Below, in pieces: positions 1 through 64,000 of a DNA stretch of 64,000 nt (positions are counted from its first letter, which is position 1; the number at the start of each line of letters is the position of its first letter). Location: contig JACPPM010000044.1 of assembly GCA_016191015.1 (NCBI GenBank), forward strand, positions 3,862-67,861. The letters run 5' to 3'. Both the position numbers and the translations under genes were made by a program. Below the pieces are notes generated by a model. It was not told where the DNA came from. It searched no databases and saw only the letters and a program-made list of their open reading frames with translations. The DNA comes from Acidobacteriota bacterium. GTDB lineage: Bacteria > Acidobacteriota > CAIWXX01.

Positions 1-840
1 CGGCGCGGGCACGATCGCTGGGTGGATTCGTACGAGGCGCAGCGATCGCACCGCAAGGCACAAGAGGAGCAGATGGCCCGGTTCACCAAAGTGCACGGAT
101 GCCGAATGGTCCACCTCGTTCAACACTTCGGCGACGAGGCGGACGAGGGAACACCTTGCGGGCTCTGCGATGTCTGCGCTCAGTCGGGATGTCTCGCCCA
201 GACTTTCCGGAAACCGGGCACAACTGAACAGCAAGCGATGGCTCGAATAGTCGGAGAGCTGCGCGATCTGTCGAGCGTCTCGGCTGGGAAGCTCTATCGC
301 GACCTGTTTGCCGCGGAATCGTTCGACAGGCACAGCTACGAGATGCTCCTCTCGGGCCTCTCGCGCGCCAATCTCGTGCGTGTATGGGACGATGAGTTCG
401 AGAAGGACGGTCGGACGATCGCCTATCAGCGCCTGGCGCTCACGCCGGCGGGACGCCAGCTCCGGACCGAAGTGCTCGCCGATGTGCCGGTTCCGACCGC
501 TTCGATGCGGGGAAGCGCCCAGGTCCGCCCGCGACGCCGGAGAGAGCGGGCACCGAAGGCATCGTCGCACCGACTTGTCGCGGCGAGGGGGATCGAGAGC
601 ACTGCTCCGGAGACGCCGCCGTCTCAGGAGATCGTCGACGCGTTGCGTCTCTGGCGGCTGGAGGAGTCGCGTCGCCGGCGCATCCCCGCATTCAGAATCA
701 TGACGGACAAAGTGATGTACGGGATCGCATCCAGCAAGCCGGCGGACGAGGCCGCGCTACTCGCAATTCACGGCGTCGGCCCGGCGTTCGCAAAAAAACA
801 CGGCGCACGCGTGCTGGGGCTGGTGAGGAGTCTCGTGTGA
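1..840 (+). CDS. recQ: ATP-dependent DNA helicase RecQ, C-terminal part (5' end lies outside the window)
   Basis: The frame is open from nt 1. It has the Zn-binding/RQC-like segment HGCRMVHLVQHFGDE...CGLCDVC and a C-terminal HRDC-like segment LRLWRLEESRRRRIPAFRIMTDKVMYGIASSKPADEAALLAIHGVGPAFAKKHG. Confidence 0.8.
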   Translation, partial: RRGHDRWVDSYEAQRSHRKAQEEQMARFTKVHGCRMVHLVQHFGDEADEGTPCGLCDVCAQSGCLAQTFRKPGTTEQQAMARIVGELRDLSSVSAGKLYRDLFAAESFDRHSYEMLLSGLSRANLVRVWDDEFEKDGRTIAYQRLALTPAGRQLRTEVLADVPVPTASMRGSAQVRPRRRRERAPKASSHRLVAARGIESTAPETPPSQEIVDALRLWRLEESRRRRIPAFRIMTDKVMYGIASSKPADEAALLAIHGVGPAFAKKHGARVLGLVRSLV

Positions 841-917
841 GTCCGGTCATCCTGAGGGCGCCACAGGCACCCGAAGGATCTCATGCTATGACGACGAGTC
901 CCGTGGCGGCCGTGGCG

Positions 918-1091
918 CACTGGTATCCCGAGATCAGGCATATCTATATGTCGGGGTACACCGACGACGCCATCGTCCGGGACGGCGTTCTCGAGTCCGG
1001 CGTGGCCTTCCTGGAGAAACCTCTCACACCCGATACCCTTGCGAAGAAGGTACGATCGGTTCTGGACGCGCCGCGCGCGCCGCGCGGTTGA
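918..1091 (+). pseudogene. Remnant of the C-terminal end of a response-regulator receiver domain (no phosphoacceptor region)
   Basis: HIYMSGYTDDAIVRDGVLESGVAFLEKPLTPDTLAKKVRSVLD matches only the last alpha4-beta5-alpha5 part of REC domains. The upstream part of the ORF (837..) has no REC similarity and abuts the recQ stop. Confidence 0.45.
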
Positions 1092-1215
1092 ACCAGAGGT
1101 TTGTTTCTGCAGCGGGGCCTGGGTCGCTGAGGAGCGAGCGGTAGCAGAGATTGAGATTCCCAAGTTGGAATTGGACTGTTCCAGGTTCCTGGCGCCCTGT
1201 GGTAGGTTTAGATGT

Positions 1216-1536
1216 ATGCAAGAGATTCCCGCCGGTCTTCTGGATGCTGCCGTTGAGCGGCTGAAGGCCGAATTTCAACCGGAGGCGATCTTCCTGTTCG
1301 GCTCGCATGCTTGGGGGACTCCAACGGCGGACAGCGACATCGATCTGTTGGTGCTCGTGTCGGAAAGCCAAGAACGGCCCGCCAAGCGCATGCAGCGTGC
1401 GCATCGCTGCCTCGGTAATCTCGACTTCAGCAAGGATGTGTTCGTCCAGACCAGGAGAGAGTTCGATCGATACAAGCATGTGCCGACATCTCTCCAGTAT
1501 CAGATCATCGAGCGGGGCCGGAAACTGTATGGATGA
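1216..1536 (+). CDS. MNT-type nucleotidyltransferase (antitoxin-like partner of HEPN)
   Basis: NTP_transf_2 motif LFGSHAWGTPTADSDIDLLVLV. An internal ATG at 1216 (MQEIPAGLL) fits the usual domain size. The stop overlaps the HEPN start by 8 nt (ATGGATGA). Confidence 0.8.
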   Translation: MQEIPAGLLDAAVERLKAEFQPEAIFLFGSHAWGTPTADSDIDLLVLVSESQERPAKRMQRAHRCLGNLDFSKDVFVQTRREFDRYKHVPTSLQYQIIERGRKLYG

Positions 1537-1945
1537 GGCAATCGTCGAATTGACTCGCGAATGGCTCGTGAAAGCGGATCATGATCTCAAGAACGCGAGC
1601 ATCGTGAGCCGCGCCCCCCAGGGTCCTCTGGACACGGCGATCTACCATTGTCAGCAAGCAGTGGAGAAGGCGTTGAAAGGATGGCTGTGCTGGAAAGGGG
1701 TAGCCTTTGAGCGGACTCACGATCTTAGGCGGCTTATCAACCTCGCGGCTACGACCGATCCAGCCTTCAGCCGCTACCAATCCTCGGCGGACATTCTCAC
1801 GCCGTATGCGTCGATCTTCCGATATCCCGGACTCTCTGGTGACCCGACGCCGTCACGCGAGGAATTCGACGAAGCAATGAACCACGCGTTGGGCACATAC
1901 AACTTTGTCTTGAGCCTCTTGCCCACTCACGTCAGACCCGCTTAG
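1529..1945 (+). CDS. HEPN domain protein (toxin-like partner of MNT)
   Basis: WLVKADHDLKNA...AIYHCQQAVEKALKGWL...ERTHDLRRLI is typical of HEPN (PF05168-like) helices. It is translationally coupled to the upstream MNT gene. Confidence 0.8.
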   Translation: MDEAIVELTREWLVKADHDLKNASIVSRAPQGPLDTAIYHCQQAVEKALKGWLCWKGVAFERTHDLRRLINLAATTDPAFSRYQSSADILTPYASIFRYPGLSGDPTPSREEFDEAMNHALGTYNFVLSLLPTHVRPA

Positions 1946-2136
1946 CCAGTCTGAAGGACTCGTGCGAGCTCGGCACATTGCCCCAACGCCCACTGGAGGC
2001 CCGTACTCACTTCCGGCTTCGATTCCACCGGACAGCCCAGCACCGCTGCATTGCCCCGCGGTCCTCTAAATACAGGTAACGCGGCGGAGGAGACCGTTGC
2101 GACTGTCACGGGAGGCATGTCTGACCGCGTCTATTT

Positions 2137-2175
2137 AATGCGACACTTGACAATGCGACACTGACTGTCTATATT
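2137..2175 (+). promoter_or_regulatory. Candidate sigma-70 promoter with direct-repeat operator-like sites upstream of the MerR gene
   Basis: TTGACA (2147-2152), a 17-nt spacer, then TATATT (2170-2175). The 11-mer AATGCGACACT occurs twice (2137-2147 and 2152-2162), bracketing the -35 element. GACTGTC occurs at 2101 and 2163. The -10 element ends only 6 nt before the GTG at 2182. Confidence 0.45.
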
Positions 2176-2181
2176 TGTTGC

Positions 2182-2595
2182 GTGGAACACGAGGCGCAAT
2201 ACAGCATAGCGGAGCTCGCCAGGTTGGGCGGAGTATCCCGGCGATCGGTGAGATACTACGTTCAAGAGGGGTTATTGCCTGCTCCGCTCGGGCTCGGGCG
2301 AGGTCGCCACTACGGGCGAGCGCATCTCGATCGCCTGCTTAAGATCAAGGCGATGCAGGAGCGCGGAATGTCGCTCGCCGAGGTACGGCGGGAGTTGTCG
2401 CAAGGATCTGACACAGGGGAAGAGCCGCCCAGCGAAGTGCTCCGCTCCGCGTGGACGCGATTCGAGTTGGCTCCAGGCTTGGAGCTTCACGTGTCGAGCG
2501 CGCTCCAAGTTCCGTCGCCGAGCAAGCTCGCGGAGCTGGCAGAGTGGTGTCGCCTGCATTTTCGTAGCAGCCAGGAGGATGAGTCAGATGATTGA
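2182..2595 (+). CDS. MerR-family transcriptional regulator
   Basis: N-terminal MerR HTH: YSIAELARLGGVSRRSVRYYVQEGLLPAP...GRHYGRAHLDRLLKIKAMQERGMSLAEVRREL. The 3' end overlaps the next gene by 17 nt. Confidence 0.85.
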   Translation: MEHEAQYSIAELARLGGVSRRSVRYYVQEGLLPAPLGLGRGRHYGRAHLDRLLKIKAMQERGMSLAEVRRELSQGSDTGEEPPSEVLRSAWTRFELAPGLELHVSSALQVPSPSKLAELAEWCRLHFRSSQEDESDD

Positions 2596-5167
2596 CAATC
2601 AGGAGTGCCTTGCATGTACCGGTCTGGTGACGACGTCTGCGCCGGTACCGCTGGTCGGAGTTTCGGTTGAGGCCTGGGTCAGAGACATCGGCGCACGCGT
2701 TACCGTCACACAGAAATACCGCAACCAGGAGGACAAGCCGATCGAGGCTGTGTATATCTTCCCGTTGGATGAAGGCGCTGCGGTGTGCGGATTCGAGGCG
2801 CTGATCGACAACGTTCGGGTGCTCGGGCGCGTGAAGGAACGCGAGGAGGCGTTCGAGGAGTACGACGACGCCCTCGAAGCGGGTCATGGCGCGTATCTTC
2901 TCGATCAGGAGAAACCCGACGTCTTCACTGCCAGCATCGGCAACGTCCCGCCCGGCAAGGAAGTTACGGTGCGGGTGAGCTACGTGACCGAGCTCGGTTG
3001 CGAGGGCGACTCTCTACAGTTCGTCATTCCGACGACAGTTGCCCCACGATACGCGCCGCGCGTGGATCGGAAGGGGGTCGGGCGCCCACCGGCCGAAGCC
3101 TTGAATCCGCCCATAGCCTGGAACGTGCCCTATGGCCTTTCCCTGCTGATCCACCTGGACATGTCGTCGGCTGTTCGCGCCATCGAGTCCCCGACACATC
3201 CGATTTCCGTGGATCTGGACGGGATGACAGGTACAGTGCGGCTCGGAGGCCGCGAAAGCGCGCTCGACCGCGACTTCGTCATGCTTCTTCAGACTGTGGA
3301 TTCCCGGGAGCCGCGGGTGAGTGTCGAAGTGGACGAGAAGGGGAATCGCGCGGCCGCTCTGACGTTCCGGCCAAAGCTCGATCTGGACCGGGTCCCGTCC
3401 GAGATCATCTTCGTGATCGATCGATCGGGGTCCATGCAGGGAACGTCGATCGCTGAGGCGCGTAACGCGCTGCAGCTTTGTCTTCGCAGCCTCTCCCAAG
3501 GGACTCGCTTCAACATCGTCGGCTTCGGGTCACGATTCGAAATGATGTTCCCGGCGACTCGGGAATACTGCGATGAAGCGCTCCGCCAAGCCAGCTCAAA
3601 CGTTGATGGAGTGGATGCCGACCTCGGCGGCACGGAGATTCTCGCCCCCCTCGAAGCGATCTTCCAGAATGCGCCTATACGCGGCTTCCCGCGGCAGCTC
3701 TTTGTTCTGACCGACGGACAGGTTACGAATACCGAGGCCGTCATGAAGCTGATCCGCAGGAATTCGCACACCACTCGCGTCTTCAGTTTCGGCATCGGTG
3801 CGGGGCCCAGCCGGCATCTGATCAGGGGGATGGCGCGGGCCGGGAACGGTTGCGCGGAGCTCATCAGCCCGGGAGAACGAATAGAGCCGAAAGTCGTACG
3901 CCAGCTCGCGAAGGCGCTTGCCCCAGCGCTCTCCGATGTCAAGCTGGACTGGGGGACGCTCGACGCGCGCCAGGCTCCTTGCCTCGTGCCTCCCGTCTTC
4001 GCAGGCGGGCGTGTCACGGTATACGGCTTCCTCGAAGGAGAGAGGAAGGGCGTGGTCACCCTGGGTGCCATCGGGCCAGGGGGACCGGTGTCGTACAAGG
4101 TCGAGGTCGATCCACAGGCCGCCCGTCCCGGCAACCTGGTGGCCACACTCGCGGCGCGAGCCATGATCCGCGACTTGGAGGAAGGGACGAGCCCTTTGCA
4201 TAACCGGCAGGGCTCAGCGCAGGGCAGAGAAAAGAAAGACCGGGTCAAGGGGGAGCTCGTCCGGCTCGGTGTGACCTTCGGCCTCTGCTCGCGCGAGACC
4301 TCCTTCGTCGCCGTCGAAGAGAGAGGCGCTCCGACTGAGGGAGAGATGCAGCTCAGGCGCGTCCCGATCGCACTCACGAGGGATTGGGGTGGACTGCACG
4401 GTGATCTGAGCTCGAGGCCCATGGCGATAGGCAGTGTTGGATCGCGGGTTCCACGAGGAGTAATCTGTGGAGCGCCTCCTGCGAGCACGGCACCTCTCCA
4501 CGGGGCTCCGATCTGGCAGCATGAGGTGTTCGACGGTGATCCACTGGATGTCCACTCCTTCATGCGGCGCAAGACAGACGAAGAGTCTTCTCGGGAAAGC
4601 CGGATCGGAAGTGCTGGAAGCACGGTGGTATCTGCGAGCACAGAAGAGAGAGCGGCTTCTGGTCTCTTCGGTGCCATTCGTAACCTTTTCCGAAGAACTC
4701 CTGCGTCTGCCGACGGGGGCCAGGGAGCGCCAAGTCCGGCCTCTGTTCCGCCTCCTCGCGACCAGGGTGGCCAAGCTCCCGGCTCGACTTCGCAAGAATC
4801 GCACCCAAAGCCGAAGGCCACGGATGTTCGCAAGACGATGCACTGGCTGCTCTCGGCGATGTGCGCCGACGGTTCATGGCTTCTCACGGAGCGATTGGCC
4901 GAGATTGTCGGAAGGAGGCTTGGCGAGCTGGAGGCGGCCCTAGCCGGGGCGAACGGGTCTCGCGATGATGTCAGAAGTGCGTGGGCGACGGCCCTCGCGC
5001 TGGCGTGGCTCGAAGAGGAGGCCCCGCAGTTGAGGGACGAGTGGCGACTGGTGGGCGACAAGGCGCGCAAATGGCTCGCGAATTGCCCCGCCACGCTCGC
5101 CAGCGGCGAGGACTGGATCGAAGCCGCCCGCGAATGCCTCAGAAACGAGATATCGAAGTTAGGATAG
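2579..5167 (+). CDS. VIT domain plus von Willebrand factor A domain protein, with a low-complexity linker and a helical C-terminal domain
   Basis: VIT-like N-terminus (VSVEAWVRDIGARVTVTQKYRNQEDKPIEAVYIFPLDEGAAVCGFEA...PDVFTASIGNVPPGKEVTVRVSY). vWA MIDAS motif IIFVIDRSGSMQG. C-terminal DGSW-containing helical domain. Confidence 0.85.
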   Translation: MSQMIDNQECLACTGLVTTSAPVPLVGVSVEAWVRDIGARVTVTQKYRNQEDKPIEAVYIFPLDEGAAVCGFEALIDNVRVLGRVKEREEAFEEYDDALEAGHGAYLLDQEKPDVFTASIGNVPPGKEVTVRVSYVTELGCEGDSLQFVIPTTVAPRYAPRVDRKGVGRPPAEALNPPIAWNVPYGLSLLIHLDMSSAVRAIESPTHPISVDLDGMTGTVRLGGRESALDRDFVMLLQTVDSREPRVSVEVDEKGNRAAALTFRPKLDLDRVPSEIIFVIDRSGSMQGTSIAEARNALQLCLRSLSQGTRFNIVGFGSRFEMMFPATREYCDEALRQASSNVDGVDADLGGTEILAPLEAIFQNAPIRGFPRQLFVLTDGQVTNTEAVMKLIRRNSHTTRVFSFGIGAGPSRHLIRGMARAGNGCAELISPGERIEPKVVRQLAKALAPALSDVKLDWGTLDARQAPCLVPPVFAGGRVTVYGFLEGERKGVVTLGAIGPGGPVSYKVEVDPQAARPGNLVATLAARAMIRDLEEGTSPLHNRQGSAQGREKKDRVKGELVRLGVTFGLCSRETSFVAVEERGAPTEGEMQLRRVPIALTRDWGGLHGDLSSRPMAIGSVGSRVPRGVICGAPPASTAPLHGAPIWQHEVFDGDPLDVHSFMRRKTDEESSRESRIGSAGSTVVSASTEERAASGLFGAIRNLFRRTPASADGGQGAPSPASVPPPRDQGGQAPGSTSQESHPKPKATDVRKTMHWLLSAMCADGSWLLTERLAEIVGRRLGELEAALAGANGSRDDVRSAWATALALAWLEEEAPQLRDEWRLVGDKARKWLANCPATLASGEDWIEAARECLRNEISKLG

Positions 5168-5240
5168 ATGCCGCCAGGCAGAGGAGGATGCGAGGGGTCA
5201 CATTGAAATGCCCTGATCTTCGTCCTACTATTCCTCAACC

Positions 5241-8200
5241 ATGAACAAAGGGACAGCTCACTCCGCGATGCCACCGACGCACTCACGGTCCTGGCGCACA
5301 ATCCGGGTTTTCATTTCCTCCACCTTTCGCGACATGCATGCCGAGCGGGATCATTTGCTGCGGACTGTTTTTCCTGAGCTAAAGGAGTTGTGCCGCACGC
5401 ATCGGGTGCATCTGATTGATGTGGATTTGCGCTGGGGTGTCAGCGAGGCCGATGCCGAGAGAGGGAAAGCGATCGATATATGCCTCGACGAAATCGATAC
5501 CTGCCGTCCCTACTTCCTGGGATTGCTCGGTCACAGGTATGGCTATGTCCCCCCTGGTCACCAACATTCCATCACCGCCGAAGAGATCTATCACGGTGTG
5601 CTTCACAATGACGTCCCCAAACAGATCCTCGATCTAGGCAAGATCATCGCCGGCAAGCTGGAGGACAAACCTCTTTCCCATCAGGAGCTGAATTGCCTGA
5701 GCCAGAGCTATCTCTGGGATGCGGATCGCCGGAAGTACCTTCTCCGGGATGACATTGCGCCTCAAGAGATGGATACTCTCCGTTCTGTATTTCTGCGCTA
5801 TTCCATCTATCAGAAAGACCGCAGCTACTTCTTCTTCCGCAGCGAGTCATTCACCCGCCTGCTCGCGGGTGATCATCCAGAGGACTTCTTTGAAACCGGC
5901 GCATTCCAGAAGTTGCAGGAATTGAAAGCAGAGATTCGTAATGCCAAGTTGCCGGTACATGAATATGACAACCTGGAAACGTTCGGTCAGCTTGTGCGGG
6001 ATGTGCTTTGGGCAAAGATCGAAGCAGAAGCAAAAGAGGCTGTCATTGAAAAGGACTGGCTGGAGCGGGAAGCTGAATTCCATGAATTGTTCATCGCCGA
6101 CCGGACCCGGCGTTTCGTCGGACGCCGCGAGCTGCTGGATCGGATGCGCGCCTTTTGTGAAATGGGCGATCAGCCATCCGTGCTGGCCATCACCGGAGAA
6201 CCCGGCTGCGGAAAATCGGCATTGATGGCGCGATTCGCCGAGGAAACTACTCGGCGTCGCCCCGATTGGCTTATCATTTCACATTTTGTCGGAGCGTCGC
6301 CGGCATCCACTAACCTGCGCCGAATGCTCCGCCGTTTCTGTACGCAGCTGAGTCGCGCCTTGGGATCTGCCGAAGAAGTTCCGGAAGATATCGAAGAACT
6401 TCTGACCCTTTTCACGGAGCTTCTGTCGAATGTGCCCGAGAATCGTCCGGTGCTCGTGATCATCGACGCTCTCAACCAGCTCGAGAAGGGCGATCATGCC
6501 CATTCGCTTTCCTGGCTTCCTCAGACACTTCCTGCACACGTTCGTTTCATCATCAGCACACTTGGTGGCGAGGCGCTGGATGCTTTGCCAGCCCGGGCGA
6601 CAATGTCGCAGGTGGAACAGGTCCGAGGGCTATCGCGCCCTGAAGTCCGAGAATTGGTGAAAGCTTACCTGGCAGAAATCCGTCATGAATTTCCCAATCC
6701 CCAGGTCGAAGGGGAATTCTTCGCGAAGGTCGAAGGGGGGAACCCTCTCTACATTCTGGTTGCCCTCGAGGAACTGCGGGTCTTTGGGAAATTCGAAGAA
6801 TTGGAAAAGCGGATCTACATGCTTCCGGACAATGTTCCAGACCTCTTCGACCAAGTTCTCGAGCGCATTGAAGGCGATTTTGATCCGGCATTGGTGCGAG
6901 ACTGTGTGGCCTTCATGGCATGCGGCCGTCATGGGATGACCGCCGAAGAGCTGCAGACGCTCCTGAGACAACATGCGCCCGAGGCTGACCGCAAGGTTGA
7001 GCCGGTCAAGCTGCCGGACCTGGTTTGGCGCCGCCTGCATCGCTCCTTTTCGGCCTACCTTCTCAATCGCTCAGGGGTGATCGACTTCTTTCATGGTCAG
7101 CTCAAGGAAGCCGTGGGAAAGAGGTATCTGAGTGAAGATGCCAGGCGTGCCGCCGCGCATCAAACCCTGGCGGACTACTTTGAAAGTCGCTGGAGCCAAC
7201 CCTATCTTCGGGCGCTCGATGAGCTCCCTCACCAACGCACGAGAGCCTTGGATTGGACCGGGCTGGACCGAATTCTCTGCGACTTGAGGTTCATTGAGGC
7301 GAAAGCATCGGCCGGAATGACCTATGACCTCGTCTCAGATTACAATGCGGCTCTTTCCAGCAACGGGGTCCCCACGCGGACAGACATACGCGGGTTTGCC
7401 CGCTTCGTGACCGCTCAAAGCCACGTCATCGCCGCGAATCCGGCCCTCACCTTTCAGCAAGCCATCAACGAACCGGACACAACGCCTCAGGCCCAGGCCG
7501 CGGCAAGAATACTGGAAGCAGGCCAGGAGAGCAGGCCCTTCTTTGGCTGGATCAACAAACCCCAAAGCGTTTCCGCCTGTTTGATGACTCTCACGGGGCA
7601 TACCAAGGGTGTACTCGCGTGCGCGTTTTCTCCCGATGGTTCGCGTATCGTCTCTGCCTCATGCGACAAGACTCTCAAACTTTGGGATGTGGCGACCGGA
7701 AGAGTCCTGGCGACTCTGACAGGTCATGATGACCTTGTGGATCACTGCGCATTTTCTTCAGATGGCTTCCGCATAGTCTCTGCCTCATGGGATGGGACAC
7801 TCAAGCTCTGGGACGTGGCAACGGGAAGGGAACTGGTAACTCTGACTGACCACGACTACCACATAACCGCTTGCGCCTTTTCTCCCAATGGCTCACGCAT
7901 CGTCTCTGCGTCATCATCAGCTCTTGACAGATCGTCGAAGTTCATGACTATCAAACTCTGGGATGCGGCAACGGGGAGAGAACTTAGCTCCCTGATCTGC
8001 CAAAGTGACAATACACAGGCCAGCGCCTTTTCTCCCGATTGCTCGCGCCACGTTTCGATCTCAGCCGATAAGACGCTCAAAGTCTGGGATACGGCAACGG
8101 GAAAAGACCTGGTCACTCTGATCGGGCATTTTGACGAAACGTACACCTGTGCCTTTTCCCCGGATGGCACGCGCCTCGTTTCGGCTTCAGCTGACAAGAC

Positions 8201-14339: not shown

Positions 14340-16190
14340 CTAGGCGGGATCAGTCGTGCACTGAGCCAGCCTCGACGGGTGAATGCGATAGATCTGAAAC
14401 CCGGCCCGCGCCATGCAGCTCGGAATGCTTCTGACGGTGCGCCGATTCTTCTCCTTCTCGCTTTCAGCGAGATCAGTCCAGGGAACGAGGTCCGGGTGCA
14501 ACTTCTTCTGGAGATCCCTGATGAGTCCGTGTTTCCACCCGTGCGCCTTCTTTTCCTCGACCCACCGACCATGCTCTTCTTGTGCCAGCTTCTCAATCTC
14601 GGCTTCCGCAAATAAGAAGTTATCGGCTCCGTAATCGGTCCATGGAGTGATGCCGCATCCGACCGTGATCAGCTTCCTGAGGATATCCCCTGCCTGTTGA
14701 CGATTCGTTTCCCTCACTTGTTCGGGGAGATGCTCCCATTCCACGAGGCTGGGATTGGGGGCGGCCGCACCGAGTGTGTGCCTCTCATCGCGGAGGTAGG
14801 CCTCGTGTATGACTCGAGCCAGGGTCTCGTGAGTGCCATCGTCGAGGAGACCCGGCCTACAAGTCCTATCGAGCAGTCCGAATGCCGTCAGGGTCGCCAG
14901 CTCCTCGTGGCACGAACGGACCTCGCGGAGCAACGCGGCCAGTCCTGTGTCCTCAGTCATTCGGACAAGGATTTGGATCTTCTCGGTCCGAACTCGCTGC
15001 AGAACCTCGAGGCCGGCACACAGGGCCATGGAAGAATCATCCACGCAGACATAGACATGAGTCATTTCGCACCGGTTCCGAGCGTCCCACAGCAGACTCG
15101 ACTTCCGGAACTCGGGCTTCCGAGTGTCGAAGTCGAGCGGGGTGAGGGCGCAGACGGTGTTGACCAGCGGGAAGCGCGAGCGCATCGCTTCCAGTTTACG
15201 GCTCGCCTCGGGATCGACCACCAGAATTCGCAGTGTGACGCGCGCGCGTGTGAATTCGCTGCTCCACCTCCGAGCCATGTGCACGATAAGGCTCTCGCCG
15301 AATCTGCCGAGCCCGACGATCAGCACACTGGGGGGATTTCCGTTCGGGTTCTGCTCTGCGAAGAGTGGGAATTCGCGGAGCACTTCTCGCGCTCCACTAT
15401 CGAAGATGTTAAAGAACTCTAGCCTGAAGGAGCCGCCGCCGGATGCAGTGAATTCGCGCTCACGGAGCAGAGTCCAAAGCTGTGGATCGACGATGTGAAT
15501 CGCACAGGTCAGCTTCCCCCGTTTCCGCCCCTTCGCCATGTCACGCGCCAGAACTGCCACTTCGGCATTCGCGCCATCGTCGGCGCAGACCGAAATCAGA
15601 TGCTGCGCCCGTTGCACGCCGGCCTTTCGCAGCACAGCCGCCTCCCGGGCGTCTCCAATAATGACGAACGCCCCCAGCTCCCAACTCGTCTCGACGTGCG
15701 GATTACCGGCGTCCTTTTCGACCACAACCACGCGTCGCCCTTGTTGACGGAACTCTCTGACGAGCCGCATTCCTTTTCGGCCGAGGCCGCAAATGACCAC
15801 GTGGCCGCGAAATCGTCGCAGACGGACCGCGCGGACCTGGTCGCGGAAGACAATGAGCAGCCCCTGAACAAACGCGTAGGCGGCAATCGCGGGGGAGAGG
15901 AACCTCGCGAGATCCAGTGTCCACGGCATGTGCACGCATGGATCCACATCCCCGGAGGATTCCATCACGAAGAGCTGGATGGACTGGTAGATGATACCCT
16001 TCAGGGTATACGACCTGCCTAGCATTGCGTAGTGACGCGCAAAGCCGAGAATTCCCACTCCCAGGGAAAACAGGCCGACGACGATCAGGAGCCGCCATTC
16101 GTTCTGGCGCCAAAAGGACTTAAACTTGGCAAGCAAGACCGATGATCGCAACACTGCGGCCCTCCGTTCGAGAGTGGAAATCAAGCGCAA
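14340..16190 (-). CDS. Ion-channel-like membrane protein: 2-TM pore module with a non-canonical filter, two RCK/TrkA-N Rossmann domains and a C-terminal tandem RyR-like module
   Basis: TM1 LLIVVGLFSLGVGILGF. Pore-helix/filter-like IYQSIQLFVMESSGDVD (compare K-channel TxGYGD and the CASTOR/POLLUX-type ADSGN filter). TM2 ARFLSPAIAAYAFVQGLLIVF. RCK motifs VVICGLGRKGMRLV and VLIVGLGRFGESLI. C-terminus LAQEEHGRWVEEKKAHGWKHG...LVPWTDLAESEKEKNRRTVRSIP. The TTG start at 16190 is uncertain. Confidence 0.75.
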   Translation of the reverse strand: MRLISTLERRAAVLRSSVLLAKFKSFWRQNEWRLLIVVGLFSLGVGILGFARHYAMLGRSYTLKGIIYQSIQLFVMESSGDVDPCVHMPWTLDLARFLSPAIAAYAFVQGLLIVFRDQVRAVRLRRFRGHVVICGLGRKGMRLVREFRQQGRRVVVVEKDAGNPHVETSWELGAFVIIGDAREAAVLRKAGVQRAQHLISVCADDGANAEVAVLARDMAKGRKRGKLTCAIHIVDPQLWTLLREREFTASGGGSFRLEFFNIFDSGAREVLREFPLFAEQNPNGNPPSVLIVGLGRFGESLIVHMARRWSSEFTRARVTLRILVVDPEASRKLEAMRSRFPLVNTVCALTPLDFDTRKPEFRKSSLLWDARNRCEMTHVYVCVDDSSMALCAGLEVLQRVRTEKIQILVRMTEDTGLAALLREVRSCHEELATLTAFGLLDRTCRPGLLDDGTHETLARVIHEAYLRDERHTLGAAAPNPSLVEWEHLPEQVRETNRQQAGDILRKLITVGCGITPWTDYGADNFLFAEAEIEKLAQEEHGRWVEEKKAHGWKHGLIRDLQKKLHPDLVPWTDLAESEKEKNRRTVRSIPSCMARAGFQIYRIHPSRLAQCTTDPA

Positions 16191-16376
16191 CCCTCATTGG
16201 ATTCCCCATTATGCAGAAACGGCTGGCAGGTGTCACGTACGGTCTGCACCGGGCTCAGCGGCGCGGCGAAGAATGAGCCGGGGTTGGAGAACCAGCACTC
16301 AATAGGCGCTGAGTTTGTTTGCTCCTGCCCGGGAAACATGAGGTAAGATCCGTGATCTTGGGAGCAGGAGGCGTCC

Positions 16377-18263
16377 ATGGAATACTTGTCTCGCTTGTTC
16401 AGAAGCACGGGGTCTTCGGGATCAGGGGGGAGCTCCAAAGTCTGCATCGCCTGTGGCGCACGCAACCCGGTCGTGGCGCGGTTCTGTAACCGTTGTGGTC
16501 TGGAGTTCAAGCAGGCGTTGACCCGGTACGATGCCTTCGTCAGCTATCGTCGTGATGGTGGCAAGGACATGGCGACGATCATCAGGCTTAGTCTGGAGAA
16601 GTTTAGCAAGACTGTGTTTGTGGACGTGGACGAGCTTCAAACCGGACGTTTTGATGAGAAGCTGCTGGAGGCGATACAGCGTTCGGATAGTTTCATTCTT
16701 GTCCTGAGTCCCGGGTGCTTGGACCGCTGTGTTCAGAAGAGTGATTGGCTGAAACGTGAAATCATGCATGCCCTTCAGCTCGATAAGTGCGTCATCCCTG
16801 TCATGCTGAGGGGATTCCAGTTTCCATCGGAGTCATTCTTCAAGCAATTGCCCGACCTCATGCGTGTGCTGCCAACGGTGAACGCTGTTTCCTACGACCA
16901 TGATAGCCGGGAGGCTGCGATCAGGAAAATACTGGATTTCATGGCCCACCCGACGACCCCCTTCTCAGGGACGCCGGGGGACGTTCGTGGCGAGGGAGCT
17001 CCCAACGGGCTCCAACAGTCTGGGCCCGTGGTCGACGAGAAGCCCCGACGATCTGCTGAGGCGGCGCGCCGTTCCCATCACACAGTGGGTGACGGGATTG
17101 AGGCGTCTCAGCCCGACCCGACGACCGAGTCTGGGACCATCGCAACCGGTTCAGACGATGGGGCTGTGGCCGGGAAAACGTTGCCTTCGCCGTCGCCGCA
17201 AGTCCGATCCACTTCCACGGATCAGATGAATTCCGACACTCATAAGGTCATTCGGTCTCTGCTTGGCAGCGTTTCTATCGCCTCTGCCGGGATTGGCTAT
17301 GTGGATAATCGTGCAGGGGTGTTCAACGAGATCATGTTGAGATGCAATGACGACGATCGGCTCGCTTTTGAGCAGATCGAGTCCTTTCTCCAGGACGAGA
17401 ATCAGTTGGCAGCTGACGCGGCGGCAATGATCCTCATTAAGCAACAGGCCGTTCCTTCCGTGCAGACTGTGGAGCGCCTCATAAGGATCGTGAGGGGTGC
17501 TGGTCATCCGCTTCTCGCACTCGACCTGGGGAATGCCTGGCAACAGAACCTGCGCGGCTGGTCAGTGGAGCTTCAAGACCTCGTTCTCCGTGCTCTCAAG
17601 TATGTTTCGCGCTACCATGGCGGCCCACAGGTTCGACACATGGCGATCGAGGCGTTGTGCCGCGTCGGCACGAAGGAGGCTATTGAGGTGATCACTGAGA
17701 TCATCCTGCAGAAGAAACCCTCCCCCGGGGACGCAGCCTGCGGCAAGGATTGGGAGTTGGCGATTAACTATCTTACCGGGTCGAAGAGCAGTGAGGCATC
17801 ACTCGCCGTTGCCGATCTCTGCCGGCAGGCTGACGATCCAGAAATCCTCAGGAGCGTTGCATACTGGGTGAAGTGCCACTACAACGTGGACACTCTCAGT
17901 GATGAAAGCCGCCGGGCCATTCTGACCTGTATGCAGGGCATCATCTGCAATCCAGAGATTGAGGAATTGGGCCGACGCGCGGCGCTCACCGTGGTGATTA
18001 ACCTTGATCCGAACGGTGCCTTGCTCATCCTGGAAGATGAGCTTCCAAAAGGAAGGGGCGAATTCGAAAGAATGATGATCCAGGCTATTGATGAAGCGTT
18101 CAGAGGACGGGAAAGATTGCTGTGTTTGCTCTCGAGAAGTCCTCTCCGACTATTGGCGAGGGAGCGAATGCTGTGCGTAGCTGGCGATCCTGAGACACCG
18201 AAGCTCATGGTGAGCATGGCTGAGAAGTTGGCCAAACAGCTTGATGTCCCGAGCATGACATAG
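16377..18263 (+). CDS. Zinc-ribbon, TIR domain and HEAT-repeat protein
   Basis: N-terminal CIACGARNPVVARFCNRCG. TIR: YDAFVSYRRDGGKDMATIIRLSLEK...VFVDVDELQTGRFDEKLLEAIQRSDSFILVLSPGCLDRCVQKSDWLKREI, with a candidate catalytic Glu in WLKRE. C-terminal HEAT/PBS-lyase-like repeats (VRHMAIEALCRVGTKEAIEVI). AGGAGG lies 6 nt upstream of the ATG. Confidence 0.85.
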   Translation: MEYLSRLFRSTGSSGSGGSSKVCIACGARNPVVARFCNRCGLEFKQALTRYDAFVSYRRDGGKDMATIIRLSLEKFSKTVFVDVDELQTGRFDEKLLEAIQRSDSFILVLSPGCLDRCVQKSDWLKREIMHALQLDKCVIPVMLRGFQFPSESFFKQLPDLMRVLPTVNAVSYDHDSREAAIRKILDFMAHPTTPFSGTPGDVRGEGAPNGLQQSGPVVDEKPRRSAEAARRSHHTVGDGIEASQPDPTTESGTIATGSDDGAVAGKTLPSPSPQVRSTSTDQMNSDTHKVIRSLLGSVSIASAGIGYVDNRAGVFNEIMLRCNDDDRLAFEQIESFLQDENQLAADAAAMILIKQQAVPSVQTVERLIRIVRGAGHPLLALDLGNAWQQNLRGWSVELQDLVLRALKYVSRYHGGPQVRHMAIEALCRVGTKEAIEVITEIILQKKPSPGDAACGKDWELAINYLTGSKSSEASLAVADLCRQADDPEILRSVAYWVKCHYNVDTLSDESRRAILTCMQGIICNPEIEELGRRAALTVVINLDPNGALLILEDELPKGRGEFERMMIQAIDEAFRGRERLLCLLSRSPLRLLARERMLCVAGDPETPKLMVSMAEKLAKQLDVPSMT

Positions 18264-18314
18264 CGATCGCGCGGCTCATGGCGCACCGCCGTGGCTGCAG
18301 CTCGCGGCCTTGGA

Positions 18315-18533
18315 TCACGGCATGCACCGAGGACAAGCGCCCCGTCCCTCACACACATCGCAGCGCTGCTCTCGGAAGCTCCCCTCGTACCAGAGGCCAC
18401 TTCCATCGCACGTCATGCAGATGCCACGCCCACTGCACGACGGACAGACGACGCCGGAGATACGTTTGATTCCTGCCGAATCGCCGTGATAGGGCGAGTC
18501 CCTCTGTGGTGGTGGTTTCTCGTCCGCCGTCAT
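18315..18533 (-). CDS. Small DnaJ-type cysteine-rich zinc-finger protein (CxxCxGxG repeats)
   Basis: CPSCSGRG, CMTCDGSG, CDVCEGRG and CPRC. It lies 97 nt downstream of, and on the same strand as, the RelA/SpoT-SLOG-RyR gene. Confidence 0.6.
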   Translation of the reverse strand: MTADEKPPPQRDSPYHGDSAGIKRISGVVCPSCSGRGICMTCDGSGLWYEGSFREQRCDVCEGRGACPRCMP

Positions 18534-18630
18534 GGGGCGCCGCCTGTGGGCTCCCTTAATCCTGGCCGCTTGTAGCTCATCGGGAGCCTTCCGTCATTCC
18601 CCGACCCCGGCGCCAGCGGACTCAGTCTCC

Positions 18631-21144
18631 CTATCTCCGCCGAAGCCGTCGTATCTGGTAGCCCGCACTCGCGAGCAGCTCGGGGATCGCGCGCACGGCT
18701 GCTCGATCCCACTCCTTCACTTCATCCGGCAGCTCACTCCAGCTGACAAGGTAAGGACTGGTCTTCTTCACGGGATCTCGCTTCTCGCCCCGCTTGAAAC
18801 CACTCAGCAGCCGCTCTGCATTCCATCGCCCGTGCTCCATCTGTGCCAATCGTTCGATTTCTGCTTTGCTGAATCTTACGAGCTTCGGTTTTCTCCCAAC
18901 AACGGTCGACACATCGTATCCAACTTCGTGAAGCTTCTGAAGTATGTGGTCCGCCTGATCCAAATTGGAGTCCTTGAAGACCTTGTCGAGGCGGTCCCAA
19001 TCGACCATCGCCGGTTCTGTCCGGATGACGCTTTCCGTGTGCGCCTCGCGGTACCGCTCATGAATCGACCGGGCCATCCTTTCGCGCTCTTCCGCTCGCC
19101 ACGGCGATTCCCCGGGGCCGACGAAAGCACGCACTGTCATGGGATCGTTCGGCAAGCTGACAAGACCAGGAGAATTAGACCAATCTTCGTCGAACCACAG
19201 CTTGGCGGCTTCGCGCCCGCTGTTTTCGATGATTCCCACGGTGGCACCGAGCGCCAGGGCAAGGCGATACTCGAACGCCGCGATCGGGCCCCCGTTGATT
19301 CCGAGGAGCCTCACCGAGGCGGGATCGATTCCTGCGCTGAGAATGTCCGTCCAATTCTGGAGCGGCTCCGCGGGGCCGAATCCGCTTCCATCTGTCCGTC
19401 GAATCTCGCGGTAGCGCTTGTCGACGGTGGCCTCAGCAGGGATGAGTTTCGGCAGGTAGCCGATGCCCCGGATGGAGGCACGGTACTTCTCGGCAAGGTC
19501 CCCGGCCAGTCCGCTGATGCCTTGGGTTGTTCCGCCGGAGATGACGACGCCTTGATAATCCTTGAATGCGGCAGTCATGAGATTGCGATATTCATCCATC
19601 TGCTCCTGAACGGAACGATCGCACCCGCCTGCGACAATGACCACGCGCCCCGAGATCGGCTTGCATCCCTCGGATGAGTGCTTGAGCAATGTGTTCCGTC
19701 GAGATTCCGTCGGAAACTTCGCGGCCAGACCGATTTCCTCCAGCCTGAGCGCCCAACCGAAGCCGGCGATGCCGTCGCGCGTCGCCTCCAGCCGCTCGAT
19801 CGATCTCATCGAGGACTCGATCATGAATGCGGCAGTGCTCAGCTGGATGGCCTTGGCGAATGATATCAAGCTCTCGGAGGGCCGCCCGAGGTGAAGGATG
19901 AATTTGCCCATGCTGAAGAAGGCCCAGGGTAGGTTCACGCCGACGCGGGCCTGTTGGCGGCACCGATCGAGAGACGCGATGATCGTCGGCCTGAGCATCG
20001 GGACGACCGAGAGATCACGCCGCAAGATGATCTCGGCGTCGAGATAGTTTCCGAGCGCATACGGATCAGTGGGGTCCGCTTCGAACGCCAGCCGGTAGAG
20101 CTGTCGCGATTTCTCGTCATTGACCCCTTTCCAGGTTCCGGCCAGAGACGCGATGGAATCGATGTCCGGCTTCGTCGTGCTCATGGACTTCTCCAGGAGC
20201 GACTGGCCGCGTCGATAGTGCCGGCTCTTCGGATCCTTCTGGTGGACCTTGCAGAGGGCCACCCCAAGATCCCGCAAGAGAGGATTGCAATCTGATCCGG
20301 CATGTTCACCAAGCACCTCAATAGCGCGATCCCAATCTCCCAATGAGATCGCCAGCTTTCCGAGCTTCGCAGCGACCTGGACGTTTCCCCGGTCAAGCGT
20401 GCGAACGAAGTCCAGTACCTCGATCTCTCGCTGCATTCTTTCCGGCGTCATGTAGACACCGAAAGAGGAGGAGTACGCTCGCAAGGCGTCCACGACCCGT
20501 GAGAAGGAGTTATCAGCATTCTCCAGGAGGGCGGCGACAGCAGCGAGCTCACGCTCGAGTGCTTCCGGAACCTTGAAGCCGGCTTTGTAGACGAAATCAT
20601 GCGAGATATCAGCCCAGGCGTGTTCGAGGAGTGTGCGGACCTGAACCTCGGCGCGCGGGTTTTCCATCCTGTAAAGGACTTTCGGGACGTGTGTGCTCAC
20701 GATGGGATTCGGGAACGTGCCTTCCCTGAAGCTCACAATGTAATGAACTGAGCGGTAGCCAAACTCGGCGGGCCTGTGACGTTGGCTGACGTCGACACTG
20801 TTTTCCCAATCGATGAGAAAGTGGTCTTCGATGAATTTCGAAACAGCCTTCACTTCCTCGGGCGTATGGACGATGACGCGACCGCCACAGAGGTCCGTGA
20901 ATTCGTCAACGGGATTCTTGTGACCCGCTCGCTTTCGAAAGATCTTGTCGGCGAAGCTTGAGAGGGCCTTGGGGCGAGTCTGGACGATCGCGAGCGGCGC
21001 CAGCTTGCCGCTGACCTGCTCCAGGACGTCTCTCAGCGTCCGCGCGAAGATCTCGTAGTTCGCGGCTCGGGACCGATATTTGGCAATCTGCCGTCGAGCC
21101 CAATCGCGGTCGGAATTCGCAGAGTCAGATGTCGCCTTTGCCAT
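18631..21144 (-). CDS. RelA/SpoT-type nucleotide pyrophosphokinase domain, TPR-like helical region, SLOG (LSDAT/LOG-like) domain and tandem RyR-like module
   Basis: RSH synthetase motifs TDLCGGRVIVH, EFGYRSVHYIVSF and EVQVRTLLEHAWADISHDFVYK. SLOG motifs VVIVAGGCD...VVISGGTTQGISGLAG...LLGINGGPIAAFEYRLALALGATVGIIENSGREAAKL. C-terminus LAQMEHGRWNAERLLSGFKRG...LVSWSELPDEVKEWDRAAVRAIPELLASAGYQI. Confidence 0.85.
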   Translation of the reverse strand: MAKATSDSANSDRDWARRQIAKYRSRAANYEIFARTLRDVLEQVSGKLAPLAIVQTRPKALSSFADKIFRKRAGHKNPVDEFTDLCGGRVIVHTPEEVKAVSKFIEDHFLIDWENSVDVSQRHRPAEFGYRSVHYIVSFREGTFPNPIVSTHVPKVLYRMENPRAEVQVRTLLEHAWADISHDFVYKAGFKVPEALERELAAVAALLENADNSFSRVVDALRAYSSSFGVYMTPERMQREIEVLDFVRTLDRGNVQVAAKLGKLAISLGDWDRAIEVLGEHAGSDCNPLLRDLGVALCKVHQKDPKSRHYRRGQSLLEKSMSTTKPDIDSIASLAGTWKGVNDEKSRQLYRLAFEADPTDPYALGNYLDAEIILRRDLSVVPMLRPTIIASLDRCRQQARVGVNLPWAFFSMGKFILHLGRPSESLISFAKAIQLSTAAFMIESSMRSIERLEATRDGIAGFGWALRLEEIGLAAKFPTESRRNTLLKHSSEGCKPISGRVVIVAGGCDRSVQEQMDEYRNLMTAAFKDYQGVVISGGTTQGISGLAGDLAEKYRASIRGIGYLPKLIPAEATVDKRYREIRRTDGSGFGPAEPLQNWTDILSAGIDPASVRLLGINGGPIAAFEYRLALALGATVGIIENSGREAAKLWFDEDWSNSPGLVSLPNDPMTVRAFVGPGESPWRAEERERMARSIHERYREAHTESVIRTEPAMVDWDRLDKVFKDSNLDQADHILQKLHEVGYDVSTVVGRKPKLVRFSKAEIERLAQMEHGRWNAERLLSGFKRGEKRDPVKKTSPYLVSWSELPDEVKEWDRAAVRAIPELLASAGYQIRRLRRR

Positions 21145-21218
21145 GGAAGCACCTCACAATTGAAAGGATGAAACTACGAAGCGCCGGGTGAGGCATCGAG
21201 GGCCTCTCGGATCGTTCA

Positions 21219-21623
21219 TCAACCCCGGCACTGCAGGTACGCTTCGATCTGTTCCTTCATCGATGTGCTCAATGGATAGTTCACGTACTCGGCCGGATCG
21301 ATCCAGGCGTAGGTGTCGTGCTCGGAGCTCAAGCAGACGGCGCCTCCCGCGTAGTCACAGACGAAAGTCACGCCGGTAACCCAGAAAGGCTGTTTGCTGA
21401 AATGCCAAATCTTGATGGGTTGTCCCACGGCTACGGCAAGTCCTGTCTCTTCGCTCACCTCTCTCTCGACCGCCTTGACCAGCTCTTCGCCGTACTCGAG
21501 CTTGCCCCCGGGAAGCTCCCAGAGTCCCGGATCATGAGTCGAAATGGCCGCACGTCTGATGAGCAAGATCTTGCCGTCGCGCCTGATGATTGATTTCCCC
21601 GCAACCCCAAGTGGCCTATCCAT
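21219..21623 (-). CDS. NUDIX hydrolase
   Basis: Complete Nudix box GGKLEYGEELVKAVEREVSEETGL (Gx5Ex7REUxEExGU). Confidence 0.9.
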   Translation of the reverse strand: MDRPLGVAGKSIIRRDGKILLIRRAAISTHDPGLWELPGGKLEYGEELVKAVEREVSEETGLAVAVGQPIKIWHFSKQPFWVTGVTFVCDYAGGAVCLSSEHDTYAWIDPAEYVNYPLSTSMKEQIEAYLQCRG

Positions 21624-21782
21624 CCGTCATGCCTCCTGCGTCGAGTTCAGCGCCAAGGGACCTCTTCGCGGCCGGTACTGGCCGGTTTCGGTCCTGCCAT
21701 CAGCGATCGATCAAGTGCCGTCAGACTATTCAGTGCTGAGGCCGCGGTCAAGCGCCTCGGTAACTTCACGGGTGCTGCTCTA

Positions 21783-22913
21783 CTACAGAATGGGCGCGTC
21801 TCCGGGCCTGAGGCTTGCGAGGAGTTCCAGCCGCATCGCGTCGATGAGAAAGCCCTGCATCTTCTCGTCGCCCCTCCCGTGATTCCGAGTGGCCAACACC
21901 ACTACGAGGCCACTCGGAAGCCGGACCGCATCCATGACGAGCTCCATGCTGTTCGGACGGGCCGGCGGCGACCAGATGAGGCGGAGCCCCGATGCGCCGT
22001 TTTCGTCCATGCGGATCTTCCGGAAGACGCTGCCCTGACGCCGCTCATAGCCCGGGACCCGCTCGAAGACCGTCTCGTTCACCTGCAGATGGCCCCCTTC
22101 GTCCAGAAGGTGGAGGCTTACGTCCAGAGGTCCCGGCATGGCCCGCCAGGCGGCACGGCGGTCTTCATCCGTCGTCTCTGTCCAGTCAGCCGGCACGCCG
22201 ATCAGGACCCTTCCTCCGAGAACCGAACGATCAACCACGCGGGGGATCTCCAGGCGACAGAGCTGAACAACGGCGTCCATCAGGGGCTCGCAGATTGCGA
22301 AGTGCGCCTCCGTGACGCAGGTGAACTGCACGACGTACTCGCTCAAGTGGAGCGTGAAGCTATACCTCCGGACCCTGCCGCCGTTGGGGTGGATGGCATC
22401 CGTAACGACGCACCAGTGGCCGGCGAAGTTCGTGATCTCGTTCCTGACGACGTTCGCACCCAGTTGGTTCTCGTAGTGATGCTTGGCATAGGCCTGCACA
22501 AGCGCGGGAGTTCGGTTCTCCTCGTCGAGGATCGCACTGACTCCCACCCGTAATATGAGGCCGACCGGGTCGATGAAGAACTTCACCCCCGTCCACGGAT
22601 CGTCGTCGCCCCGCTCGCTCGGCCAGGCCCCGGCCACTTGATAGAACAGGTGACGAAGCTGCCGCTGCTGCCCGGCGTTTGTGAGCCCTTGGATCTCGGC
22701 ATGCACCCTCTCGGCCGTTGGAAGAGGCGAGGAGAGTCGGGCGCGAGCAGCGACCACGAATGCGAGCGCGATGACCAGAGCAATCCCGATGCTCTTGGGA
22801 CCCAGGAGCCACCAGTGCCGCCAGACTCCGACTCCCCAACCGATCGCAACCCATGCCAGCAACGTTCCGAGTGCATTCACGGTTCTCGCTGTCGGCGCGC
22901 CCCTCCCGTTCAT
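21783..22913 (-). CDS. Membrane-anchored hypothetical protein (two predicted N-terminal TM helices plus a soluble domain of about 280 aa)
   Basis: The internal ATG at 22913 forms an ATGA overlap with the stop of the upstream STAND gene. TM segments LGTLLAWVAIGWGVGVW and IGIALVIALAFVVAA. The longer ORF (to 23417) overlaps the STAND gene and is rejected. Confidence 0.6.
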   Translation of the reverse strand: MNGRGAPTARTVNALGTLLAWVAIGWGVGVWRHWWLLGPKSIGIALVIALAFVVAARARLSSPLPTAERVHAEIQGLTNAGQQRQLRHLFYQVAGAWPSERGDDDPWTGVKFFIDPVGLILRVGVSAILDEENRTPALVQAYAKHHYENQLGANVVRNEITNFAGHWCVVTDAIHPNGGRVRRYSFTLHLSEYVVQFTCVTEAHFAICEPLMDAVVQLCRLEIPRVVDRSVLGGRVLIGVPADWTETTDEDRRAAWRAMPGPLDVSLHLLDEGGHLQVNETVFERVPGYERRQGSVFRKIRMDENGASGLRLIWSPPARPNSMELVMDAVRLPSGLVVVLATRNHGRGDEKMQGFLIDAMRLELLASLRPGDAPIL

Positions 22914-25900
22914 TCTTGAACCTCCTTGACGATTGGGATATCCCACGCGAGGGCGGCGAAGCCACGCGAGCCCCACGCCCAAATCTCCCGGCGCTCCGCG
23001 ACGATTGTACATCCTTCCGGTGCCCACTCGAGCGGGAAGCAGCCCGTCCAGCGAATCGGGGGTGACTCGTCCTCCCGGGGCTCGAACATCCGGACAAAGC
23101 CGGCAGAGTCTATGAGCACCCCCACTCGGCCGTCGCGACTCAGTGCAGCGGTGCGAATACCGGGCAGCAGCTTCACCGGCGGACTCGCCATGCCATTCAG
23201 GAGAAGCCACGCACCCATCGCGCCGTCGGTGAGGAGCACGCGTTGGCCGGTGCCGTCCACGGCTAGGGGACCACCCAACTCGAACGGTCCAGCGATCGTC
23301 TCCTCGCTCCGGATCGAGATCGAGAAAGGACGTGAGTACCATCCCGCGTCGACCGCGATCTGGCCGGAGTCGGCGATCAGCGCGCCCGTACACCAGCCCT
23401 CCATCCATCGCTCCCATATCCGCCTCCAGGGAGAGATCGTGAATGCCTGGAGGCGGGTCCGCTTAGCGCCCTCGACTGTTCGGCAGCCGACAAGAAGATA
23501 CCGGCCGTCGGGCGAGACGCTCGACAGCATGAGGTGAACGGTGTGCTCAGGGAGATCGTCGGGGGGACCGAGATTCATGGGAGGGTCCGACGTCGAGCAC
23601 CTCGCCAGATAAGAACGAGATCGACCTTCGAAGACGAGGAGTCCCTCGCTCGAGCCGATTCCGTGGAGAGCGCGCAACGCCCCTCCCGCGTCGCCAATCG
23701 GAAGCGCCGTCGTCACGTCTCCCGCGGGCACTTCCCAGAGCATCCCCCTCCTTTCGGCAAGCAGCGTCTTGCCCTCTGCCAGAGGAGCGATCCCGGCTAC
23801 GGCGTCGCGCGGCATCGAATTATGGGGCTGCGCCGGGAAGCCGAGATCCGGGGGATGCAGGATTCGCAGCACACCCTGCTCGTGCAGGACCGCTATCGCC
23901 TCAACGCCCGGGAAGACTCCCACCCACGAAGCGTATGACCCGGCTTCTGCGAGAACTTCGGTTTGCCATGCCGTCGACTCCGAGCGGCGCGAGCACGCCC
24001 CCCGCTCATCGACGGAGATGACGACGCGGCCATCCTCCTCCAGGATTGCACAGGTGATGCCCACGCCTGTCTCGCCATGCAATCGGACGCATCCGGAAAC
24101 CGCGATGACCTCGAGGTGGCCTGTACCGAGCACAACCGCATACCGTTGCCCGTCGGACGAGAGGCTCAGCGCGCGTACCTCCCCCGCGTGTCGCGAGAGC
24201 GGCAGAATCTCTCCGTCCAAGCTGCCCCGCCAGACCTGACCTCCATCGGTCCCCAACAGCCACTGCCGTCCGTCCGGCGCGATCGTCACGGCGCTCGGTC
24301 TCCCGCTGATGGTGCCCTGACGCATGCGCGTGGGTCGGGCCTGGGTGAGGTCGTACAGGACCCACTCACCCGACTCAGCCGAGACCACGAGCCGCGAACT
24401 GCCAGCAGCGAGTGCCAGCCCGGCAATCGGCCAGCCCGTACGAAACAGAAACGGCGGCTCGGTGGGGAGTCCCCGCCAGAGGGCCACATTCTGCCCGGCG
24501 ACGCCGACGACATGCCGATCGTTTGCGTCCAGATATCGAAGCCCACCGGGAGCCCCGAGTCCTTCTTGACGTACGACGCCTTCCGAATCCAGTACGATCC
24601 AGCGCCCCGACTGCTCGAACACGAGAAGCCCGAGAGGCGACAGTGCGACGGTCAACGGTCCGGGACGGTCCCCGATCCGGATCTCCTGCACACGAGTTCC
24701 CGTGATGTGGCTGGGTGAGGTGCGACTGCGGACCAGCGTTTGACCGGCCCGGCGAATGCTCTCGGCGTGGACGTCGAAACGTCGCTTGCATTCCTGTCCC
24801 ACACGCGAGCTCCAGCGGACGCGATGCCAGAGCTGCTGAAAGGCGAGTGTGTCATGTCGGCGGATACTGGGAGCTTCCGCCCAGAGCAGCGAGAAGAGAG
24901 CATCGTAGTCGGCTACGTTCGGGTCGGGCGGCCCGGCCCTGCCGGATTGCCGCTGCCATTCGCCGCCGGCGTGCCTTAGATCGGCCAGCATTCGATCGAC
25001 CCCGAGCTCCGGCGACACGCAGGTGCTGGAGAGGAAGCTTGGGCTGGTGAGGCGATCGTGGAGGGAAGTCCAGTCTCCTGCAGCCGCACTCTGAAACGCA
25101 CTCTCGTAGAGGCGGCGCGTCTCTGACGGCACCGATCGCGGATCGTTCTTGGAAAGAACCGGTTTCGGCCAGAGGAAGAGCGACGCGAGAGCGGCGTGCC
25201 GCTGGCAGCGTTGCTGAGAGTCACTCAGGTAGATCTCGCGGACGATATCCGCCACCATCTGATCGCGAAGTACGAGTACAGGGGCTCCCGGCGCACGCAT
25301 CTCGAAGAGGTAGGGCTCGATGTCCGAGTAGAGCCGGGCCCAGATGACAGGAGGCACCTGCGCGAACTCAGGCGACTTGCGGCCCAGGTGACGGAGCTCG
25401 GCGATCACTTCCGGATCCAGGGAAAGAGTGGCGACCAGCTCGTCTTCAGCGAGCCCGGAACGAGCGGAGGCAAGGTAGGCAAGGCAGCGGTCGACCAGCT
25501 TTGCCCCGTGTCGGCTCGGACTCGAAAGGCGCTCGAGCCGCCGCAGTACCAACTCGCGCTCGTCGCGGGCGAGCCGCGTCTCTTCCACGGGCGAGAACGA
25601 GTGCCACTCACGGGCCTCTTCGAACGCAAGCCGCAGATAGAGGGGAGAGGGACAGGCACGAAAGCCGGTGAGGACCGCCTCTCGCTGAGACGGTGAGAGA
25701 GTCCGCCCGGCCTGGTCGAGCCAGCGGTCGAGGAGCAGCTCTCCCTCAGAGGCCGTCATACGCGGGAGCGCGCAAATGGCCGCTTCCCCGAATCTTTCGG
25801 AGAAGGGGGCCGGCGGTTCGGCCGCCGCAACCGACAGGACGAGACGTACATGCGCCGGAAGCTGCGGCGCGGGTGGGATCCACGCGAGCCCTCTGGACGC

Positions 25901-27295
25901 CGCTTCTTCTGTCAGCCTCTCCAGTCCGTCGACAAAGAGGATGAGGGGCGTCTCCGGCCGAGCGCTTTCCAGGCACCTGGCAAACTCGCTCACCATCTCC
26001 GCAGGGCCGGCGCTCACGTCCACCTGGATGCCGAGCGCCCGCGCGATTTCGTCGCAGATCGAAGCAAGGAGTGGCTGCAATCGAGTGGACGCCGCCGTGG
26101 CGCCTAGATAGCGTGCAACGATGACCGCGTTCCCCTGCCGCTCCCGTGCACAGCGTGCCGCGTGCGCCATTAGGGCAGACTTGCCGCTTCCCGGTGGCCC
26201 CCAGAGAACGAGCGGATGCTTCGCATCGCTCCCGAGGTACTCCTCGACTTGGCGAAGCGTCTTCTCCCTGCCCACGAACGGGGAGGCCGTCTGGACGGCG
26301 AAGGCGCCGTGTCGATCGCATTCCCGCTGAAGAGGCGTGACAGTCGTATGACTCTTGGACTCGGAGACGATGATGGCCGCGAGTCTCCGGAAGACATCCT
26401 TGCAGAGGCGATCGACCTCCAGCCGACGTAGCTGTGCTTCCTTCCCGTCCCAGACGGCCGAGTAGCTCTTGATCTGTCCTGGAAGCCGGTCTATCAGCGT
26501 CTGCCGGAGAGCCAGCACTCGATCGTGAGCGAAGCGATCGTGCGCCCACCCGTGGTCGGGATCGAAGTCGGCGTAATCGCGCGCCTTCGGAATCGACTCT
26601 GCATCGAGGACGAGGCGTTCCAGATTGGTAATCGTCCGGAAGAAGCCGAACACATGTTGGCAGGCGTCGGGAACCGCCAGCGCGCCCCGATGGATCTCCT
26701 GCTCTGTGGCAGAAGCACCGTATTTCAACCCTGGGGCGACCTCCGGGCTCCCGGATGACGAAGAGAGATCCCGCGTCCCACGGTGGAGAAACGGAAGGAG
26801 GCGGGACTCGACTTTGCGCCAGGCGACGTCATCCTCGCACAACCCCACCCGGGACCTCAGAATCCACTCAGCGACTACCCTCCCTGCTCGCCGCCGCGCA
26901 GCGTTCCCGTCATGCACGTACCACTCGCGGAGCTCGTCCATCTCACGCTCCGTACAGCGCGATACGATCAGCTCCCACTCGTCATCCGATATGTAAGGGG
27001 GGAGGGGTCGCCAACCATACCGATCGCCGAGGAGGACGATGAAGTTCGGGCGCGGAGAGAGGCGCTGGCAGCGGGCCAGCTCCTCGAAGCAGACATTCAG
27101 AGTGCGGTGGTCGAGCGAAGCCTCTGCGCTGACGCCCCAACGGAGGTCAATGGCCTGGAAACTGGCCCCACGACGCTGGCAAAGTCGACGGAGTCGGGGG
27201 AAGACGCGCTCATCAAGCGCGTTGCGCTCCTCGACGAAGTCGGCAAAGGTGGAGCTGACGAACACCCTGAAGACGGTTCCGCGCTCGCGGGTCAT
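22910..27295 (-). CDS. Second STAND NTPase: DUF4062-like N-terminus, NACHT P-loop, helical arm and a divergent beta-propeller-like C-terminal region
   Basis: FRVFVSSTFADFVEERNALDERVFPRLRRLC...IDLRWGV...FIVLLGDRYGWRPLP. Walker A LVLWGPPGSGKSALMAHAA. Walker B-like LILFVDGLERL. Weak blade-like units in the C-terminus (VTIAPDGRQWLLGTDGGQVW, LSLSSDGQRYAVV, VSPDGRYLLVG, ALSRDGRVGVLI). The ATG at 27295 has AGGAG 6 nt upstream; the ORF is open to 27445. Confidence 0.85.
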   Translation of the reverse strand: MTRERGTVFRVFVSSTFADFVEERNALDERVFPRLRRLCQRRGASFQAIDLRWGVSAEASLDHRTLNVCFEELARCQRLSPRPNFIVLLGDRYGWRPLPPYISDDEWELIVSRCTEREMDELREWYVHDGNAARRRAGRVVAEWILRSRVGLCEDDVAWRKVESRLLPFLHRGTRDLSSSSGSPEVAPGLKYGASATEQEIHRGALAVPDACQHVFGFFRTITNLERLVLDAESIPKARDYADFDPDHGWAHDRFAHDRVLALRQTLIDRLPGQIKSYSAVWDGKEAQLRRLEVDRLCKDVFRRLAAIIVSESKSHTTVTPLQRECDRHGAFAVQTASPFVGREKTLRQVEEYLGSDAKHPLVLWGPPGSGKSALMAHAARCARERQGNAVIVARYLGATAASTRLQPLLASICDEIARALGIQVDVSAGPAEMVSEFARCLESARPETPLILFVDGLERLTEEAASRGLAWIPPAPQLPAHVRLVLSVAAAEPPAPFSERFGEAAICALPRMTASEGELLLDRWLDQAGRTLSPSQREAVLTGFRACPSPLYLRLAFEEAREWHSFSPVEETRLARDERELVLRRLERLSSPSRHGAKLVDRCLAYLASARSGLAEDELVATLSLDPEVIAELRHLGRKSPEFAQVPPVIWARLYSDIEPYLFEMRAPGAPVLVLRDQMVADIVREIYLSDSQQRCQRHAALASLFLWPKPVLSKNDPRSVPSETRRLYESAFQSAAAGDWTSLHDRLTSPSFLSSTCVSPELGVDRMLADLRHAGGEWQRQSGRAGPPDPNVADYDALFSLLWAEAPSIRRHDTLAFQQLWHRVRWSSRVGQECKRRFDVHAESIRRAGQTLVRSRTSPSHITGTRVQEIRIGDRPGPLTVALSPLGLLVFEQSGRWIVLDSEGVVRQEGLGAPGGLRYLDANDRHVVGVAGQNVALWRGLPTEPPFLFRTGWPIAGLALAAGSSRLVVSAESGEWVLYDLTQARPTRMRQGTISGRPSAVTIAPDGRQWLLGTDGGQVWRGSLDGEILPLSRHAGEVRALSLSSDGQRYAVVLGTGHLEVIAVSGCVRLHGETGVGITCAILEEDGRVVISVDERGACSRRSESTAWQTEVLAEAGSYASWVGVFPGVEAIAVLHEQGVLRILHPPDLGFPAQPHNSMPRDAVAGIAPLAEGKTLLAERRGMLWEVPAGDVTTALPIGDAGGALRALHGIGSSEGLLVFEGRSRSYLARCSTSDPPMNLGPPDDLPEHTVHLMLSSVSPDGRYLLVGCRTVEGAKRTRLQAFTISPWRRIWERWMEGWCTGALIADSGQIAVDAGWYSRPFSISIRSEETIAGPFELGGPLAVDGTGQRVLLTDGAMGAWLLLNGMASPPVKLLPGIRTAALSRDGRVGVLIDSAGFVRMFEPREDESPPIRWTGCFPLEWAPEGCTIVAERREIWAWGSRGFAALAWDIPIVKEVQE

Positions 27296-27511
27296 CAGAG
27301 GCTCCTGGTTGCGATCCCTTGGACCGCGGTGTCCACCGCGATTACCTGCGTGGCCGTCTTCATCCTCAGCCCGGCCGCCGTGCTCGCCGCCAGCGGCCGC
27401 TGCACGCCAGCTTCTCCGAGAGCTAGGGCGCAGCCAATAGTCCATTCATCCGTCATGCCCATGCAACGAGTTGGGTGCAAGAGGACCTCTTCGCGCGCTA
27501 TTGGCACCCGA

Positions 27512-29203
27512 TCAGGGATTCATCAGCCGTCCCACCTCCTGAAAGATGGTCGACGTGGCGAGCTTCAGATCCTCGACAACATCGCGCTTCCAGTACCGGG
27601 CCGCGGCCTTGGTGCCGCCGGGCAGGAGGCTGTGGAAGTAGGCGAGCTTGCCCTGAAGGCGATGGACCACGGAGAAGGTCACTTCGCTCTGGAAGAGGAG
27701 TGGATGTCGACAGAGCGAATCGAGCTCTGCAAGGCGATCGCGAAAAGCGAGCTCGGCAGGCCGATTGACGAGCTTCTCCTCAAGGAGCGCGCGCGCGGCA
27801 ACTCGGCCTGCCTGAATTACTTCGTCGACGCGCTTCAGATGACGAAGGCATTCCGCCCGGTGCATGTCGACAGCGGCGGTTCCAGTGCCAGCTGTCTGCG
27901 GCGCGGCACGGCCCTGCAGCGCCATGACAGCCCTGAGTTGTTCGACTCGCAGGTTGCCCTTTCCAAACAGGGAGTGCAGGGCCGAGAGCACCGAGTTGAG
28001 ATCCCGTGAGTTACCCGGCCATCGATGGTGCTGCATTTCTTGGAGGATCTCTTCCGGGAGCGCGGCGGTCTCATCCTTTGTGACCCTCTTCCACAGCGCC
28101 GCCGCGATCAGTGGGATGTCCTCGGGGCATTCTCTGAGTGTTGGTGTACGAATCATGAACCCTCGGAGACGGTAGTAGAGATCTTCTCTGAACAGGCCCG
28201 CCTGCACCAAAGAGAACAGATCGCGGTTGGTCGCCACGACGACCCGCGCGGAAACGTCGGTTTCCACGGAGCTCCCCAGCATCAGCACCTTCTTCTCCTG
28301 GAGCGCTCGCAGGATCTTGACCTGGTGGCGAGGTTCCAGGTCGCCGATCTCATCAAGGAAGATCGTGCCCTCCTGGGTATCCCGCCAAAGGCCCGCGCGG
28401 ACTCTGTCGGCACCCGTAAAGATCTTTTGATGTCCGAAGAGCATCGGTTCGAGCAGCCCGCTGGGTATGGCGCCGCAGTTGACCGGCGTGAAGGGACTGC
28501 TCTTGCGCCAGCTCTGTTCGTGGATGCACTTCGCGACGACTTCCTTCCCCGTGCCAGTGTCGCCGGTGATCAACACTGGATCCCCACTGGCGGCTGCGTG
28601 CATGATGAGCGCCCTCACCAGTTGTGCCTGCGCGGATCTGCCCACATAGCGCGTTTCGAGCTCCGAAGGCACCTTGGCGCTGTGCAGGAGATCCAGCAGC
28701 GTCCGAGCGAACACCGCGTTGTCTCCATCGGCAGGCCGCTGTTGCGCTGGTGTCCGGGATGAAATAGTAGGCGTCACTGAGACCGGGATGGGCGCGGCTA
28801 CATCCGTCTGCTTCCCGATCTCATCGAAGAGTTTCTGGGTCAGACCGATGACATAGACGTTTCTATCCCGCATGCGACTCGCATTCCCGAGGAGCGTCCT
28901 GATGCTTCTCATGCACTGCCCGGCCGACGTGAAGCCTCCGTCTATCAGTGGGATCTTTGAGCAGCCGAGAAGCAGCTTCGAGAGCTGCTTGGCTCTGTGT
29001 TTCCGGCCGCGGTCGATCGTCACATCCCTCAGCTGGCGCAGCGCGTGAAGATCATCGCTGCGGATGGCGACGGCTGCCGGGGCCATCTGCGATTTTATCT
29101 TTACAAGCTCTTGCGGCGACTCTGCCTCCAGCTCGGTGAGAGCCCCCTCGCACTCCCCGCCATCAATTCGGAACTGCAACACAGGAATCTTCATCGGCCC
29201 CAC
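27512..29203 (-). CDS. Sigma-54-interaction-type AAA+ activator (bEBP-like) with novel N- and C-terminal domains and no recognisable Fis-type HTH
   Basis: Walker A VLITGDTGTGKEVVAKCIH. MLFGHQKIFTGA stands in place of ELFGHEKGAFTGA. Walker B TIFLDEIGDL. Also VVVATNRDL, FREDLYYRL and WPGNSRDLNSVL. The last 100 aa or so are helical but lack the usual AAxxLGxSRxTLYRK HTH. Confidence 0.8.
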   Translation of the reverse strand: MGPMKIPVLQFRIDGGECEGALTELEAESPQELVKIKSQMAPAAVAIRSDDLHALRQLRDVTIDRGRKHRAKQLSKLLLGCSKIPLIDGGFTSAGQCMRSIRTLLGNASRMRDRNVYVIGLTQKLFDEIGKQTDVAAPIPVSVTPTISSRTPAQQRPADGDNAVFARTLLDLLHSAKVPSELETRYVGRSAQAQLVRALIMHAAASGDPVLITGDTGTGKEVVAKCIHEQSWRKSSPFTPVNCGAIPSGLLEPMLFGHQKIFTGADRVRAGLWRDTQEGTIFLDEIGDLEPRHQVKILRALQEKKVLMLGSSVETDVSARVVVATNRDLFSLVQAGLFREDLYYRLRGFMIRTPTLRECPEDIPLIAAALWKRVTKDETAALPEEILQEMQHHRWPGNSRDLNSVLSALHSLFGKGNLRVEQLRAVMALQGRAAPQTAGTGTAAVDMHRAECLRHLKRVDEVIQAGRVAARALLEEKLVNRPAELAFRDRLAELDSLCRHPLLFQSEVTFSVVHRLQGKLAYFHSLLPGGTKAAARYWKRDVVEDLKLATSTIFQEVGRLMNP

Positions 29204-29362
29204 CTCTTTCCGAGTTGAGTTTCGCCATCATATTCCCAACTCGTCTTCACCTCAACCGGGCCTCGCGTTCAACTCGACGCCCAGTTCCACAACATGACTG
29301 TTGCCCTCGTTTCGACAGCGGTAGTCCTGCGCGACCCGCGCGCAACGCGGTTCGTGGAATGC

Positions 29363-31987
29363 TCAGATGTGTGACTTGAGCACAGCGTAGCCAGCTTTTG
29401 CCAGGATCCGCGGGATGTCGCGCACAAGGAATCGGTCCCTCTCTTTCTGCCCTTCCGGCAGCTGCTCCCACGGGAGCAATGCTTCGTGCTGCTTGTTCGC
29501 CTTATTGGTGTCGGACGAGTAGCTCCACCCGGCTCCTATCTTGGCTTGCATCCACCGGTCGTGTTCCATCTTCGACAGAAGATCGAGATCCGGACCTGGA
29601 AACTCGAATGGCCGCTCATTGCTCCGCGCCGGCATCATCACGTAGCTGACGGCAGAGAGCTTGTTTGGGATATCGCGCACGTTGCCGCGGTTCTGTTCCT
29701 TCTCGTCCTCGGCCAATTGCTGATAGGGCTTGATCGCGCTGTTGGTCTTCAGGATTTCATCATTCTTCGGCCCATAGCGATAGCCGTTGGACTTCATGTT
29801 GTCACAGAAGACCTCATGAGCGGCTTCGGCGAGTCTCTCGAGAAGGGGTCCATCCAGCCTCATTTGTTGGGTCAGCGCCATGAAATCCCGCCCGTCGACG
29901 TGCAGTTCGAGTTGGGCTTCGGAAGGCAGGCACGAGCGCTCGAATGCGCTCCTTCCGGCGAGCAGGCTCATCCCAATAACGGCTTCGAGCGAACGGGCTC
30001 CGTGCTTGTATTCACGGGTATGAAGGAACGCGCGGAGAACGCCCGGGTCTATGCTCGGGGCCAACGCGCCGCCCTGCTTCTGGAAAATGTGCCGGACCGT
30101 CCGGGAAAGCACCGATCGCAGCACCATGGCTCGGCGGATCACGTGGAGTGAGTCGACCGGCTTGCCGCTGGGAACCTGAGGGTTGAGACCCAGTATGTTG
30201 ATGTAGCCCTTCAAACGGCTGAGGAAGTCCGGGCCTTTCATCCTGACGAGCTCTTCGCGGCTCAGCGCTCCACCGAAGTCCTCCATTCGAGCGCACGTAC
30301 CTCCGGCGAAGACAAAGATGGCACGGCCAATAGGGTGCGCGATCTGTCCCTGCTGGAAGAAACCATCCTGCATGGGGGCGAGGAAATATCGAAGCCACCC
30401 CAGAGGCCTTCCTGCCAGCGCCGTGTCAAACTCGTCCCAGAACACGAGCGGAATCTGACCGGACAGTGCAACGTCTCGCACCTGGTGCAGAGCATCGAAG
30501 AGTGCTTCTTGCCCATCAAACTGGGAGAGGTTGAATTCAAGCGGCTTGATGGCACTGGACCGCACCGAGCGGGCGACCTGCTTCACTCCGAACGATTTCC
30601 CTGATCCGGGAGGTCCGAAGACCCCGATCGAAAGCGGCCGCTGCTGGCTCTGCCCGCAATATTCGATGAACAGACTTCGGATGCAGCGGAAGCTCTCGAT
30701 TTCATGGCGATCCGCAGTGATCAAGTCCTCGAACTGACCTAGGGGGACTCCTCTGAGGGCCGTCTCCGGCCCCTTCAGCACAATGTCTTCGGCGATACTA
30801 TCCAACGACCCCGCGCAACGATCCTGGAGGATTGTCCAGAAGGCGCTTTCAGGGGCGGTGCTGCCATCTGACGCGGAGCCGCTGATGAATCGTGAGGGAT
30901 CTTGCACATCGACCACGTCGAAGGGTCTTGCCACGGCCGCCACCACCTTCGCAATCGCTTCGTGCGGGAAACTCAACCCTGCCCGCTTCCCGCCGATCGC
31001 TCGCTCTTCATAACCTTGCTGATGGAGCACGCGCATCGCTGCGATGCCGGCTTGGATGCCCTGGACAAGATCGGGGTCTTCGGGGCGGATCATGACCTGG
31101 CGAGCCAGAGAGCCCGCGAGGCACGATGTGTAGCCAATCATTCCTCCTGGCAGATTCTGATTCCACGCGCCCTCGGGGAGTGTGGGGTCATAGATGAGCT
31201 TGCAGGTGGAATCCGCGCGCGAGTGCAGCCATGCCCCGGCCGTGTCGAACGATACGACGATGTGCGCGATGCGAGAGAGCGAATTGACGCGCGGGTTATG
31301 CGTCAGCTCCCAGAACAGATCCTGCACGGTTCGTTCCCAGGAGAGCTCCCGACTGATCTTGACCTCGGTGCGCCGCAGGTCGTTGACGGTCATGACAACG
31401 ATCAGCCGATCTGACCACTGTTCCAACAGGTGCTCCCACAGCTCTCCCTGCGCAACCGGCCGGGCCATCTTGAGGAGTATCCACGGGCGACGCCTGGATT
31501 GGACCAGTGCCCGCGGCCACATCTCCTTCTGGTTCCGAAATCCCAGGTCGGCGTCGTCGAGCACAACGAGGTCCGTTTCGGACGTATCGTCTGCGACGAC
31601 TTGGCACTCCCGACTCCCGGGATCAACCCCCAAGGACTCTTCGACCCGCCACGCCAGCGCCTTTCCGTCCGTGCGCTTGTACTGCGACCAGAGCGCATAC
31701 GAGTGATTCATACGTTCGTCGTCGAGCTGCGCAGGTCCGAAGGATGCGCCCGCCCGTCTCACTTCGAAATCCGGCCCGCCGTCACGGCGGAGTGTTTCGG
31801 CGACCGCGTCGATCAGCCCGGCCACCAGCGCTGCCCCGCCACACTGAGAGGAGGCACGCACTGTGTCAACTCGATCACACGACTGCGATGCGCTGTCCTG
31901 GCGTTGTCGAAAACGCCTCAAGTTCCAATCGATCGTCACGTCGCCTGTTACGATGGCGATCTTCTTCTGCGCGCGAGCGTCCGGCAT
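29363..31987 (-). CDS. PfkB/ribokinase-like N-terminal domain (degenerate), AAA+ ATPase and tandem RyR-like module
   Basis: N-terminus KKIAIVTGDVTIDWNL...CGGAALVAGLI...DLVVLDDADLGF...GYTSCLAGSLA (PfkB-like layout, tentative). Walker A IGVFGPPGSGKSFGVKQVA. Walker B-like PLVFWDEFD. C-terminus AHEVFCDNMKSNGYRYGP...YQQLAEDEKEQNRGNVRDIP and LSKMEHDRWMQAKIGAGWSYS...LLPWEQLPEGQKERDRFLVRDIPRILAKAGYAV. The ATG at 31987 has GGAGG 7 nt upstream; the ORF is open to 32041. Confidence 0.8.
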   Translation of the reverse strand: MPDARAQKKIAIVTGDVTIDWNLRRFRQRQDSASQSCDRVDTVRASSQCGGAALVAGLIDAVAETLRRDGGPDFEVRRAGASFGPAQLDDERMNHSYALWSQYKRTDGKALAWRVEESLGVDPGSRECQVVADDTSETDLVVLDDADLGFRNQKEMWPRALVQSRRRPWILLKMARPVAQGELWEHLLEQWSDRLIVVMTVNDLRRTEVKISRELSWERTVQDLFWELTHNPRVNSLSRIAHIVVSFDTAGAWLHSRADSTCKLIYDPTLPEGAWNQNLPGGMIGYTSCLAGSLARQVMIRPEDPDLVQGIQAGIAAMRVLHQQGYEERAIGGKRAGLSFPHEAIAKVVAAVARPFDVVDVQDPSRFISGSASDGSTAPESAFWTILQDRCAGSLDSIAEDIVLKGPETALRGVPLGQFEDLITADRHEIESFRCIRSLFIEYCGQSQQRPLSIGVFGPPGSGKSFGVKQVARSVRSSAIKPLEFNLSQFDGQEALFDALHQVRDVALSGQIPLVFWDEFDTALAGRPLGWLRYFLAPMQDGFFQQGQIAHPIGRAIFVFAGGTCARMEDFGGALSREELVRMKGPDFLSRLKGYINILGLNPQVPSGKPVDSLHVIRRAMVLRSVLSRTVRHIFQKQGGALAPSIDPGVLRAFLHTREYKHGARSLEAVIGMSLLAGRSAFERSCLPSEAQLELHVDGRDFMALTQQMRLDGPLLERLAEAAHEVFCDNMKSNGYRYGPKNDEILKTNSAIKPYQQLAEDEKEQNRGNVRDIPNKLSAVSYVMMPARSNERPFEFPGPDLDLLSKMEHDRWMQAKIGAGWSYSSDTNKANKQHEALLPWEQLPEGQKERDRFLVRDIPRILAKAGYAVLKSHI

Positions 31988-32473
31988 AGCGTTCCTCCCC
32001 GGTTGGAAGTCCTGACTGGATTTACGATCAGATGGGACCATGCTACCTTACCAGGATGGGAATCGACAAGCACTTTGCCAGTCGATCCCGTGGACGCTGG
32101 CGCGAGAGTGCCGGAGGATGACAGCGTCGCACCAAGAAGACGCGATCTGACATGCCCCCCGCGACAGACACAACAGTCTCATCGCAAGCGGCGTCCTCCT
32201 ATCTCGGACGGCCATGAGCTGTGGCAAGAGTGACGTTGAGTAGTTGAGTTAGTTCACCCTTCGCGGCGAGCATTTGGTTGAGATTCATACCATCCCGCGC
32301 CGACCCTTCCGATATATCCTCCAAAATCAACGGGATGAGGGCATGCTGAGTGACAGGCACCTTCTGGCATCGAGCTTGCAACTCCCGCAAGCAGATGGCG
32401 ACGAACAGATCTCAGGCTCTGGCCCTCAGCGGGGGCCGCAGACTCGCGACAGCTCGTCATGAAGGAGGATCTC

Positions 32474-33685
32474 ATGTCCAAGGTGATGCGCGACGGCACA
32501 GAGAAAGTCATGCTGGACGACATCGAAGTCGCTTCCAATACGCCGGAAGGGCGCGAGCGGATGAAGCGATGGGGGGTGATCTCGGCACTCCCCAGCGAGT
32601 TCCTCGTCGTCTACCGGCGTGGAAAACTGCGCGGGAGCGTAGGGGGGCAGGGTGGCCGCTGCTTCAAGTGGCCGGGCGACACCGTGGCGATCGTGCCGAC
32701 GACCCTCAAAGAAGTGCTGTTCAAGGCCAACCAGATCACGGTCGACAACGTGGATGTTCAGCTTCGCGGCATGGTCCTCTATCGCATCTGCGATCCCCTG
32801 CGAATCTACAGGCTCATCAACTTCACCCATCGACAGCAGGCCGAAGCCAAGTTGGGACGCATCATCGCGGACACGTGCCGATCACACGCCAAGTGGCTCG
32901 TTGCGAACATGACCGTCGAGCAGTGCATGCGACGGCGCAAGGAGGAAATTGCGGCGGCCCTGAAGACCGAGGTGGCTCACGTCGTGGGCGCCGGCGACCC
33001 GGCGGGCTGGGGGGTCGAAATCGTGACCGTGGACATCCAGGATATCTACGTGCAGGACGACGATCTGTTCGCATCTCTGCAGGCGAAATTCAAGGCCGAC
33101 CGCGAGGGTGAGGCCGAGCTCGCTCGGATCCGGGTCCGTGAGGACATCAAGCGGAAAGAGATCAGTGCGGAGCGGGAGTTGGAAACGGAGCGGCAGCGGC
33201 TGACTCTGGAGAAGGCGCGCCTTGCAGCCGAGGTGGAACTGGCGGCCCTGGAACATCTCCGGCATCAGGAGGCGGAGAAGTTCAACCTCGATCGGTTTCG
33301 CGTGGAGCAGAACGGGGAGATCGTCCTGGACCGTGTGCGGAGGACGAACGAAAACGAACGCGTCTCAGCCGAAGGCCGGCGTGAACGTGTTCTCATCGAA
33401 TCCGAGGCCAAGAGAATCGCCTGTGAGCAAGAGACCACCGCACTTCGCGAACGCCTGGCGGCTGAGAACAGCGCAGGACCGGCAAGTCTCGAACGCCTGT
33501 TCATCTCCGATGTGCTGCCGAAAGTATCCGAAGCCGTCGCGGCCTCCGCGGCGAACATGCGCTTCAGCGTCTACCAGACGACCGGCGAGCAGGCGCCGGG
33601 TGCGACCCCGTTTGGGTTCCTCCTTGCGCAACTTCTCGAGATTCTCGACCAGCGCCTCTCCCAGCGGGTGAGAAAGGAAGGGTAG
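32474..33685 (+). CDS. SPFH/Band-7 (flotillin-like) domain protein with a long coiled-coil tail
   Basis: VVYRRGKLRGSVGGQGGRCFKWPGDTVAIVPTTLKEVLFKANQITVDNVDVQLRGMVLYRICDP...GVEIVTVDIQDIYV, followed by an E/R/A-rich coiled coil. AGGAGG lies 5 nt before the ATG at 32474. Confidence 0.8.
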   Translation: MSKVMRDGTEKVMLDDIEVASNTPEGRERMKRWGVISALPSEFLVVYRRGKLRGSVGGQGGRCFKWPGDTVAIVPTTLKEVLFKANQITVDNVDVQLRGMVLYRICDPLRIYRLINFTHRQQAEAKLGRIIADTCRSHAKWLVANMTVEQCMRRRKEEIAAALKTEVAHVVGAGDPAGWGVEIVTVDIQDIYVQDDDLFASLQAKFKADREGEAELARIRVREDIKRKEISAERELETERQRLTLEKARLAAEVELAALEHLRHQEAEKFNLDRFRVEQNGEIVLDRVRRTNENERVSAEGRRERVLIESEAKRIACEQETTALRERLAAENSAGPASLERLFISDVLPKVSEAVAASAANMRFSVYQTTGEQAPGATPFGFLLAQLLEILDQRLSQRVRKEG

Positions 33686-33834
33686 TGGGCCCAAGATTCC
33701 ACTGTGGCGGAGAAGCGTATGGACGATGTGGGTCACTAGCGCCCGTGTCGAGAAGATGATAGGAAGATCCCAATGACTTCGTGGTAGGTCCGGGCATCGA
33801 CTCGAATTCAGTATCAAGGGAGGGGGCCGTGGTA

Positions 33835-34371
33835 ATGATGGCAGTTAGAGTTGCAGTCATATTTGTTCTGCTGCAGGGAGCGACAAGTGCGATTGAACTT
33901 CTTGTCGGTACCGGCGACAGAGGGCGAGAGGACGGGACATCGAACGCTTTCAGGTCCACCGAGGTCAGAACGATGACCGTCGAAGCCGAGAGAGGCTCCG
34001 GCCAGGGGAAGATCATGTGGCGTTCGAAAGCGTCCGGAAAGAAGACCGTCTTGCTGAATGCAAGCGAGGTACGAACGATGAGCTTCACATTGTCTTCCTC
34101 GGGAGGATTCCTGTTTTCGATACGCTACAGCAACGACAACGATAATTCAGCGCCGTGCGAAACCGTCTCCATCAGGGTCGATGGCAGTCCACTGGGGAGC
34201 TTCGTTGCCGCGGATACGGGAGACGGAGGCGTGGGGTGGAATACTTTCCGCACGGCGGGAAACATCGGGTCTCGGAGCTTGGCGGCGGGCAAGCACCGGA
34301 TAAGGATCTCCACCTCCGGTGGTGATCTGTACGGCATCGAGATCGATTGTGCCAGATTGAAGATGATGTAG
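33835..34371 (+). CDS. Secreted protein, possibly a CBM/jelly-roll-like domain
   Basis: Signal-like MMAVRVAVIFVLLQGATSA. The tail GWNTFRTAGNIGSRSLAAGKHRIRISTSGGDLYGIEIDCARL resembles CBM6/35-type modules (tentative). Confidence 0.45.
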   Translation: MMAVRVAVIFVLLQGATSAIELLVGTGDRGREDGTSNAFRSTEVRTMTVEAERGSGQGKIMWRSKASGKKTVLLNASEVRTMSFTLSSSGGFLFSIRYSNDNDNSAPCETVSIRVDGSPLGSFVAADTGDGGVGWNTFRTAGNIGSRSLAAGKHRIRISTSGGDLYGIEIDCARLKMM

Positions 34372-34402
34372 CTCACTTTGCTCGTGAGAGGGGGAAAGAA
34401 AG

Positions 34403-35209
34403 ATGATGGTAAGAGAAACGCCGAGAAGACCTCGCAAAGAAATGGCGACACCTGTGTACAACGGCGGCTCTATTCGGGCTCGGCTGCTGATCTGCATCGG
34501 CTGTATGCTATGTGCGCAGGTCTCAGGATCGGCTCTCGCTTTCCCTGGTGACAACGCTGATGGTGTCCTCATCACGAGTAGTGGAACTGCGGGATGCACA
34601 ACCATATCCCTTCATCCTGACACCCTGCCCGATGGCATTGTGGGCGATCCCTACTCCGCCATGATCTCGGCCGATGGAGGCACGCCGCCCTATGTGTTCA
34701 CATCGACGTCATCCTTGCCCTTCGGTCTCTCACTCAGTCCCGATGGCTTGCTCGCGGGGACGCCGACCTTTCCGGCCACCTATGGGTTCCCCGTATTCAC
34801 AACTGATTCGGCTGGGTGTTCCGGCTTCACAATGTACCGATTGCTCGTTTCCGAGCCGTACCTCCCCGATCTTCTCGGAGATATTCTTGACCTGAGGGTC
34901 CCGGGTCGGAAGCTGCTCGTTTCGTTCTGGTGCTACAATGAGGGTCCGAAAGATGCCGGCCCTTTCCGCCTCAGGCTTTTCCTCTCGAAGGACCGGAGTC
35001 ATGGAAAAGGCGACCAGATCGTCTCGGTCATGAAAGTACCCGGATTGGCGAGCAAATCTGTCAGCTCTGTCATGAAGGTCAAGTTCACGGCACGCAAGAA
35101 ATTCAGAAACCTCGTTCTCCAGGTTGATTTCGGGGAAGCGGTGGCCGAAATTGACGAGTCGAACAACTTTGACTACAAGGAGATACTCTGGCGTTCGGTG
35201 GGGCGGTAG
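34403..35209 (+). CDS. Secreted protein with a putative Ig (He_PIG-like) domain and a CARDB-like domain
   Basis: Signal peptide RARLLICIGCMLCAQVSGSALA. LPDGIVGDPYSAMISADGGTPPYVFTSTSSLPFGLSLSPDGLLAGTPT is a typical putative-Ig repeat. PDLLGDILDL...FWCYNEGPKDAGPFRLRLFLS is CARDB-like. Confidence 0.6.
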   Translation: MMVRETPRRPRKEMATPVYNGGSIRARLLICIGCMLCAQVSGSALAFPGDNADGVLITSSGTAGCTTISLHPDTLPDGIVGDPYSAMISADGGTPPYVFTSTSSLPFGLSLSPDGLLAGTPTFPATYGFPVFTTDSAGCSGFTMYRLLVSEPYLPDLLGDILDLRVPGRKLLVSFWCYNEGPKDAGPFRLRLFLSKDRSHGKGDQIVSVMKVPGLASKSVSSVMKVKFTARKKFRNLVLQVDFGEAVAEIDESNNFDYKEILWRSVGR

Positions 35210-35372
35210 CCTGCGGGGTCCGCGGCCAGGACCTTTCCGAGTGGCAGCCGCTTCTTGGCTCGGCAGGTTCACGTCGTGCCCCGGGGCAGATCGCGACTGA
35301 GCGGCTCAATCGCTCCAACTGAAAAGGTGGCTCGTCTTCACCCCACGCAGGAAGAATCGAAGCGATGGATCA

Positions 35373-35666
35373 ATGAAGAACCACGGCTGGCTTTTGAGGA
35401 TTTGGGAATGGCTGAAAACGGTGAAGTCGTCCCTTGCACGCGAGACCCAGGATGACGGCCGGTGCCTTATGTGCGCCGGGACAGGAGTCTGGTATGCGGG
35501 GACTCAGCAAGAAATGCCCTGTGCTAATTGCGATGGCAGGGGCTGGGGGGTTTCTTTGCGGGCTAAGCCCACCACTCCGCCTGCTGGAAGAACCGATCCG
35601 TCTGCTGCCAGCACCAAGGCTGTTCCGGGAGGAACTTCTGTGGAACCGCCCGCGAAGCTCCGCTGA
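35373..35666 (+). CDS. Small CxxCxGxG zinc-finger protein, paralogous to the 18315..18533 product
   Basis: CLMCAGTGVWYAGTQQEMPCANCDGRG compares with CMTCDGSGLWYEGSFREQRCDVCEGRG. Confidence 0.5.
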   Translation: MKNHGWLLRIWEWLKTVKSSLARETQDDGRCLMCAGTGVWYAGTQQEMPCANCDGRGWGVSLRAKPTTPPAGRTDPSAASTKAVPGGTSVEPPAKLR

Positions 35667-35798
35667 TGGGTCGAGAAAGGGCCCCAGCCGCTACCAACCG
35701 CCGCGGCCGCGTCTTCATTTCCTCCACTCGAGGCGCGTTAGCGCCCGACTCTTACCAACATGTTGTCAGCCGCGTGGATGCTGAAATGGCAGTCCAAA

Positions 35799-35882
35799 CC
35801 ACCAAGACTCCAAGGCACCAAGCCGCACCAAGGGCCGCGCGAAGGCTCTTGGTGGATTCTTGGTGTCTTGGTGACTTGGTGG
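35799..35882. repeat. k-mer-built imperfect hairpin (unit about CTTGGTG) between convergent genes
   Basis: The left arm ccaccaagactccaaggcaccaagccgcaccaaggg is largely complementary to the right arm ctcttggtggattcttggtgtcttggtgacttggtgg. Confidence 0.7.
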
Positions 35883-35946
35883 TATTGCGGATCTCGGCTG
35901 CGAGCGGAGCGAGCCCCTCATTCAAGGCGCAGCCCATCACCGCGCG

Positions 35947-36492
35947 CTAGGTCTTCGGCTTCACCTGCAAGGGACGGAGCCCGAAGGTTGCGCGGTCATG
36001 GACGTAGATCTCGGGCCTCGCCATGACGCCTCCCGCCACTGAGGCCCAGTCTGCCTGCAGATGCGGCAGCATGCCACCGTCGACGAACAGGATTTCTGCT
36101 CCACGACAGCCGGCCGCAAGTGCGGATGCGTGACCTTCAAACACCCAGACTGCATGGCCGACATAGGCAATCCCGATCAGCATGCCGAGGAAAGGAATTG
36201 TCCTGGCTGGATCGGTCTTCAGAGCCTGGAGCTCGGTGTAGGCGATTGCGACGATTTTTCGTGGCGGCTGGGGCGGGATCACCCGCTGGATGCCCGACAC
36301 CTGAGCCTCGGGTATGGAGCCCGGCGGCGGGCAGGGCCGGAACATCAGCATCCGCCCTGGCGTTACGATGACGACGTGGCGCTGAGGTCCCGGCGGCGAG
36401 GGAGGCTGGCCGGCCGCTGCCGCGCGCGCCTGATTGAACACCTCGGTCAAGTTGGCCGGCACATCAACTTCCGGCATGAATGGTTCGCGCAC
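35947..36492 (-). CDS. Hypothetical protein
   Basis: Coding-looking ORF downstream of the patatin gene on the same strand. No motif recognised. Confidence 0.5.
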   Translation of the reverse strand: MREPFMPEVDVPANLTEVFNQARAAAAGQPPSPPGPQRHVVIVTPGRMLMFRPCPPPGSIPEAQVSGIQRVIPPQPPRKIVAIAYTELQALKTDPARTIPFLGMLIGIAYVGHAVWVFEGHASALAAGCRGAEILFVDGGMLPHLQADWASVAGGVMARPEIYVHDRATFGLRPLQVKPKT

Positions 36493-36697
36493 TTCTTTTT
36501 CGTCCTCCGTCTACAGTCAGAGCGTAGCAGTTCTTCCGGGAACGATACCACCGGGAGCCGTTCGTCGCGGAAGAAGCCCCGAACATCGTCTGCTGCCAGC
36601 TCTCTCGAATGGTGTCTTCGAATCTCATATCCGGCGCCTATCGCCTTCCGAGGTTGTGCGGCCGGTACCTCGCCCCGACGCTCTCAGCTCCCAGCGA

Positions 36698-37525
36698 TCA
36701 CTTCCGGCCCCGATTCCACTGTCCCGCCACGCGCCGCAGCAGCCGGCGAGAGGAGAGGAGCTGCTTGAGCGCCGGGATCTGCGCTTCCATCGCCGCCTGA
36801 CCCTGCGACATCAGCTCATCGGCACGCTCCAGGTCCTGCCACGAGATATCGCCGATCTCGGGAGCGACGACGATGTCTGCTTCTTCGATGTACCCCGACA
36901 CGGCCTGTCGCGACATTAGATACACCGATCTCACGATCACCTCGAAAAGATTACCGGGCGCGGCGAAGCTGGTCACCTTGTAATTCACGTCGGATGCCAT
37001 CACGACATCGACCCCTGCGCGCCTCAGAACCTGAGTCGGTACGCCGCTTGTGACCCCGCCGTCCACGAGCATCTTTCCTGAGACCTGCGAAGGAGGGAGC
37101 AGTCCTGGGAGTGCACAGCTTGCGCAAATGGCCGGGATCAGATCACCCTTCGAGATCACGATCGCCTTGCCGCTGGCCAGATCGGTGGCGATGACCTTCA
37201 TCGCGATTTTGAGCCGTTCGAAACGCTTGACCGGAAGAGTGCGGCCGAGCAGTGCGGCGAGGGGCTCGGAGCTGAGTAGCCCCATGCGTCCCGGGGAGAA
37301 CCGGTAGACGTCCTTCCACCTGAGCGCGCGCACCAGAAGAGTGAGCTCCTCGGCAGGCAGCCCCGCCGCGAATAACGCTCCGGCGATGCTCCCGGCACTC
37401 GATGCCGCGATCATCTTGATCGGGATACGCTCCCGCTCCAGCACCTTGAGGACCCCGACGTGAGCGATGCCGTGGGCGGCACCACCTGAGAGCGCGACAC
37501 CCAACGAGCATGGATACTCAGGCAC
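36698..37525 (-). CDS. Patatin-like phospholipase
   Basis: Oxyanion motif LSGGAAHGIAHVGVL, nucleophile elbow ASSAGS and catalytic Asp in MLVDGGV. Confidence 0.8.
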   Translation of the reverse strand: MPEYPCSLGVALSGGAAHGIAHVGVLKVLERERIPIKMIAASSAGSIAGALFAAGLPAEELTLLVRALRWKDVYRFSPGRMGLLSSEPLAALLGRTLPVKRFERLKIAMKVIATDLASGKAIVISKGDLIPAICASCALPGLLPPSQVSGKMLVDGGVTSGVPTQVLRRAGVDVVMASDVNYKVTSFAAPGNLFEVIVRSVYLMSRQAVSGYIEEADIVVAPEIGDISWQDLERADELMSQGQAAMEAQIPALKQLLSSRRLLRRVAGQWNRGRK

Positions 37526-37946
37526 GGGGTTCGACCCGCTTCAGGGCATCCAGCCAGGCCGCCGGGAGAGCTGTCGGCCGGCCCGCGCGGTTGAGGACCA
37601 GGTGACGGGTGTGACCCGTTGCCAACGGCTCCTCCTCGGAGGCCGCCACGAGCTCATACTCGAACCTGACCGATCGGCGGTTGATCTCCCTGAGCCGCGT
37701 TTTCACAATCAGCACCTGATCATAGACAGCGGGCTTCAGATACCGGCAGGAGACCTCGGTGACGACCAGAAAAAAACCGGCCCGCTCCATCTCGGCGTAC
37801 GGCACACCCGCCATCCGGCAGTAATCGCTCCGCCCAACCTCAAACCAGACCAGGTGGTTTGCATGGTAGGCAATCCCCATGCCGTCGGTCTCGCTGTATC
37901 TCACCCGGATCGTCGATTCGACCATGATCCGCGGGGATGTTAGCAT
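37518..37946 (-). CDS. Acyl-CoA thioesterase, YbgC/4HBT hotdog family
   Basis: IRVRYSETDGMGIAYHANHLVWFEVGRSDY...FFLVVTEVSCRYLKPAVYDQVLIV. The ATG at 37946 has GGGAG 7 nt upstream. The stop overlaps the patatin start. Confidence 0.8.
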   Translation of the reverse strand: MLTSPRIMVESTIRVRYSETDGMGIAYHANHLVWFEVGRSDYCRMAGVPYAEMERAGFFLVVTEVSCRYLKPAVYDQVLIVKTRLREINRRSVRFEYELVAASEEEPLATGHTRHLVLNRAGRPTALPAAWLDALKRVEPRA

Positions 37947-38148
37947 ACTCGCTCCCGGGTGTCTGGACATTAATCTGGCTGGTCTGGTCTGAAGATCGCG
38001 ATAGACGCACAAATAAATCAACGTCTTATTGTTATTGAGGCGAATCGACAAAGGGGGTTGACAAACGCGTGAAGGTTATGTAGGTTGAGGCTGCCGACAA
38101 GATACGAGGCAAAAACAAGAGATCCGAACACCAAGGCAGGGAGGACTA

Positions 38149-38715
38149 ATGCTGGACAAACTCATGACGACCGACGACCTCGTCAAGTATCTCAATCTCG
38201 ATTTGAGAACGATCTACGGGTTTATCAAGAACAAAAAGATACCCGCGATCAAGATCGGCCGCGAATGGCGATTCAGGAAAAAGGACATCGACGTGTGGCT
38301 GGACGATCACCGTGTCACGCCGGCCAAGGCTCAGATTACGAAAAGGAAGATCCTGGTTGTCGACGACGAAGAGGATGTTCGGAATCTGATTGCGCGGACG
38401 TTGTCGAGGGCGGGGTATGAGGTCGAGGTGGCATCCGATGGGGAGAGCGCGCTCGAGCTGCTTCAGAAGAATCACTATCATGTGCTCTTCACTGACTTGA
38501 AGATGCCGGGGATGAGCGGTATCGACCTGATTGAAGAGGCCCAGAAAATACACGCGGACCTCCAGAGCGTCGTCCTCACTGCGTTCGCGTCGCAGGAAAC
38601 GGCTATCGACGCGGTGAATCTGCGCTGCGCCAGCTATCTGCAGAAGCCGCTCACCGACATCAACGACGTGGTCACGGCGGTCAACAACGCTGTCCGCGGC
38701 ATGGCTCGGGCCTAG
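38149..38715 (+). CDS. Response regulator with an N-terminal excisionase-type HTH
   Basis: HTH LMTTDDLVKYLNLDLRTIYGFIKNKKIPAIKIGREWRFRKKDIDVWL. REC domain KILVVDDEEDV...VLFTDLKMPGMSGIDL. Confidence 0.85.
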   Translation: MLDKLMTTDDLVKYLNLDLRTIYGFIKNKKIPAIKIGREWRFRKKDIDVWLDDHRVTPAKAQITKRKILVVDDEEDVRNLIARTLSRAGYEVEVASDGESALELLQKNHYHVLFTDLKMPGMSGIDLIEEAQKIHADLQSVVLTAFASQETAIDAVNLRCASYLQKPLTDINDVVTAVNNAVRGMARA

Positions 38716-38744
38716 GACCCTCAGATCAGACGAGAACATCTTCT

Positions 38745-38800
38745 CCCACCGCAGGGGTCGCCGGAAACGCGCGCGCGATTTCGGCGACCACTGTGGTGGG
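38745..38800. repeat. Long GC-rich hairpin after the response-regulator gene (terminator-like, no U tract)
   Basis: cccaccgcaggggtcgccggaaa, a loop (cgcgcgcgcga), then tttcggcgaccactgtggtggg. The stem is about 22 bp with a few mismatches. Confidence 0.4.
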
Positions 38801-38886
38801 TCAGGACCATTGGACGGAGTCGCGGGAGGGAGAGAGAGTTGTCCTGGCTGACGTGGACACTTCCCCACCCTGTGAGCTGAAAGACC

Positions 38887-40149
38887 ATGCCTGATCCGCT
38901 GTCGTCACCCGAGGCCGACGCGCCGGATATCCCCCCGATGGCCGCCGAGCGGCAGAGGAGGATCCTGATCGTCGATGACGACGAGCGGAGTGCGGGGTTT
39001 TGCAGAGGCGTGCTCGAAGGATACGGCTACATCGCGGTTGCGGTGGCGAACGGGGAAGCGGCCATGGAGAGTGCCCTGGTCGAGCCGTGTGATCTGATGC
39101 TGTTGGATCTCGTCCTGCCGGGCATGGACGGCCTGACGCTTCTTGGCAGGCTTCGTGAGGACGTGATGACTCGATCGATACCCGTCGTCGTGGTCACAGG
39201 CGTGACCGATCGAGAACCGCTCACCAGGGCTTTCGAGATCGGTGTTGACGACTACCTCATCAAGCCGTACGTGATCAGCGAGCTGCTGGTGAGGATCAAG
39301 TCGGTCCTGAGAAAGAGGGAGCTCGAGGAGCAGCTCATACGCAGCAACATGGATCTGCGCCGCGCTCTGCAGAATCTGCAGCAGAAGGAAGCCCACCTGA
39401 TTCAGAGCGCGAAGCTCGCCGCCATCGGCACCCTCGCCGCCGGTGTCGCGCACGAGCTCAACCAACCCCTCATGGTCGTCCGCGGCACGGTCCAGATGAT
39501 GCTCCAGGACATGCCCCGCAGCGACGGGTGCAGGGAAGATCTCCGCGGGATCGAGCTCCAGACCGGCCGCATGATGCGCATCATCAACCACCTGACCGAC
39601 TTCTCGCGCCAGGCGAACCAGGAACGAAGGCCGGTCGACGTCAATGGCGTCATCAAAGATGCATTCACCTTCGTCGGCCAGCAGCTGACCAACCACACGG
39701 TTTCCGTGAAGATGGATCTCGCCGATGCGCTGCCCCCGGTGCCGGCCAATCGAACCCAGATCGAGCAGGTGTTCCTCAACATCCTCCTCAACGCCCGCGA
39801 TGCCCTGCATGGACGCCGGGACGCAGTCCTCAGCGTGCGGACCGAGTACGTCACCGACCCGGCCCGCATCCGCACCGCCCTCGATCGCCTCTCGGTCAAA
39901 CGAGAACAGATCAGCCAACGCGGCTACGTGGTCACGACATTCACCGACAACGGCACAGGGATCAGCCCCGAGAACATCGGCCGGATCTTCGACCCGTTCT
40001 TCACGACCAAACCGCCAGGCAAGGGAACAGGGCTGGGGTTGTCCGTCAGCTACAACATCGTGCAGGAGCATGGCGGCTGGATCAGGGCGGAATCCAAGCC
40101 CGGTGAGGGCACCAGCTTCAGCGTGTATCTGCCAGTCGGATCGTCGTAG
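38887..40149 (+). CDS. Hybrid sensor: N-terminal receiver domain plus HisKA and HATPase_c histidine kinase
   Basis: [14 protein letters not shown]...[15 protein letters not shown]-box [13 protein letters not shown]-boxes DNGTGISPE and [20 protein letters not shown]. Confidence 0.85.
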
Positions 40150-40216
40150 GAGCACGGCGCGCGTTGGGGCACGGCGCGCCGTGCCCCTACAGTGCGAATA
40201 CGCTATTATTGCATCC

Positions 40217-41593
40217 ATGCTCTGCGCCTGTATCGGCGAGAAGACGAGGGTGGCCGCCCTCGCGCTGCTTCGATCTCTGCCGATGGAGGTCACCTTCGCC
40301 GAGATCCGTCTGGATCTCCTCGACGACCCGTCTCCCGAGCCGTTTTGTGCCGAGGCCGCGGACCGGCTCGTCGTCACCTGCCGACGGCCGCGCGACGGCG
40401 GACATTTCGACGGAAGTGAAGAGGAGCGGCTTGGGTTTCTCGCGCGCGCGCGGAGTGCGGGGGCGAGGTTCATCGACCTGGAGATGGACGCGGATGACAG
40501 GATGGCAGGCGATGCGCGAGGCGTCATCAGATCGTTCCATGACGTGACCGGGACGCCGCCTGACCTGGATCGAGTGGCCACCGAGCTTCGGCGGCGCCGA
40601 GGTGAGGCCTGGAAGCTCGCCGTGACTGCCCGGGACCTCAGCGACTCGATGAAGGTCCTGGCCTGCCTCGAGCGGCATCGCGGAGGATTCGCATGCATGG
40701 CGATGGGGCCGGCGGGGCTGATCACTCGCGTGCTCGCGGAGTCGCGCGGATCGTTCCTGACCTTCTGCGCAGCCAGGGACGGTGCCGAGACGGCGCCGGG
40801 GCAGGTCAGTGCCAGCGAGATGCTCCACCACTATCGCGTCCGCCATCTGGGACGCCGCCCTTCGATCTATGGCCTGCTCGGGACCGGGATCGCCCACAGT
40901 CTCTCTCCCCGCCTCCACAACGGATGGTTCGCGCGGCGTGCAGAACGATGCGTCTACCTGCCGTTCGACACCACGGACCTGGATGATTTCATGGCCTTCG
41001 CGCGGACGCTGCCGCTGTCGGGCTGGAGCGTCACGGCTCCATTCAAAGAGGCGATCTCAACGAAGCTCGATCGCCTCTCCAGATCCGCGCGCCTCGCCGG
41101 ATGTGTCAATACCGTTGTCTGCCGAAAGGGAAAAATGGTCGGATACAACACCGACGTCCGCGCATTAGTCAGTCTGATCCGCCGTGCCCGCGGGCGGTCG
41201 CCAGTGTTGGTCTTGGGGAGTGGAAGCACGGCTAAGGCTGCCTGCCGGGCGCTGTCGGCCGCCGGCTACTCTGTGATGCTCTCCGCGCGCCGCGACCGGG
41301 CCGCGCGCCAGGCGGCCGCTGATCTGCGGATATGGTTCGTCCCGTGGGGTGAGCGCGGGAGCGTCCGGGCCAGCGCCATCGTCAACGCAACGTCGGTCGG
41401 ACACGGCGGCAGGCCCGGAGCTCCGCTGCCGGACACCGCCCTGAGGACCGGGCAGCTTGTCATTGATTTTCCCTACGGTCCCCGTGAGACCGACCTGGTG
41501 CGTGCCGCGCGTGCCCGTAGCTGTGTCGTGGTCGACGGCAAGCGGATTCTCCTCGAACAGGCAAGGCTTCAACGGCGACTGTTCCGGGATTGA
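40217..41593 (+). CDS. aroDE: Bifunctional 3-dehydroquinate dehydratase (type I) / shikimate dehydrogenase fusion
   Basis: AroD-like: FAEIRLDLL, FIDLEMDAD, VIRSFHDVTGTP, AWKLAVTARD and CMAMGPAGLITRVL. AroE-like: YGLLGTGIAHSLSPRLHNGWF, SVTAPFKEA, NTV, GYNTDV and VLVLGSGSTAKAA. The ATG at 40217 is used; the longer ORF overlaps the kinase gene. Confidence 0.8.
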   Translation: MLCACIGEKTRVAALALLRSLPMEVTFAEIRLDLLDDPSPEPFCAEAADRLVVTCRRPRDGGHFDGSEEERLGFLARARSAGARFIDLEMDADDRMAGDARGVIRSFHDVTGTPPDLDRVATELRRRRGEAWKLAVTARDLSDSMKVLACLERHRGGFACMAMGPAGLITRVLAESRGSFLTFCAARDGAETAPGQVSASEMLHHYRVRHLGRRPSIYGLLGTGIAHSLSPRLHNGWFARRAERCVYLPFDTTDLDDFMAFARTLPLSGWSVTAPFKEAISTKLDRLSRSARLAGCVNTVVCRKGKMVGYNTDVRALVSLIRRARGRSPVLVLGSGSTAKAACRALSAAGYSVMLSARRDRAARQAAADLRIWFVPWGERGSVRASAIVNATSVGHGGRPGAPLPDTALRTGQLVIDFPYGPRETDLVRAARARSCVVVDGKRILLEQARLQRRLFRD

Positions 41594-41672
41594 GTCATTG
41601 AGTCATTTCCGAAGCGACGGGATCATCCCGTTCTGGTCAATGAACCAATCGTCAATGGTTCAATGATTCAAT
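41589..41672. repeat. k-mer-built imperfect hairpin (unit about TCAATG/CATTGA) between convergent genes
   Basis: The left arm has a CATTGA-type unit (gattgagtcattgagtcatt). The centre is a small stem, acggga-tca-tcccgt. The right arm has TCAATG-type units (gtcaatgaaccaatcgtcaatggttcaatgattcaat). Confidence 0.6.
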
Positions 41673-42882
41673 TCCCCGGATAGGCCTGGTTCGACCATTC
41701 GATGGCGCTGAGGTACTCCGCCGCAATCAGGTCCTCTTCGATTCCGAGCGCCGCGGCGTGTTCCCCGACGGACCGCCATTCGCCCTTTTCATACGCGAGG
41801 ATCGTGTCGAGCACACGTCGGTGGCGATTCGAATCGCCCAGCAGTGCCATCCGGGCCTCATCCGAAATATAGACATGCTGCAACGCCTCCTGCATCGTGC
41901 GGTCCGTGATGACGTCGATCAGCGAGAACATTCCCATCAGGAAGAGATCGAGCTTCTGGGCATGCATACCGGCAGGGGCTGCCAGGCTTTCGCAATACCT
42001 CCCTCTGACAATCGAGGTGACGACCAGCTCGGGTGGCTTGTCCTCACCCAACCTCGCCAGGGCCCAGAGCGACGCCAGCTTGCGAATCTCATATTCGCCC
42101 AGCAGGACCAACGCATCCAAGATCGACTTGATCTCGCGGCGGAGGCCGAAGGCCGCTGAGTTGATATAGCGCAGGAGCTGGTAGACGATCGAGACATCCT
42201 GCTTGATGATGCGCTCCAGCTCGGCGAAGTCCACGTCCGATCTGTTGATCTCGCGCAGCAATCGTAGATAGTTGATCTTGATCGAGGGGATGGCCTTGCC
42301 GGTGACGATGACGGGCTTGCTGAAGAAGTACCCCTGGAAGTACCGGTATCCCAGATCGCTGCCCTGCCCCAGCTCCTCGATAGTCTCGACCTTTTCAGCG
42401 AGCAGAGACAGGCGCCCGGATCCGTATTTTCGGGCGAGAGCTCGCCGCTGGTCCGGGGGAGTGGCGCGGAAATCGATCTTGAGAATGTCTGCCAGCTCGA
42501 CCAGGGGCGCCATTTCCGGGCGGTCGACGAAATCGTCGAGTGCCAGCCAGTAGTGCGCTCTTTTTAGCTGCCGGCAGGCTGCCAGCACATCCTGGTCGAT
42601 GTCGATCGTCTCGAGCAGCTCGATGACCACTTCCTCAGGCGGCAGGACCGACGCGAGGTCGCGGAGGAGCACATCGCGGCTGACGTTGATGAAGGCGCGC
42701 CGGCTGCCCGTGAGCGTTGAGAGGCCGAACTGCAGCGCGCTGTCCGCGATCACTTTCGAGGAGGCATGATCGAAATCCCGCTCGGTAAAGAAGTTCAGAA
42801 ACCCTGAACGGAAAAGCAGCTCGTAGGCAAACACCTTCTTTTGCCTGTCAAAAATGGGCTGGCGCGCTACGAACATGCGCAT
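41668..42882 (-). CDS. EAL domain plus HDOD domain protein
   Basis: FVARQPIFDRQKKVFAYELLFRS...EVVIELLET...LALDDF...ILKIDF (EAL motifs). A C-terminal HDOD-like helical domain follows. Confidence 0.85.
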   Translation of the reverse strand: MRMFVARQPIFDRQKKVFAYELLFRSGFLNFFTERDFDHASSKVIADSALQFGLSTLTGSRRAFINVSRDVLLRDLASVLPPEEVVIELLETIDIDQDVLAACRQLKRAHYWLALDDFVDRPEMAPLVELADILKIDFRATPPDQRRALARKYGSGRLSLLAEKVETIEELGQGSDLGYRYFQGYFFSKPVIVTGKAIPSIKINYLRLLREINRSDVDFAELERIIKQDVSIVYQLLRYINSAAFGLRREIKSILDALVLLGEYEIRKLASLWALARLGEDKPPELVVTSIVRGRYCESLAAPAGMHAQKLDLFLMGMFSLIDVITDRTMQEALQHVYISDEARMALLGDSNRHRRVLDTILAYEKGEWRSVGEHAAALGIEEDLIAAEYLSAIEWSNQAYPGN

Positions 42883-42939
42883 GAGAGCATTCCTGATACT
42901 GATGGTATCACATGAGCGGGATCCGGGCGGTTGACATGC

Positions 42940-43150
42940 CAGGGCTGCGGCAAAGTCGGGGCGCCGACTCGGGCGAGGCCGTTCCGTGCGAAACCGCAGA
43001 TGGCGCAGATTTCCGCGCAGATTACGCAGATTCTTCCAGCATTCAACCGACGGGCAACTTGCTCCTCACTCTTGGGTCGGCGCGAAGCAATCGGCGACAT
43101 CTGCGAGTCAATCTGTGAAATCTGCGGTTTCCGGGACTTTGCCGTAGCCT
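42940..43150. mobile_element. MITE-like 211-bp element, copy A, with terminal inverted repeats and flanked by a 12-bp direct repeat
   Basis: The ends AGGGCTGCGGCAAAGTC... and ...GACTTTGCCGTAGCCT are inverted repeats. The identical 12-mer cggttgacatgc sits at 42928-42939 and 43151-43162. Internally it is a k-mer hairpin with unit about ATCTGCG. The ORFs on it look spurious (ICVICAEICAICGF). Confidence 0.65.
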
Positions 43151-43188
43151 CGGTTGACATGCGGAGCCGGGGCGCATAACTTCAAGCC

Positions 43189-43800
43189 ATGAAGGTACTG
43201 GCAGCCGGCGACCCCGCCGCCATCGCCGAGGCGGTTGAGATGATTCGCGATGGGAAGGTCGTTGCCATCCCCACGGACACATTTTACGGCCTTGCTGCCG
43301 ACCCGCTGAGCCGTGAGGCAGTCCAACGGCTCATCGAGATCAAGCAGAGAGATGAGGGCAAGGGCATCCTGTTGCTGGTGTCGAGCTTCCAGATGATTCA
43401 CCGGTACGCCGAATCGATACCTGAAGGGTTCGAGCGGTGGGGGGTATGGCCTGGAGCCGTGACCTTTCTGTTCAGGGCCAGGGGCGAGCTGATGCCTGTG
43501 TTGACCGGATCAAGCGGCCGGATCGGATTGCGCATGCCGCTGGCACCGACCGTCACATCTCTGTGTGAGACGCTCGGTCATGCCATCACTGGGACGAGTG
43601 CCAACCGGACAGGCGAAGAGCCGGCTCGGGATGTCGCCGGCCTCGATCCGATCGCCGGCGGAATCGAGGCGGCGATCGACGGCGGGCGCTTGCCGTCGTC
43701 GCTCCCCTCGACGATCATCGACCTCTCCCGGGCAGCGCCGGCACTCGTCAGGGCGGGGGCCGTCGACTTCCAATACCTGCTGGAGAGAATGCCCAGATGA
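43189..43800 (+). CDS. tsaC: L-threonylcarbamoyladenylate synthase (YrdC/TsaC family)
   Basis: IRDGKVVAIPTDTFYGLAADPLSREAVQRLIEIKQRDEGKGILLLV...ITGTSANRTGEEP. Confidence 0.85.
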   Translation: MKVLAAGDPAAIAEAVEMIRDGKVVAIPTDTFYGLAADPLSREAVQRLIEIKQRDEGKGILLLVSSFQMIHRYAESIPEGFERWGVWPGAVTFLFRARGELMPVLTGSSGRIGLRMPLAPTVTSLCETLGHAITGTSANRTGEEPARDVAGLDPIAGGIEAAIDGGRLPSSLPSTIIDLSRAAPALVRAGAVDFQYLLERMPR

Positions 43801-44579
43801 GAGTGGCACTGGCGCAGATGACTGTCCGCGAGGGCGATGTCGCCGGCAATCTCGAGAAAGCGCGCCGCCTCGCCCGGAAAGCGATGGGCGCAGGAGCCGA
43901 CATCGTCGCGTTTCCTGAGCTCTTCTTGACTGGCTACGATTGGCGGGCGATCAAGCAAATGACGCCGTCATCGACCCGGCAGACTGCGCACCTGATACGA
44001 TCGCTGGCCGCCGGGATCGCGGTGGTTGGGGGAAGCTTTGCCGAGAATCACGGGGGGAAGCTCCACAATACCACAATTGTAGTAAACAAAGAGGGGCGGA
44101 GGCTGGCGACCTATCGAAAGGTGCATCTGTTCGGTCTTCTGGGAGAAGACCGAGCCTTCGCGGCGGGGAACCGGACCTCGTCGTTTTCGCTCGATGGCTG
44201 GCGAGCCGGCGTCGCGACCTGCTACGATCTCCGGTTTCCTGAGCTTTTTCGCAGGTTGACCTATGCCCACGCGGCGGAGGTGATTTTCATCCAGTCGGCC
44301 TGGCCGATGCCACGGCAATCCGCCTGGGATCTGCTGCTGAGGGCACGGGCCATCGAGAACCAGTGCTACGTGTGCGGTACCAATCGCGTGGGGCAGGCGG
44401 GCACGCTCGACTACTTCGGTTCGACCCAGATCGTCACGCCGCTCGGTGACATCCTCGCCAAAAAGGGGCGCGGCGAAGGCCTGCTTGTCGCCGACATCGA
44501 CATGGCCGAGGTGGATCGCGTGAGGAAGCTGATCCCGGCGCTGCCCGACCGGCGCCCTTCTGTCTACGGACGCTACTGA
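43797..44579 (+). CDS. Carbon-nitrogen hydrolase (nitrilase superfamily)
   Basis: MRVALAQM...ADIVAFPELFLTGY (catalytic Glu), YRKVHLF (Lys) and ATCYDLRFPELFR (Cys). Confidence 0.85.
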   Translation: MRVALAQMTVREGDVAGNLEKARRLARKAMGAGADIVAFPELFLTGYDWRAIKQMTPSSTRQTAHLIRSLAAGIAVVGGSFAENHGGKLHNTTIVVNKEGRRLATYRKVHLFGLLGEDRAFAAGNRTSSFSLDGWRAGVATCYDLRFPELFRRLTYAHAAEVIFIQSAWPMPRQSAWDLLLRARAIENQCYVCGTNRVGQAGTLDYFGSTQIVTPLGDILAKKGRGEGLLVADIDMAEVDRVRKLIPALPDRRPSVYGRY

Positions 44580-44613
44580 TGGAAGCCCCTGTGGTGCGGG
44601 GAGGTGCTCGCCA

Positions 44614-44823
44614 AGGCTACGGCGAAGTCCCGGAAACCGGAGATTTCACCGATTGACTCGCAGATGTCGCCGATTGCTTCGCGCCGACCCGAGAGTGAGG
44701 AGCAAGTTGCTCGTCGGTTGAATGCTGGAAGAATCTGCGTAATCTGCGCGGAAATCTGCGCCATCTGCGGTTTCACACGGAACGGCCTCGCCCGAGTCGG
44801 CGCCTCGACTTTGCCGCAGCCCT
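44614..44823. mobile_element. MITE-like element, copy B, inverted relative to copy A
   Basis: By eye, the reverse complement of 44614-44823 aligns to 42941-43150 with only about 10 mismatches over 210 bp. Confidence 0.65.
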
Positions 44824-44894
44824 GCTGGCGACGGGCGGTTCCTTGACTCCCCCGCGAGCCATATGATACCTTCTCGCGATTTGTTGTTGAGGTT

Positions 44895-45362
44895 ATGGAG
44901 ATACTGTTCGAGTGGGCTCAGGAAGAGCCGTACAGAATCACATCGGACGTCGAGCTGGAGAGCTCGCGGCTGGTGGAGGGTCATGCCTCGTTTGCAGCCG
45001 TACCACACATCGATGCGACCCTGGCACGGATGAAGGATCACTACGAGATAGAAGGCAATATCTCTACCAAGGTGATGATTCCGTGCGCCCGATGTCTCGA
45101 GCCGTTCGAGTTGCCGATCTCCCACCCGCTGCATCTGGTGCTGCTTCCGCGGCCGAGCTATCCCGGCTTTGTCGAGCTCGAGCTCAACGACGACGACCTG
45201 GATACCTCGTTCTACTCAGAGGAAAAAGTGGTGCTCGAGGACCTCGTCAGCGAACAGATCAACCTGGCTCTCCCCATGCGCCCTCTGTGCAGTCCGGACT
45301 GCAAGGGGCTCTGCCTCACTTGCGGAACCGACTTGAACCGCGGTTCCTGCACGTGCCGCTAA
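44895..45362 (+). CDS. yceD: YceD/DUF177 family protein (large-subunit rRNA accumulation protein)
   Basis: CARCLEPFELPI...DLVSEQINLALPMRPLCSPDCKGLCLTCGTDLN. It occupies the conserved position upstream of rpmF-plsX. Confidence 0.85.
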   Translation: MEILFEWAQEEPYRITSDVELESSRLVEGHASFAAVPHIDATLARMKDHYEIEGNISTKVMIPCARCLEPFELPISHPLHLVLLPRPSYPGFVELELNDDDLDTSFYSEEKVVLEDLVSEQINLALPMRPLCSPDCKGLCLTCGTDLNRGSCTCR

Positions 45363-45416
45363 GGGGCCGCCGCCCGGTCGTCCTCGTGCACCCAGAACTG
45401 AAAGGAGTTTTCAACC

Positions 45417-45599
45417 ATGCCTAATCCAAAGCGACGCCATTCCAAAGCACGCCGAGACCGGCGCCGGGCACACGACGCCCTCTCCGCCGCTTCTCTCTCT
45501 GTCTGCCCGCAATGCCACCAACAGAAGATGCCCCATCGGGCCTGTCCTCACTGCGGGGCGTACAAGGGGAAGCCCGTGCTGCCGGTCAAGGGGATCTAG
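45417..45599 (+). CDS. rpmF: 50S ribosomal protein L32
   Basis: MPNPKRRHSKARRDRRRAH...CPQCHQQKMPHRACPHCGAYKG. Confidence 0.9.
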   Translation: MPNPKRRHSKARRDRRRAHDALSAASLSVCPQCHQQKMPHRACPHCGAYKGKPVLPVKGI

Positions 45600-45662
45600 T
45601 CCCTCCTCCTGGAGACGGGTGACGCGTTCGCATGCCAGGTGGATGCAGGGAGCCGTGAGAAG

Positions 45663-46682
45663 ATGAGTCAAGTGCGGATCTGCGTGGATGCGATGGGGGG
45701 CGACCATGCTCCCGGCATACCGGTAGATGGAGCCATCGCCGCCGCCAGGGAGCTCGGAATCCATGTGACATTGGTCGGTCTCGAGGATGAGATCCGGAAG
45801 CGGCTCAGGGATGGTGGTGGGGACGGCCTTCCCATCGACGTCGTTCACGCACCCGAGGTCGTCGAGATGGACGAGGATGTGATTTCGGCGCTCCGCAAGA
45901 AAAGGTGCTCCTCGATTCGTGTGGGCACGACTCTCCTGAAGGAAGGCAAGGTCGACGGCTTCGTCAGCGCCGGTAATACCGGCGCGGTCATGGCCACAGC
46001 CAAGATGGTGGCCGGCACGATCGACGGAGTGGATCGCCCTGCCCTCGCCACGATTGTCCCAACGCTCACCGGCCACGCCGTTCTGATTGATGTCGGAGCC
46101 AATGTGAACTGCAAGCCGCATCACCTCGAGCAGTTCGCGATCATGGGCAGCATCTACGCGCGCGAGATTCTCGCCGTGAAGAACCCGAGAGTGGGCCTGA
46201 TGAGCGTCGGGGAGGAAGAGGGGAAGGGCAACGAGCTGACTAAGGAGGTCTTCAAGGTCCTGAAGGATGCGGACCTCAACTTCGTTGGCAACGCCGAAGG
46301 GCGCGATGTGTATGCCGGCAAGATGGACGTCATCGTCTGTGACGGGTTCACCGGCAATGTGATCCTGAAGGTGAGTGAGAGCCTGATCGATGCGGCTGTG
46401 AATCTGCTGAGGGGCGAGATTGAGAAGGGGCTTCTGTACCGAATCGGGTACATCATGGCCCGCCCCGCCTTCCGGCAGTTCAAGAAGCGGCTCGACTATT
46501 CGGAGTACGGCGGCGCCCCTCTGTTGGGCATCAAAGGCGTCTGCCTCATCTGCCACGGCCGCTCACCCGCGAAGGCTATCAAGAACGCCGTGCGCGTCGC
46601 TGGCGAGTTCGCTCAGATGCGAATCGCGGACCGGATCCGGACCGAGATCGAAAAGACGTTCAAGAAGGAAACCACCAAATGA
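45663..46682 (+). CDS. plsX: Phosphate acyltransferase PlsX
   Basis: RICVDAMGGDHAP...GFVSAGNTGA...GFTGNVILK...GAPLLGIKGVCLICHGRS. Confidence 0.9.
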   Translation: MSQVRICVDAMGGDHAPGIPVDGAIAAARELGIHVTLVGLEDEIRKRLRDGGGDGLPIDVVHAPEVVEMDEDVISALRKKRCSSIRVGTTLLKEGKVDGFVSAGNTGAVMATAKMVAGTIDGVDRPALATIVPTLTGHAVLIDVGANVNCKPHHLEQFAIMGSIYAREILAVKNPRVGLMSVGEEEGKGNELTKEVFKVLKDADLNFVGNAEGRDVYAGKMDVIVCDGFTGNVILKVSESLIDAAVNLLRGEIEKGLLYRIGYIMARPAFRQFKKRLDYSEYGGAPLLGIKGVCLICHGRSPAKAIKNAVRVAGEFAQMRIADRIRTEIEKTFKKETTK

Positions 46683-47662
46683 AACCAGCCTCACGCATAC
46701 GCTCACTCGGTTCCTGCCTCCCCCCGAAGGTTTTGACCAATGCTGAGCTCGAGAAGATTGTCGAAACGTCGGATGAATGGATCAGGACGCGGACGGGCAT
46801 CCGGGAGCGGCACATCTCGGGACCGGACGAGTATTCGTCGGTACTCGCGACGCGCGCGGCCGAGCTGGCGCTCCATCGGGCGGGGATGACCGGCGCCGAT
46901 CTGGACATGATCGTATGCTGCACGATTTCGCCCGACCAGCCCCTGCCCGCCACCGGATGCATCGTCCAGTCGAACTTGAAGGCTACAAAGGCCGTTGCCT
47001 TCGATATCGCCGCCGCGTGTTCCGGATTCCTTTATGGGCTTTCGATCGCCGACCAGTTCATCCGGACCGGCAAGGCGAAGAACATCCTGGTCATCGGGGT
47101 GGAGGTGCTGAGCCGGTATGTCGATTACACCGACCGCGCGACCTGCGTGATATTCGGGGACGGGGCCGGGGCGGCCGTGGTCACGCCCGCCGATTCCGAC
47201 TCGGGGATCTACTCAACACAGATCCGCAGCGACGGATCGCTCGCAGAGTTTCTCTACATACCCGGCGGCGGAACGCACTACCCGGCCACGCATCATTCGA
47301 TCGACGACCGGCTGCACTACATCAAGATGAAGGGCAACGAGCTGTTCAAGGTGGCCGTGCGGAGCATGGATGAAATATCCCGAAAAGTCCTCGACGATGC
47401 CGGCATGCGAGCCGGTGACATCGATCTGCTGGTTCCTCACCAGGCGAATCAACGTATCTCCGAGGCTGTTCGCGAACGGCTTGGTGTGCCCACCGAGAGG
47501 ATCTATGCCAACATCGACCGGATCGGGAACACATCGTCCGCATCGATCCCGATTGCTCTGGACGAGTTGTACACCCAGGGCAGACTGAAAGAAGGAATGA
47601 ACCTCCTACTCGTCTCTTTTGGCGCCGGGGTGACCTGGGGCGGCGCTCTCATCAAATGGTGA
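46679..47662 (+). CDS. fabH: 3-oxoacyl-ACP synthase III
   Basis: TSDEWIRTRTGIRERH...AFDIAAACSGFLYGL...HQANQRI...GNTSSASIP. Confidence 0.9.
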   Translation: MKPASRIRSLGSCLPPKVLTNAELEKIVETSDEWIRTRTGIRERHISGPDEYSSVLATRAAELALHRAGMTGADLDMIVCCTISPDQPLPATGCIVQSNLKATKAVAFDIAAACSGFLYGLSIADQFIRTGKAKNILVIGVEVLSRYVDYTDRATCVIFGDGAGAAVVTPADSDSGIYSTQIRSDGSLAEFLYIPGGGTHYPATHHSIDDRLHYIKMKGNELFKVAVRSMDEISRKVLDDAGMRAGDIDLLVPHQANQRISEAVRERLGVPTERIYANIDRIGNTSSASIPIALDELYTQGRLKEGMNLLLVSFGAGVTWGGALIKW

Positions 47663-47667
47663 CAGTC

Positions 47668-48405
47668 ATGAAGGGAAAAATCGCAATCATCACCGGCGCG
47701 TCACAGGGAATCGGCCGCGAGATTGCGCTGGTGCTCGCATCGGAAGGGGTGCGATGTGGGCTTTTTGCGCGCAATCTGCAGAAGCTCGAGGCCGTGGCCT
47801 CCGATATCATGGCGGCGGGTGGGCCTGAGGCGATCTGCTGCCAGGTGGATGTGTCGAAGGCCGAGGCGGCCGATGCCGCGGTCAAGCAGTTCATCGAGAA
47901 GGCCGGCGGCATCGACTTCCTCGTGAACAACGCCGGGTGCACCCGCGACAACCTGCTCCTGCGCATGAAAAACGACGATTGGGACGAGGTCATCGCAACG
48001 GATCTGTCCGGGGTCTTCTACATCACCCGGGCCGCCCTGCGGCCGATGCTCCGAGCGCGCGGCGGCCGCATTGTCACAATCACCTCCGTGGTCGGAGAGA
48101 TGGGCAACGCGGGTCAGTCGAACTACGCCGCGGCAAAGGCCGGAATCATCGGCTTCACGAAATCGGTCGCGAGAGAGGTGGGATCGAGGTCGATCACGGT
48201 GAACGCCGTCGCACCCGGATACATCGACACCGAAATGACATCCAAGCTGACCGATGAGGTGAAGAAGGCCTTTGTCGAAACCGTCCCGCTCGCACGCATG
48301 GGCACCGCGGCCGACGTGGCCGGTACGGTGAAATTCCTGGTCTCGGATGCAGCAGCCTATATCACCGGCCAGGTCATCGGCGTGAACGGCGGTATGTACA
48401 TGTGA
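47668..48405 (+). CDS. fabG: 3-oxoacyl-ACP reductase
   Basis: KIAIITGASQGIGREIA...LVNNAG...SNYAAAKAGIIGFTKS...ITGQVIGVNGGMYM. Confidence 0.9.
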   Translation: MKGKIAIITGASQGIGREIALVLASEGVRCGLFARNLQKLEAVASDIMAAGGPEAICCQVDVSKAEAADAAVKQFIEKAGGIDFLVNNAGCTRDNLLLRMKNDDWDEVIATDLSGVFYITRAALRPMLRARGGRIVTITSVVGEMGNAGQSNYAAAKAGIIGFTKSVAREVGSRSITVNAVAPGYIDTEMTSKLTDEVKKAFVETVPLARMGTAADVAGTVKFLVSDAAAYITGQVIGVNGGMYM

Positions 48406-48466
48406 CCGGCGTTGATGTCGGGTCCGCAATCAAATAGAATTCGCCAACTTGAGGAGGAAGCGAACA

Positions 48467-48706
48467 ATGGCAGCAGAGAACATCGAAGAGAAAGTGAAGA
48501 GCATCGTGGTCGAAAAGCTCGGAGTGCACGAAGAGGAAGTGACTCCCGAGAGCTCATTCGTCGAGGATCTGGGCGCTGACTCCCTGGACGTCGTCGAGCT
48601 CGTCATGGCGTTCGAGGACGCCTTCAAGATCGAGATCCCGGACACGGATGCCGAAAAGATCCGGACTGTGGCACACGCCGTAGAATACATCCGGTCGCAC
48701 AGCTAG
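48467..48706 (+). CDS. acpP: Acyl carrier protein
   Basis: [24 protein letters not shown] precedes the ATG at 48467. Confidence 0.9.
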
Positions 48707-48740
48707 TTCGCGCGAGGCCCGGAGCTGGAATGAGGGTGCC

Positions 48741-49994
<1,254 letters not shown>

Positions 49995-50091
49995 AACGGA
50001 CATTCCCGCCATCCTCACTCCCCTATCGCCACAGCGATCGACCGGAGATTCTGTCTTACCCAAGAGCTCGCTATGCTCGCAAACTACGCGG

Positions 50092-50162
50092 ACGTAAACG
50101 TAGTCGTAGACATGGTCGATCGGGATCCATCGTCCACGTCCACGTCTACGACTACGTCTACG
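50092..50162. repeat. k-mer-built hairpin (unit about GTCTACGAC) after fabF
   Basis: cgtaaacgtagtcgtagac (50092-50110) pairs with gtctacgactacgtctacg (50144-50162), 18 of 19 complementary. The loop is about 33 nt. Confidence 0.75.
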
Positions 50163-50217
50163 ATTGGTGACAAGGAATGGGCGCTCAGGCCCTAATCAAT
50201 TCATTCACGGAGGTATC

Positions 50218-51000
50218 ATGAATCTCGTCGTCTGCCTCAAACAGGTCTTCAGCACCGAAGCGAAGATCAGAATTTCGCCCGACGGTAGGGCTGTCTCGGA
50301 CGAGGGTGTGGAATGGGTGATGAGCCCATACGACGAATACGCCCTCGAAGAGGCCATCCGCATCAAGGAGGCCACGGGTGCGGGCACCATCATAGCGATC
50401 TCGATTGGCCCCGACCGCTGCACGCCGATGCTGCGCTCCGCGCTCGCTCTCGGGGCGGACCGCGCTCTGCACCTGAAAGACCCGATGTTCGACAGCGTCG
50501 ACGCACTCGGCGTGGCTCGTGCTCTCGCTGCTGCCATCAGGCGCAACCCTTGCGATATGGTGCTCTTCGGAAGGATGGGCGTCGGCATGGATCAGGGGGT
50601 GATACCGGCGATGGTGGCCGAGCTGCTGGGGGCACCGATGGCCGGACTCGTCGTGAAGATCACCGTCGATGCGGAGAAAGTGCGATGTGTGCGTGAGATC
50701 GATGGAGGCAGTGAAGTCGTCGAGATGGCTCTGCCGGCCGTCGTCACGGCCCAGAAGGGGCTCAACGAGCCTCGCATCGCCAACCTCAAGGGCATCATGG
50801 CCGCCAAGAAGAAACCGCTCGACCTGCTGACCGCTGCCGATCTGGGCCTGGCCGCTCCCGATCTCCAGGATGTGAGACTGGTTCACGAATCGTATGAGCT
50901 GCCCGCGCCACGCACGGCTGCCAGGCTGCTGCAGGGCGATCCCGCCGACACCGCCCGCCAGCTCGTCCAGATCCTCCGAAACGAAGCCAAGGTCATATAG
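50218..51000 (+). CDS. etfB: Electron transfer flavoprotein, beta subunit
   Basis: MNLVVCLKQV...SPYDEYALEEAIRIKE...; adjacent to etfA. Confidence 0.85.
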   Translation: MNLVVCLKQVFSTEAKIRISPDGRAVSDEGVEWVMSPYDEYALEEAIRIKEATGAGTIIAISIGPDRCTPMLRSALALGADRALHLKDPMFDSVDALGVARALAAAIRRNPCDMVLFGRMGVGMDQGVIPAMVAELLGAPMAGLVVKITVDAEKVRCVREIDGGSEVVEMALPAVVTAQKGLNEPRIANLKGIMAAKKKPLDLLTAADLGLAAPDLQDVRLVHESYELPAPRTAARLLQGDPADTARQLVQILRNEAKVI

Positions 51001-51010
51001 GAGCACTCAC

Positions 51011-51991
51011 GTGGCAAAGACGATACTCGTTTTCATCGAAACACGCGAATCGAAAATCAGGAAGAGCTCGATCGAGGCGCTCAGTGCCGCCCGACGACTC
51101 GCCCCCGAGAACACGCTCGCCGCCGCCGTTCTGGGGCCCTGCGACGACGCCGCGACACTGGCTCATTACGGGGCCGGCCAGGTCTACACCGTCAACTCCG
51201 GGTCATTGGCTTCCTTCTCCGCAGACATGTATTCCGCCGGCTTGAATGCAATCGTGGAAATGGTGAAGCCAGACTACATCGCCGGCTCGGCGACGATCTT
51301 CGGGCGTGAGCTCTTTGGCCGTCTCGCCGCCAAACTCGGCCGAACCCCTGCCAGCGACTGCGTCGAGATGCACTGGAACAACGGCGAGATCAAGCTGGTC
51401 CGCCCTGTCTATTCCGGCAAGGCACGCTCGACCGTCTCTTTCCGCGGGGACCCCCCGTCCCTGTTCACGCTTCGGCCGAATGTGTTCCCGGCCGACTCCC
51501 CCGATGTGTCGCGCTCGTGCGAGGTCTCGGCCGTGGAGATGGCGATCCAAGCGGGCACCGCATCGGTCACTCTGGTCGAGGTGCTCAAGCCCGACACCGC
51601 CGAGCTCGACGCGAGCGAAGCCCAGGTGGTCGTCTCAGGGGGTCGAGCCATGAAGGGGCCGGATAACTTCGAGATCTTGCGAAAGCTCGTTTCCGTCATC
51701 CCAAATGCGGCATTGGGAGCGAGTCGCGCGGCAGTGGATTCGGGGTGGATCGACCACCACTACCAGGTCGGGCAGACGGGCAAAGTTGTCTCGCCTCAGC
51801 TCTACATCGCATGCGGCATCTCCGGGGCCATCCAGCATCTGGCCGGGATGAGCTCCAGCAAGTGCATTGTGGCGGTCAACAAGGACCCGGAGGCGCCGAT
51901 TTTCAAGGTCGCCGACTATGGGATCGTGGGGGACCTGTTCGAAATAGTTCCTAAACTCACGGAGGAATTCAAGAAGCTGCTGGCGTCGTAG
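51011..51991 (+). CDS. etfA: Electron transfer flavoprotein, alpha subunit
   Basis: GTG at 51011 with AGGAG upstream. VVVSGGRAM...[11 protein letters not shown]...[29 protein letters not shown]. Confidence 0.85.
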
Positions 51992-52059
51992 ACAGGCCCG
52001 GCACCCGCCGGATAAACCTTTCAGAGTCGCATGTCCTCTAACAAATTGAGAGAGCCAGG

Positions 52060-52671
52060 ATGATGGACGGTTGCCGACGGGTTCAAAACCAATTGCTCGA
52101 GTACGCCCTGAGCACGGGCGACCAGGCCCGGTCAAGGTCGATCCAGGAGCATCTTGCGGGGTGTCCGGCGTGTCAAGAGGCGCTTGCGAGACTCCGGGAT
52201 GAGCTGGCGCTTCTAAGGACGGATTCCGTTCCGGTTCAAAAGCTTGGTTCGGATTTCAGAGTCCGGTTTTGGAGCGAAGTCGAGCGACAAAAAGTCAGGC
52301 GAAGGTGGTGGCAGATGCCCGGCCTGCTCCGGTGGGCCGCGCCCGCGACGACCATCGCCGTCGTTCTTGCCGTGGGCTGGATCGTCCACCGTCACGCCCC
52401 ACCGACACCGGCGCCTGAGCCGCCGGGGCACCCACCTGTCGTGGCTGTCCCTGCCGCGCCTCCCCAGCCACCACCGCCATCGACACCCGCGCCGCCGCCG
52501 GCCTCGCCCCAACCTGCCGTCACACCCGTTCAGCAGGCGGATTCCCCGCCAAAGCCCAGCGACGAGGTTCTTCAGGACATGGAGCTTCTTCGCTATATGC
52601 AGTACATGGAGATGATTGAGGAGGGCGAGGCGACCGGCCAGGTGGTCCTCCCGGGCGAGAACGGTATCTGA
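52060..52671 (+). CDS. Putative anti-sigma factor (zf-HC2), single TM, Pro-rich extracytoplasmic tail
   Basis: CRRVQNQLLEYAL...IQEHLAGCPACQEAL (Hx3Cx2C). TM segment LLRWAAPATTIAVVLAVGWIV. Confidence 0.65.
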   Translation: MMDGCRRVQNQLLEYALSTGDQARSRSIQEHLAGCPACQEALARLRDELALLRTDSVPVQKLGSDFRVRFWSEVERQKVRRRWWQMPGLLRWAAPATTIAVVLAVGWIVHRHAPPTPAPEPPGHPPVVAVPAAPPQPPPPSTPAPPPASPQPAVTPVQQADSPPKPSDEVLQDMELLRYMQYMEMIEEGEATGQVVLPGENGI

Positions 52672-52672
52672 G

Positions 52673-53206
52673 ATGGGGAATTGTCTGAGCTGCCTTCTGC
52701 TCGCAGCGGCCCTCTGGACAGCGACCGCCGGGCCTCTGGGTGCCCAATCCCCCACCCCGCAGTTCACCGAGAAGGATGAGCTGGTCCGAAGGTGGATGGC
52801 CATGCCCGAGGCCGAACGGGCGGAGCTCATCCAGAGATACGATCGGTTCAAAGCGATGCCCCAGGCACAGCAGGACGCGATCCGGAAGAGGTTCGAGACG
52901 TTTCAGAAGCTCACCCCGAGCCAGAGGGGGTTCATACAGAGCCGCTGGCAGACGTTCCAGAGCATGCCGCCGGAGGAACAGAGGGCGGCCAAGATGATCA
53001 TGACCCGTTTTCTGAAGCTCCCACCGGATCGCCAGCGACAGCTCGCACTCAAGTTCGAGATTCTCCGCCGCATGGGCCCCGAAGAACGCCAGGCCGCGCT
53101 CGACCGCAACCCCACCTTTCAGAAGATGCCACCGCCGATGCGCGAGGCCTTCCTGAAGATCGTCATGGCGGGACCGGTCTTTAAAGATCCTCTCATGGGC
53201 CGCTGA
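52673..53206 (+). CDS. DUF3106-like periplasmic repeat protein
   Basis: Signal peptide MGNCLSCLLLAAALWTATA. Repeated units: RYDRFKAMPQAQQDAIRKRFETFQKLTPSQR, RWQTFQSMPPEEQR and FEILRRMGPEERQ. Confidence 0.65.
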   Translation: MGNCLSCLLLAAALWTATAGPLGAQSPTPQFTEKDELVRRWMAMPEAERAELIQRYDRFKAMPQAQQDAIRKRFETFQKLTPSQRGFIQSRWQTFQSMPPEEQRAAKMIMTRFLKLPPDRQRQLALKFEILRRMGPEERQAALDRNPTFQKMPPPMREAFLKIVMAGPVFKDPLMGR

Positions 53207-53285
53207 TCGGATCCGACCCGGGCCCGGGCATTGGGGCGTGTGTCCATGTTTGAACCAGACGCGGGCATGTCCGCTTCCGGTCCAA

Positions 53286-53366
53286 CGCAGAGACGCAAAG
53301 CCGCAACGCCACCCAGTTCGGCCGAGAGCTTCTTTGGTGCTTTGCGCCTTTGCGCCTTTGCGTTTG
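53286..53366. repeat. k-mer-built imperfect hairpin (unit about CTTTGCG)
   Basis: cgcagagacgcaaagccgcaacgccaccc faces ggtgctttgcgcctttgcgcctttgcgtttg, roughly 80% complementary by eye. Confidence 0.65.
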
Positions 53367-53461
53367 AAAGGGTCTCGATCGGGGCCGATATTCCCTCCTC
53401 GTCACCACCCTTGCGAGTAGCCCCATCAAACCGTGGCATTACCAGACCTTGGCGATGGCGC

Positions 53462-53491
53462 TTGACGGCGCGGGGGTGCCCTGAATATACT
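53462..53491 (+). promoter_or_regulatory. Candidate sigma-70 promoter for pyrR
   Basis: TTGACG (53462-53467), an 18-nt spacer, then TATACT (53486-53491), immediately upstream of the pyrR ORF. Confidence 0.35.
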
Positions 53492-53498
53492 GCCGCCG

Positions 53499-54041
53499 GT
53501 GAAGATCAAGGCCCGGATCATGGACAGGAAGAAGATCCAGCGGGCCATTGCTCGGATCGCGCAGGAGATTCTCGAGCGGAATAAATCGCCTGAAGATCTG
53601 GCGCTTGTCGGAATCCGGACGCGTGGGGTGCCGATCGCCGAACGGATTGCGTCCGGAATCGAGTCGGAGGAGGGCCTGAAGGTTCCGATCGGCACTCTCG
53701 ACATCACGATGTATCGGGACGATTTGTCGAGCTCGCAGGAGCGGGCCGAGGTCCACAGAACGGACATTGCGTTCTCTGTCAACGACAAGGACGTCATCCT
53801 GGTGGACGACGTCCTCTTTACCGGTCGGACGATCCGAGCCGCTATGGACAGCCTGATCGACTTCGGCCGGCCGCGCACGATCCAGCTCGCGGTCCTGATC
53901 GACCGCGGTCATCGTGAGCTGCCCATTCGCGCCGACTACGCCGGCAAGGTCCTGCCGACGTCTCGCAAAGAGGTCGTACAAGTCCAACTGGAAGAGATCG
54001 ACGGTCAGGATGAGGTCCTGATCGTCGAAGGAGAGGCCTAA
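53499..54041 (+). CDS. pyrR: Bifunctional pyrimidine operon regulator / uracil phosphoribosyltransferase PyrR
   Basis: [12 protein letters not shown]...[19 protein letters not shown]...[16 protein letters not shown]. The start may instead be the ATG at 53520. Confidence 0.85.
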
Positions 54042-54123
54042 TGCCTCGCCAGCCGGGCAAGGTCAGGCTGGCTTCCGATTTTCCAGTCCATCCACACCCC
54101 GGTGACCCGGGAGGCAATCCGCC

Positions 54124-55089
54124 GTGCAACTGAGAAGCAAACACCTGATTGGAATCGAGCCTCTCACCAGGGACGAGATCCAGCTCATACTCGACACCGC
54201 CGACTCCTTCAAAGAGGTGTCGACGCGCGAGATCAAGAAAGTCCCCACCCTGCGTGGAAAGACGATCGTCACGCTTTTCTACGAGGCCTCCACAAGGACT
54301 CGCACTTCGTTCGAGCTGGCTGCCAAGCGCCTCAGCGCCGACACTGTTTCCATCTCCACAACCGCCAGCAGCGTGCAGAAGGGGGAGACACTCATCGACA
54401 CCGTCCGGAATATCGAGTCGATGGCAGCAGACTGTTTCATCGTCCGTCATTCCTGCTCGGGCGCTCCCCTGCTCCTCACGCGGGCGTGCCGTGCCAGTAT
54501 CGTCAACGCCGGCGACGGATCGCACGAGCACCCCACACAGGCATTGCTCGATGCCATGACGATTCGAGAGCGCAAGGGCCAGATCGAGGGGCTGCGCGTG
54601 GCGATTATCGGTGACATCCGTCACTCACGCGTCGCGCGGTCGAACATCCATCTCCTCACGAAGATGGGTGCCGAGGTTCGCGTGGCAGGCCCGGGCACGC
54701 TCCTCCCCACCGGGATCGGAAAGCTCGGCGCCACCGTGACCACCGACGCCGACGAAGCGATCACCGGGGCCGATGTCGTGATGATGTTGCGGATCCAGCA
54801 GGAACGGATGGACAGGTCCTTCTTCCCGAGTCTGCGGGAGTTCGCAAAGCTCTACGGGCTGAATCGCGAAAGGATGAAACGAGCCAGCCCGGATGCGATC
54901 GTCATGCACCCGGGTCCTATCAACAGGGGCGTCGAGATCGACCATGATCTGGCGGATTTCGAACGATCGGTGATCCTCGACCAGACCGCCAATGGTGTTG
55001 CGGTCAGGATGGCGGTCCTCTACCTCATCAGCCAGGCCGCGGCCGGCGCGGCCGGCGGCGCGGGCACCCCGACGGGAGGTGCGCATTGA
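54124..55089 (+). CDS. pyrB: Aspartate carbamoyltransferase catalytic subunit
   Basis: [14 protein letters not shown]...HPTQALLD...[11 protein letters not shown]...[12 protein letters not shown]. Confidence 0.9.
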
Positions 55090-56363
55090 AGCTTCTGATC
55101 AAGAATGGCCGGGTCGTCGACCCATCGCAGGATCTGGACGACACGCGCGATGTTCTGATCGTCGAAGGGAAAATCGCGAAGATCGATGCATCGATTCCTG
55201 AGGCAGGAGCTCAGGTGCTGCAGGCCGTGGGACGCGTCATCGCCCCGGGGTTCATCGACATGCACGTGCATCTGCGAGAGCCCGGTTACGAAGACAAGGA
55301 GACGATTCGCACGGGCTGTGCCGCCGCCGCGGCAGGCGGCTTCACGTCGATCTGTTGCATGCCGAACACGAATCCTGTCAACGACAGCCGGGCAGTGACC
55401 GAGTACATCCTGGCGCGGGCGCGCGAGGAAGGAGCCGTCAATGTGTACGCGATCGGCGCCATCACGCGGGGCTCACAGGGCGATCTGCTCTCCGAGATCG
55501 GCGACCTGCGCGCCGGCGGTTGCGTTGCCATCTCGGACGACGGGAAGCCGGTATCGAACGCTTTGATCATGCGCCGCGCGCTCGAGTATGCCGGCATGTG
55601 GAAGATGCCGGTCATCGACCACTGCGAGGATCTGAACCTGGCAGAGAACGGTGTGATGCACGAGGGGTATTACTCGACGGTGCTCGGGCTGAAGGGCATC
55701 CCGGGCATGTCCGAGGACGTCATGGTTCAGCGGAATATCCTCATCGCATCGGCCACGGGCCAGCATGTTCACATCGCGCATCTCTCGACCGCCGGCGCGA
55801 TCGCCGCCGTGCGCGAGGCGAAGCGGAGGGGGGTGCACATAACCTGTGAGGTGGCGCCGCATCACTTCGCTCTCACCGACAAGGATGTGTCCTCCTACGA
55901 CACGTCCACCAAGATGAAGCCACCCTTGAGGAGCGAAGAGGACCGGCAGGCGTTGCTCGCCGCCCTGAAGGATGGCACCGTCGACTGCATCGCAACAGAC
56001 CACGCCCCGCACACGTATGATGAGAAAAACGTCGAGTACGACTACGCCCCCTTCGGCATTGTCGGTCTCGAAACAGCCGTCTCGTTGTCACTCGACCGCC
56101 TCGTGCACTCGGGGCTGATCTCCATGACCCGCCTCGTGGGCCTTCTCTCCACCAATCCCGCGCGAATCCTCGGACTCAAAGGTAAAGGATCGCTGCGCAT
56201 CGGCTCGGACGCCGATGTCACCCTCCTGAACCCTCAACGAAAGATAACCGTGGACGCGGACCGATTCCGATCAAAGGGGCGCAATACGCCCTTCAACGGG
56301 TGGAAACTGAAGGGCGCCCCGGCAGCGACGATTGTCGCAGGCAAAATCGTTTGGCAGGAGTGA
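55086..56363 (+). CDS. pyrC: Dihydroorotase
   Basis: [14 protein letters not shown]...HIAHLST...ATDHAPH; overlaps the pyrB stop. Confidence 0.9.
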
Positions 56364-56367
56364 GCTT

Positions 56368-56465
56368 TTAGCCATTGGCCGTTAGCCCATAGCGGCCGGA
56401 AGCCTAATCCCGTTGTCTCGGCAATGCCGAATGGCTAATGGCTAACGACCAATCGCTAATGGCTA
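56368..56465. repeat. k-mer-built imperfect hairpin (unit about AATGGCTAA) between convergent genes
   Basis: ttagccattggccgttagcccatagcggcc faces gccgaatggctaatggctaacgaccaatcgctaatggcta. Confidence 0.65.
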
Positions 56466-57337
56466 CCCGCGCTGTAATCCCGCCATGTCTTGAGTGCCGT
56501 GGCCGTGATGATGAGCGCGCCGCCGATCACGCACCACCGCCCCGGCCGCTCGCCCTGAAACACCCACGCCCATACCGGATTCAGAACGGGCTCCAGATAG
56601 AGCAGGAGCGACGTTTCGAGCGCGGGCACGTGCTGGATGCTCGAGGTCAGCAGTGCGTACGCCAGGCCGATCTGGAAGATCCCAAGGTAGAGGACGATCG
56701 CCCAATCAGGTGCCGAGAAGCCGCCGAGCGGCAGAGCCCACGGCAGACAGGCAGTGAAGGCGATGATGTTCCCGATCGCGACGGCCGGACCGGCAGAGCC
56801 GCCGGCAGCGCCGCCGCCCCCCTTTCCCATCCATCGCAGGCCAGTGACCGTCAACGCCCAGCAGAGCCCGCTGGCCGCCGCGCAGACGTTGCCGGCAAAC
56901 GGATGCGGCGCGGTCGCGGCCGGCGCCTCCACCCCCAGGAGGAGCATCACGAGTCCCGCCACGAGGGCCGCCATGAACCCGACGTCGCTGCGCCTGATCG
57001 GTTCCTTGAGTAGGAGTGGACCCAGGAGAAGGATGTAGAGCGGGGCCGTGGCTTGCAGGAAGATCGTGCTCGCGGCCGTCGTCAGCTTGTTCGCCGTCAC
57101 AAAGAGGATCATCGTGGCCGCGTAGACGGCCCCAACCAGGAACGATCGGATACTCCACCCTCGCCGCGCTTCGCGCATCATCAGAAGCACGGCGACGGCG
57201 GCGATCCCTGATCGCAGGCTCGCCACCTGCCAACTCGTCATCGCACAGGCCTTCACACCAGCCCCGCCCGTCGAGAAGAGAAGCGCCGTGACGAGGATTC
57301 GAAGCCGCGCACCAACGTGAGATTCCCGCGTCAACAC
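56456..57337 (-). CDS. DMT-superfamily (EamA-like) transporter
   Basis: About 10 hydrophobic segments with duplicated EamA-like halves (LLFSTGGAGVKA...; FAGNVCAAASGLCWALT...). Confidence 0.75.
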   Translation of the reverse strand: MLTRESHVGARLRILVTALLFSTGGAGVKACAMTSWQVASLRSGIAAVAVLLMMREARRGWSIRSFLVGAVYAATMILFVTANKLTTAASTIFLQATAPLYILLLGPLLLKEPIRRSDVGFMAALVAGLVMLLLGVEAPAATAPHPFAGNVCAAASGLCWALTVTGLRWMGKGGGGAAGGSAGPAVAIGNIIAFTACLPWALPLGGFSAPDWAIVLYLGIFQIGLAYALLTSSIQHVPALETSLLLYLEPVLNPVWAWVFQGERPGRWCVIGGALIITATALKTWRDYSAGSH

Positions 57338-57407
57338 CCACTCCCCCTCCCGAATCTATCGTGACCCATGTGCGCCCTGCAGGCTGGAAGCCTGCCGCTC
57401 CTTCCGC

Positions 57408-58040
57408 TCACATGCGACGGAGGATTTCGGAGCGTTTCTGCTGATACTCGGCATCGGAGATCATGCCTCGGGACTTCAGCGCCGCCAGCTCCTCGAGCAA
57501 CTGCGTGGCCGTAGGGGCTCCTGGCGCGGCGGCGCCGGCCGCCGGCCCGGGTTCGAAAGCGGCCTTCGCCTTCAAGAGCGCCTGTTTAAACTCGATCGGA
57601 CGTGCAATGCCGCTCATCAGGTTGATCCCTGTGTCGCTGGCCGTGAGAATCTCGATCGTGCCGAAATCGAAAACCCGCCCGACCCAGCTCTGCCGCAACA
57701 GAACGTCGTTGATCTTGCTCAGTGACGAGTCCAACACCTCCTTGCTCATGATGCCGCGGCAACTCACCACCCGGCGATCGGTGACAATGAACTGCGTGCT
57801 TCTCCAGCGCACAACATCGACCGAAGCCGAGAGAAGCACGACGATGGCGATCGCACCAAACCCGACCGCCACATACACACCCTTCTCGTCGGCAAGAAAC
57901 CGCACAGCCAGGTACCCGGCGACCAGGGCCACGAGGACCAGGATCTCCTTACCCAGCCCGCCAAGAAGCGAGAGCCAGTGCAGCCGGGTGCGGACAAGGA
58001 TCTGCTCGTCTTCCAGAAGAACGCGTCGGATGTAATCCAA
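57408..58040 (-). CDS. Membrane protein with a bacterial PH (YdbS/T-like) domain and a C-terminal SHOCT motif
   Basis: LEDEQILVRTRLHWL, two TM helices, then RWRSTQFIVTDRRVVSCRG...ILTAS. SHOCT-like C-terminus LKSRGMISDAEYQQKRSEIL. Confidence 0.7.
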   Translation of the reverse strand: MDYIRRVLLEDEQILVRTRLHWLSLLGGLGKEILVLVALVAGYLAVRFLADEKGVYVAVGFGAIAIVVLLSASVDVVRWRSTQFIVTDRRVVSCRGIMSKEVLDSSLSKINDVLLRQSWVGRVFDFGTIEILTASDTGINLMSGIARPIEFKQALLKAKAAFEPGPAAGAAAPGAPTATQLLEELAALKSRGMISDAEYQQKRSEILRRM

Positions 58041-58111
58041 GGGGTTGCCTCACGACCCGCCGCGGCGAAGACGCAACCGATCAGGTCCATGGTGCCATCC
58101 GCGAGAACTGA

Positions 58112-58206
58112 GGAAATGCAGGACGCTAGGTGTGAAGTGCCAATTGCAAAACTCATGTAGCACTTCTTCATCTTGCATTTTGCATTTTGCACCTTGCATT
58201 TTGCAC
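58112..58206. repeat. k-mer-built repeat/hairpin (unit TTGCATTT / TGCAAAA)
   Basis: The right arm is ttgcattttgcattttgcaccttgcattttgcac. The left arm gaaatgcaggacgctaggtgtgaagtgccaattgcaaaa is partly complementary. Confidence 0.55.
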
Positions 58207-58250
58207 TCCCCCGGCAGACCGCGCAATCCCGCTCCGCGACAGAGCCGGAA

Positions 58251-59537
58251 TCAGGTCCCCTGTCTGACGGCGCGCACCCTGGCCGCAGCCGCTGTCTGCT
58301 GTCTCCCTTTGGCCTTCATGGCGGGAGCACGAGAGCGCAACAGCGATGCGACGCTCTGAACCTTGCCATTTGTCGACGGAGTTGCATGGGACGCACCACA
58401 TTTCTCCGGGCAGCGATCCTCATAGTCATCCGGCTCGGTGTAGGTCGACATGAACCCCTCGAAATTCCGCAATACCCACTTTCCCGGCGCCTGCGAGACC
58501 ACGTAGTTCGGAGCGATCGGCACCTTGCCTCCACCTCCCACCATGTCCACCACGAAATTCGGAACGGCGAAGCCGGTGGTGTGCCCACGCAGCGACTCGA
58601 TGATCTCGATCCCCTTGCTGATCGGAGCTCGGAAATGTTTTGTCCCCGGTGCGAGATCAGCCTGGTAGAGATAGTAGGGACGAACACGGATCTTGAGGAG
58701 CTCGTGCACGAGCTTCTTCATCACAACCGGACAATCGTTGACGCCCCGCATGAGAACGGTCTGGTTGCCGAGAGGCATGCCAGCATCGGCCAGGCGCGCG
58801 CAGGCAGCCGCCGATTCCGGCGTGATCTCGCGTGGGTGGTTGAAGTGTGTGTTGACGTAAATGGGGTGGTATTTGCGCAGCATCGAGCAGAGCTCGCTCG
58901 TGATCCTCATCGGAATCACAACCGGGACCCGCGTCCCGAATCGGATGATCTCGACATGCTCGATGGCTCTCAGCTTCGCCAGCACCCCTTCCAGCTTCTC
59001 GTCTGCGTAGACGAACGGGTCGCCTCCGGAAATCAGAACGTCCCGGATCTGCGGCGTCTCCGCGATGTAGGTGATCGCTTCCTGGATCTCGTCCAGATAC
59101 TCACCATGCATACCACCGCCAACAATCCTGCGCCGGGTGCAGAATCGGCAGTAGAACGAGCACTGCTCGGTGAGAATGAACAGCACCCGGTCAGGGTACC
59201 GATGGACGATCCGCTTGACCGGTGAGTAGTGTTCCTCCCCGATGTGGTCTTGCTCCTCCTCCGGCGCGCTGACAAGCTCCATGGACTGCGGAAACGCCTG
59301 TAACCCGACCGGATCATCTGGGTCGTTGAGGTCGATGAGCGACGCGTAGTACGGAGTCAGCGCGAAGCGAAAGTTCCTGGAGAGCCTCCGCACCTCCTCG
59401 CGCTGCCCTTCGCTGCACTGCATGAAATCTGCAAGGTCATCGGCGTTCTTGAGCGAATGGCTGACCTGCCAGCGCCAGTCGTTCCACTGCTCCGGAGCGA
59501 CCTCAGCCCACCGCGGGTGCCGTTTCGAGGGTTCCAT
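58251..59537 (-). CDS. kamA: KamA-family radical SAM enzyme (lysine 2,3-aminomutase-like)
   Basis: TEQCSFYCRFCTRR (CxxxCxxC)...ISGGDP...; the N-terminus (WNDWRWQ...) is typical of KamA. Confidence 0.85.
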   Translation of the reverse strand: MEPSKRHPRWAEVAPEQWNDWRWQVSHSLKNADDLADFMQCSEGQREEVRRLSRNFRFALTPYYASLIDLNDPDDPVGLQAFPQSMELVSAPEEEQDHIGEEHYSPVKRIVHRYPDRVLFILTEQCSFYCRFCTRRRIVGGGMHGEYLDEIQEAITYIAETPQIRDVLISGGDPFVYADEKLEGVLAKLRAIEHVEIIRFGTRVPVVIPMRITSELCSMLRKYHPIYVNTHFNHPREITPESAAACARLADAGMPLGNQTVLMRGVNDCPVVMKKLVHELLKIRVRPYYLYQADLAPGTKHFRAPISKGIEIIESLRGHTTGFAVPNFVVDMVGGGGKVPIAPNYVVSQAPGKWVLRNFEGFMSTYTEPDDYEDRCPEKCGASHATPSTNGKVQSVASLLRSRAPAMKAKGRQQTAAAARVRAVRQGT

Positions 59538-59814
59538 GTTTCTCCTTCCCTAGGACCATATCCCTTGTGGTACAAGATGCTGTAGTGCATCATCTCGGGG
59601 CCACAAGTGTGAATATAGGGAATGAGATCATCGATGTCAACGTTTTTCTCCACCGCTGAAATTCGGAATGGACTGCACGCAAGCACGCACGTGACGTCAT
59701 CCTGAGGAGCCGGGCGCAGCCCGGCGACGAAGGATCTCATCCATCGCCGCGGTCATGAGGATGAGATTCTTCGGGCGCCTGCGGCACCCTCAGAATGACA
59801 TCGGGCAGACGGAT

Positions 59815-60231
59815 TCAGACCAGCTCGTATTCCGAGAAGAAGAATCCGATCTCAAATCTTGCGGTGTCGGGAGCATCCGAGCCATGGATCGAATTCCGCT
59901 CGATCGACGTCCCATGGAGCTTTCGGATCGTACCGTCCGAGGCCTTGGCCGGATCGGTCGCGCCCATGACCTGGCGGAGCTGTGGGATTGCATTCTCGCG
60001 CTCGAGAACCATGGGAATCACAGGCCCTTCGGACATGAACTTCACGAGGCTGCCGTAAAACGGCCGTTCCCGGTGGACGGCATAAAACTGTCCCGCCTTC
60101 TTTTCGGACAATGACAGCATCTTCATCCCCGCGATCCTGAAGCCCGCGGCTTCGATCATAGCGAGTATCTTCCCGGCATCGCCGGCTGCGACCGTATCTG
60201 GTTTCAGGATCGCGAGCGTCCGTTCAAGCAT
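59815..60231 (-). CDS. ndk: Nucleoside diphosphate kinase
   Basis: ERTLAILKPD...FYAVHRERPFYGSLVKFMSEGPV...NSIHGSD. The ATG at 60231 has GGGAG upstream. Confidence 0.9.
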   Translation of the reverse strand: MLERTLAILKPDTVAAGDAGKILAMIEAAGFRIAGMKMLSLSEKKAGQFYAVHRERPFYGSLVKFMSEGPVIPMVLERENAIPQLRQVMGATDPAKASDGTIRKLHGTSIERNSIHGSDAPDTARFEIGFFFSEYELV

Positions 60232-60279
60232 GATATCTCCCTCTCGTATTCTTTGCGCGTACGTGCTCAAGTCAGGTAG

Positions 60280-60388
60280 AACCCACCACAAAACGCACAA
60301 AATGCGCAGAAATCACAGACGTTCAATACCTCTTTTTCATCCATTCCTCTTCCACCTTTTGTGCGTTCTGTGCCTTCTGTGGTTATCC
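60280..60388. repeat. k-mer-built imperfect hairpin (unit about TTTGTGCG / CGCACAAA)
   Basis: cacaaaacgcacaaaa (60287-60302) is complementary to ttttgtgcgttctgtg (60357-60372) at 15 of 16 positions. The flanking arms are made of related k-mers. Confidence 0.65.
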
Positions 60389-60432
60389 TGGCTGAGTCGG
60401 TAGATTCGTGTAGGATCAGAACTCAAGCTTTC

Positions 60433-61305
60433 TCAGGCGCCCATCGCCTCTTTGATCTTGTCACCGATGTCGGCGGGGCTGGTCGCAACGATCAGGCCGG
60501 CTTCCTCCATGATTCGCATCTTTTCCGCAGCCGTTTCCTTCCCTCCCGAGATAATGGCGCCGGCATGGCCCATCCGCCTTCCCGGCGGAGCCGTCTGGCC
60601 CGCGATGAAGCCGACGACGGGGATCTTCACGTTCTCCTTGATGAACTGCGCCGCCTCCTGCTCGGCCGAACCGCCGATCTCGCCGATCATGACGATCGCG
60701 CGCGTGTCCGAGTCGGCCGCGAAAAGCGGCAGAAGATCCATGAACGTGGACCCGATGATCGGGTCGCCGCCGATACCGACACAGGTGGACTGGCCTATGC
60801 CGAGGGAGGTGAGCTGATGGACGGCCTCGTATGTGAGCGTTCCCGATCTCGAAATGACGCCGACGGGGCCTTCCTTGTGGATGTGTGCCGGCATGATCCC
60901 CATCTTCGCCCGCCCCGGAGATATCACGCCGGGGCAGTTAGGCCCGATGAGTCGGGTCTTGCGGCGGGTGATCACGGCCTTCACCTTGAGCATGTCCGCG
61001 GTCGGAATGCCTTCTGAGATGCAGACGGCCAGGTCCAGTCCTGCATCGACGGATTCCAGGATCGCGTCGGCAGCGAAGAGCGGGGGCACGAAGATGAGAG
61101 TGGCGGTGACGCCTTCTTTCTCGACAGCCTCTGCCACCGTATTGAACACCGGTATCCCGTCCACGGATGTCCCGCCCTTGCCCGGGGTGACGCCTGCCAC
61201 GATCTTGGTTCCGTAGGCAACGCACTGGCGCGCGTGGAATCCGCCCTCCTTCCCCGTGATCCCCTGAACGACGACTCTCGTTTTTCCGTCAATCAAAATA
61301 CTCAT
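60433..61305 (-). CDS. sucD: Succinate--CoA ligase, alpha subunit
   Basis: [10 protein letters not shown]...[10 protein letters not shown]...[10 protein letters not shown]...MGHAGAII. Confidence 0.9.
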
Positions 61306-61309
61306 TCCA

Positions 61310-62470
61310 TCATCCCCTGCTCAGCGCAACGACCTTCTCAGCCGCGTCCCTCATCCCGTTCGCCACCGTGAAGTTCAGCCCGGAGCCACGCAGAATCTGA
61401 CTCCCCTGCTCGACGTTCGTGCCTTCCAACCGCACGACCATCGGCACATGCAGTCCCAGCTCAGTGGCCGCCTTCACAATCCCTTGCGCCACGATATCGC
61501 AGCGCATGATGCCGCCGAAGATGTTGATCAGCACGGCCTTCACATTCTTGTCCGAGAGCAGAATGCGGAAAGCGTTCTTCACCTGCTCTTCGTTGGCCCC
61601 GCCGCCGACATCCAGGAAGTTGGCGGGCATCCCGCCGGCGAGCTTGATGATGTCCATGGTCGCCATCGCGAGGCCCGCGCCGTTGACCATGCACCCGATC
61701 GTCCCGTCGAGCTTGATGTAGTTGAGGCTGTACTTGGAGGCCTCGACTTCGAGGGGATCCTCCTCTTCGAGGTCGCGCATTTCACGAATGTCCGCGTGTC
61801 GACTCAGCGCGTTGTCGTCGAAGTTGATCTTGGCGTCCAGCGCCAGCAGATTCTCATCTTCGGTCAGAATCAGCGGGTTGATCTCGACCAGGGACGCGTC
61901 CGTTTCTTCGAAGGCCCGGTATACACACTGCATGAAGGCGATGGCCTTCGACAGCAGAGGCGGCGGCAATTTGAGGGCGAAAGCCAGCTTGCGCGCCTGA
62001 TACGGCTGGAACCCCGCCGTAATGTCCACGTATTCCTTGAAAATCAGCTCAGGAGTCTCTTCCGCCACCTTCTCGATGTCGACCCCGCCGGCCCTCGAGG
62101 CCATCACGACGGGTGCGCCCGTGCGCCTGTCGATCACGATCCCCAGGTATAGCTCCTTTTTTATGTTGGACGCCTCTTCAACCAGCACGCGACGCACGAT
62201 GCGACCTTGAGGCCCGGTCTGATGCGTCTTGAGGCACATGCCAATGATCTCTTTCGCGACCAGCTCCACGTCCGACGGGGTCGCAGCCAGTCGAACTCCG
62301 CCGCCCTTGCCTCGCCCACCTGCGTGGATCTGAGCTTTGACGACCACCTTGCTCCGAAGCTTCTCAGCTACCCCGCGCGCTTCGGCCGGCGTAAACGCTA
62401 CTTCACCCCTCGGACACGCCACGCCATAGCGCCTGAGGATCGCCTTCGCCTGATATTCGTGAACCTTCAT
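61310..62470 (-). CDS. sucC: Succinate--CoA ligase, beta subunit
   Basis: [12 protein letters not shown]...[17 protein letters not shown]...[15 protein letters not shown]...[10 protein letters not shown]. Confidence 0.9.
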
Positions 62471-62683
62471 TCCAGCTCCTTATGACCGATCTTCCGTTCC
62501 GAGCGACCTGCCATTTTACATGAGTATGCGCTGAACACAAACTCTGTGCGACGCCCGAAATGGACGCCCGGCGGCCCCGACACGCGATGTGAAAACCGCG
62601 AGGGAGTCGAGTGGGCGAGGTAGCCCCTGCCCCGCGATGCGGACCAACCCTCGCCCCTGTCCTCAGCCCGTCGTTCCCGGATC

Positions 62684-63784
<1,101 letters not shown>

Positions 63785-64000
63785 TCACTCGATGATGTCG
63801 GTCCCGGGAGGCGGCGAGATCTTGAACCGGGACGACGAGATCGCAGGATTGACGACCGCATTTGTGAACGTGATCGTGGTCTCGTCGGTCGACTTCTCGT
63901 AAAGCTTGATCTTGGACGGGACAAAGGTCTTCCGATCGATCCACAGCTCGAATCTCGCGAACATCGATTCTTCGATCTTCCTCGGGATCAACCGGAGGTG
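63785..64000 (-). CDS. C-terminal part of a LolA-like / outer-membrane lipoprotein-sorting-type protein (5' end outside the window)
   Basis: The ORF is open to the window edge. The tail ELWIDRKTFVPSKIKLYEKSTDETTITFTNAVVNPAISSSRFKISPPPGTDII resembles LolA-fold C-termini (tentative). Confidence 0.45.
   Translation of the reverse strand, partial: HLRLIPRKIEESMFARFELWIDRKTFVPSKIKLYEKSTDETTITFTNAVVNPAISSSRFKISPPPGTDIIE

Follow-up and report, generated by a model that had tools for sequence, protein, structure and literature searches.

Several described systems sense or process nucleotide signals with the domains considered here. In Thoeris, the TIR protein ThsB is paired with the SIR2-SLOG protein ThsA, whose SLOG domain binds 3'cADPR, and in TRPM2 the MHR1/2 region binds ADP-ribose (ADPR; PMC13143021). 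Ryanodine receptor (RyR) domains of the Repeat12 (R12) type bind ADP and ATP (PMC12627627), and they also bind gcADPR. DUF4062 is reported to be an NADase that hydrolyzes NAD+ to ADPR, while NudG and MutT are reported to hydrolyze (p)ppGpp (PMC7593582). In NTP-dependent conflict systems, cNMP cyclase, GGDEF, and RelA domains are alternative signal generators (Kaur et al. 2020). Here, we describe a locus in which a RelA/SpoT domain is joined to SLOG and RyR domains and accompanied by a NUDIX gene.

Architecture of the Rel protein and its NUDIX partner

The window, the 64,000-nucleotide stretch of an Acidobacteriota genome analyzed here, carries on its minus strand an intact reading frame (18,631–21,144) for an 837-aa protein. 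Domain searches, homologs, and a structural model resolve it into RelA/SpoT, TPR, LSDAT-type SLOG, and RyR parts. A gene for a 134-aa NUDIX hydrolase (21,219–21,623, minus strand) lies 74 nt upstream, and a 72-aa mini zinc-finger ORF resembling DnaJ and anti-TRAP (18,315–18,533, minus strand) lies 97 nt downstream. The original prediction had named these reading frames, their spacing, and several motifs, all of which were recovered from the ORF list and translation. Its domain calls, including RelA/SpoT without an HD domain, proved correct in Pfam searches, in a set of 27 homologs, and in AlphaFold and Foldseek analyses; the full-length model has a pLDDT of 85.3 and a pTM of 0.76. The observation as a whole is confirmed, and the interpretation placed on it is partly supported.

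The N-terminal domain (residues 1–230; 20,455–21,144, minus strand) resembles the pyrophosphokinases of small alarmone synthetases (SASs). Specifically, Pfam RelA_SpoT matches residues 56–188 (E 8.8e-17) and is present in 27 of 27 homologs, and a Pfam search of the 837-aa protein for an HD hydrolase domain returned none. Residues 10–220 align with Bacillus subtilis RelQ/YjbM (5ded, E 6.5e-10) and with RelP. The synthetase motif residues align with those of RelQ and are kept throughout the family: R57, K59, K67, D84, G87, R89, G129, Y130, and S132 are invariant in all 27 homologs, as are H134, E166, Q168, T171, H175, W177, H182, and K187. Judged by these residues, the catalytic site of the RelQ-like domain is intact. 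The domain also matches the PADLOC candidate PDC-S33 (E 2e-16). The protein had been likened to SAS or toxSAS enzymes. The former likeness, to an SAS-like synthetase without HD, stands, while toxSAS membership and toxicity are not supported: the closest solved relatives are RelQ and RelP, and the RelA domain matched no toxSAS structure at E ≤ 10 among solved structures.

A TPR-like helical repeat region follows (residues 234–488; 19,681–20,445, minus strand). Pfam TPR matches in the 837-aa protein are weak, and 23 of 27 homologs are positive, with TPR-S (PF20308) in 15; the model forms helical repeats from H234 to H488, for which Foldseek returns SPY/OGT and consensus TPR proteins. Next is the LSDAT-type SLOG domain (residues 495–676; 19,117–19,662, minus strand), a putative nucleotide-ligand receiver. 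LSDAT_prok matches residues 501–649 of this protein at E 3e-4 and 20.6 bits, below the gathering score of 25.4, yet is found in 23 of 27 homologs (best E 2.3e-9, Pfam). Across the family, both of these weaker calls, LSDAT_prok and TPR, hold. The SLOG domain as modeled by AlphaFold (pLDDT 87.4, pTM 0.88) bears out the suggested likeness to TRPM N termini: nearly all of its top 50 Foldseek matches in the PDB are N-terminal parts of TRPM4, TRPM5, TRPM2, TRPM8, and TRPM3 (E 7e-7 to 6e-5, probability 1.00), and the SLOG protein MCP (2iz5) is matched as well. Invariant positions in the 27-homolog alignment are G506, G542, D575, E593, Q596, W598, D600, G618, G619, and E625. Because the last of these corresponds to the glutamate of the LOG-type motif, an enzymatic instead of a sensing role for the SLOG domain is possible.

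Two Repeat12-type repeats in tandem make up the RyR part (about residues 684–833; 18,646–19,095, minus strand), a correction to the original prediction, and this part is a putative adenine-nucleotide or ADPR-type binding module. Pfam RyR matches residues 761–832 (E 1.3e-13) and occurs in 27 of 27 homologs; PDB profile matches are to R12 of RyR1, RyR2, and RyR3 (E 2.5e-27 to 1e-17). The "EHGRW" of this part aligns with the "IHELW" segment of RyR, from which we infer that W774 is the counterpart of the adenine-stacking Trp880/881 (PMC12627627). H771, W774, K794, and D813 have the same spacing as the cADPR-binding and catalytic residues of phage RyR proteins and are invariant or near-invariant in the family. 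All four domains are about equally conserved (0.65–0.71).

The NUDIX protein contains the predicted perfect Nudix box, GGKLEYGEELVKAVEREVSEETGL, and matches Pfam NUDIX at E 4e-19. In NCBIfam it matches NudG best (PRK10546, E 2e-18, under the equivalog cutoff), and its best PDB match is Escherichia coli NudG (2rrk, E 6e-14), versus 6e-4 for ADP-ribose pyrophosphatase. By these matches, it is a NudG/MutT-like and not an ADPRase-like enzyme. PADLOC PDC-S07 also matches (E 6e-22). The proposed link to the RelA/SpoT gene extends across the family: in 48 of 81 loci, the Rel gene has a NUDIX gene as its immediate same-strand neighbor, the two usually overlapping or separated by less than 60 nt, and in three proteins (P0159, P0201, and P0206) NUDIX is fused N-terminal to the RelA domain. 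The idea of a producer joined to a degrader fits because NudG/MutT-like enzymes are the type reported to degrade (p)ppGpp (PMC7593582).

Family spread and genomic neighborhood

The architecture, of which the original prediction knew no description, is not rare: at least 579 homologs and 844 clusters at 50% identity were found. The spread is patchy and crosses domains, covering 344 of 185,579 species-level genomes, archaea included; the homologs listed span many bacterial and archaeal phyla, with identities of about 50%. We count this spread, the PADLOC candidate matches, and the integrase and IS element that adjoin the system in locus L084 as signals of a conflict system. Mobile-element genes lie alongside in L092 as well.

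NADase genes are concentrated beside the Rel gene. Of the 81 loci, 42 contain a TIR or DUF4062 gene (TIR in 25, DUF4062 in 22), as do 20 of the 30 whose flanks both reach 8 kb or more. Out to 1 kb from the Rel gene, the density of these genes is 1.79 per 10 kb, dropping to 0.20 per 10 kb at 6–10 kb; 23 of the 26 within 1 kb are on the same strand, and ten loci show gaps of 1–40 nt or overlaps. In L006, L010, L019, and L025, the next gene downstream from Rel is a Pfam-confirmed TIR gene. In the remaining 10 of 30 full-flank loci, neither TIR nor DUF4062 is encoded within 10 kb. Therefore, in about one-third of full-flank loci, the NUDIX-Rel pair must be capable of working without such a dedicated neighbor.

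Both NADase types are present in the window. A 628-aa Zn-ribbon-TIR-HEAT protein (16,377–18,263, plus strand; Pfam TIR_2 E 5.7e-11, PADLOC TIR models) is a candidate for the NADase that produces the signal. A 1511-aa DUF4062(NIR)-STAND/NACHT-WD40 protein (22,910–27,445, minus strand; Pfam DUF4062 E 1.1e-9, AAA_16, NACHT) is encoded upstream of the NUDIX gene; it is an Avs-like sensor whose NADase domain resembles TIR. Two further RyR proteins accompany them. The first, of 616 aa (14,340–16,190, minus strand), combines two TM-like segments (residues 31–53 and 97–115) with TrkA_N(RCK) (Pfam E 1.3e-19) and RyR (E 3.7e-20, two stretches), making it a channel-like, candidate RyR-gated effector; its C terminus is 42% identical to the RyR part of the Rel protein, and homologs occur in 27 of 81 loci. 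The other, the third RyR-module protein of the neighborhood, has 892 aa (29,363–32,041, minus strand), with an N terminus of no assigned family, an AAA+ P-loop (AAA E 2e-4), and a double RyR (E 2e-24, two stretches). Its orthologs occur in seven other loci, often directly upstream of RyR-less Rel genes.

The remaining neighbors are accessories. The zinc-finger ORF has four CxxC motifs, a poor ribosome-binding site, and family matches that are all subthreshold. Mini-proteins with a similar "G(I/T)WYEG...CPxC" pattern occur in L002, L078, and L084 (the last an Anti-TRAP of 75 aa), and none is adjacent to a Rel gene. With three weak, nonadjacent matches among 81 loci, this gene does not hold up as a module partner; it is loosely associated and outside the core. 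A 237-aa protein of unknown family, with no Pfam match, and a 158-aa DSP-PTPase of the PTP-SAK type (E 5e-10) are encoded together at 13,106–14,292 (minus strand). In L002, a relative with 89% identity, the pair comes directly after the Rel gene; it occurs in no other of the 81 loci, marking both as lineage-specific.

Paralogs that are 45–50% identical over TPR-SLOG carry an adenylate/guanylate cyclase and a STAND ATPase in the position of RelA. That position is a "messenger generator" slot. At all four independent cyclase-type loci, a gene for a TIR-beta-propeller (TIR-WD40) protein is the immediate neighbor, cNMP-binding genes are present at two, and NUDIX is absent from all four. L086 encodes a cNMP_binding-RyR fusion, so RyR is not tied only to RelA.

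A proposed two-step nucleotide relay and its alternatives

We consider it an even call that a two-step nucleotide signaling module, part of a conflict system of the antiphage type, has the 837-aa protein as its transducer. Given the fusion to SLOG and RyR sensors, the pairing with NUDIX, and the frequent NAD-cleaving immune sensors alongside, the alarmone synthetase probably takes in one immune nucleotide signal and issues another. To begin, a sensor NADase of the TIR-repeat/STAND or DUF4062(NIR)-STAND-WD40 type, which about two-thirds of full-flank loci encode within the same operon or island, would detect the invader and convert NAD+ to ADPR or a derivative. Homology and context suggest that the LSDAT-type SLOG domain would bind this ADPR-type ligand, with TRPM2 (ADPR) and ThsA (3'cADPR) as precedents. 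The bound ligand would then turn on the RelQ-like domain, which is predicted to transfer pyrophosphate from ATP to a nucleotide 3'-OH and to generate (p)ppGpp- or (p)ppApp-type alarmones. These could halt growth, drain ATP, or activate further receivers. The genetically linked NUDIX enzyme would hydrolyze the product of the RelA domain, thereby setting the firing threshold and protecting the untriggered cell. The RyR double repeat would act as an adenine-nucleotide binding module that receives the NADase signal or the RelA product, and because the same module is present in each, the Rel, 2TM-TrkA_N-RyR, and AAA+-RyR proteins would respond together. SLOG and RyR are thus two candidate sensors in one chain, and either may receive either signal. 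For SLOG, an NADase-derived signal is more likely than the RelA product because of the TIR/DUF4062 linkage and the cyclase-type paralogs beside TIR-WD40. Counted against the relay are the sub-gathering LSDAT_prok score, the RyR fusion in L086, the full-flank loci lacking NADase genes, the presence of two candidate sensors in one chain, the LOG-type glutamate kept in SLOG, conservation that is unusual for a defense gene (about 50% identity between phyla, the TPR region included), and a search of plasmids and phages that found no full-length copy.

The original prediction envisaged a self-contained toxin/antidote pair. In the form weighed here, a toxSAS-like RelA/SpoT enzyme would make (p)ppApp and drain ATP, NUDIX would be a type-IV-like antidote that breaks down this product, SLOG and RyR would sense the product or a cellular nucleotide, and TIR and DUF4062 genes would be independent island neighbors. 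RelQ is allosterically activated by its own product, which suits such a circuit. So do NUDIX plus Rel as the only near-universal core (adjacent in 48 of 81 loci, with fusions), the 10 of 30 full-flank loci without an NADase gene, the stand-alone SAS relatives on small plasmids and prophages, and the established principle that alarmone hydrolases neutralize toxSASs (PMC7229694). Of the self-contained producer, sensor, and degrader, the NUDIX linkage has stood, but the wider NADase context was missed. TIR and DUF4062 genes within 1 kb, on the same strand, and often overlapping are unlike loose island neighbors, cyclase-bearing TPR-SLOG proteins are again paired with TIR-WD40 and lack NUDIX, and the closest solved relatives are the nontoxic RelQ and RelP, with no toxSAS structure matched at E ≤ 10. 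We regard this pair as unlikely. We are more doubtful still of a macromolecular target, in which the RelA/SpoT domain would pyrophosphorylate the tRNA 3'-CCA end, as do FaRel2 and CapRel, within an abortive-infection effector switched by SLOG or RyR, NUDIX either removing the modification or being unrelated. The RelA domain shares its slot with a cNMP cyclase, a maker of small-molecule messengers; its best matches, aligned across the whole fold, are the small-molecule synthetases RelQ and RelP; and a fused or adjacent MutT/NudG-type NTP hydrolase better suits a soluble nucleotide product. These points outweigh for us the PDC-S33 match, the workability of a tRNA target in archaea, which carry the family yet mostly lack (p)ppGpp signaling (PMC3153485), and the precedent of translation-targeting toxSASs as established antiphage effectors (PMC11559606 and PMC9712102).

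It is similarly improbable that the protein is a housekeeping or stress-physiology regulator, with SLOG and RyR sensing NAD+/ADPR or adenylate status to drive alarmone synthesis and NUDIX providing turnover. Conservation that is high and even across phyla, TPR included, is unlike that of a fast-evolving invader sensor, full-length copies are chromosomal only, with none on plasmids or phages, and a role in sensing ADP or metabolic state has been described for RY12 of RyR1 (PMC13642953). Such a role is difficult to reconcile with a distribution restricted to 344 of 185,579 species genomes, patchy in both bacteria and archaea, with tight linkage to TIR, DUF4062-STAND, and Avs-like genes, with the PADLOC candidate matches, and with the mobile-element genes beside the L084 and L092 systems.

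Comparison with known systems

The Rel protein has the catalytic fold, the motifs, and the absence of HD in common with RelQ/RelP (SasB/SasA) and with toxSASs, and, as in toxSAS modules, Rel and NUDIX could plausibly form a two-gene unit in which one enzyme degrades the other's product. Unlike RelQ, RelP, and toxSASs, it carries TPR, SLOG, and RyR regulatory domains, and its family extends to archaea and to many phyla represented chiefly by uncultured genomes. NUDIX fills the partner role for which toxSAS modules have SAH or a protein antitoxin, and solved toxSAS structures gave no sequence match to the protein. Among the adenylate cyclase-STAND(AAA_16)-TPR proteins found in actinobacteria and other multicellular-type bacteria, the closest paralogs are 45–50% identical over TPR-SLOG and share the TIR-WD40 neighbor. 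In contrast to them, the Rel family does not include a STAND ATPase in its polypeptide, has RelA in place of the cyclase, and has added RyR and NUDIX.

As in Thoeris, including its later types, a TIR gene stands beside a SLOG-superfamily protein with operon-level linkage, and the expected signal would be an NAD+-derived ADPR isomer. Differently from Thoeris, the SLOG domain belongs to the LSDAT/TRPM clade and is fused to a messenger generator (RelA/SpoT, or a cyclase in the paralogs) rather than to terminal effectors such as SIR2, TM, or Macro-TM; NUDIX and RyR modules belong to the system; and TIR can be replaced by DUF4062-STAND or be missing. The TIR protein of the window matches Thoeris models only far below their cutoffs.

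TRPM2 combines LSDAT/MHR1/2 with the NUDIX domain NUDT9-H, and the best structural matches of our SLOG model are TRPM chains, ADPR-bound TRPM2 included. An LSDAT SLOG domain, a NUDIX enzyme, and a channel-like 2TM-RCK protein (the last in 27 of 81 loci) likewise occur together here, and the RyR repeats match ryanodine receptor R12 with ADP or ATP bound. However, our NUDIX is MutT/NudG-like and not a NUDT9-type ADPRase, the components are separate genes, the TRP pore is absent, and the enzymatic output is a pyrophosphokinase. The resemblance to TRPM2 and RyR is one of shared domains, not of a shared system. Finally, the RyR part belongs to the same Pfam family (PF02026) as phage RyDEP and RyR Tad, described in 2026 preprints, whose HxxW...K...D residues bind or cleave 2'/3'cADPR and have counterparts in H771, W774, K794, and D813. 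RyDEP and RyR Tad are small viral counterdefense proteins, whereas the RyR of the Rel system is a C-terminal tandem module of host multidomain proteins with a putative binding role.

Architecture of the Rel protein

The Rel gene (18631-21144, minus strand) encodes 837 aa. On the same strand, a NUDIX gene of 134 aa (21219-21623) lies 74 nt upstream, and a 72-aa zinc-finger ORF (18315-18533) follows after a 97-nt gap. This order and spacing are as originally predicted, and every motif quoted at the time for the large protein is found in its translation. Shine-Dalgarno sequences are plausible ahead of the NUDIX and Rel genes; the 72-aa ORF has no plausible one. The full-length AlphaFold model of the Rel protein (pLDDT 85.3, pTM 0.76) divides into a synthetase domain (residues 1-230), helical repeats (234-488), an alpha/beta domain (495-676), and a helical double repeat (684-833). 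Foldseek matches the model to TPR-plus-Rossmann proteins, to RyR3 Repeat12 with ADP or ATP, and to RelQ/SAS1. For family-level assignments, 27 diverse aligned homologues were each scanned singly against Pfam. TPR families are matched in 23 of them and TPR-S in 15, and the window protein itself gives weak TPR matches.

RelA_SpoT (PF04607) is matched at residues 56-188 (E 8.8e-17; 61.9 bits, cutoff 27), and all 27 homologues are matched as well. The catalytic motifs (RxKxxxSxxxK, DxxGxR, GYxSxH, and ExQxRT...W...H..YK) are all present, align to RelQ/YjbM (5ded), and are invariant, residue by residue, in 27 of 27 sequences. Residues 10-220 align with Bacillus subtilis RelQ (YjbM) and with RelP. 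Pfam and NCBIfam contain no match to an HD hydrolase domain in the protein, again as predicted. The N-terminal domain is an SAS-like synthetase of the RSH superfamily and a candidate maker of (p)ppGpp or (p)ppApp.

A resemblance to toxSAS enzymes had also been proposed, and here the structures point elsewhere. When the synthetase domain was searched against the PDB, the matches at E<=10 were solely RelQ/RelP-type alarmone synthetases and three chance-level unrelated chains; no toxSAS, CapRel, or Tas1 structure was among them. Membership of the toxSAS families (FaRel, FaRel2, PhRel, PhRel2, CapRel) is not supported by this structure search.

The SLOG domain required structural comparison. At residues 501-649, LSDAT_prok (PF18171) scores 20.6 bits (E 3e-4), which is under the 25.4 gathering cutoff; of the 27 homologues, 23 match the family in the orthologous region, with E values down to 2.3e-9. 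The predicted LSDAT identity thus stands for the family, but not on the window protein's own score. By sequence, a profile of the region finds only spurious PDB matches, such as a designed WD40 protein. Modeled by itself, the domain is confidently predicted (pLDDT 87.4, pTM 0.88), and almost all of its top 50 Foldseek matches are to the N-terminal portions of TRPM4/5/2/8/3 chains (probability 1.00, E 7e-7 to 6e-5, TMq 0.5-0.68); the SLOG protein MCP (2iz5) is also matched. The anticipated likeness to TRPM is thereby borne out, with MHR1/2 as the nearest fold. We assign the domain to LSDAT because the family-level Pfam matches and the TRPM structural match agree. Its glycine-rich loops and E625 are conserved in the 27-member alignment. 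The LSDAT/MHR1/2 module of TRPM2 binds ADP-ribose (PMC13143021), and the SLOG domain of ThsA binds 3'cADPR. The domain is likely a receiver of a NADase-derived nucleotide signal. One homologue, P0112 from an Eisenbacteria MAG, is well conserved except that its first glycine-rich SLOG loop, ISGGTxxGISG, has degenerated to VSRLNADGGEP (residues 536-546); this protein may have lost ligand binding.

The C terminus carries an RyR module. RyR (PF02026) is matched at residues 761-832 (E 1.3e-13; 51.4 bits, cutoff 27.4) and in 27 of 27 homologues, and a profile search matches 6uhi (E 2.5e-27). Both the model and similarity to the C terminus of the neighboring TrkA_N-RyR protein show that the repeat is a tandem pair; the RyR modules of the two proteins share 42% identity (E 5e-35). 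The EHGRW segment of the window protein aligns with the RyR segment IHELW. In the family alignment, H771, W774, and K794 are invariant and D813 is kept in 26 of 27 sequences, and the four are spaced like the corresponding residues of the phage PF02026 proteins. Phage PF02026 proteins bind or hydrolyze 2'/3'cADPR via an HxxW...K/H...D residue set (two 2026 preprints), and RyR Repeat12 domains bind ADP or ATP with the adenine stacked on Trp880/881 (PMC12627627). The module may be a receiver, either of the NADase-derived signal or of what RelA makes, or it may process gcADPR.

A widespread family

A protein search returned at least 579 homologues of the Rel protein. The best 120 are almost all 776-1053 aa long, cover 93-100% of the query, and are 46-63% identical to it, apart from one at 89%; the nearest named relative among the matches listed is from an Acidobacteriota MAG (63%). 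One member, P0117 (1053 aa), carries an extra KaiC/RecA-like ATPase domain (PF06745). In a scan of one genome per species, relatives occur in 344 of 185,579 genomes, and the best 80 of these 344 are all metagenome-assembled. The hosts span many bacterial phyla and, among archaea, Bathyarchaeia, Methanobacterium, Methanoregulaceae, Halobacteriota, and Thermoplasmatota. Members are common in metagenomic data. Plasmids and phages yielded single-domain matches only, and no copy of the Rel protein was found there. The usual annotation is "RyR domain-containing protein" or "ppGpp synthetase/RelA/SpoT-type nucleotidyltransferase." Defense catalogues match single parts only: the SAS domain hits PADLOC candidate PDC-S33, and the NUDIX protein hits PDC-S07. 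We found no publication on a protein that joins RelA/SpoT, LSDAT, and RyR, nor on its coupling with NUDIX and TIR/DUF4062 genes; the paper that defined LSDAT, reportedly Burroughs et al. 2015 (NAR), may already depict the architecture.

A NUDIX enzyme linked to the synthetase

De novo clustering of all neighboring ORFs across 81 Rel loci leaves only four kinds of recurrent neighbor: NUDIX, RyR-module proteins, DUF4062-STAND proteins, and a ClpB-like ATPase. A homologue of the window NUDIX protein is present in 56 of the 81 loci. In 48 it is the immediate same-strand neighbor of the Rel gene (38 upstream, 10 downstream), mostly at less than 60 nt or overlapping. Moreover, P0159, P0201, and P0206 are NUDIX-RelA-TPR-SLOG-RyR fusions, which provide Rosetta-stone evidence for a functional link. 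The proposed partnership of the two genes is thus upheld by adjacency and fusion alike.

The NUDIX protein contains the canonical Nudix box GX5EX7REUXEEXGU and scores 69.3 bits in Pfam against a cutoff of 21.1. Its nearest PDB match is Escherichia coli NudG (2rrk, E 6e-14), with MutT-type enzymes also close. NudG/MutT is its nearest type only: the NudG equivalog model in NCBIfam, PRK10546, gives 66.5 bits against a cutoff of 156. An ADP-ribose pyrophosphatase, by analogy to the NUDT9-H domain of TRPM2, was set aside as first choice at E 6e-4 versus 6e-14 for NudG/MutT. Degradation of (p)ppGpp has been reported for both NudG and MutT (PMC7593582).

TIR and DUF4062 genes beside Rel genes

In the window, a Zn-ribbon-TIR-HEAT protein is encoded on the strand opposite to the Rel gene, 52 nt from the zinc-finger ORF, and a DUF4062-STAND-WD40 protein (Pfam) is encoded just upstream of the NUDIX gene. 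A second DUF4062-NACHT-WD40 protein (5241-9710, plus strand; 1489 aa, N terminus IRVFISSTFRDMHAERDHL) directly follows a gene for an 862-aa VIT-VWA protein (2579-5167, plus strand). The presence of two DUF4062-STAND genes gives the region the look of a conflict-system island. Three 2026 preprints describe DUF4062 as a TIR-like NADase that produces ADP-ribose and serves as effector of Avs-type defense proteins.

Iterative searches place TIR-domain proteins in 25 and DUF4062 proteins in 22 of the 81 loci, 42 in union. Among the 30 loci with at least 8 kb on each side of the Rel gene, 20 have a TIR or DUF4062 gene. The density of these genes drops ninefold with distance, from 1.79 per 10 kb within 1 kb of Rel to 0.20 at 6-10 kb. 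Within that first kilobase, 23 of 26 TIR/DUF4062 genes share the strand of the Rel gene, and several begin 1-40 nt past its stop codon or overlap it. In four loci (L006, L010, L019, L025), the downstream gene encodes TIR_2 fused to TPR, a beta-propeller, or NACHT (Pfam).

RyR proteins and lineage-specific accessories

RyR modules also occur on neighboring proteins. In the window, a region at about 13.1-32.0 kb encodes a 2TM-TrkA_N(RCK)-RyR protein (Pfam, with TM-like segments), which has homologues in 27 of the 81 loci, and an 892-aa AAA+-RyR protein (29363-32041, minus strand) with the P-loop GPPGSGKS and a C-terminal double RyR. The latter's N-terminal ~450 aa (KKIAIVTGD...GGAALVAG) are possibly sugar-kinase-like by eye. 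The AAA+-RyR family occurs in 7 of 81 loci, often directly upstream of Rel genes without their own RyR. Specifically, in L064, L066, L067, L079, and L080 the Rel gene matches query residues ~6-675 only, its product stopping behind SLOG without RyR, and an AAA+-RyR protein of ~890-1000 aa is encoded directly upstream in L064, L066, and L079 and nearby in L080. The RyR module is therefore separable from the Rel protein. At another locus, L084, a stand-alone 95-aa RyR protein (11033-11320) and a TrkA_N protein (11339-13330) follow a NUDIX-Rel fusion gene, at the place where other loci carry the fused TrkA_N-RyR gene. A phage-type integrase (13631-14665) and an IS1595 transposase (16693-17691) come next, which suggests that this module is on a mobile island.

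Other neighbors are restricted to few lineages. The 72-aa ORF has four CxxC motifs and so is probably a real small gene. The original prediction named it as a flanking gene; phmmer and jackhmmer find it in just three loci and never beside the Rel gene, and we dropped it as a core partner. Relatives that share a G(I/T)WYEG motif are confined to L002, L078, and L084, again away from the Rel gene. A DSP-PTPase and a 237-aa protein, both within ~13.1-32.0 kb, directly follow the Rel gene in L002, the 89%-identical relative; p237 and PTP-SAK were likewise rejected as core partners, being present solely in that relative. Between the STAND and NUDIX genes lies a 544-aa ORF (21783-23417, minus strand) with no Pfam match. 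It runs ~500 nt into the 3' end of the STAND gene, and in the 89%-identical relative a 365-aa WD40 gene occupies its place; the actual gene in the window is probably shorter or has decayed.

Farther along, a sigma-54 activator-type AAA+ protein without receiver domain (27512-29203, minus strand) recurs at unrelated loci (L002:687-2369, L024:13055-14779, L081:7795-9528) and may be a transcriptional regulator of neighboring systems. The window also encodes a Band7/SPFH protein (32459-33685, plus strand) and an EAL-HDOD protein (41668-42882, minus strand). A TrkA_N-RyR/p237/PTPase operon would be bounded by a sigma-70-like promoter match (16208-16236, minus strand) shortly ahead of the TrkA_N-RyR start and by a terminator-like hairpin (13027-13045, minus strand) that closely follows the PTPase gene. 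Across 13-23 kb, promoter and terminator counts are not above those of shuffled sequence, and operon structure is for that reason argued from gene spacing alone.

Cyclase paralogues point to a messenger slot

Residues 235-837 (TPR-SLOG-RyR) were searched against 1.84 billion representative proteins, matching 844 clusters at E<=1e-30. Most matches listed start near target residue 220-250, which fits a predicted N-terminal synthetase domain ahead. Four proteins (P0193, P0207, P0216, P0213) have a TPR-SLOG part 45-50% identical to the query, lack RyR, and have an N-terminal zinc ribbon together with an adenylate/guanylate cyclase and a STAND ATPase. Four independent cyclase-type loci have flanking sequence (L086, L088, L089/L090, L093). 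A TIR_2-beta-propeller gene is the immediate neighbor in 4/4 and a NUDIX gene is present in 0/4; cNMP-binding genes occur in L086 and L088. Hence, TIR pairs with TPR-SLOG, NUDIX with RelA, and cNMP-binding proteins with the cyclase, and the RelA/SpoT domain therefore occupies the slot of a nucleotide-messenger generator. Cyclase, GGDEF, and RelA domains are alternative signal generators of other conflict systems (Kaur et al. 2020). One of the cNMP-binding genes, in L086 (16526-17983, minus strand), is a cNMP_binding-RyR fusion beside the pair of cyclase-STAND-TPR-SLOG and TIR-STAND-WD40 genes; it does not fit a simple reading of RyR as alarmone receptor.

A proposed signaling relay

Domain identities, the intact synthetase site, and the tight NUDIX linkage including fusions were computed directly, as were the enrichment and operonic placement of TIR/DUF4062 genes, the exchange of cyclase for RelA, and the common RyR module. 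The notion that we favor is a relay. The SLOG domain would bind an ADPR-type ligand made by the neighboring NADase; ligand-bound SLOG would activate pyrophosphate transfer to a nucleotide; and the NUDIX enzyme would degrade the product. The outcome would be growth arrest, or the switching on of RyR-bearing effectors. We regard this model, taken whole, as about evenly balanced between right and wrong. A more ambitious version holds that the ADPR-type signal from TIR/DUF4062 proteins leads, via the LSDAT SLOG domain, to either a RelA-made alarmone or a cyclase-made cNMP, with NUDIX resetting the system. The alarmone branch would then be received by RyR Repeat12-type domains, carried by channel-like (2TM-RCK) and AAA+ effectors. 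We put this two-messenger immune relay forward tentatively, and on balance doubt it.

Several observations count against the relay. One third of the full-flank loci have no NADase gene, the family is more strongly and evenly conserved than is usual for a defense gene, plasmid or phage copies were not found, and invariant E625 makes a catalytic SLOG possible. Beside these points we weigh a metabolic regulator outside conflict systems, which we judge quite improbable; the crowding of NADase genes next to Rel genes is to be set against it. A self-contained toxSAS-plus-NUDIX pair would draw on the NUDIX adjacency and fusions, and it must contend with the RelQ/RelP-type structural matches; we consider it unlikely, if less so than the metabolic regulator. 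That the output is a tRNA-targeting toxin seems as improbable as the latter, given the same RelQ/RelP-type structural matches.

If the relay is correct, it would provide the first example of a NAD+-derived prokaryotic immune signal being converted to a second nucleotide messenger instead of directly switching on a terminal effector, and TIR/NADase immunity would be tied to alarmone chemistry. The relay would assign a function to prokaryotic LSDAT SLOG and host-encoded RyR domains, which are ancestors or relatives of the ligand-sensing modules of animal TRPM and ryanodine-receptor channels. It would also account for RSH-type synthetases in archaea, which mostly lack a stringent response. If the two-messenger version holds, the LSDAT plus NUDIX of TRPM2 and the R12 of the ryanodine receptor would descend from one bacterial/archaeal toolkit. 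The roughly six genes form a defined set, open to in vitro work with commercial ligands.

Comparison with known systems

The Rel protein departs from the SAS class in being an 837-aa protein with three further domains, rather than a small single-domain enzyme. With respect to toxSAS modules, the NUDIX gene is adjacent to Rel in 48/81 loci and may encode a neutralizing enzyme; NUDIX is no described toxSAS antitoxin type. With respect to Thoeris, the window's TIR protein scores 26 bits for the curated model ThcB4 against a cutoff of 220 and matches PADLOC ThsB at E ~1e-4. The TIR gene of the window lies on the opposite strand, and TIR genes are not universal across loci. Judged by its parts, the module would belong among NADase/TIR nucleotide-signaling conflict systems, its new element being an alarmone synthetase as the putative SLOG-controlled output.

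Follow-up and report, generated by a model that had tools for sequence, protein, structure and literature searches.

Thoeris effectors, which comprise the SIR2-SLOG protein ThsA and the later Macro, SLATT and ion-channel types, fuse a ligand sensor to an output domain and are encoded beside TIR genes (10.64898/2025.12.03.692087). According to two 2026 preprints, phage proteins with RyR domains act on the cyclic ADP-ribose signals of Thoeris by binding or cleaving them, and both ask what role RyR domains play elsewhere (PMC13232231; 10.64898/2026.06.04.730250). The same pocket residues bind 2'/3'-cyclic ADP-ribose in the phage proteins RyDEP and RyR-Tad, with cleavage in one case (PMC13232231; 10.64898/2026.06.04.730250). 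In RyDEP, H75, W78, H100 and D117 bind 3'cADPR/ADPR and H75/D117 form a glycosidase dyad, and six of eight homologues that have the conserved residues bind the signal without cleaving it (PMC13232231); the equivalent residues of RyR-Tad, H129, W132, H154 and D171, have identical spacing and bind 3'cADPR at 43 nM (10.64898/2026.06.04.730250). Animal Repeat12 keeps the same pocket residues and binds ATP/ADP through the same Trp (PMC12627627).

The locus described here, found in a 64,000-nucleotide stretch of acidobacterial DNA (the window), appears to follow the sensor-output logic of Thoeris with a different set of parts. It encodes a protein in which a ribokinase/PfkB-fold domain is followed by an AAA+ ATPase and a tandem RyR module. 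We consider it reasonably probable that this protein is a receptor and effector of NAD-derived signalling of the TIR-made, cADPR type, in which the RyR module binds the signal, the AAA+ module responds and the kinase fold most probably does not act as a classical kinase. We found no paper in the literature that describes such proteins, and the main text of the Thoeris survey mentions neither an RyR sensor nor a PfkB-fold/AAA+ effector (10.64898/2025.12.03.692087). The PfkB-fold/AAA+/RyR protein is large and previously undescribed.

The gene, its AAA+ module and its RyR pocket

The gene occupies 29363..31987 on the minus strand, running from an ATG at 31987 to a stop codon that ends at 29363 (included), and encodes 874 amino acids. 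The minus-strand open reading frame extends to 32041 and has 892 codons when counted from its first ATG, which is the origin of all residue numbers given here (the 26-889 scheme) unless stated otherwise. The downstream ATG at 31987 is probably the better start and the in-frame ATG at 32041 is probably unused: a GGAGG Shine-Dalgarno sequence lies at 31998-31994, 6 nt upstream of ATG 31987, members of the family begin about 10 residues ahead of the VVTGD strand, and the public gene call for the RyR-tail ATPase gene (P0002) is 874 aa long and 100% identical. The first-pass annotation had placed the feature at 29363-31987 with no strand given; its end coordinate coincides with the start that the Shine-Dalgarno sequence supports. 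The plus strand of the same interval is riddled with stops. A word-indexed search returned 579 homologues at E<=1e-3, the best non-self match being 84% identical (E 2e-240), and an exhaustive search matched the 874-aa protein to 1,602 cluster representatives, from which we conclude that the open reading frame is a genuine gene and has not arisen by chance. A search of the minus strand upstream of the gene gave no canonical sigma-54 or sigma-70 promoter; an imperfect TGGCAA-N5-TTGT site is present at about 32066-80. The motif strings quoted by the first-pass annotation are all present in the protein, namely KKIAIVTGDVTIDW at residues 26-39, GGAALVAGLI at 68-77, DLVVLDDADLG at 157-167, GYTSCLAGSLA at 303-313 and GPPGSGKS at 476-483.

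Downstream of the N-terminal domain, a linker (residues 386-401) and a conserved helical lead-in (from W402; VPLGQF..LxTxDRxEIE) are encoded at 30713..30886 (minus strand), as delimited by the model and by conservation. The linker is modelled with low confidence (pLDDT <50 at model residues 370-392), and the invariant residues of the lead-in, in domain numbering, are W384, T424, D426, R427, E429 and E431. The ATPase proper, consisting of a large subdomain and a helical lid, spans residues 444-728 (29858..30712, minus strand). Its Walker A motif GPPGSGKS (residues 476-483) lies at 30593-30616 and its Walker B pair D536-E537, within LVFWDE (residues 532-537), falls in 30425-30448, both on the minus strand; a candidate Arg finger (R609, assigned by position only), a sensor-2 Arg (R683) and a beta hairpin ahead of sensor 1 complete the set. 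Walker A, Walker B and the two Arg residues are kept in 64-65 of 65 relatives (R609 in 64, R683 in 65). The Pfam AAA profile (PF00004) scores marginally, at 22.1 bits against a cut-off of 21.2, and 42 of 47 relatives match it at E<=1. In the AlphaFold2 model of the C-terminal half, which covers the AAA+ and RyR modules at a pLDDT of 89, the best structural matches of the AAA+ module are Skd3/ClpB NBD2, ClpA D2, RuvB and NtrC1 (Z 14-15 over ~225 residues), and they extend through the AAA+ lid (model range to residues 264-289). As modelled, this module is an AAA+ ATPase of the Clp-D2, RuvB and sigma-54-activator structural type with all its catalytic motifs kept; the first-pass annotation had proposed an AAA+ ATPase from the P-loop. 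Assignment to the nSTAND_NTPase5 or Torsin class was rejected: these gave weak hits only, whereas the model has the lid of an AAA+ protein and resembles Clp, RuvB and NtrC1. The module shares the large and lid subdomains, Walker A and B, Arg finger, sensor 2 and the hairpin ahead of sensor 1 with Clp/Hsp100 second rings (ClpA D2, ClpB/Skd3 NBD2), RuvB and sigma-54 activators, but is only 13-17% identical to them, carries flanking domains unique to this family and lacks the Clp pore-loop motif, the GAFTGA loop and any DNA-binding or ClpP-docking element.

The C-terminus consists, as modelled, of a tandem RyR clamshell resembling Repeat12. Pfam RyR (PF02026) recognises two stretches, residues 733-809 and 822-889 (E 2e-24, 86.1 bits against a cut-off of 27.4), and the fold of the module matches Bt-hRyR12 (6uhi) with Z 15.8 and RyR3 Repeat12 (9ls7) with Z 14.8, which bears out the two repeats noted at first pass. 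Repeat 1 (29615..29845, minus strand) has a degenerate pocket composed of H742, F745, N767 and N784. Repeat 2 (29375..29578, minus strand) aligns without gaps to the RyDEP of phage DyoEdafos (gp78), such that H827, W830, H852 and D869 correspond to H75, W78, H100 and D117, giving a complete pocket of the RyDEP type; H827 is present in 65, W830 in 60 and D869 in 64 of 65 relatives. The RyR fold is common to gp78 (PMC13232231), RyR-Tad (10.64898/2026.06.04.730250), animal Repeat12 (6UHB, 9L90) and the protein studied here (Z 14.8-15.8), the H, W, H, D spacing of repeat 2 is that of RyDEP and RyR-Tad, and the tandem arrangement mimics the dimeric or pseudo-dimeric clamshell of RyDEP, RyR-Tad and Repeat12. 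In contrast to the phage proteins, which are free anti-defence sponges or hydrolases, this RyR module belongs to a host gene and is joined to an ATPase, and its first repeat is degenerate (F, N, N). Ligand binding is predicted here from the pocket residues, and since animal Repeat12 binds ATP/ADP with the same residues, the ligand of repeat 2 could be an ordinary adenine nucleotide.

The N-terminal ribokinase/PfkB-fold domain

Residues 26-385 (30887..31966, minus strand) form, according to the model, Foldseek, VIA-align and conservation, a complete ribokinase/PfkB fold with a four-strand beta lid. The first-pass annotation had read this layout from motif order, and a structure search, fixed beforehand as the test of that layout, upheld it. 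The AlphaFold2 model of the N-terminal 432 aa (pLDDT 81, pTM 0.81) retrieved exclusively PfkB-family kinases as top Foldseek matches (E down to 4e-10, probability 1.0); more than 333 matches were obtained at E<=1e-3, with a PfkB kinase in every case among the matches listed. By VIA-align the domain superimposes on pseudouridine kinase 7c1x with Z 20.5 (rmsd 4.3, 287 residues) and on E. coli ribokinase 1rkd with Z 18.6, the alignments spanning model residues 6-360 and including the lid. An ESM Atlas feature search placed PfkB proteins in 26 of the 30 nearest clusters.

The same domain is invisible to sequence profiles. PF00294 matched neither this protein at E<=0.01 nor any of 47 relatives at E<=1, and a genome-wide scan with the same profile found four other genes and missed the 874-aa gene. 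Profile-profile comparison by hhalign against PfkB alignments (host genome, 25 relatives) gave probabilities of at most 4%, the sole local match in the domain being the correct VVSFxxxG / vviTlGxxG strand. Pfam, NCBIfam and PADLOC do not recognise the domain, and, apart from RyR, phmmer of the whole protein against PDB sequences returned nothing but a weak match to a proteasomal AAA protein. DUF7701 was discarded as its identity: the weak match seen in 12 relatives falls within the RyR region instead.

Comparison with described kinases (1RKD; the A. thaliana and E. coli pseudouridine kinases 7C1X and 7VVA; the tagatose-6-P kinase LacC, 2AWD) shows that the whole fold and beta lid are common to all (Z 18.6-20.5 over 266-289 residues), together with the GG hinge and the acidic residues that follow strand 1 and close the DLVVLDD strand. 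The N-terminal domain differs in being only 10-14% identical, ~60 residues longer owing to an insert ahead of the GAGD-equivalent helix, and always fused to an AAA+ module. The domain includes GG 68-69, D34/D38, D162-D163 (D163 in 156 of 159 relatives), N220-D221-L-R223, S234-W235-E236, E290 and G303-Y-T-S-C307. In the model G68 and G69 open helix 1, and they are kept in 151 and 145 of 153 relatives, respectively. The reading of GYTSC as the replacement of the GAGD motif, also made at first pass, was confirmed to the extent that GYTSC caps the equivalent helix, an equivalence set by secondary-structure order in the model and not by coordinate superposition. The catalytic Asp of GAGD is missing, and positions 303-307 (G-Y-T-[ST]-C) contain no Asp or Glu in any of 161 relatives. 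At the turn equivalent to NXXE, the Mg/phosphate motif, described kinases contrast with the N/D-D-L-R found here (N220 in 69, D221 in 147 and R223 in 159 of 161 relatives). Judging from these motif positions in the model, the kinase-fold domain may be catalytically incompetent ("possibly inactive" in the first-pass wording): the canonical base is missing, but other invariant polar residues could build a different site.

The substrates of ribokinase-family enzymes are hydroxyl groups of ribose and nucleosides. An active kinase fold might transfer phosphate to a ribose hydroxyl, either of ADPR or of a nucleoside, by means of a non-canonical base, while the RyR module binds and perhaps opens cADPR isomers, so that the signal is converted, relayed or recycled. 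Such an activity would suit a domain whose closest structural counterparts are kinases of pseudouridine, ribose, nucleosides and adenosine, which keeps the GG hinge and in which S264/G269 line up with the TxGxxG strand of PfkB kinases. In the model, the acidic positions that are kept are those that hold the sugar diol in genuine kinases. Further conserved polar residues are available (R132 in 154 of 157, S234-W235-E236 in 161 of 161 and E290 in 157 of 161 relatives, besides R223), and RyR repeat 2 retains the H/D dyad of the RyDEP glycosidase. In phage DyoEdafos, too, RyR is paired with a ribose-directed phosphotransferase: the genes on either side of RyDEP encode a ribose-phosphate pyrophosphokinase and a nicotinamide phosphoribosyltransferase, which turn ADPR back into NAD+ (PMC13232231). 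We nevertheless regard an active kinase as unlikely, given that the GAGD Asp is absent from every relative and NXXE is replaced, with an invariant Arg where its metal site would lie in the model. Moreover, C307, kept in 128 of 161 relatives, is swapped for T, V or A in about 20% and so probably does not serve as an essential base; six of the eight RyDEP homologues with conserved residues bind without cleaving (PMC13232231); and an active kinase would leave the AAA+ motor without a role. In its fullest form, this reading would make the domain a new kind of signal-processing enzyme: a TIR-made cADPR isomer would be bound on the RyR clamshell and perhaps opened to ADPR, the AAA+ ring would assemble, and the kinase fold would add phosphate to a ribose hydroxyl, on ADPR or on a related nucleotide, producing a second messenger or resetting the pathway. 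We consider this sequence of events quite improbable, and know of no precedent in NAD-derived immune signalling for the phosphorylation of an ADPR-type ligand.

Family distribution and gene neighbourhoods

The family is unannotated and comprises ~1,600 clusters at 50% identity from many phyla, archaea included. Its distribution is patchy (2 of 40 genomes from the host's phylum have the gene), which suggests horizontal transfer. Its neighbourhoods were described from loci on genome contigs, in which we called the ORFs ourselves and applied home-made HMMs. Within 10 kb, a TIR- or DUF4062-like gene is present in 40 of 78 related loci, and less than 300 bp away in 21 of those; a SLOG-like gene is adjacent or fused in 29 of the 78, and further RyR proteins occur in 17. 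By comparison, the whole 6.4-Mb host genome has two TIR-bearing regions, and an association with TIR/DUF4062 genes in half of the loci is far above this background. In 16 of 45 well-flanked loci, mainly from Clostridia and Chlorobiaceae, the home-made HMMs detected no TIR, SLOG-like or RyR neighbour, and the TIR link is therefore not universal. The "SLOG-like" label of the recurring partner class C1 is provisional, because its Pfam matches to three SLOG families are weak (best E 0.003) and a PDB profile match is absent. The architecture varies: in a split form RyR is encoded by a gene of its own, another form carries a TIR domain at its C-terminus, and there is also a TIR-AAA-RyR paralogue. 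The RyR module is missing from about 20 cluster representatives, and when the AAA-RyR chassis was searched for alternative N-terminal domains, one TIR-AAA-RyR cluster was all that came up.

In the window, a gene 160 nt downstream of the ATPase gene encodes a sigma-54-activator-type AAA+ protein (27512..29203, minus strand; Pfam Sigma54_activat, E 3e-53), which is not a conserved partner of the family, no cluster of it having turned up in as many as 3 related loci. Next to it lies a gene for a 1511-aa DUF4062-STAND-WD40 protein (22910..27445, minus strand; Pfam), 1.9 kb from the ATPase gene with one gene between, which belongs to a recurring neighbour class (C4) found in 10 related loci; DUF4062-like genes occur in 17 loci. 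Two further RyR proteins are encoded in the same island, a RelA/SpoT-TPR-SLOG-RyR protein identified by Pfam and RyR alignment (18631..21144, minus strand; cluster C9, in 4 related loci) and a TrkA_N-RyR channel-like protein identified by Pfam (14340..16190, minus strand; class C3, in 12 related loci). A zinc-ribbon-TIR-HEAT gene (16377..18263, plus strand; Pfam TIR_2, E 6e-11) is 11 kb off, and no TIR gene directly adjoins the ATPase gene in the window. The three RyR proteins and two DUF4062-like genes of the window are all those of the 6.4-Mb genome. No gene of class C1 is present in the window, and a 2-TM protein at 21783-22900, considered as a C1 member, proved unrelated to it. SLOG- and SLATT-like partners recur in loci of the family, as in Thoeris, whereas the TIR partners are mostly large STAND-WD40/TPR proteins.

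These neighbourhoods also bear on whether the protein might be an AAA+ remodeller that senses nucleotides or energy state and has no specific tie to immunity, with the RyR module sensing ATP/ADP, the kinase fold sensing a sugar metabolite and the TIR neighbours reflecting the clustering of accessory genes. The binding of ATP/ADP by animal Repeat12 through the same Trp (PMC12627627) would fit such a sensor, as would the third or so of well-flanked loci without TIR, SLOG or RyR neighbours, the existence of RyR-less forms and the failure of any PADLOC model to match the 874-aa protein. We think it distinctly unlikely, since the TIR/DUF4062 association far exceeds background, the family includes fusions to SLOG-like and TIR domains, its spread is patchy in a way that suggests horizontal transfer and the full H/W/H/D cADPR pocket is conserved. 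Ring nucleases of type III CRISPR systems offer a precedent for a host-encoded off-switch, in which an RyR module regulated by the rest of the protein would keep self-damage in check by breaking down or capturing the TIR signal; despite the position of H827/D869 at the RyDEP catalytic dyad and the presence in the island of other candidate RyR effectors (the channel-like protein and the alarmone synthetase), this is very improbable, as dyad conservation does not predict cleavage (PMC13232231) and a 700-aa kinase-fold and AAA+ core that is more conserved than RyR, and found without it, is hard to explain as the regulator of a small hydrolase.

A possible role in TIR signalling

The first-pass annotation had envisaged a signal-responsive component of the cluster, an idea that gains support from the gene context and the RyDEP-type pocket residues. 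More broadly, the protein probably senses or processes cyclic ADP-ribose signals within an island of immune genes. In the reading that we favour, a receptor and effector of TIR-made signals, the RyR clamshell would bind a cADPR-type signal, and binding would switch the assembly of the AAA+ ring or its turnover of ATP. The kinase-fold domain might then act as a constant working end, or as a second ligand-binding end; it would most probably bind a small molecule that carries ribose or phosphate, rather than act as a classical kinase. We infer the ligand, the coupling of the modules and the output of the protein from the combination of folds, motifs and neighbours described above.

Our results suggest that bacteria and archaea use the phage-type RyR pocket as a receptor. 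In one island this pocket is fused to three outputs, namely the AAA+/kinase-fold protein, a channel-like protein and an alarmone synthetase. In addition, the kinase-fold domain represents a large domain family (~1,600 clusters at 50% identity) that has been missed by Pfam, NCBIfam and PADLOC. If our reading is correct, the family would provide both a new class of sensor and a new class of effector for TIR signalling. The link between cADPR and the ryanodine receptor has long been debated, and these proteins would then offer a tractable prokaryotic model for it.

The kinase-fold domain and its gene

The plus strand at 29363-31987 is interrupted by many stops, and the studied gene lies on the minus strand within an ORF spanning 29363..32041, whose translation contains all of the motifs quoted in the first-pass annotation. 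The upper coordinate of that annotation, ATG 31987, is probably the start, since a GGAGG (31998-31994) is placed 6 nt ahead of it, the public gene call (P0002) is an 874-aa protein of 100% identity, and the N-termini of relatives begin about ten residues ahead of the first strand. Residues are numbered here from the first in-frame ATG (32041); subtracting 18 gives the numbering of the 874-aa protein. Approximately 80 nt upstream of ATG 31987 we noted an imperfect sigma-54-like site at 32066-32080 (-) (TGGCAA-N5-TTGT, with GT replacing the -12 GC), and no sigma-70-like promoter was found nearby.

Residues 1-440 gave no Pfam, NCBIfam or PADLOC match, as was also the case for the corresponding N-terminal domain of relatives (47 scanned singly at E<=1 and ten more at E<=0.5). 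A genome-wide scan with PF00294 detected four ordinary PfkB genes and missed the studied gene, and profile-profile comparison of the domain with PfkB alignments, from which one relative's genome (G025) was left out, was not significant. The AlphaFold2 model of the domain (47-sequence input alignment; pLDDT 81, pTM 0.81) returned more than 333 PDB matches in Foldseek at E<=1e-3, all of those listed being PfkB-family kinases and the top one reaching E 4e-10 at probability 1.0. VIA-align matched model residues 6-360, an entire kinase with its four-strand lid, to pseudouridine kinase 7c1x (Z 20.5, 287 aligned, rmsd 4.3) and to E. coli ribokinase 1rkd (Z 18.6). In addition, an independent language-model feature search placed PfkB in 26 of the 30 nearest clusters. 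The ribokinase/PfkB fold, which had been proposed from motif order only, is therefore correct.

The catalytic status of the fold was assessed in 161 family members with identity down to ~33%. The GG hinge is retained (151/153 and 145/153). D34/D38, which follow strand 1, and D162-D163, which close the DLVVLDD strand, are likewise kept, and it is at these positions that ribokinase holds the sugar hydroxyls. The helix equivalent to the GAGD helix of the kinases starts G303-Y-T-[ST]-C307, with no acidic residue at positions 303-307 in any of the 161 relatives, and C307, substituted in ~20% of them, is therefore a poor candidate for an essential base. The turn equivalent to NXXE reads N/D-D221-L-R223, with R223 in 159/161, and R132, S234-W235-E236 and E290 are near-invariant polar residues without an assignable counterpart. 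Our reading of the model is that the domain would be a ligand pocket from which the classical phosphotransfer machinery has been lost; a hint that the ligand bears phosphate comes from the Arg placed at the metal site. Residue equivalences follow the order of secondary-structure elements in the model rather than a coordinate superposition, so the domain could still be an unconventional enzyme.

The AAA+ and RyR modules

A second model, covering residues 440-892 (65-sequence alignment; pLDDT 89), contains an AAA+ large subdomain and lid, with a beta hairpin ahead of sensor 1, and matched Skd3/ClpB NBD2, ClpA D2, ClpC, RuvB and NtrC1/PspF at Z 14-15 over ~225 residues. Of 65 relatives, 64-65 retain Walker A, Walker B (D536-E537), the sensor-2 residue R683 and R609, which occupies the Arg-finger position; this conservation fits an active motor. 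Weak Pfam matches to nSTAND5 and Torsin were rejected as P-loop noise.

Pfam detects two RyR repeats (E 2e-24), and the RyR model aligned with a Bacteroides/human Repeat12 chimera (Z 15.8) and with nucleotide-bearing human RyR3 Repeat12 (Z 14.8). Two 2026 preprints, both on phage proteins only, describe RyR ligands: RyDEP (gp78 of phage DyoEdafos) binds and cleaves 2'/3'cADPR via H75, W78, H100 and D117 (PMC13232231), and RyR-Tad binds 3'cADPR at 43 nM via H129/W132, H154 and D171, with the same spacing (10.64898/2026.06.04.730250). In animal Repeat12 the same Trp stacks ATP/ADP (PMC12627627). Repeat 2 aligned with gp78 without gaps, placing H827, W830, H852 and D869 exactly in the H75/W78/H100/D117 columns, and these residues are found in 65, 60, 40 (the others mostly Asn) and 64 of 65 relatives, respectively; in repeat 1, a degenerate copy, the pocket columns read H742, F745, N767 and N784. 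Given the retention of the RyDEP/RyR-Tad residues and the use of the Trp in animal Repeat12, the pocket of repeat 2 is confidently predicted to be of adenine-nucleotide type and, by best analogy, of cADPR type.

Two further RyR proteins are encoded in the window. In the final repeat of the RelA/SpoT protein, 18631-18870 (-), H, W and D are kept and Ser replaces the RyDEP H100 residue; in that of the channel-like protein, 14340-14585 (-), H, W and H are kept and Asn replaces D117, so that the three pockets of the island differ.

Family distribution and genomic neighbourhoods

A search with the N-terminal domain only yielded 1,602 cluster representatives (50% identity) at E<=1e-3, including 407 at E<=1e-30. 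Among 271 proteins fetched, kinase fold-AAA+-RyR x2 is the dominant architecture (160), and the kinase fold always accompanies an AAA+ module, evident fragments apart. About 20 forms stop straight after the AAA+ lid and lack RyR, seven representatives append a SLOG-like domain (C1) C-terminally, as in a 1115-aa protein (L053:3288-6635), and one carries TIR at that end. A Methanoregulaceae MAG (L071:9700-12276) has a split form, in which a 675-aa protein lacking RyR precedes a separate double-RyR gene (160 aa). In a Methanobacteriaceae MAG an ordinary member is directly followed by a 660-aa paralogue, L066:12712-14694 (+), which has TIR instead of the kinase fold and an AAA+ part 55% identical to its neighbour; this was the sole TIR-AAA+-RyR cluster found, with four member sequences. 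Hosts include Chloroflexota, Acidobacteriota, Planctomycetota, Gemmatimonadota, Actinomycetota, Chlorobiaceae, Clostridia, Proteobacteria, Cloacimonadota and several archaea, yet only 2/40 genomes of the host's phylum carry the gene, which is single-copy here, as expected of an accessory gene that moves horizontally.

Neighbourhoods were analysed in 80 loci (<=10 kb per side) by calling and clustering ORFs and building HMMs from recurrent neighbours; the family gene was recovered in 78, and the counts depend on these ORF calls and HMMs. A TIR- or DUF4062-like gene occurs in 40/78 loci, and in 21 of the 40 fewer than 300 bp separate it from the family gene; a Pfam check showed that it mostly forms the N-terminal part of a large STAND-WD40/TPR protein. 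For scale, TIR-like ORFs occupy two regions only of the 6.4-Mb host genome, the one outside the window lying on contig C136. C1 genes occur in 29 loci (among them L007:4561-5154 and L054:12680-13312), usually immediately downstream, and encode a soluble domain of ~190 aa (GVTGHR, LAEGADR and WDG..GGT; invariant GxxGHR, LAEGxDR, WxG and GT) with nothing above the Pfam threshold and weak matches to three SLOG families (YpsA, DprA, YAcAr; best E 0.003). In ~10 loci C1 is longer and fused to a four-helix membrane part that faintly resembles SLATT. Extra RyR proteins occur in 17 loci and are for the most part the channel-like TrkA_N-RyR protein that the window also encodes. The TIR/SLOG/RyR link is not universal, since 16/45 well-flanked loci, mostly from Clostridia and Chlorobiaceae, have no TIR/DUF4062, C1, RyR or other conserved neighbour.

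In the window, the studied gene (29363..31987, -) heads a minus-strand run that continues with an HTH-less sigma-54-activator-type AAA+ gene (27512-29203, 160 nt downstream; not a conserved partner), a DUF4062-STAND-WD40 gene (22910-27445), a small membrane protein gene and a RelA/SpoT-TPR-SLOG-RyR gene; TIR-HEAT and TrkA_N-RyR genes lie beyond. The three RyR proteins are the genome's full set and fall within 17 kb, and both of its DUF4062-like genes, 5241-9710 (+) and 22910-27445 (-), are in the window. A near-consensus sigma-54 promoter (TGGCAT-N5-TTGC, 32365-32379, +) lies ~80-95 nt upstream of an SPFH/Band-7 gene (32459-33685) divergent from the studied gene; with 12 window matches to the loose pattern against 6.7 expected, this putative site alone is weak.

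A possible signal-responsive role

From the observed folds, motifs and associations we infer the ligand, module coupling and output. We lean towards an RyR-gated AAA+ responder to a TIR/DUF4062-STAND NAD-derived signal. The sensor would generate the signal, which would be bound by the RyR clamshell of the studied protein and likewise by the channel-like protein and the alarmone synthetase through their own RyR modules; binding may then control AAA+ ring assembly or ATP turnover, with the kinase fold as the conserved business end, its most likely ligand containing ribose or phosphate.

An active non-canonical kinase processing ADPR or the signal is a less likely reading, favoured by the pairing of phage RyDEP with a ribose-phosphate pyrophosphokinase. 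At 48806-51556 of DyoEdafos (NC_053511.1), gp78 lies between this enzyme (gp77) and nicotinamide phosphoribosyltransferase (gp79), and an RyR gene beside a ribose-directed phosphotransferase resembles the bacterial fusion of RyR with a ribokinase fold. We give somewhat less credence to a general sensor of nucleotide state with no link to immunity, and a host off-switch degrading the signal appears improbable.

The literature searched describes neither a PfkB-fold/AAA+/RyR protein nor host effectors with a fused RyR domain. On the favoured reading the system would be of an already known kind, in which a sensor-effector fusion reads a TIR signal, and the RyR sensor, the PfkB-fold/AAA+ effector architecture and the kinase-fold domain family are new.
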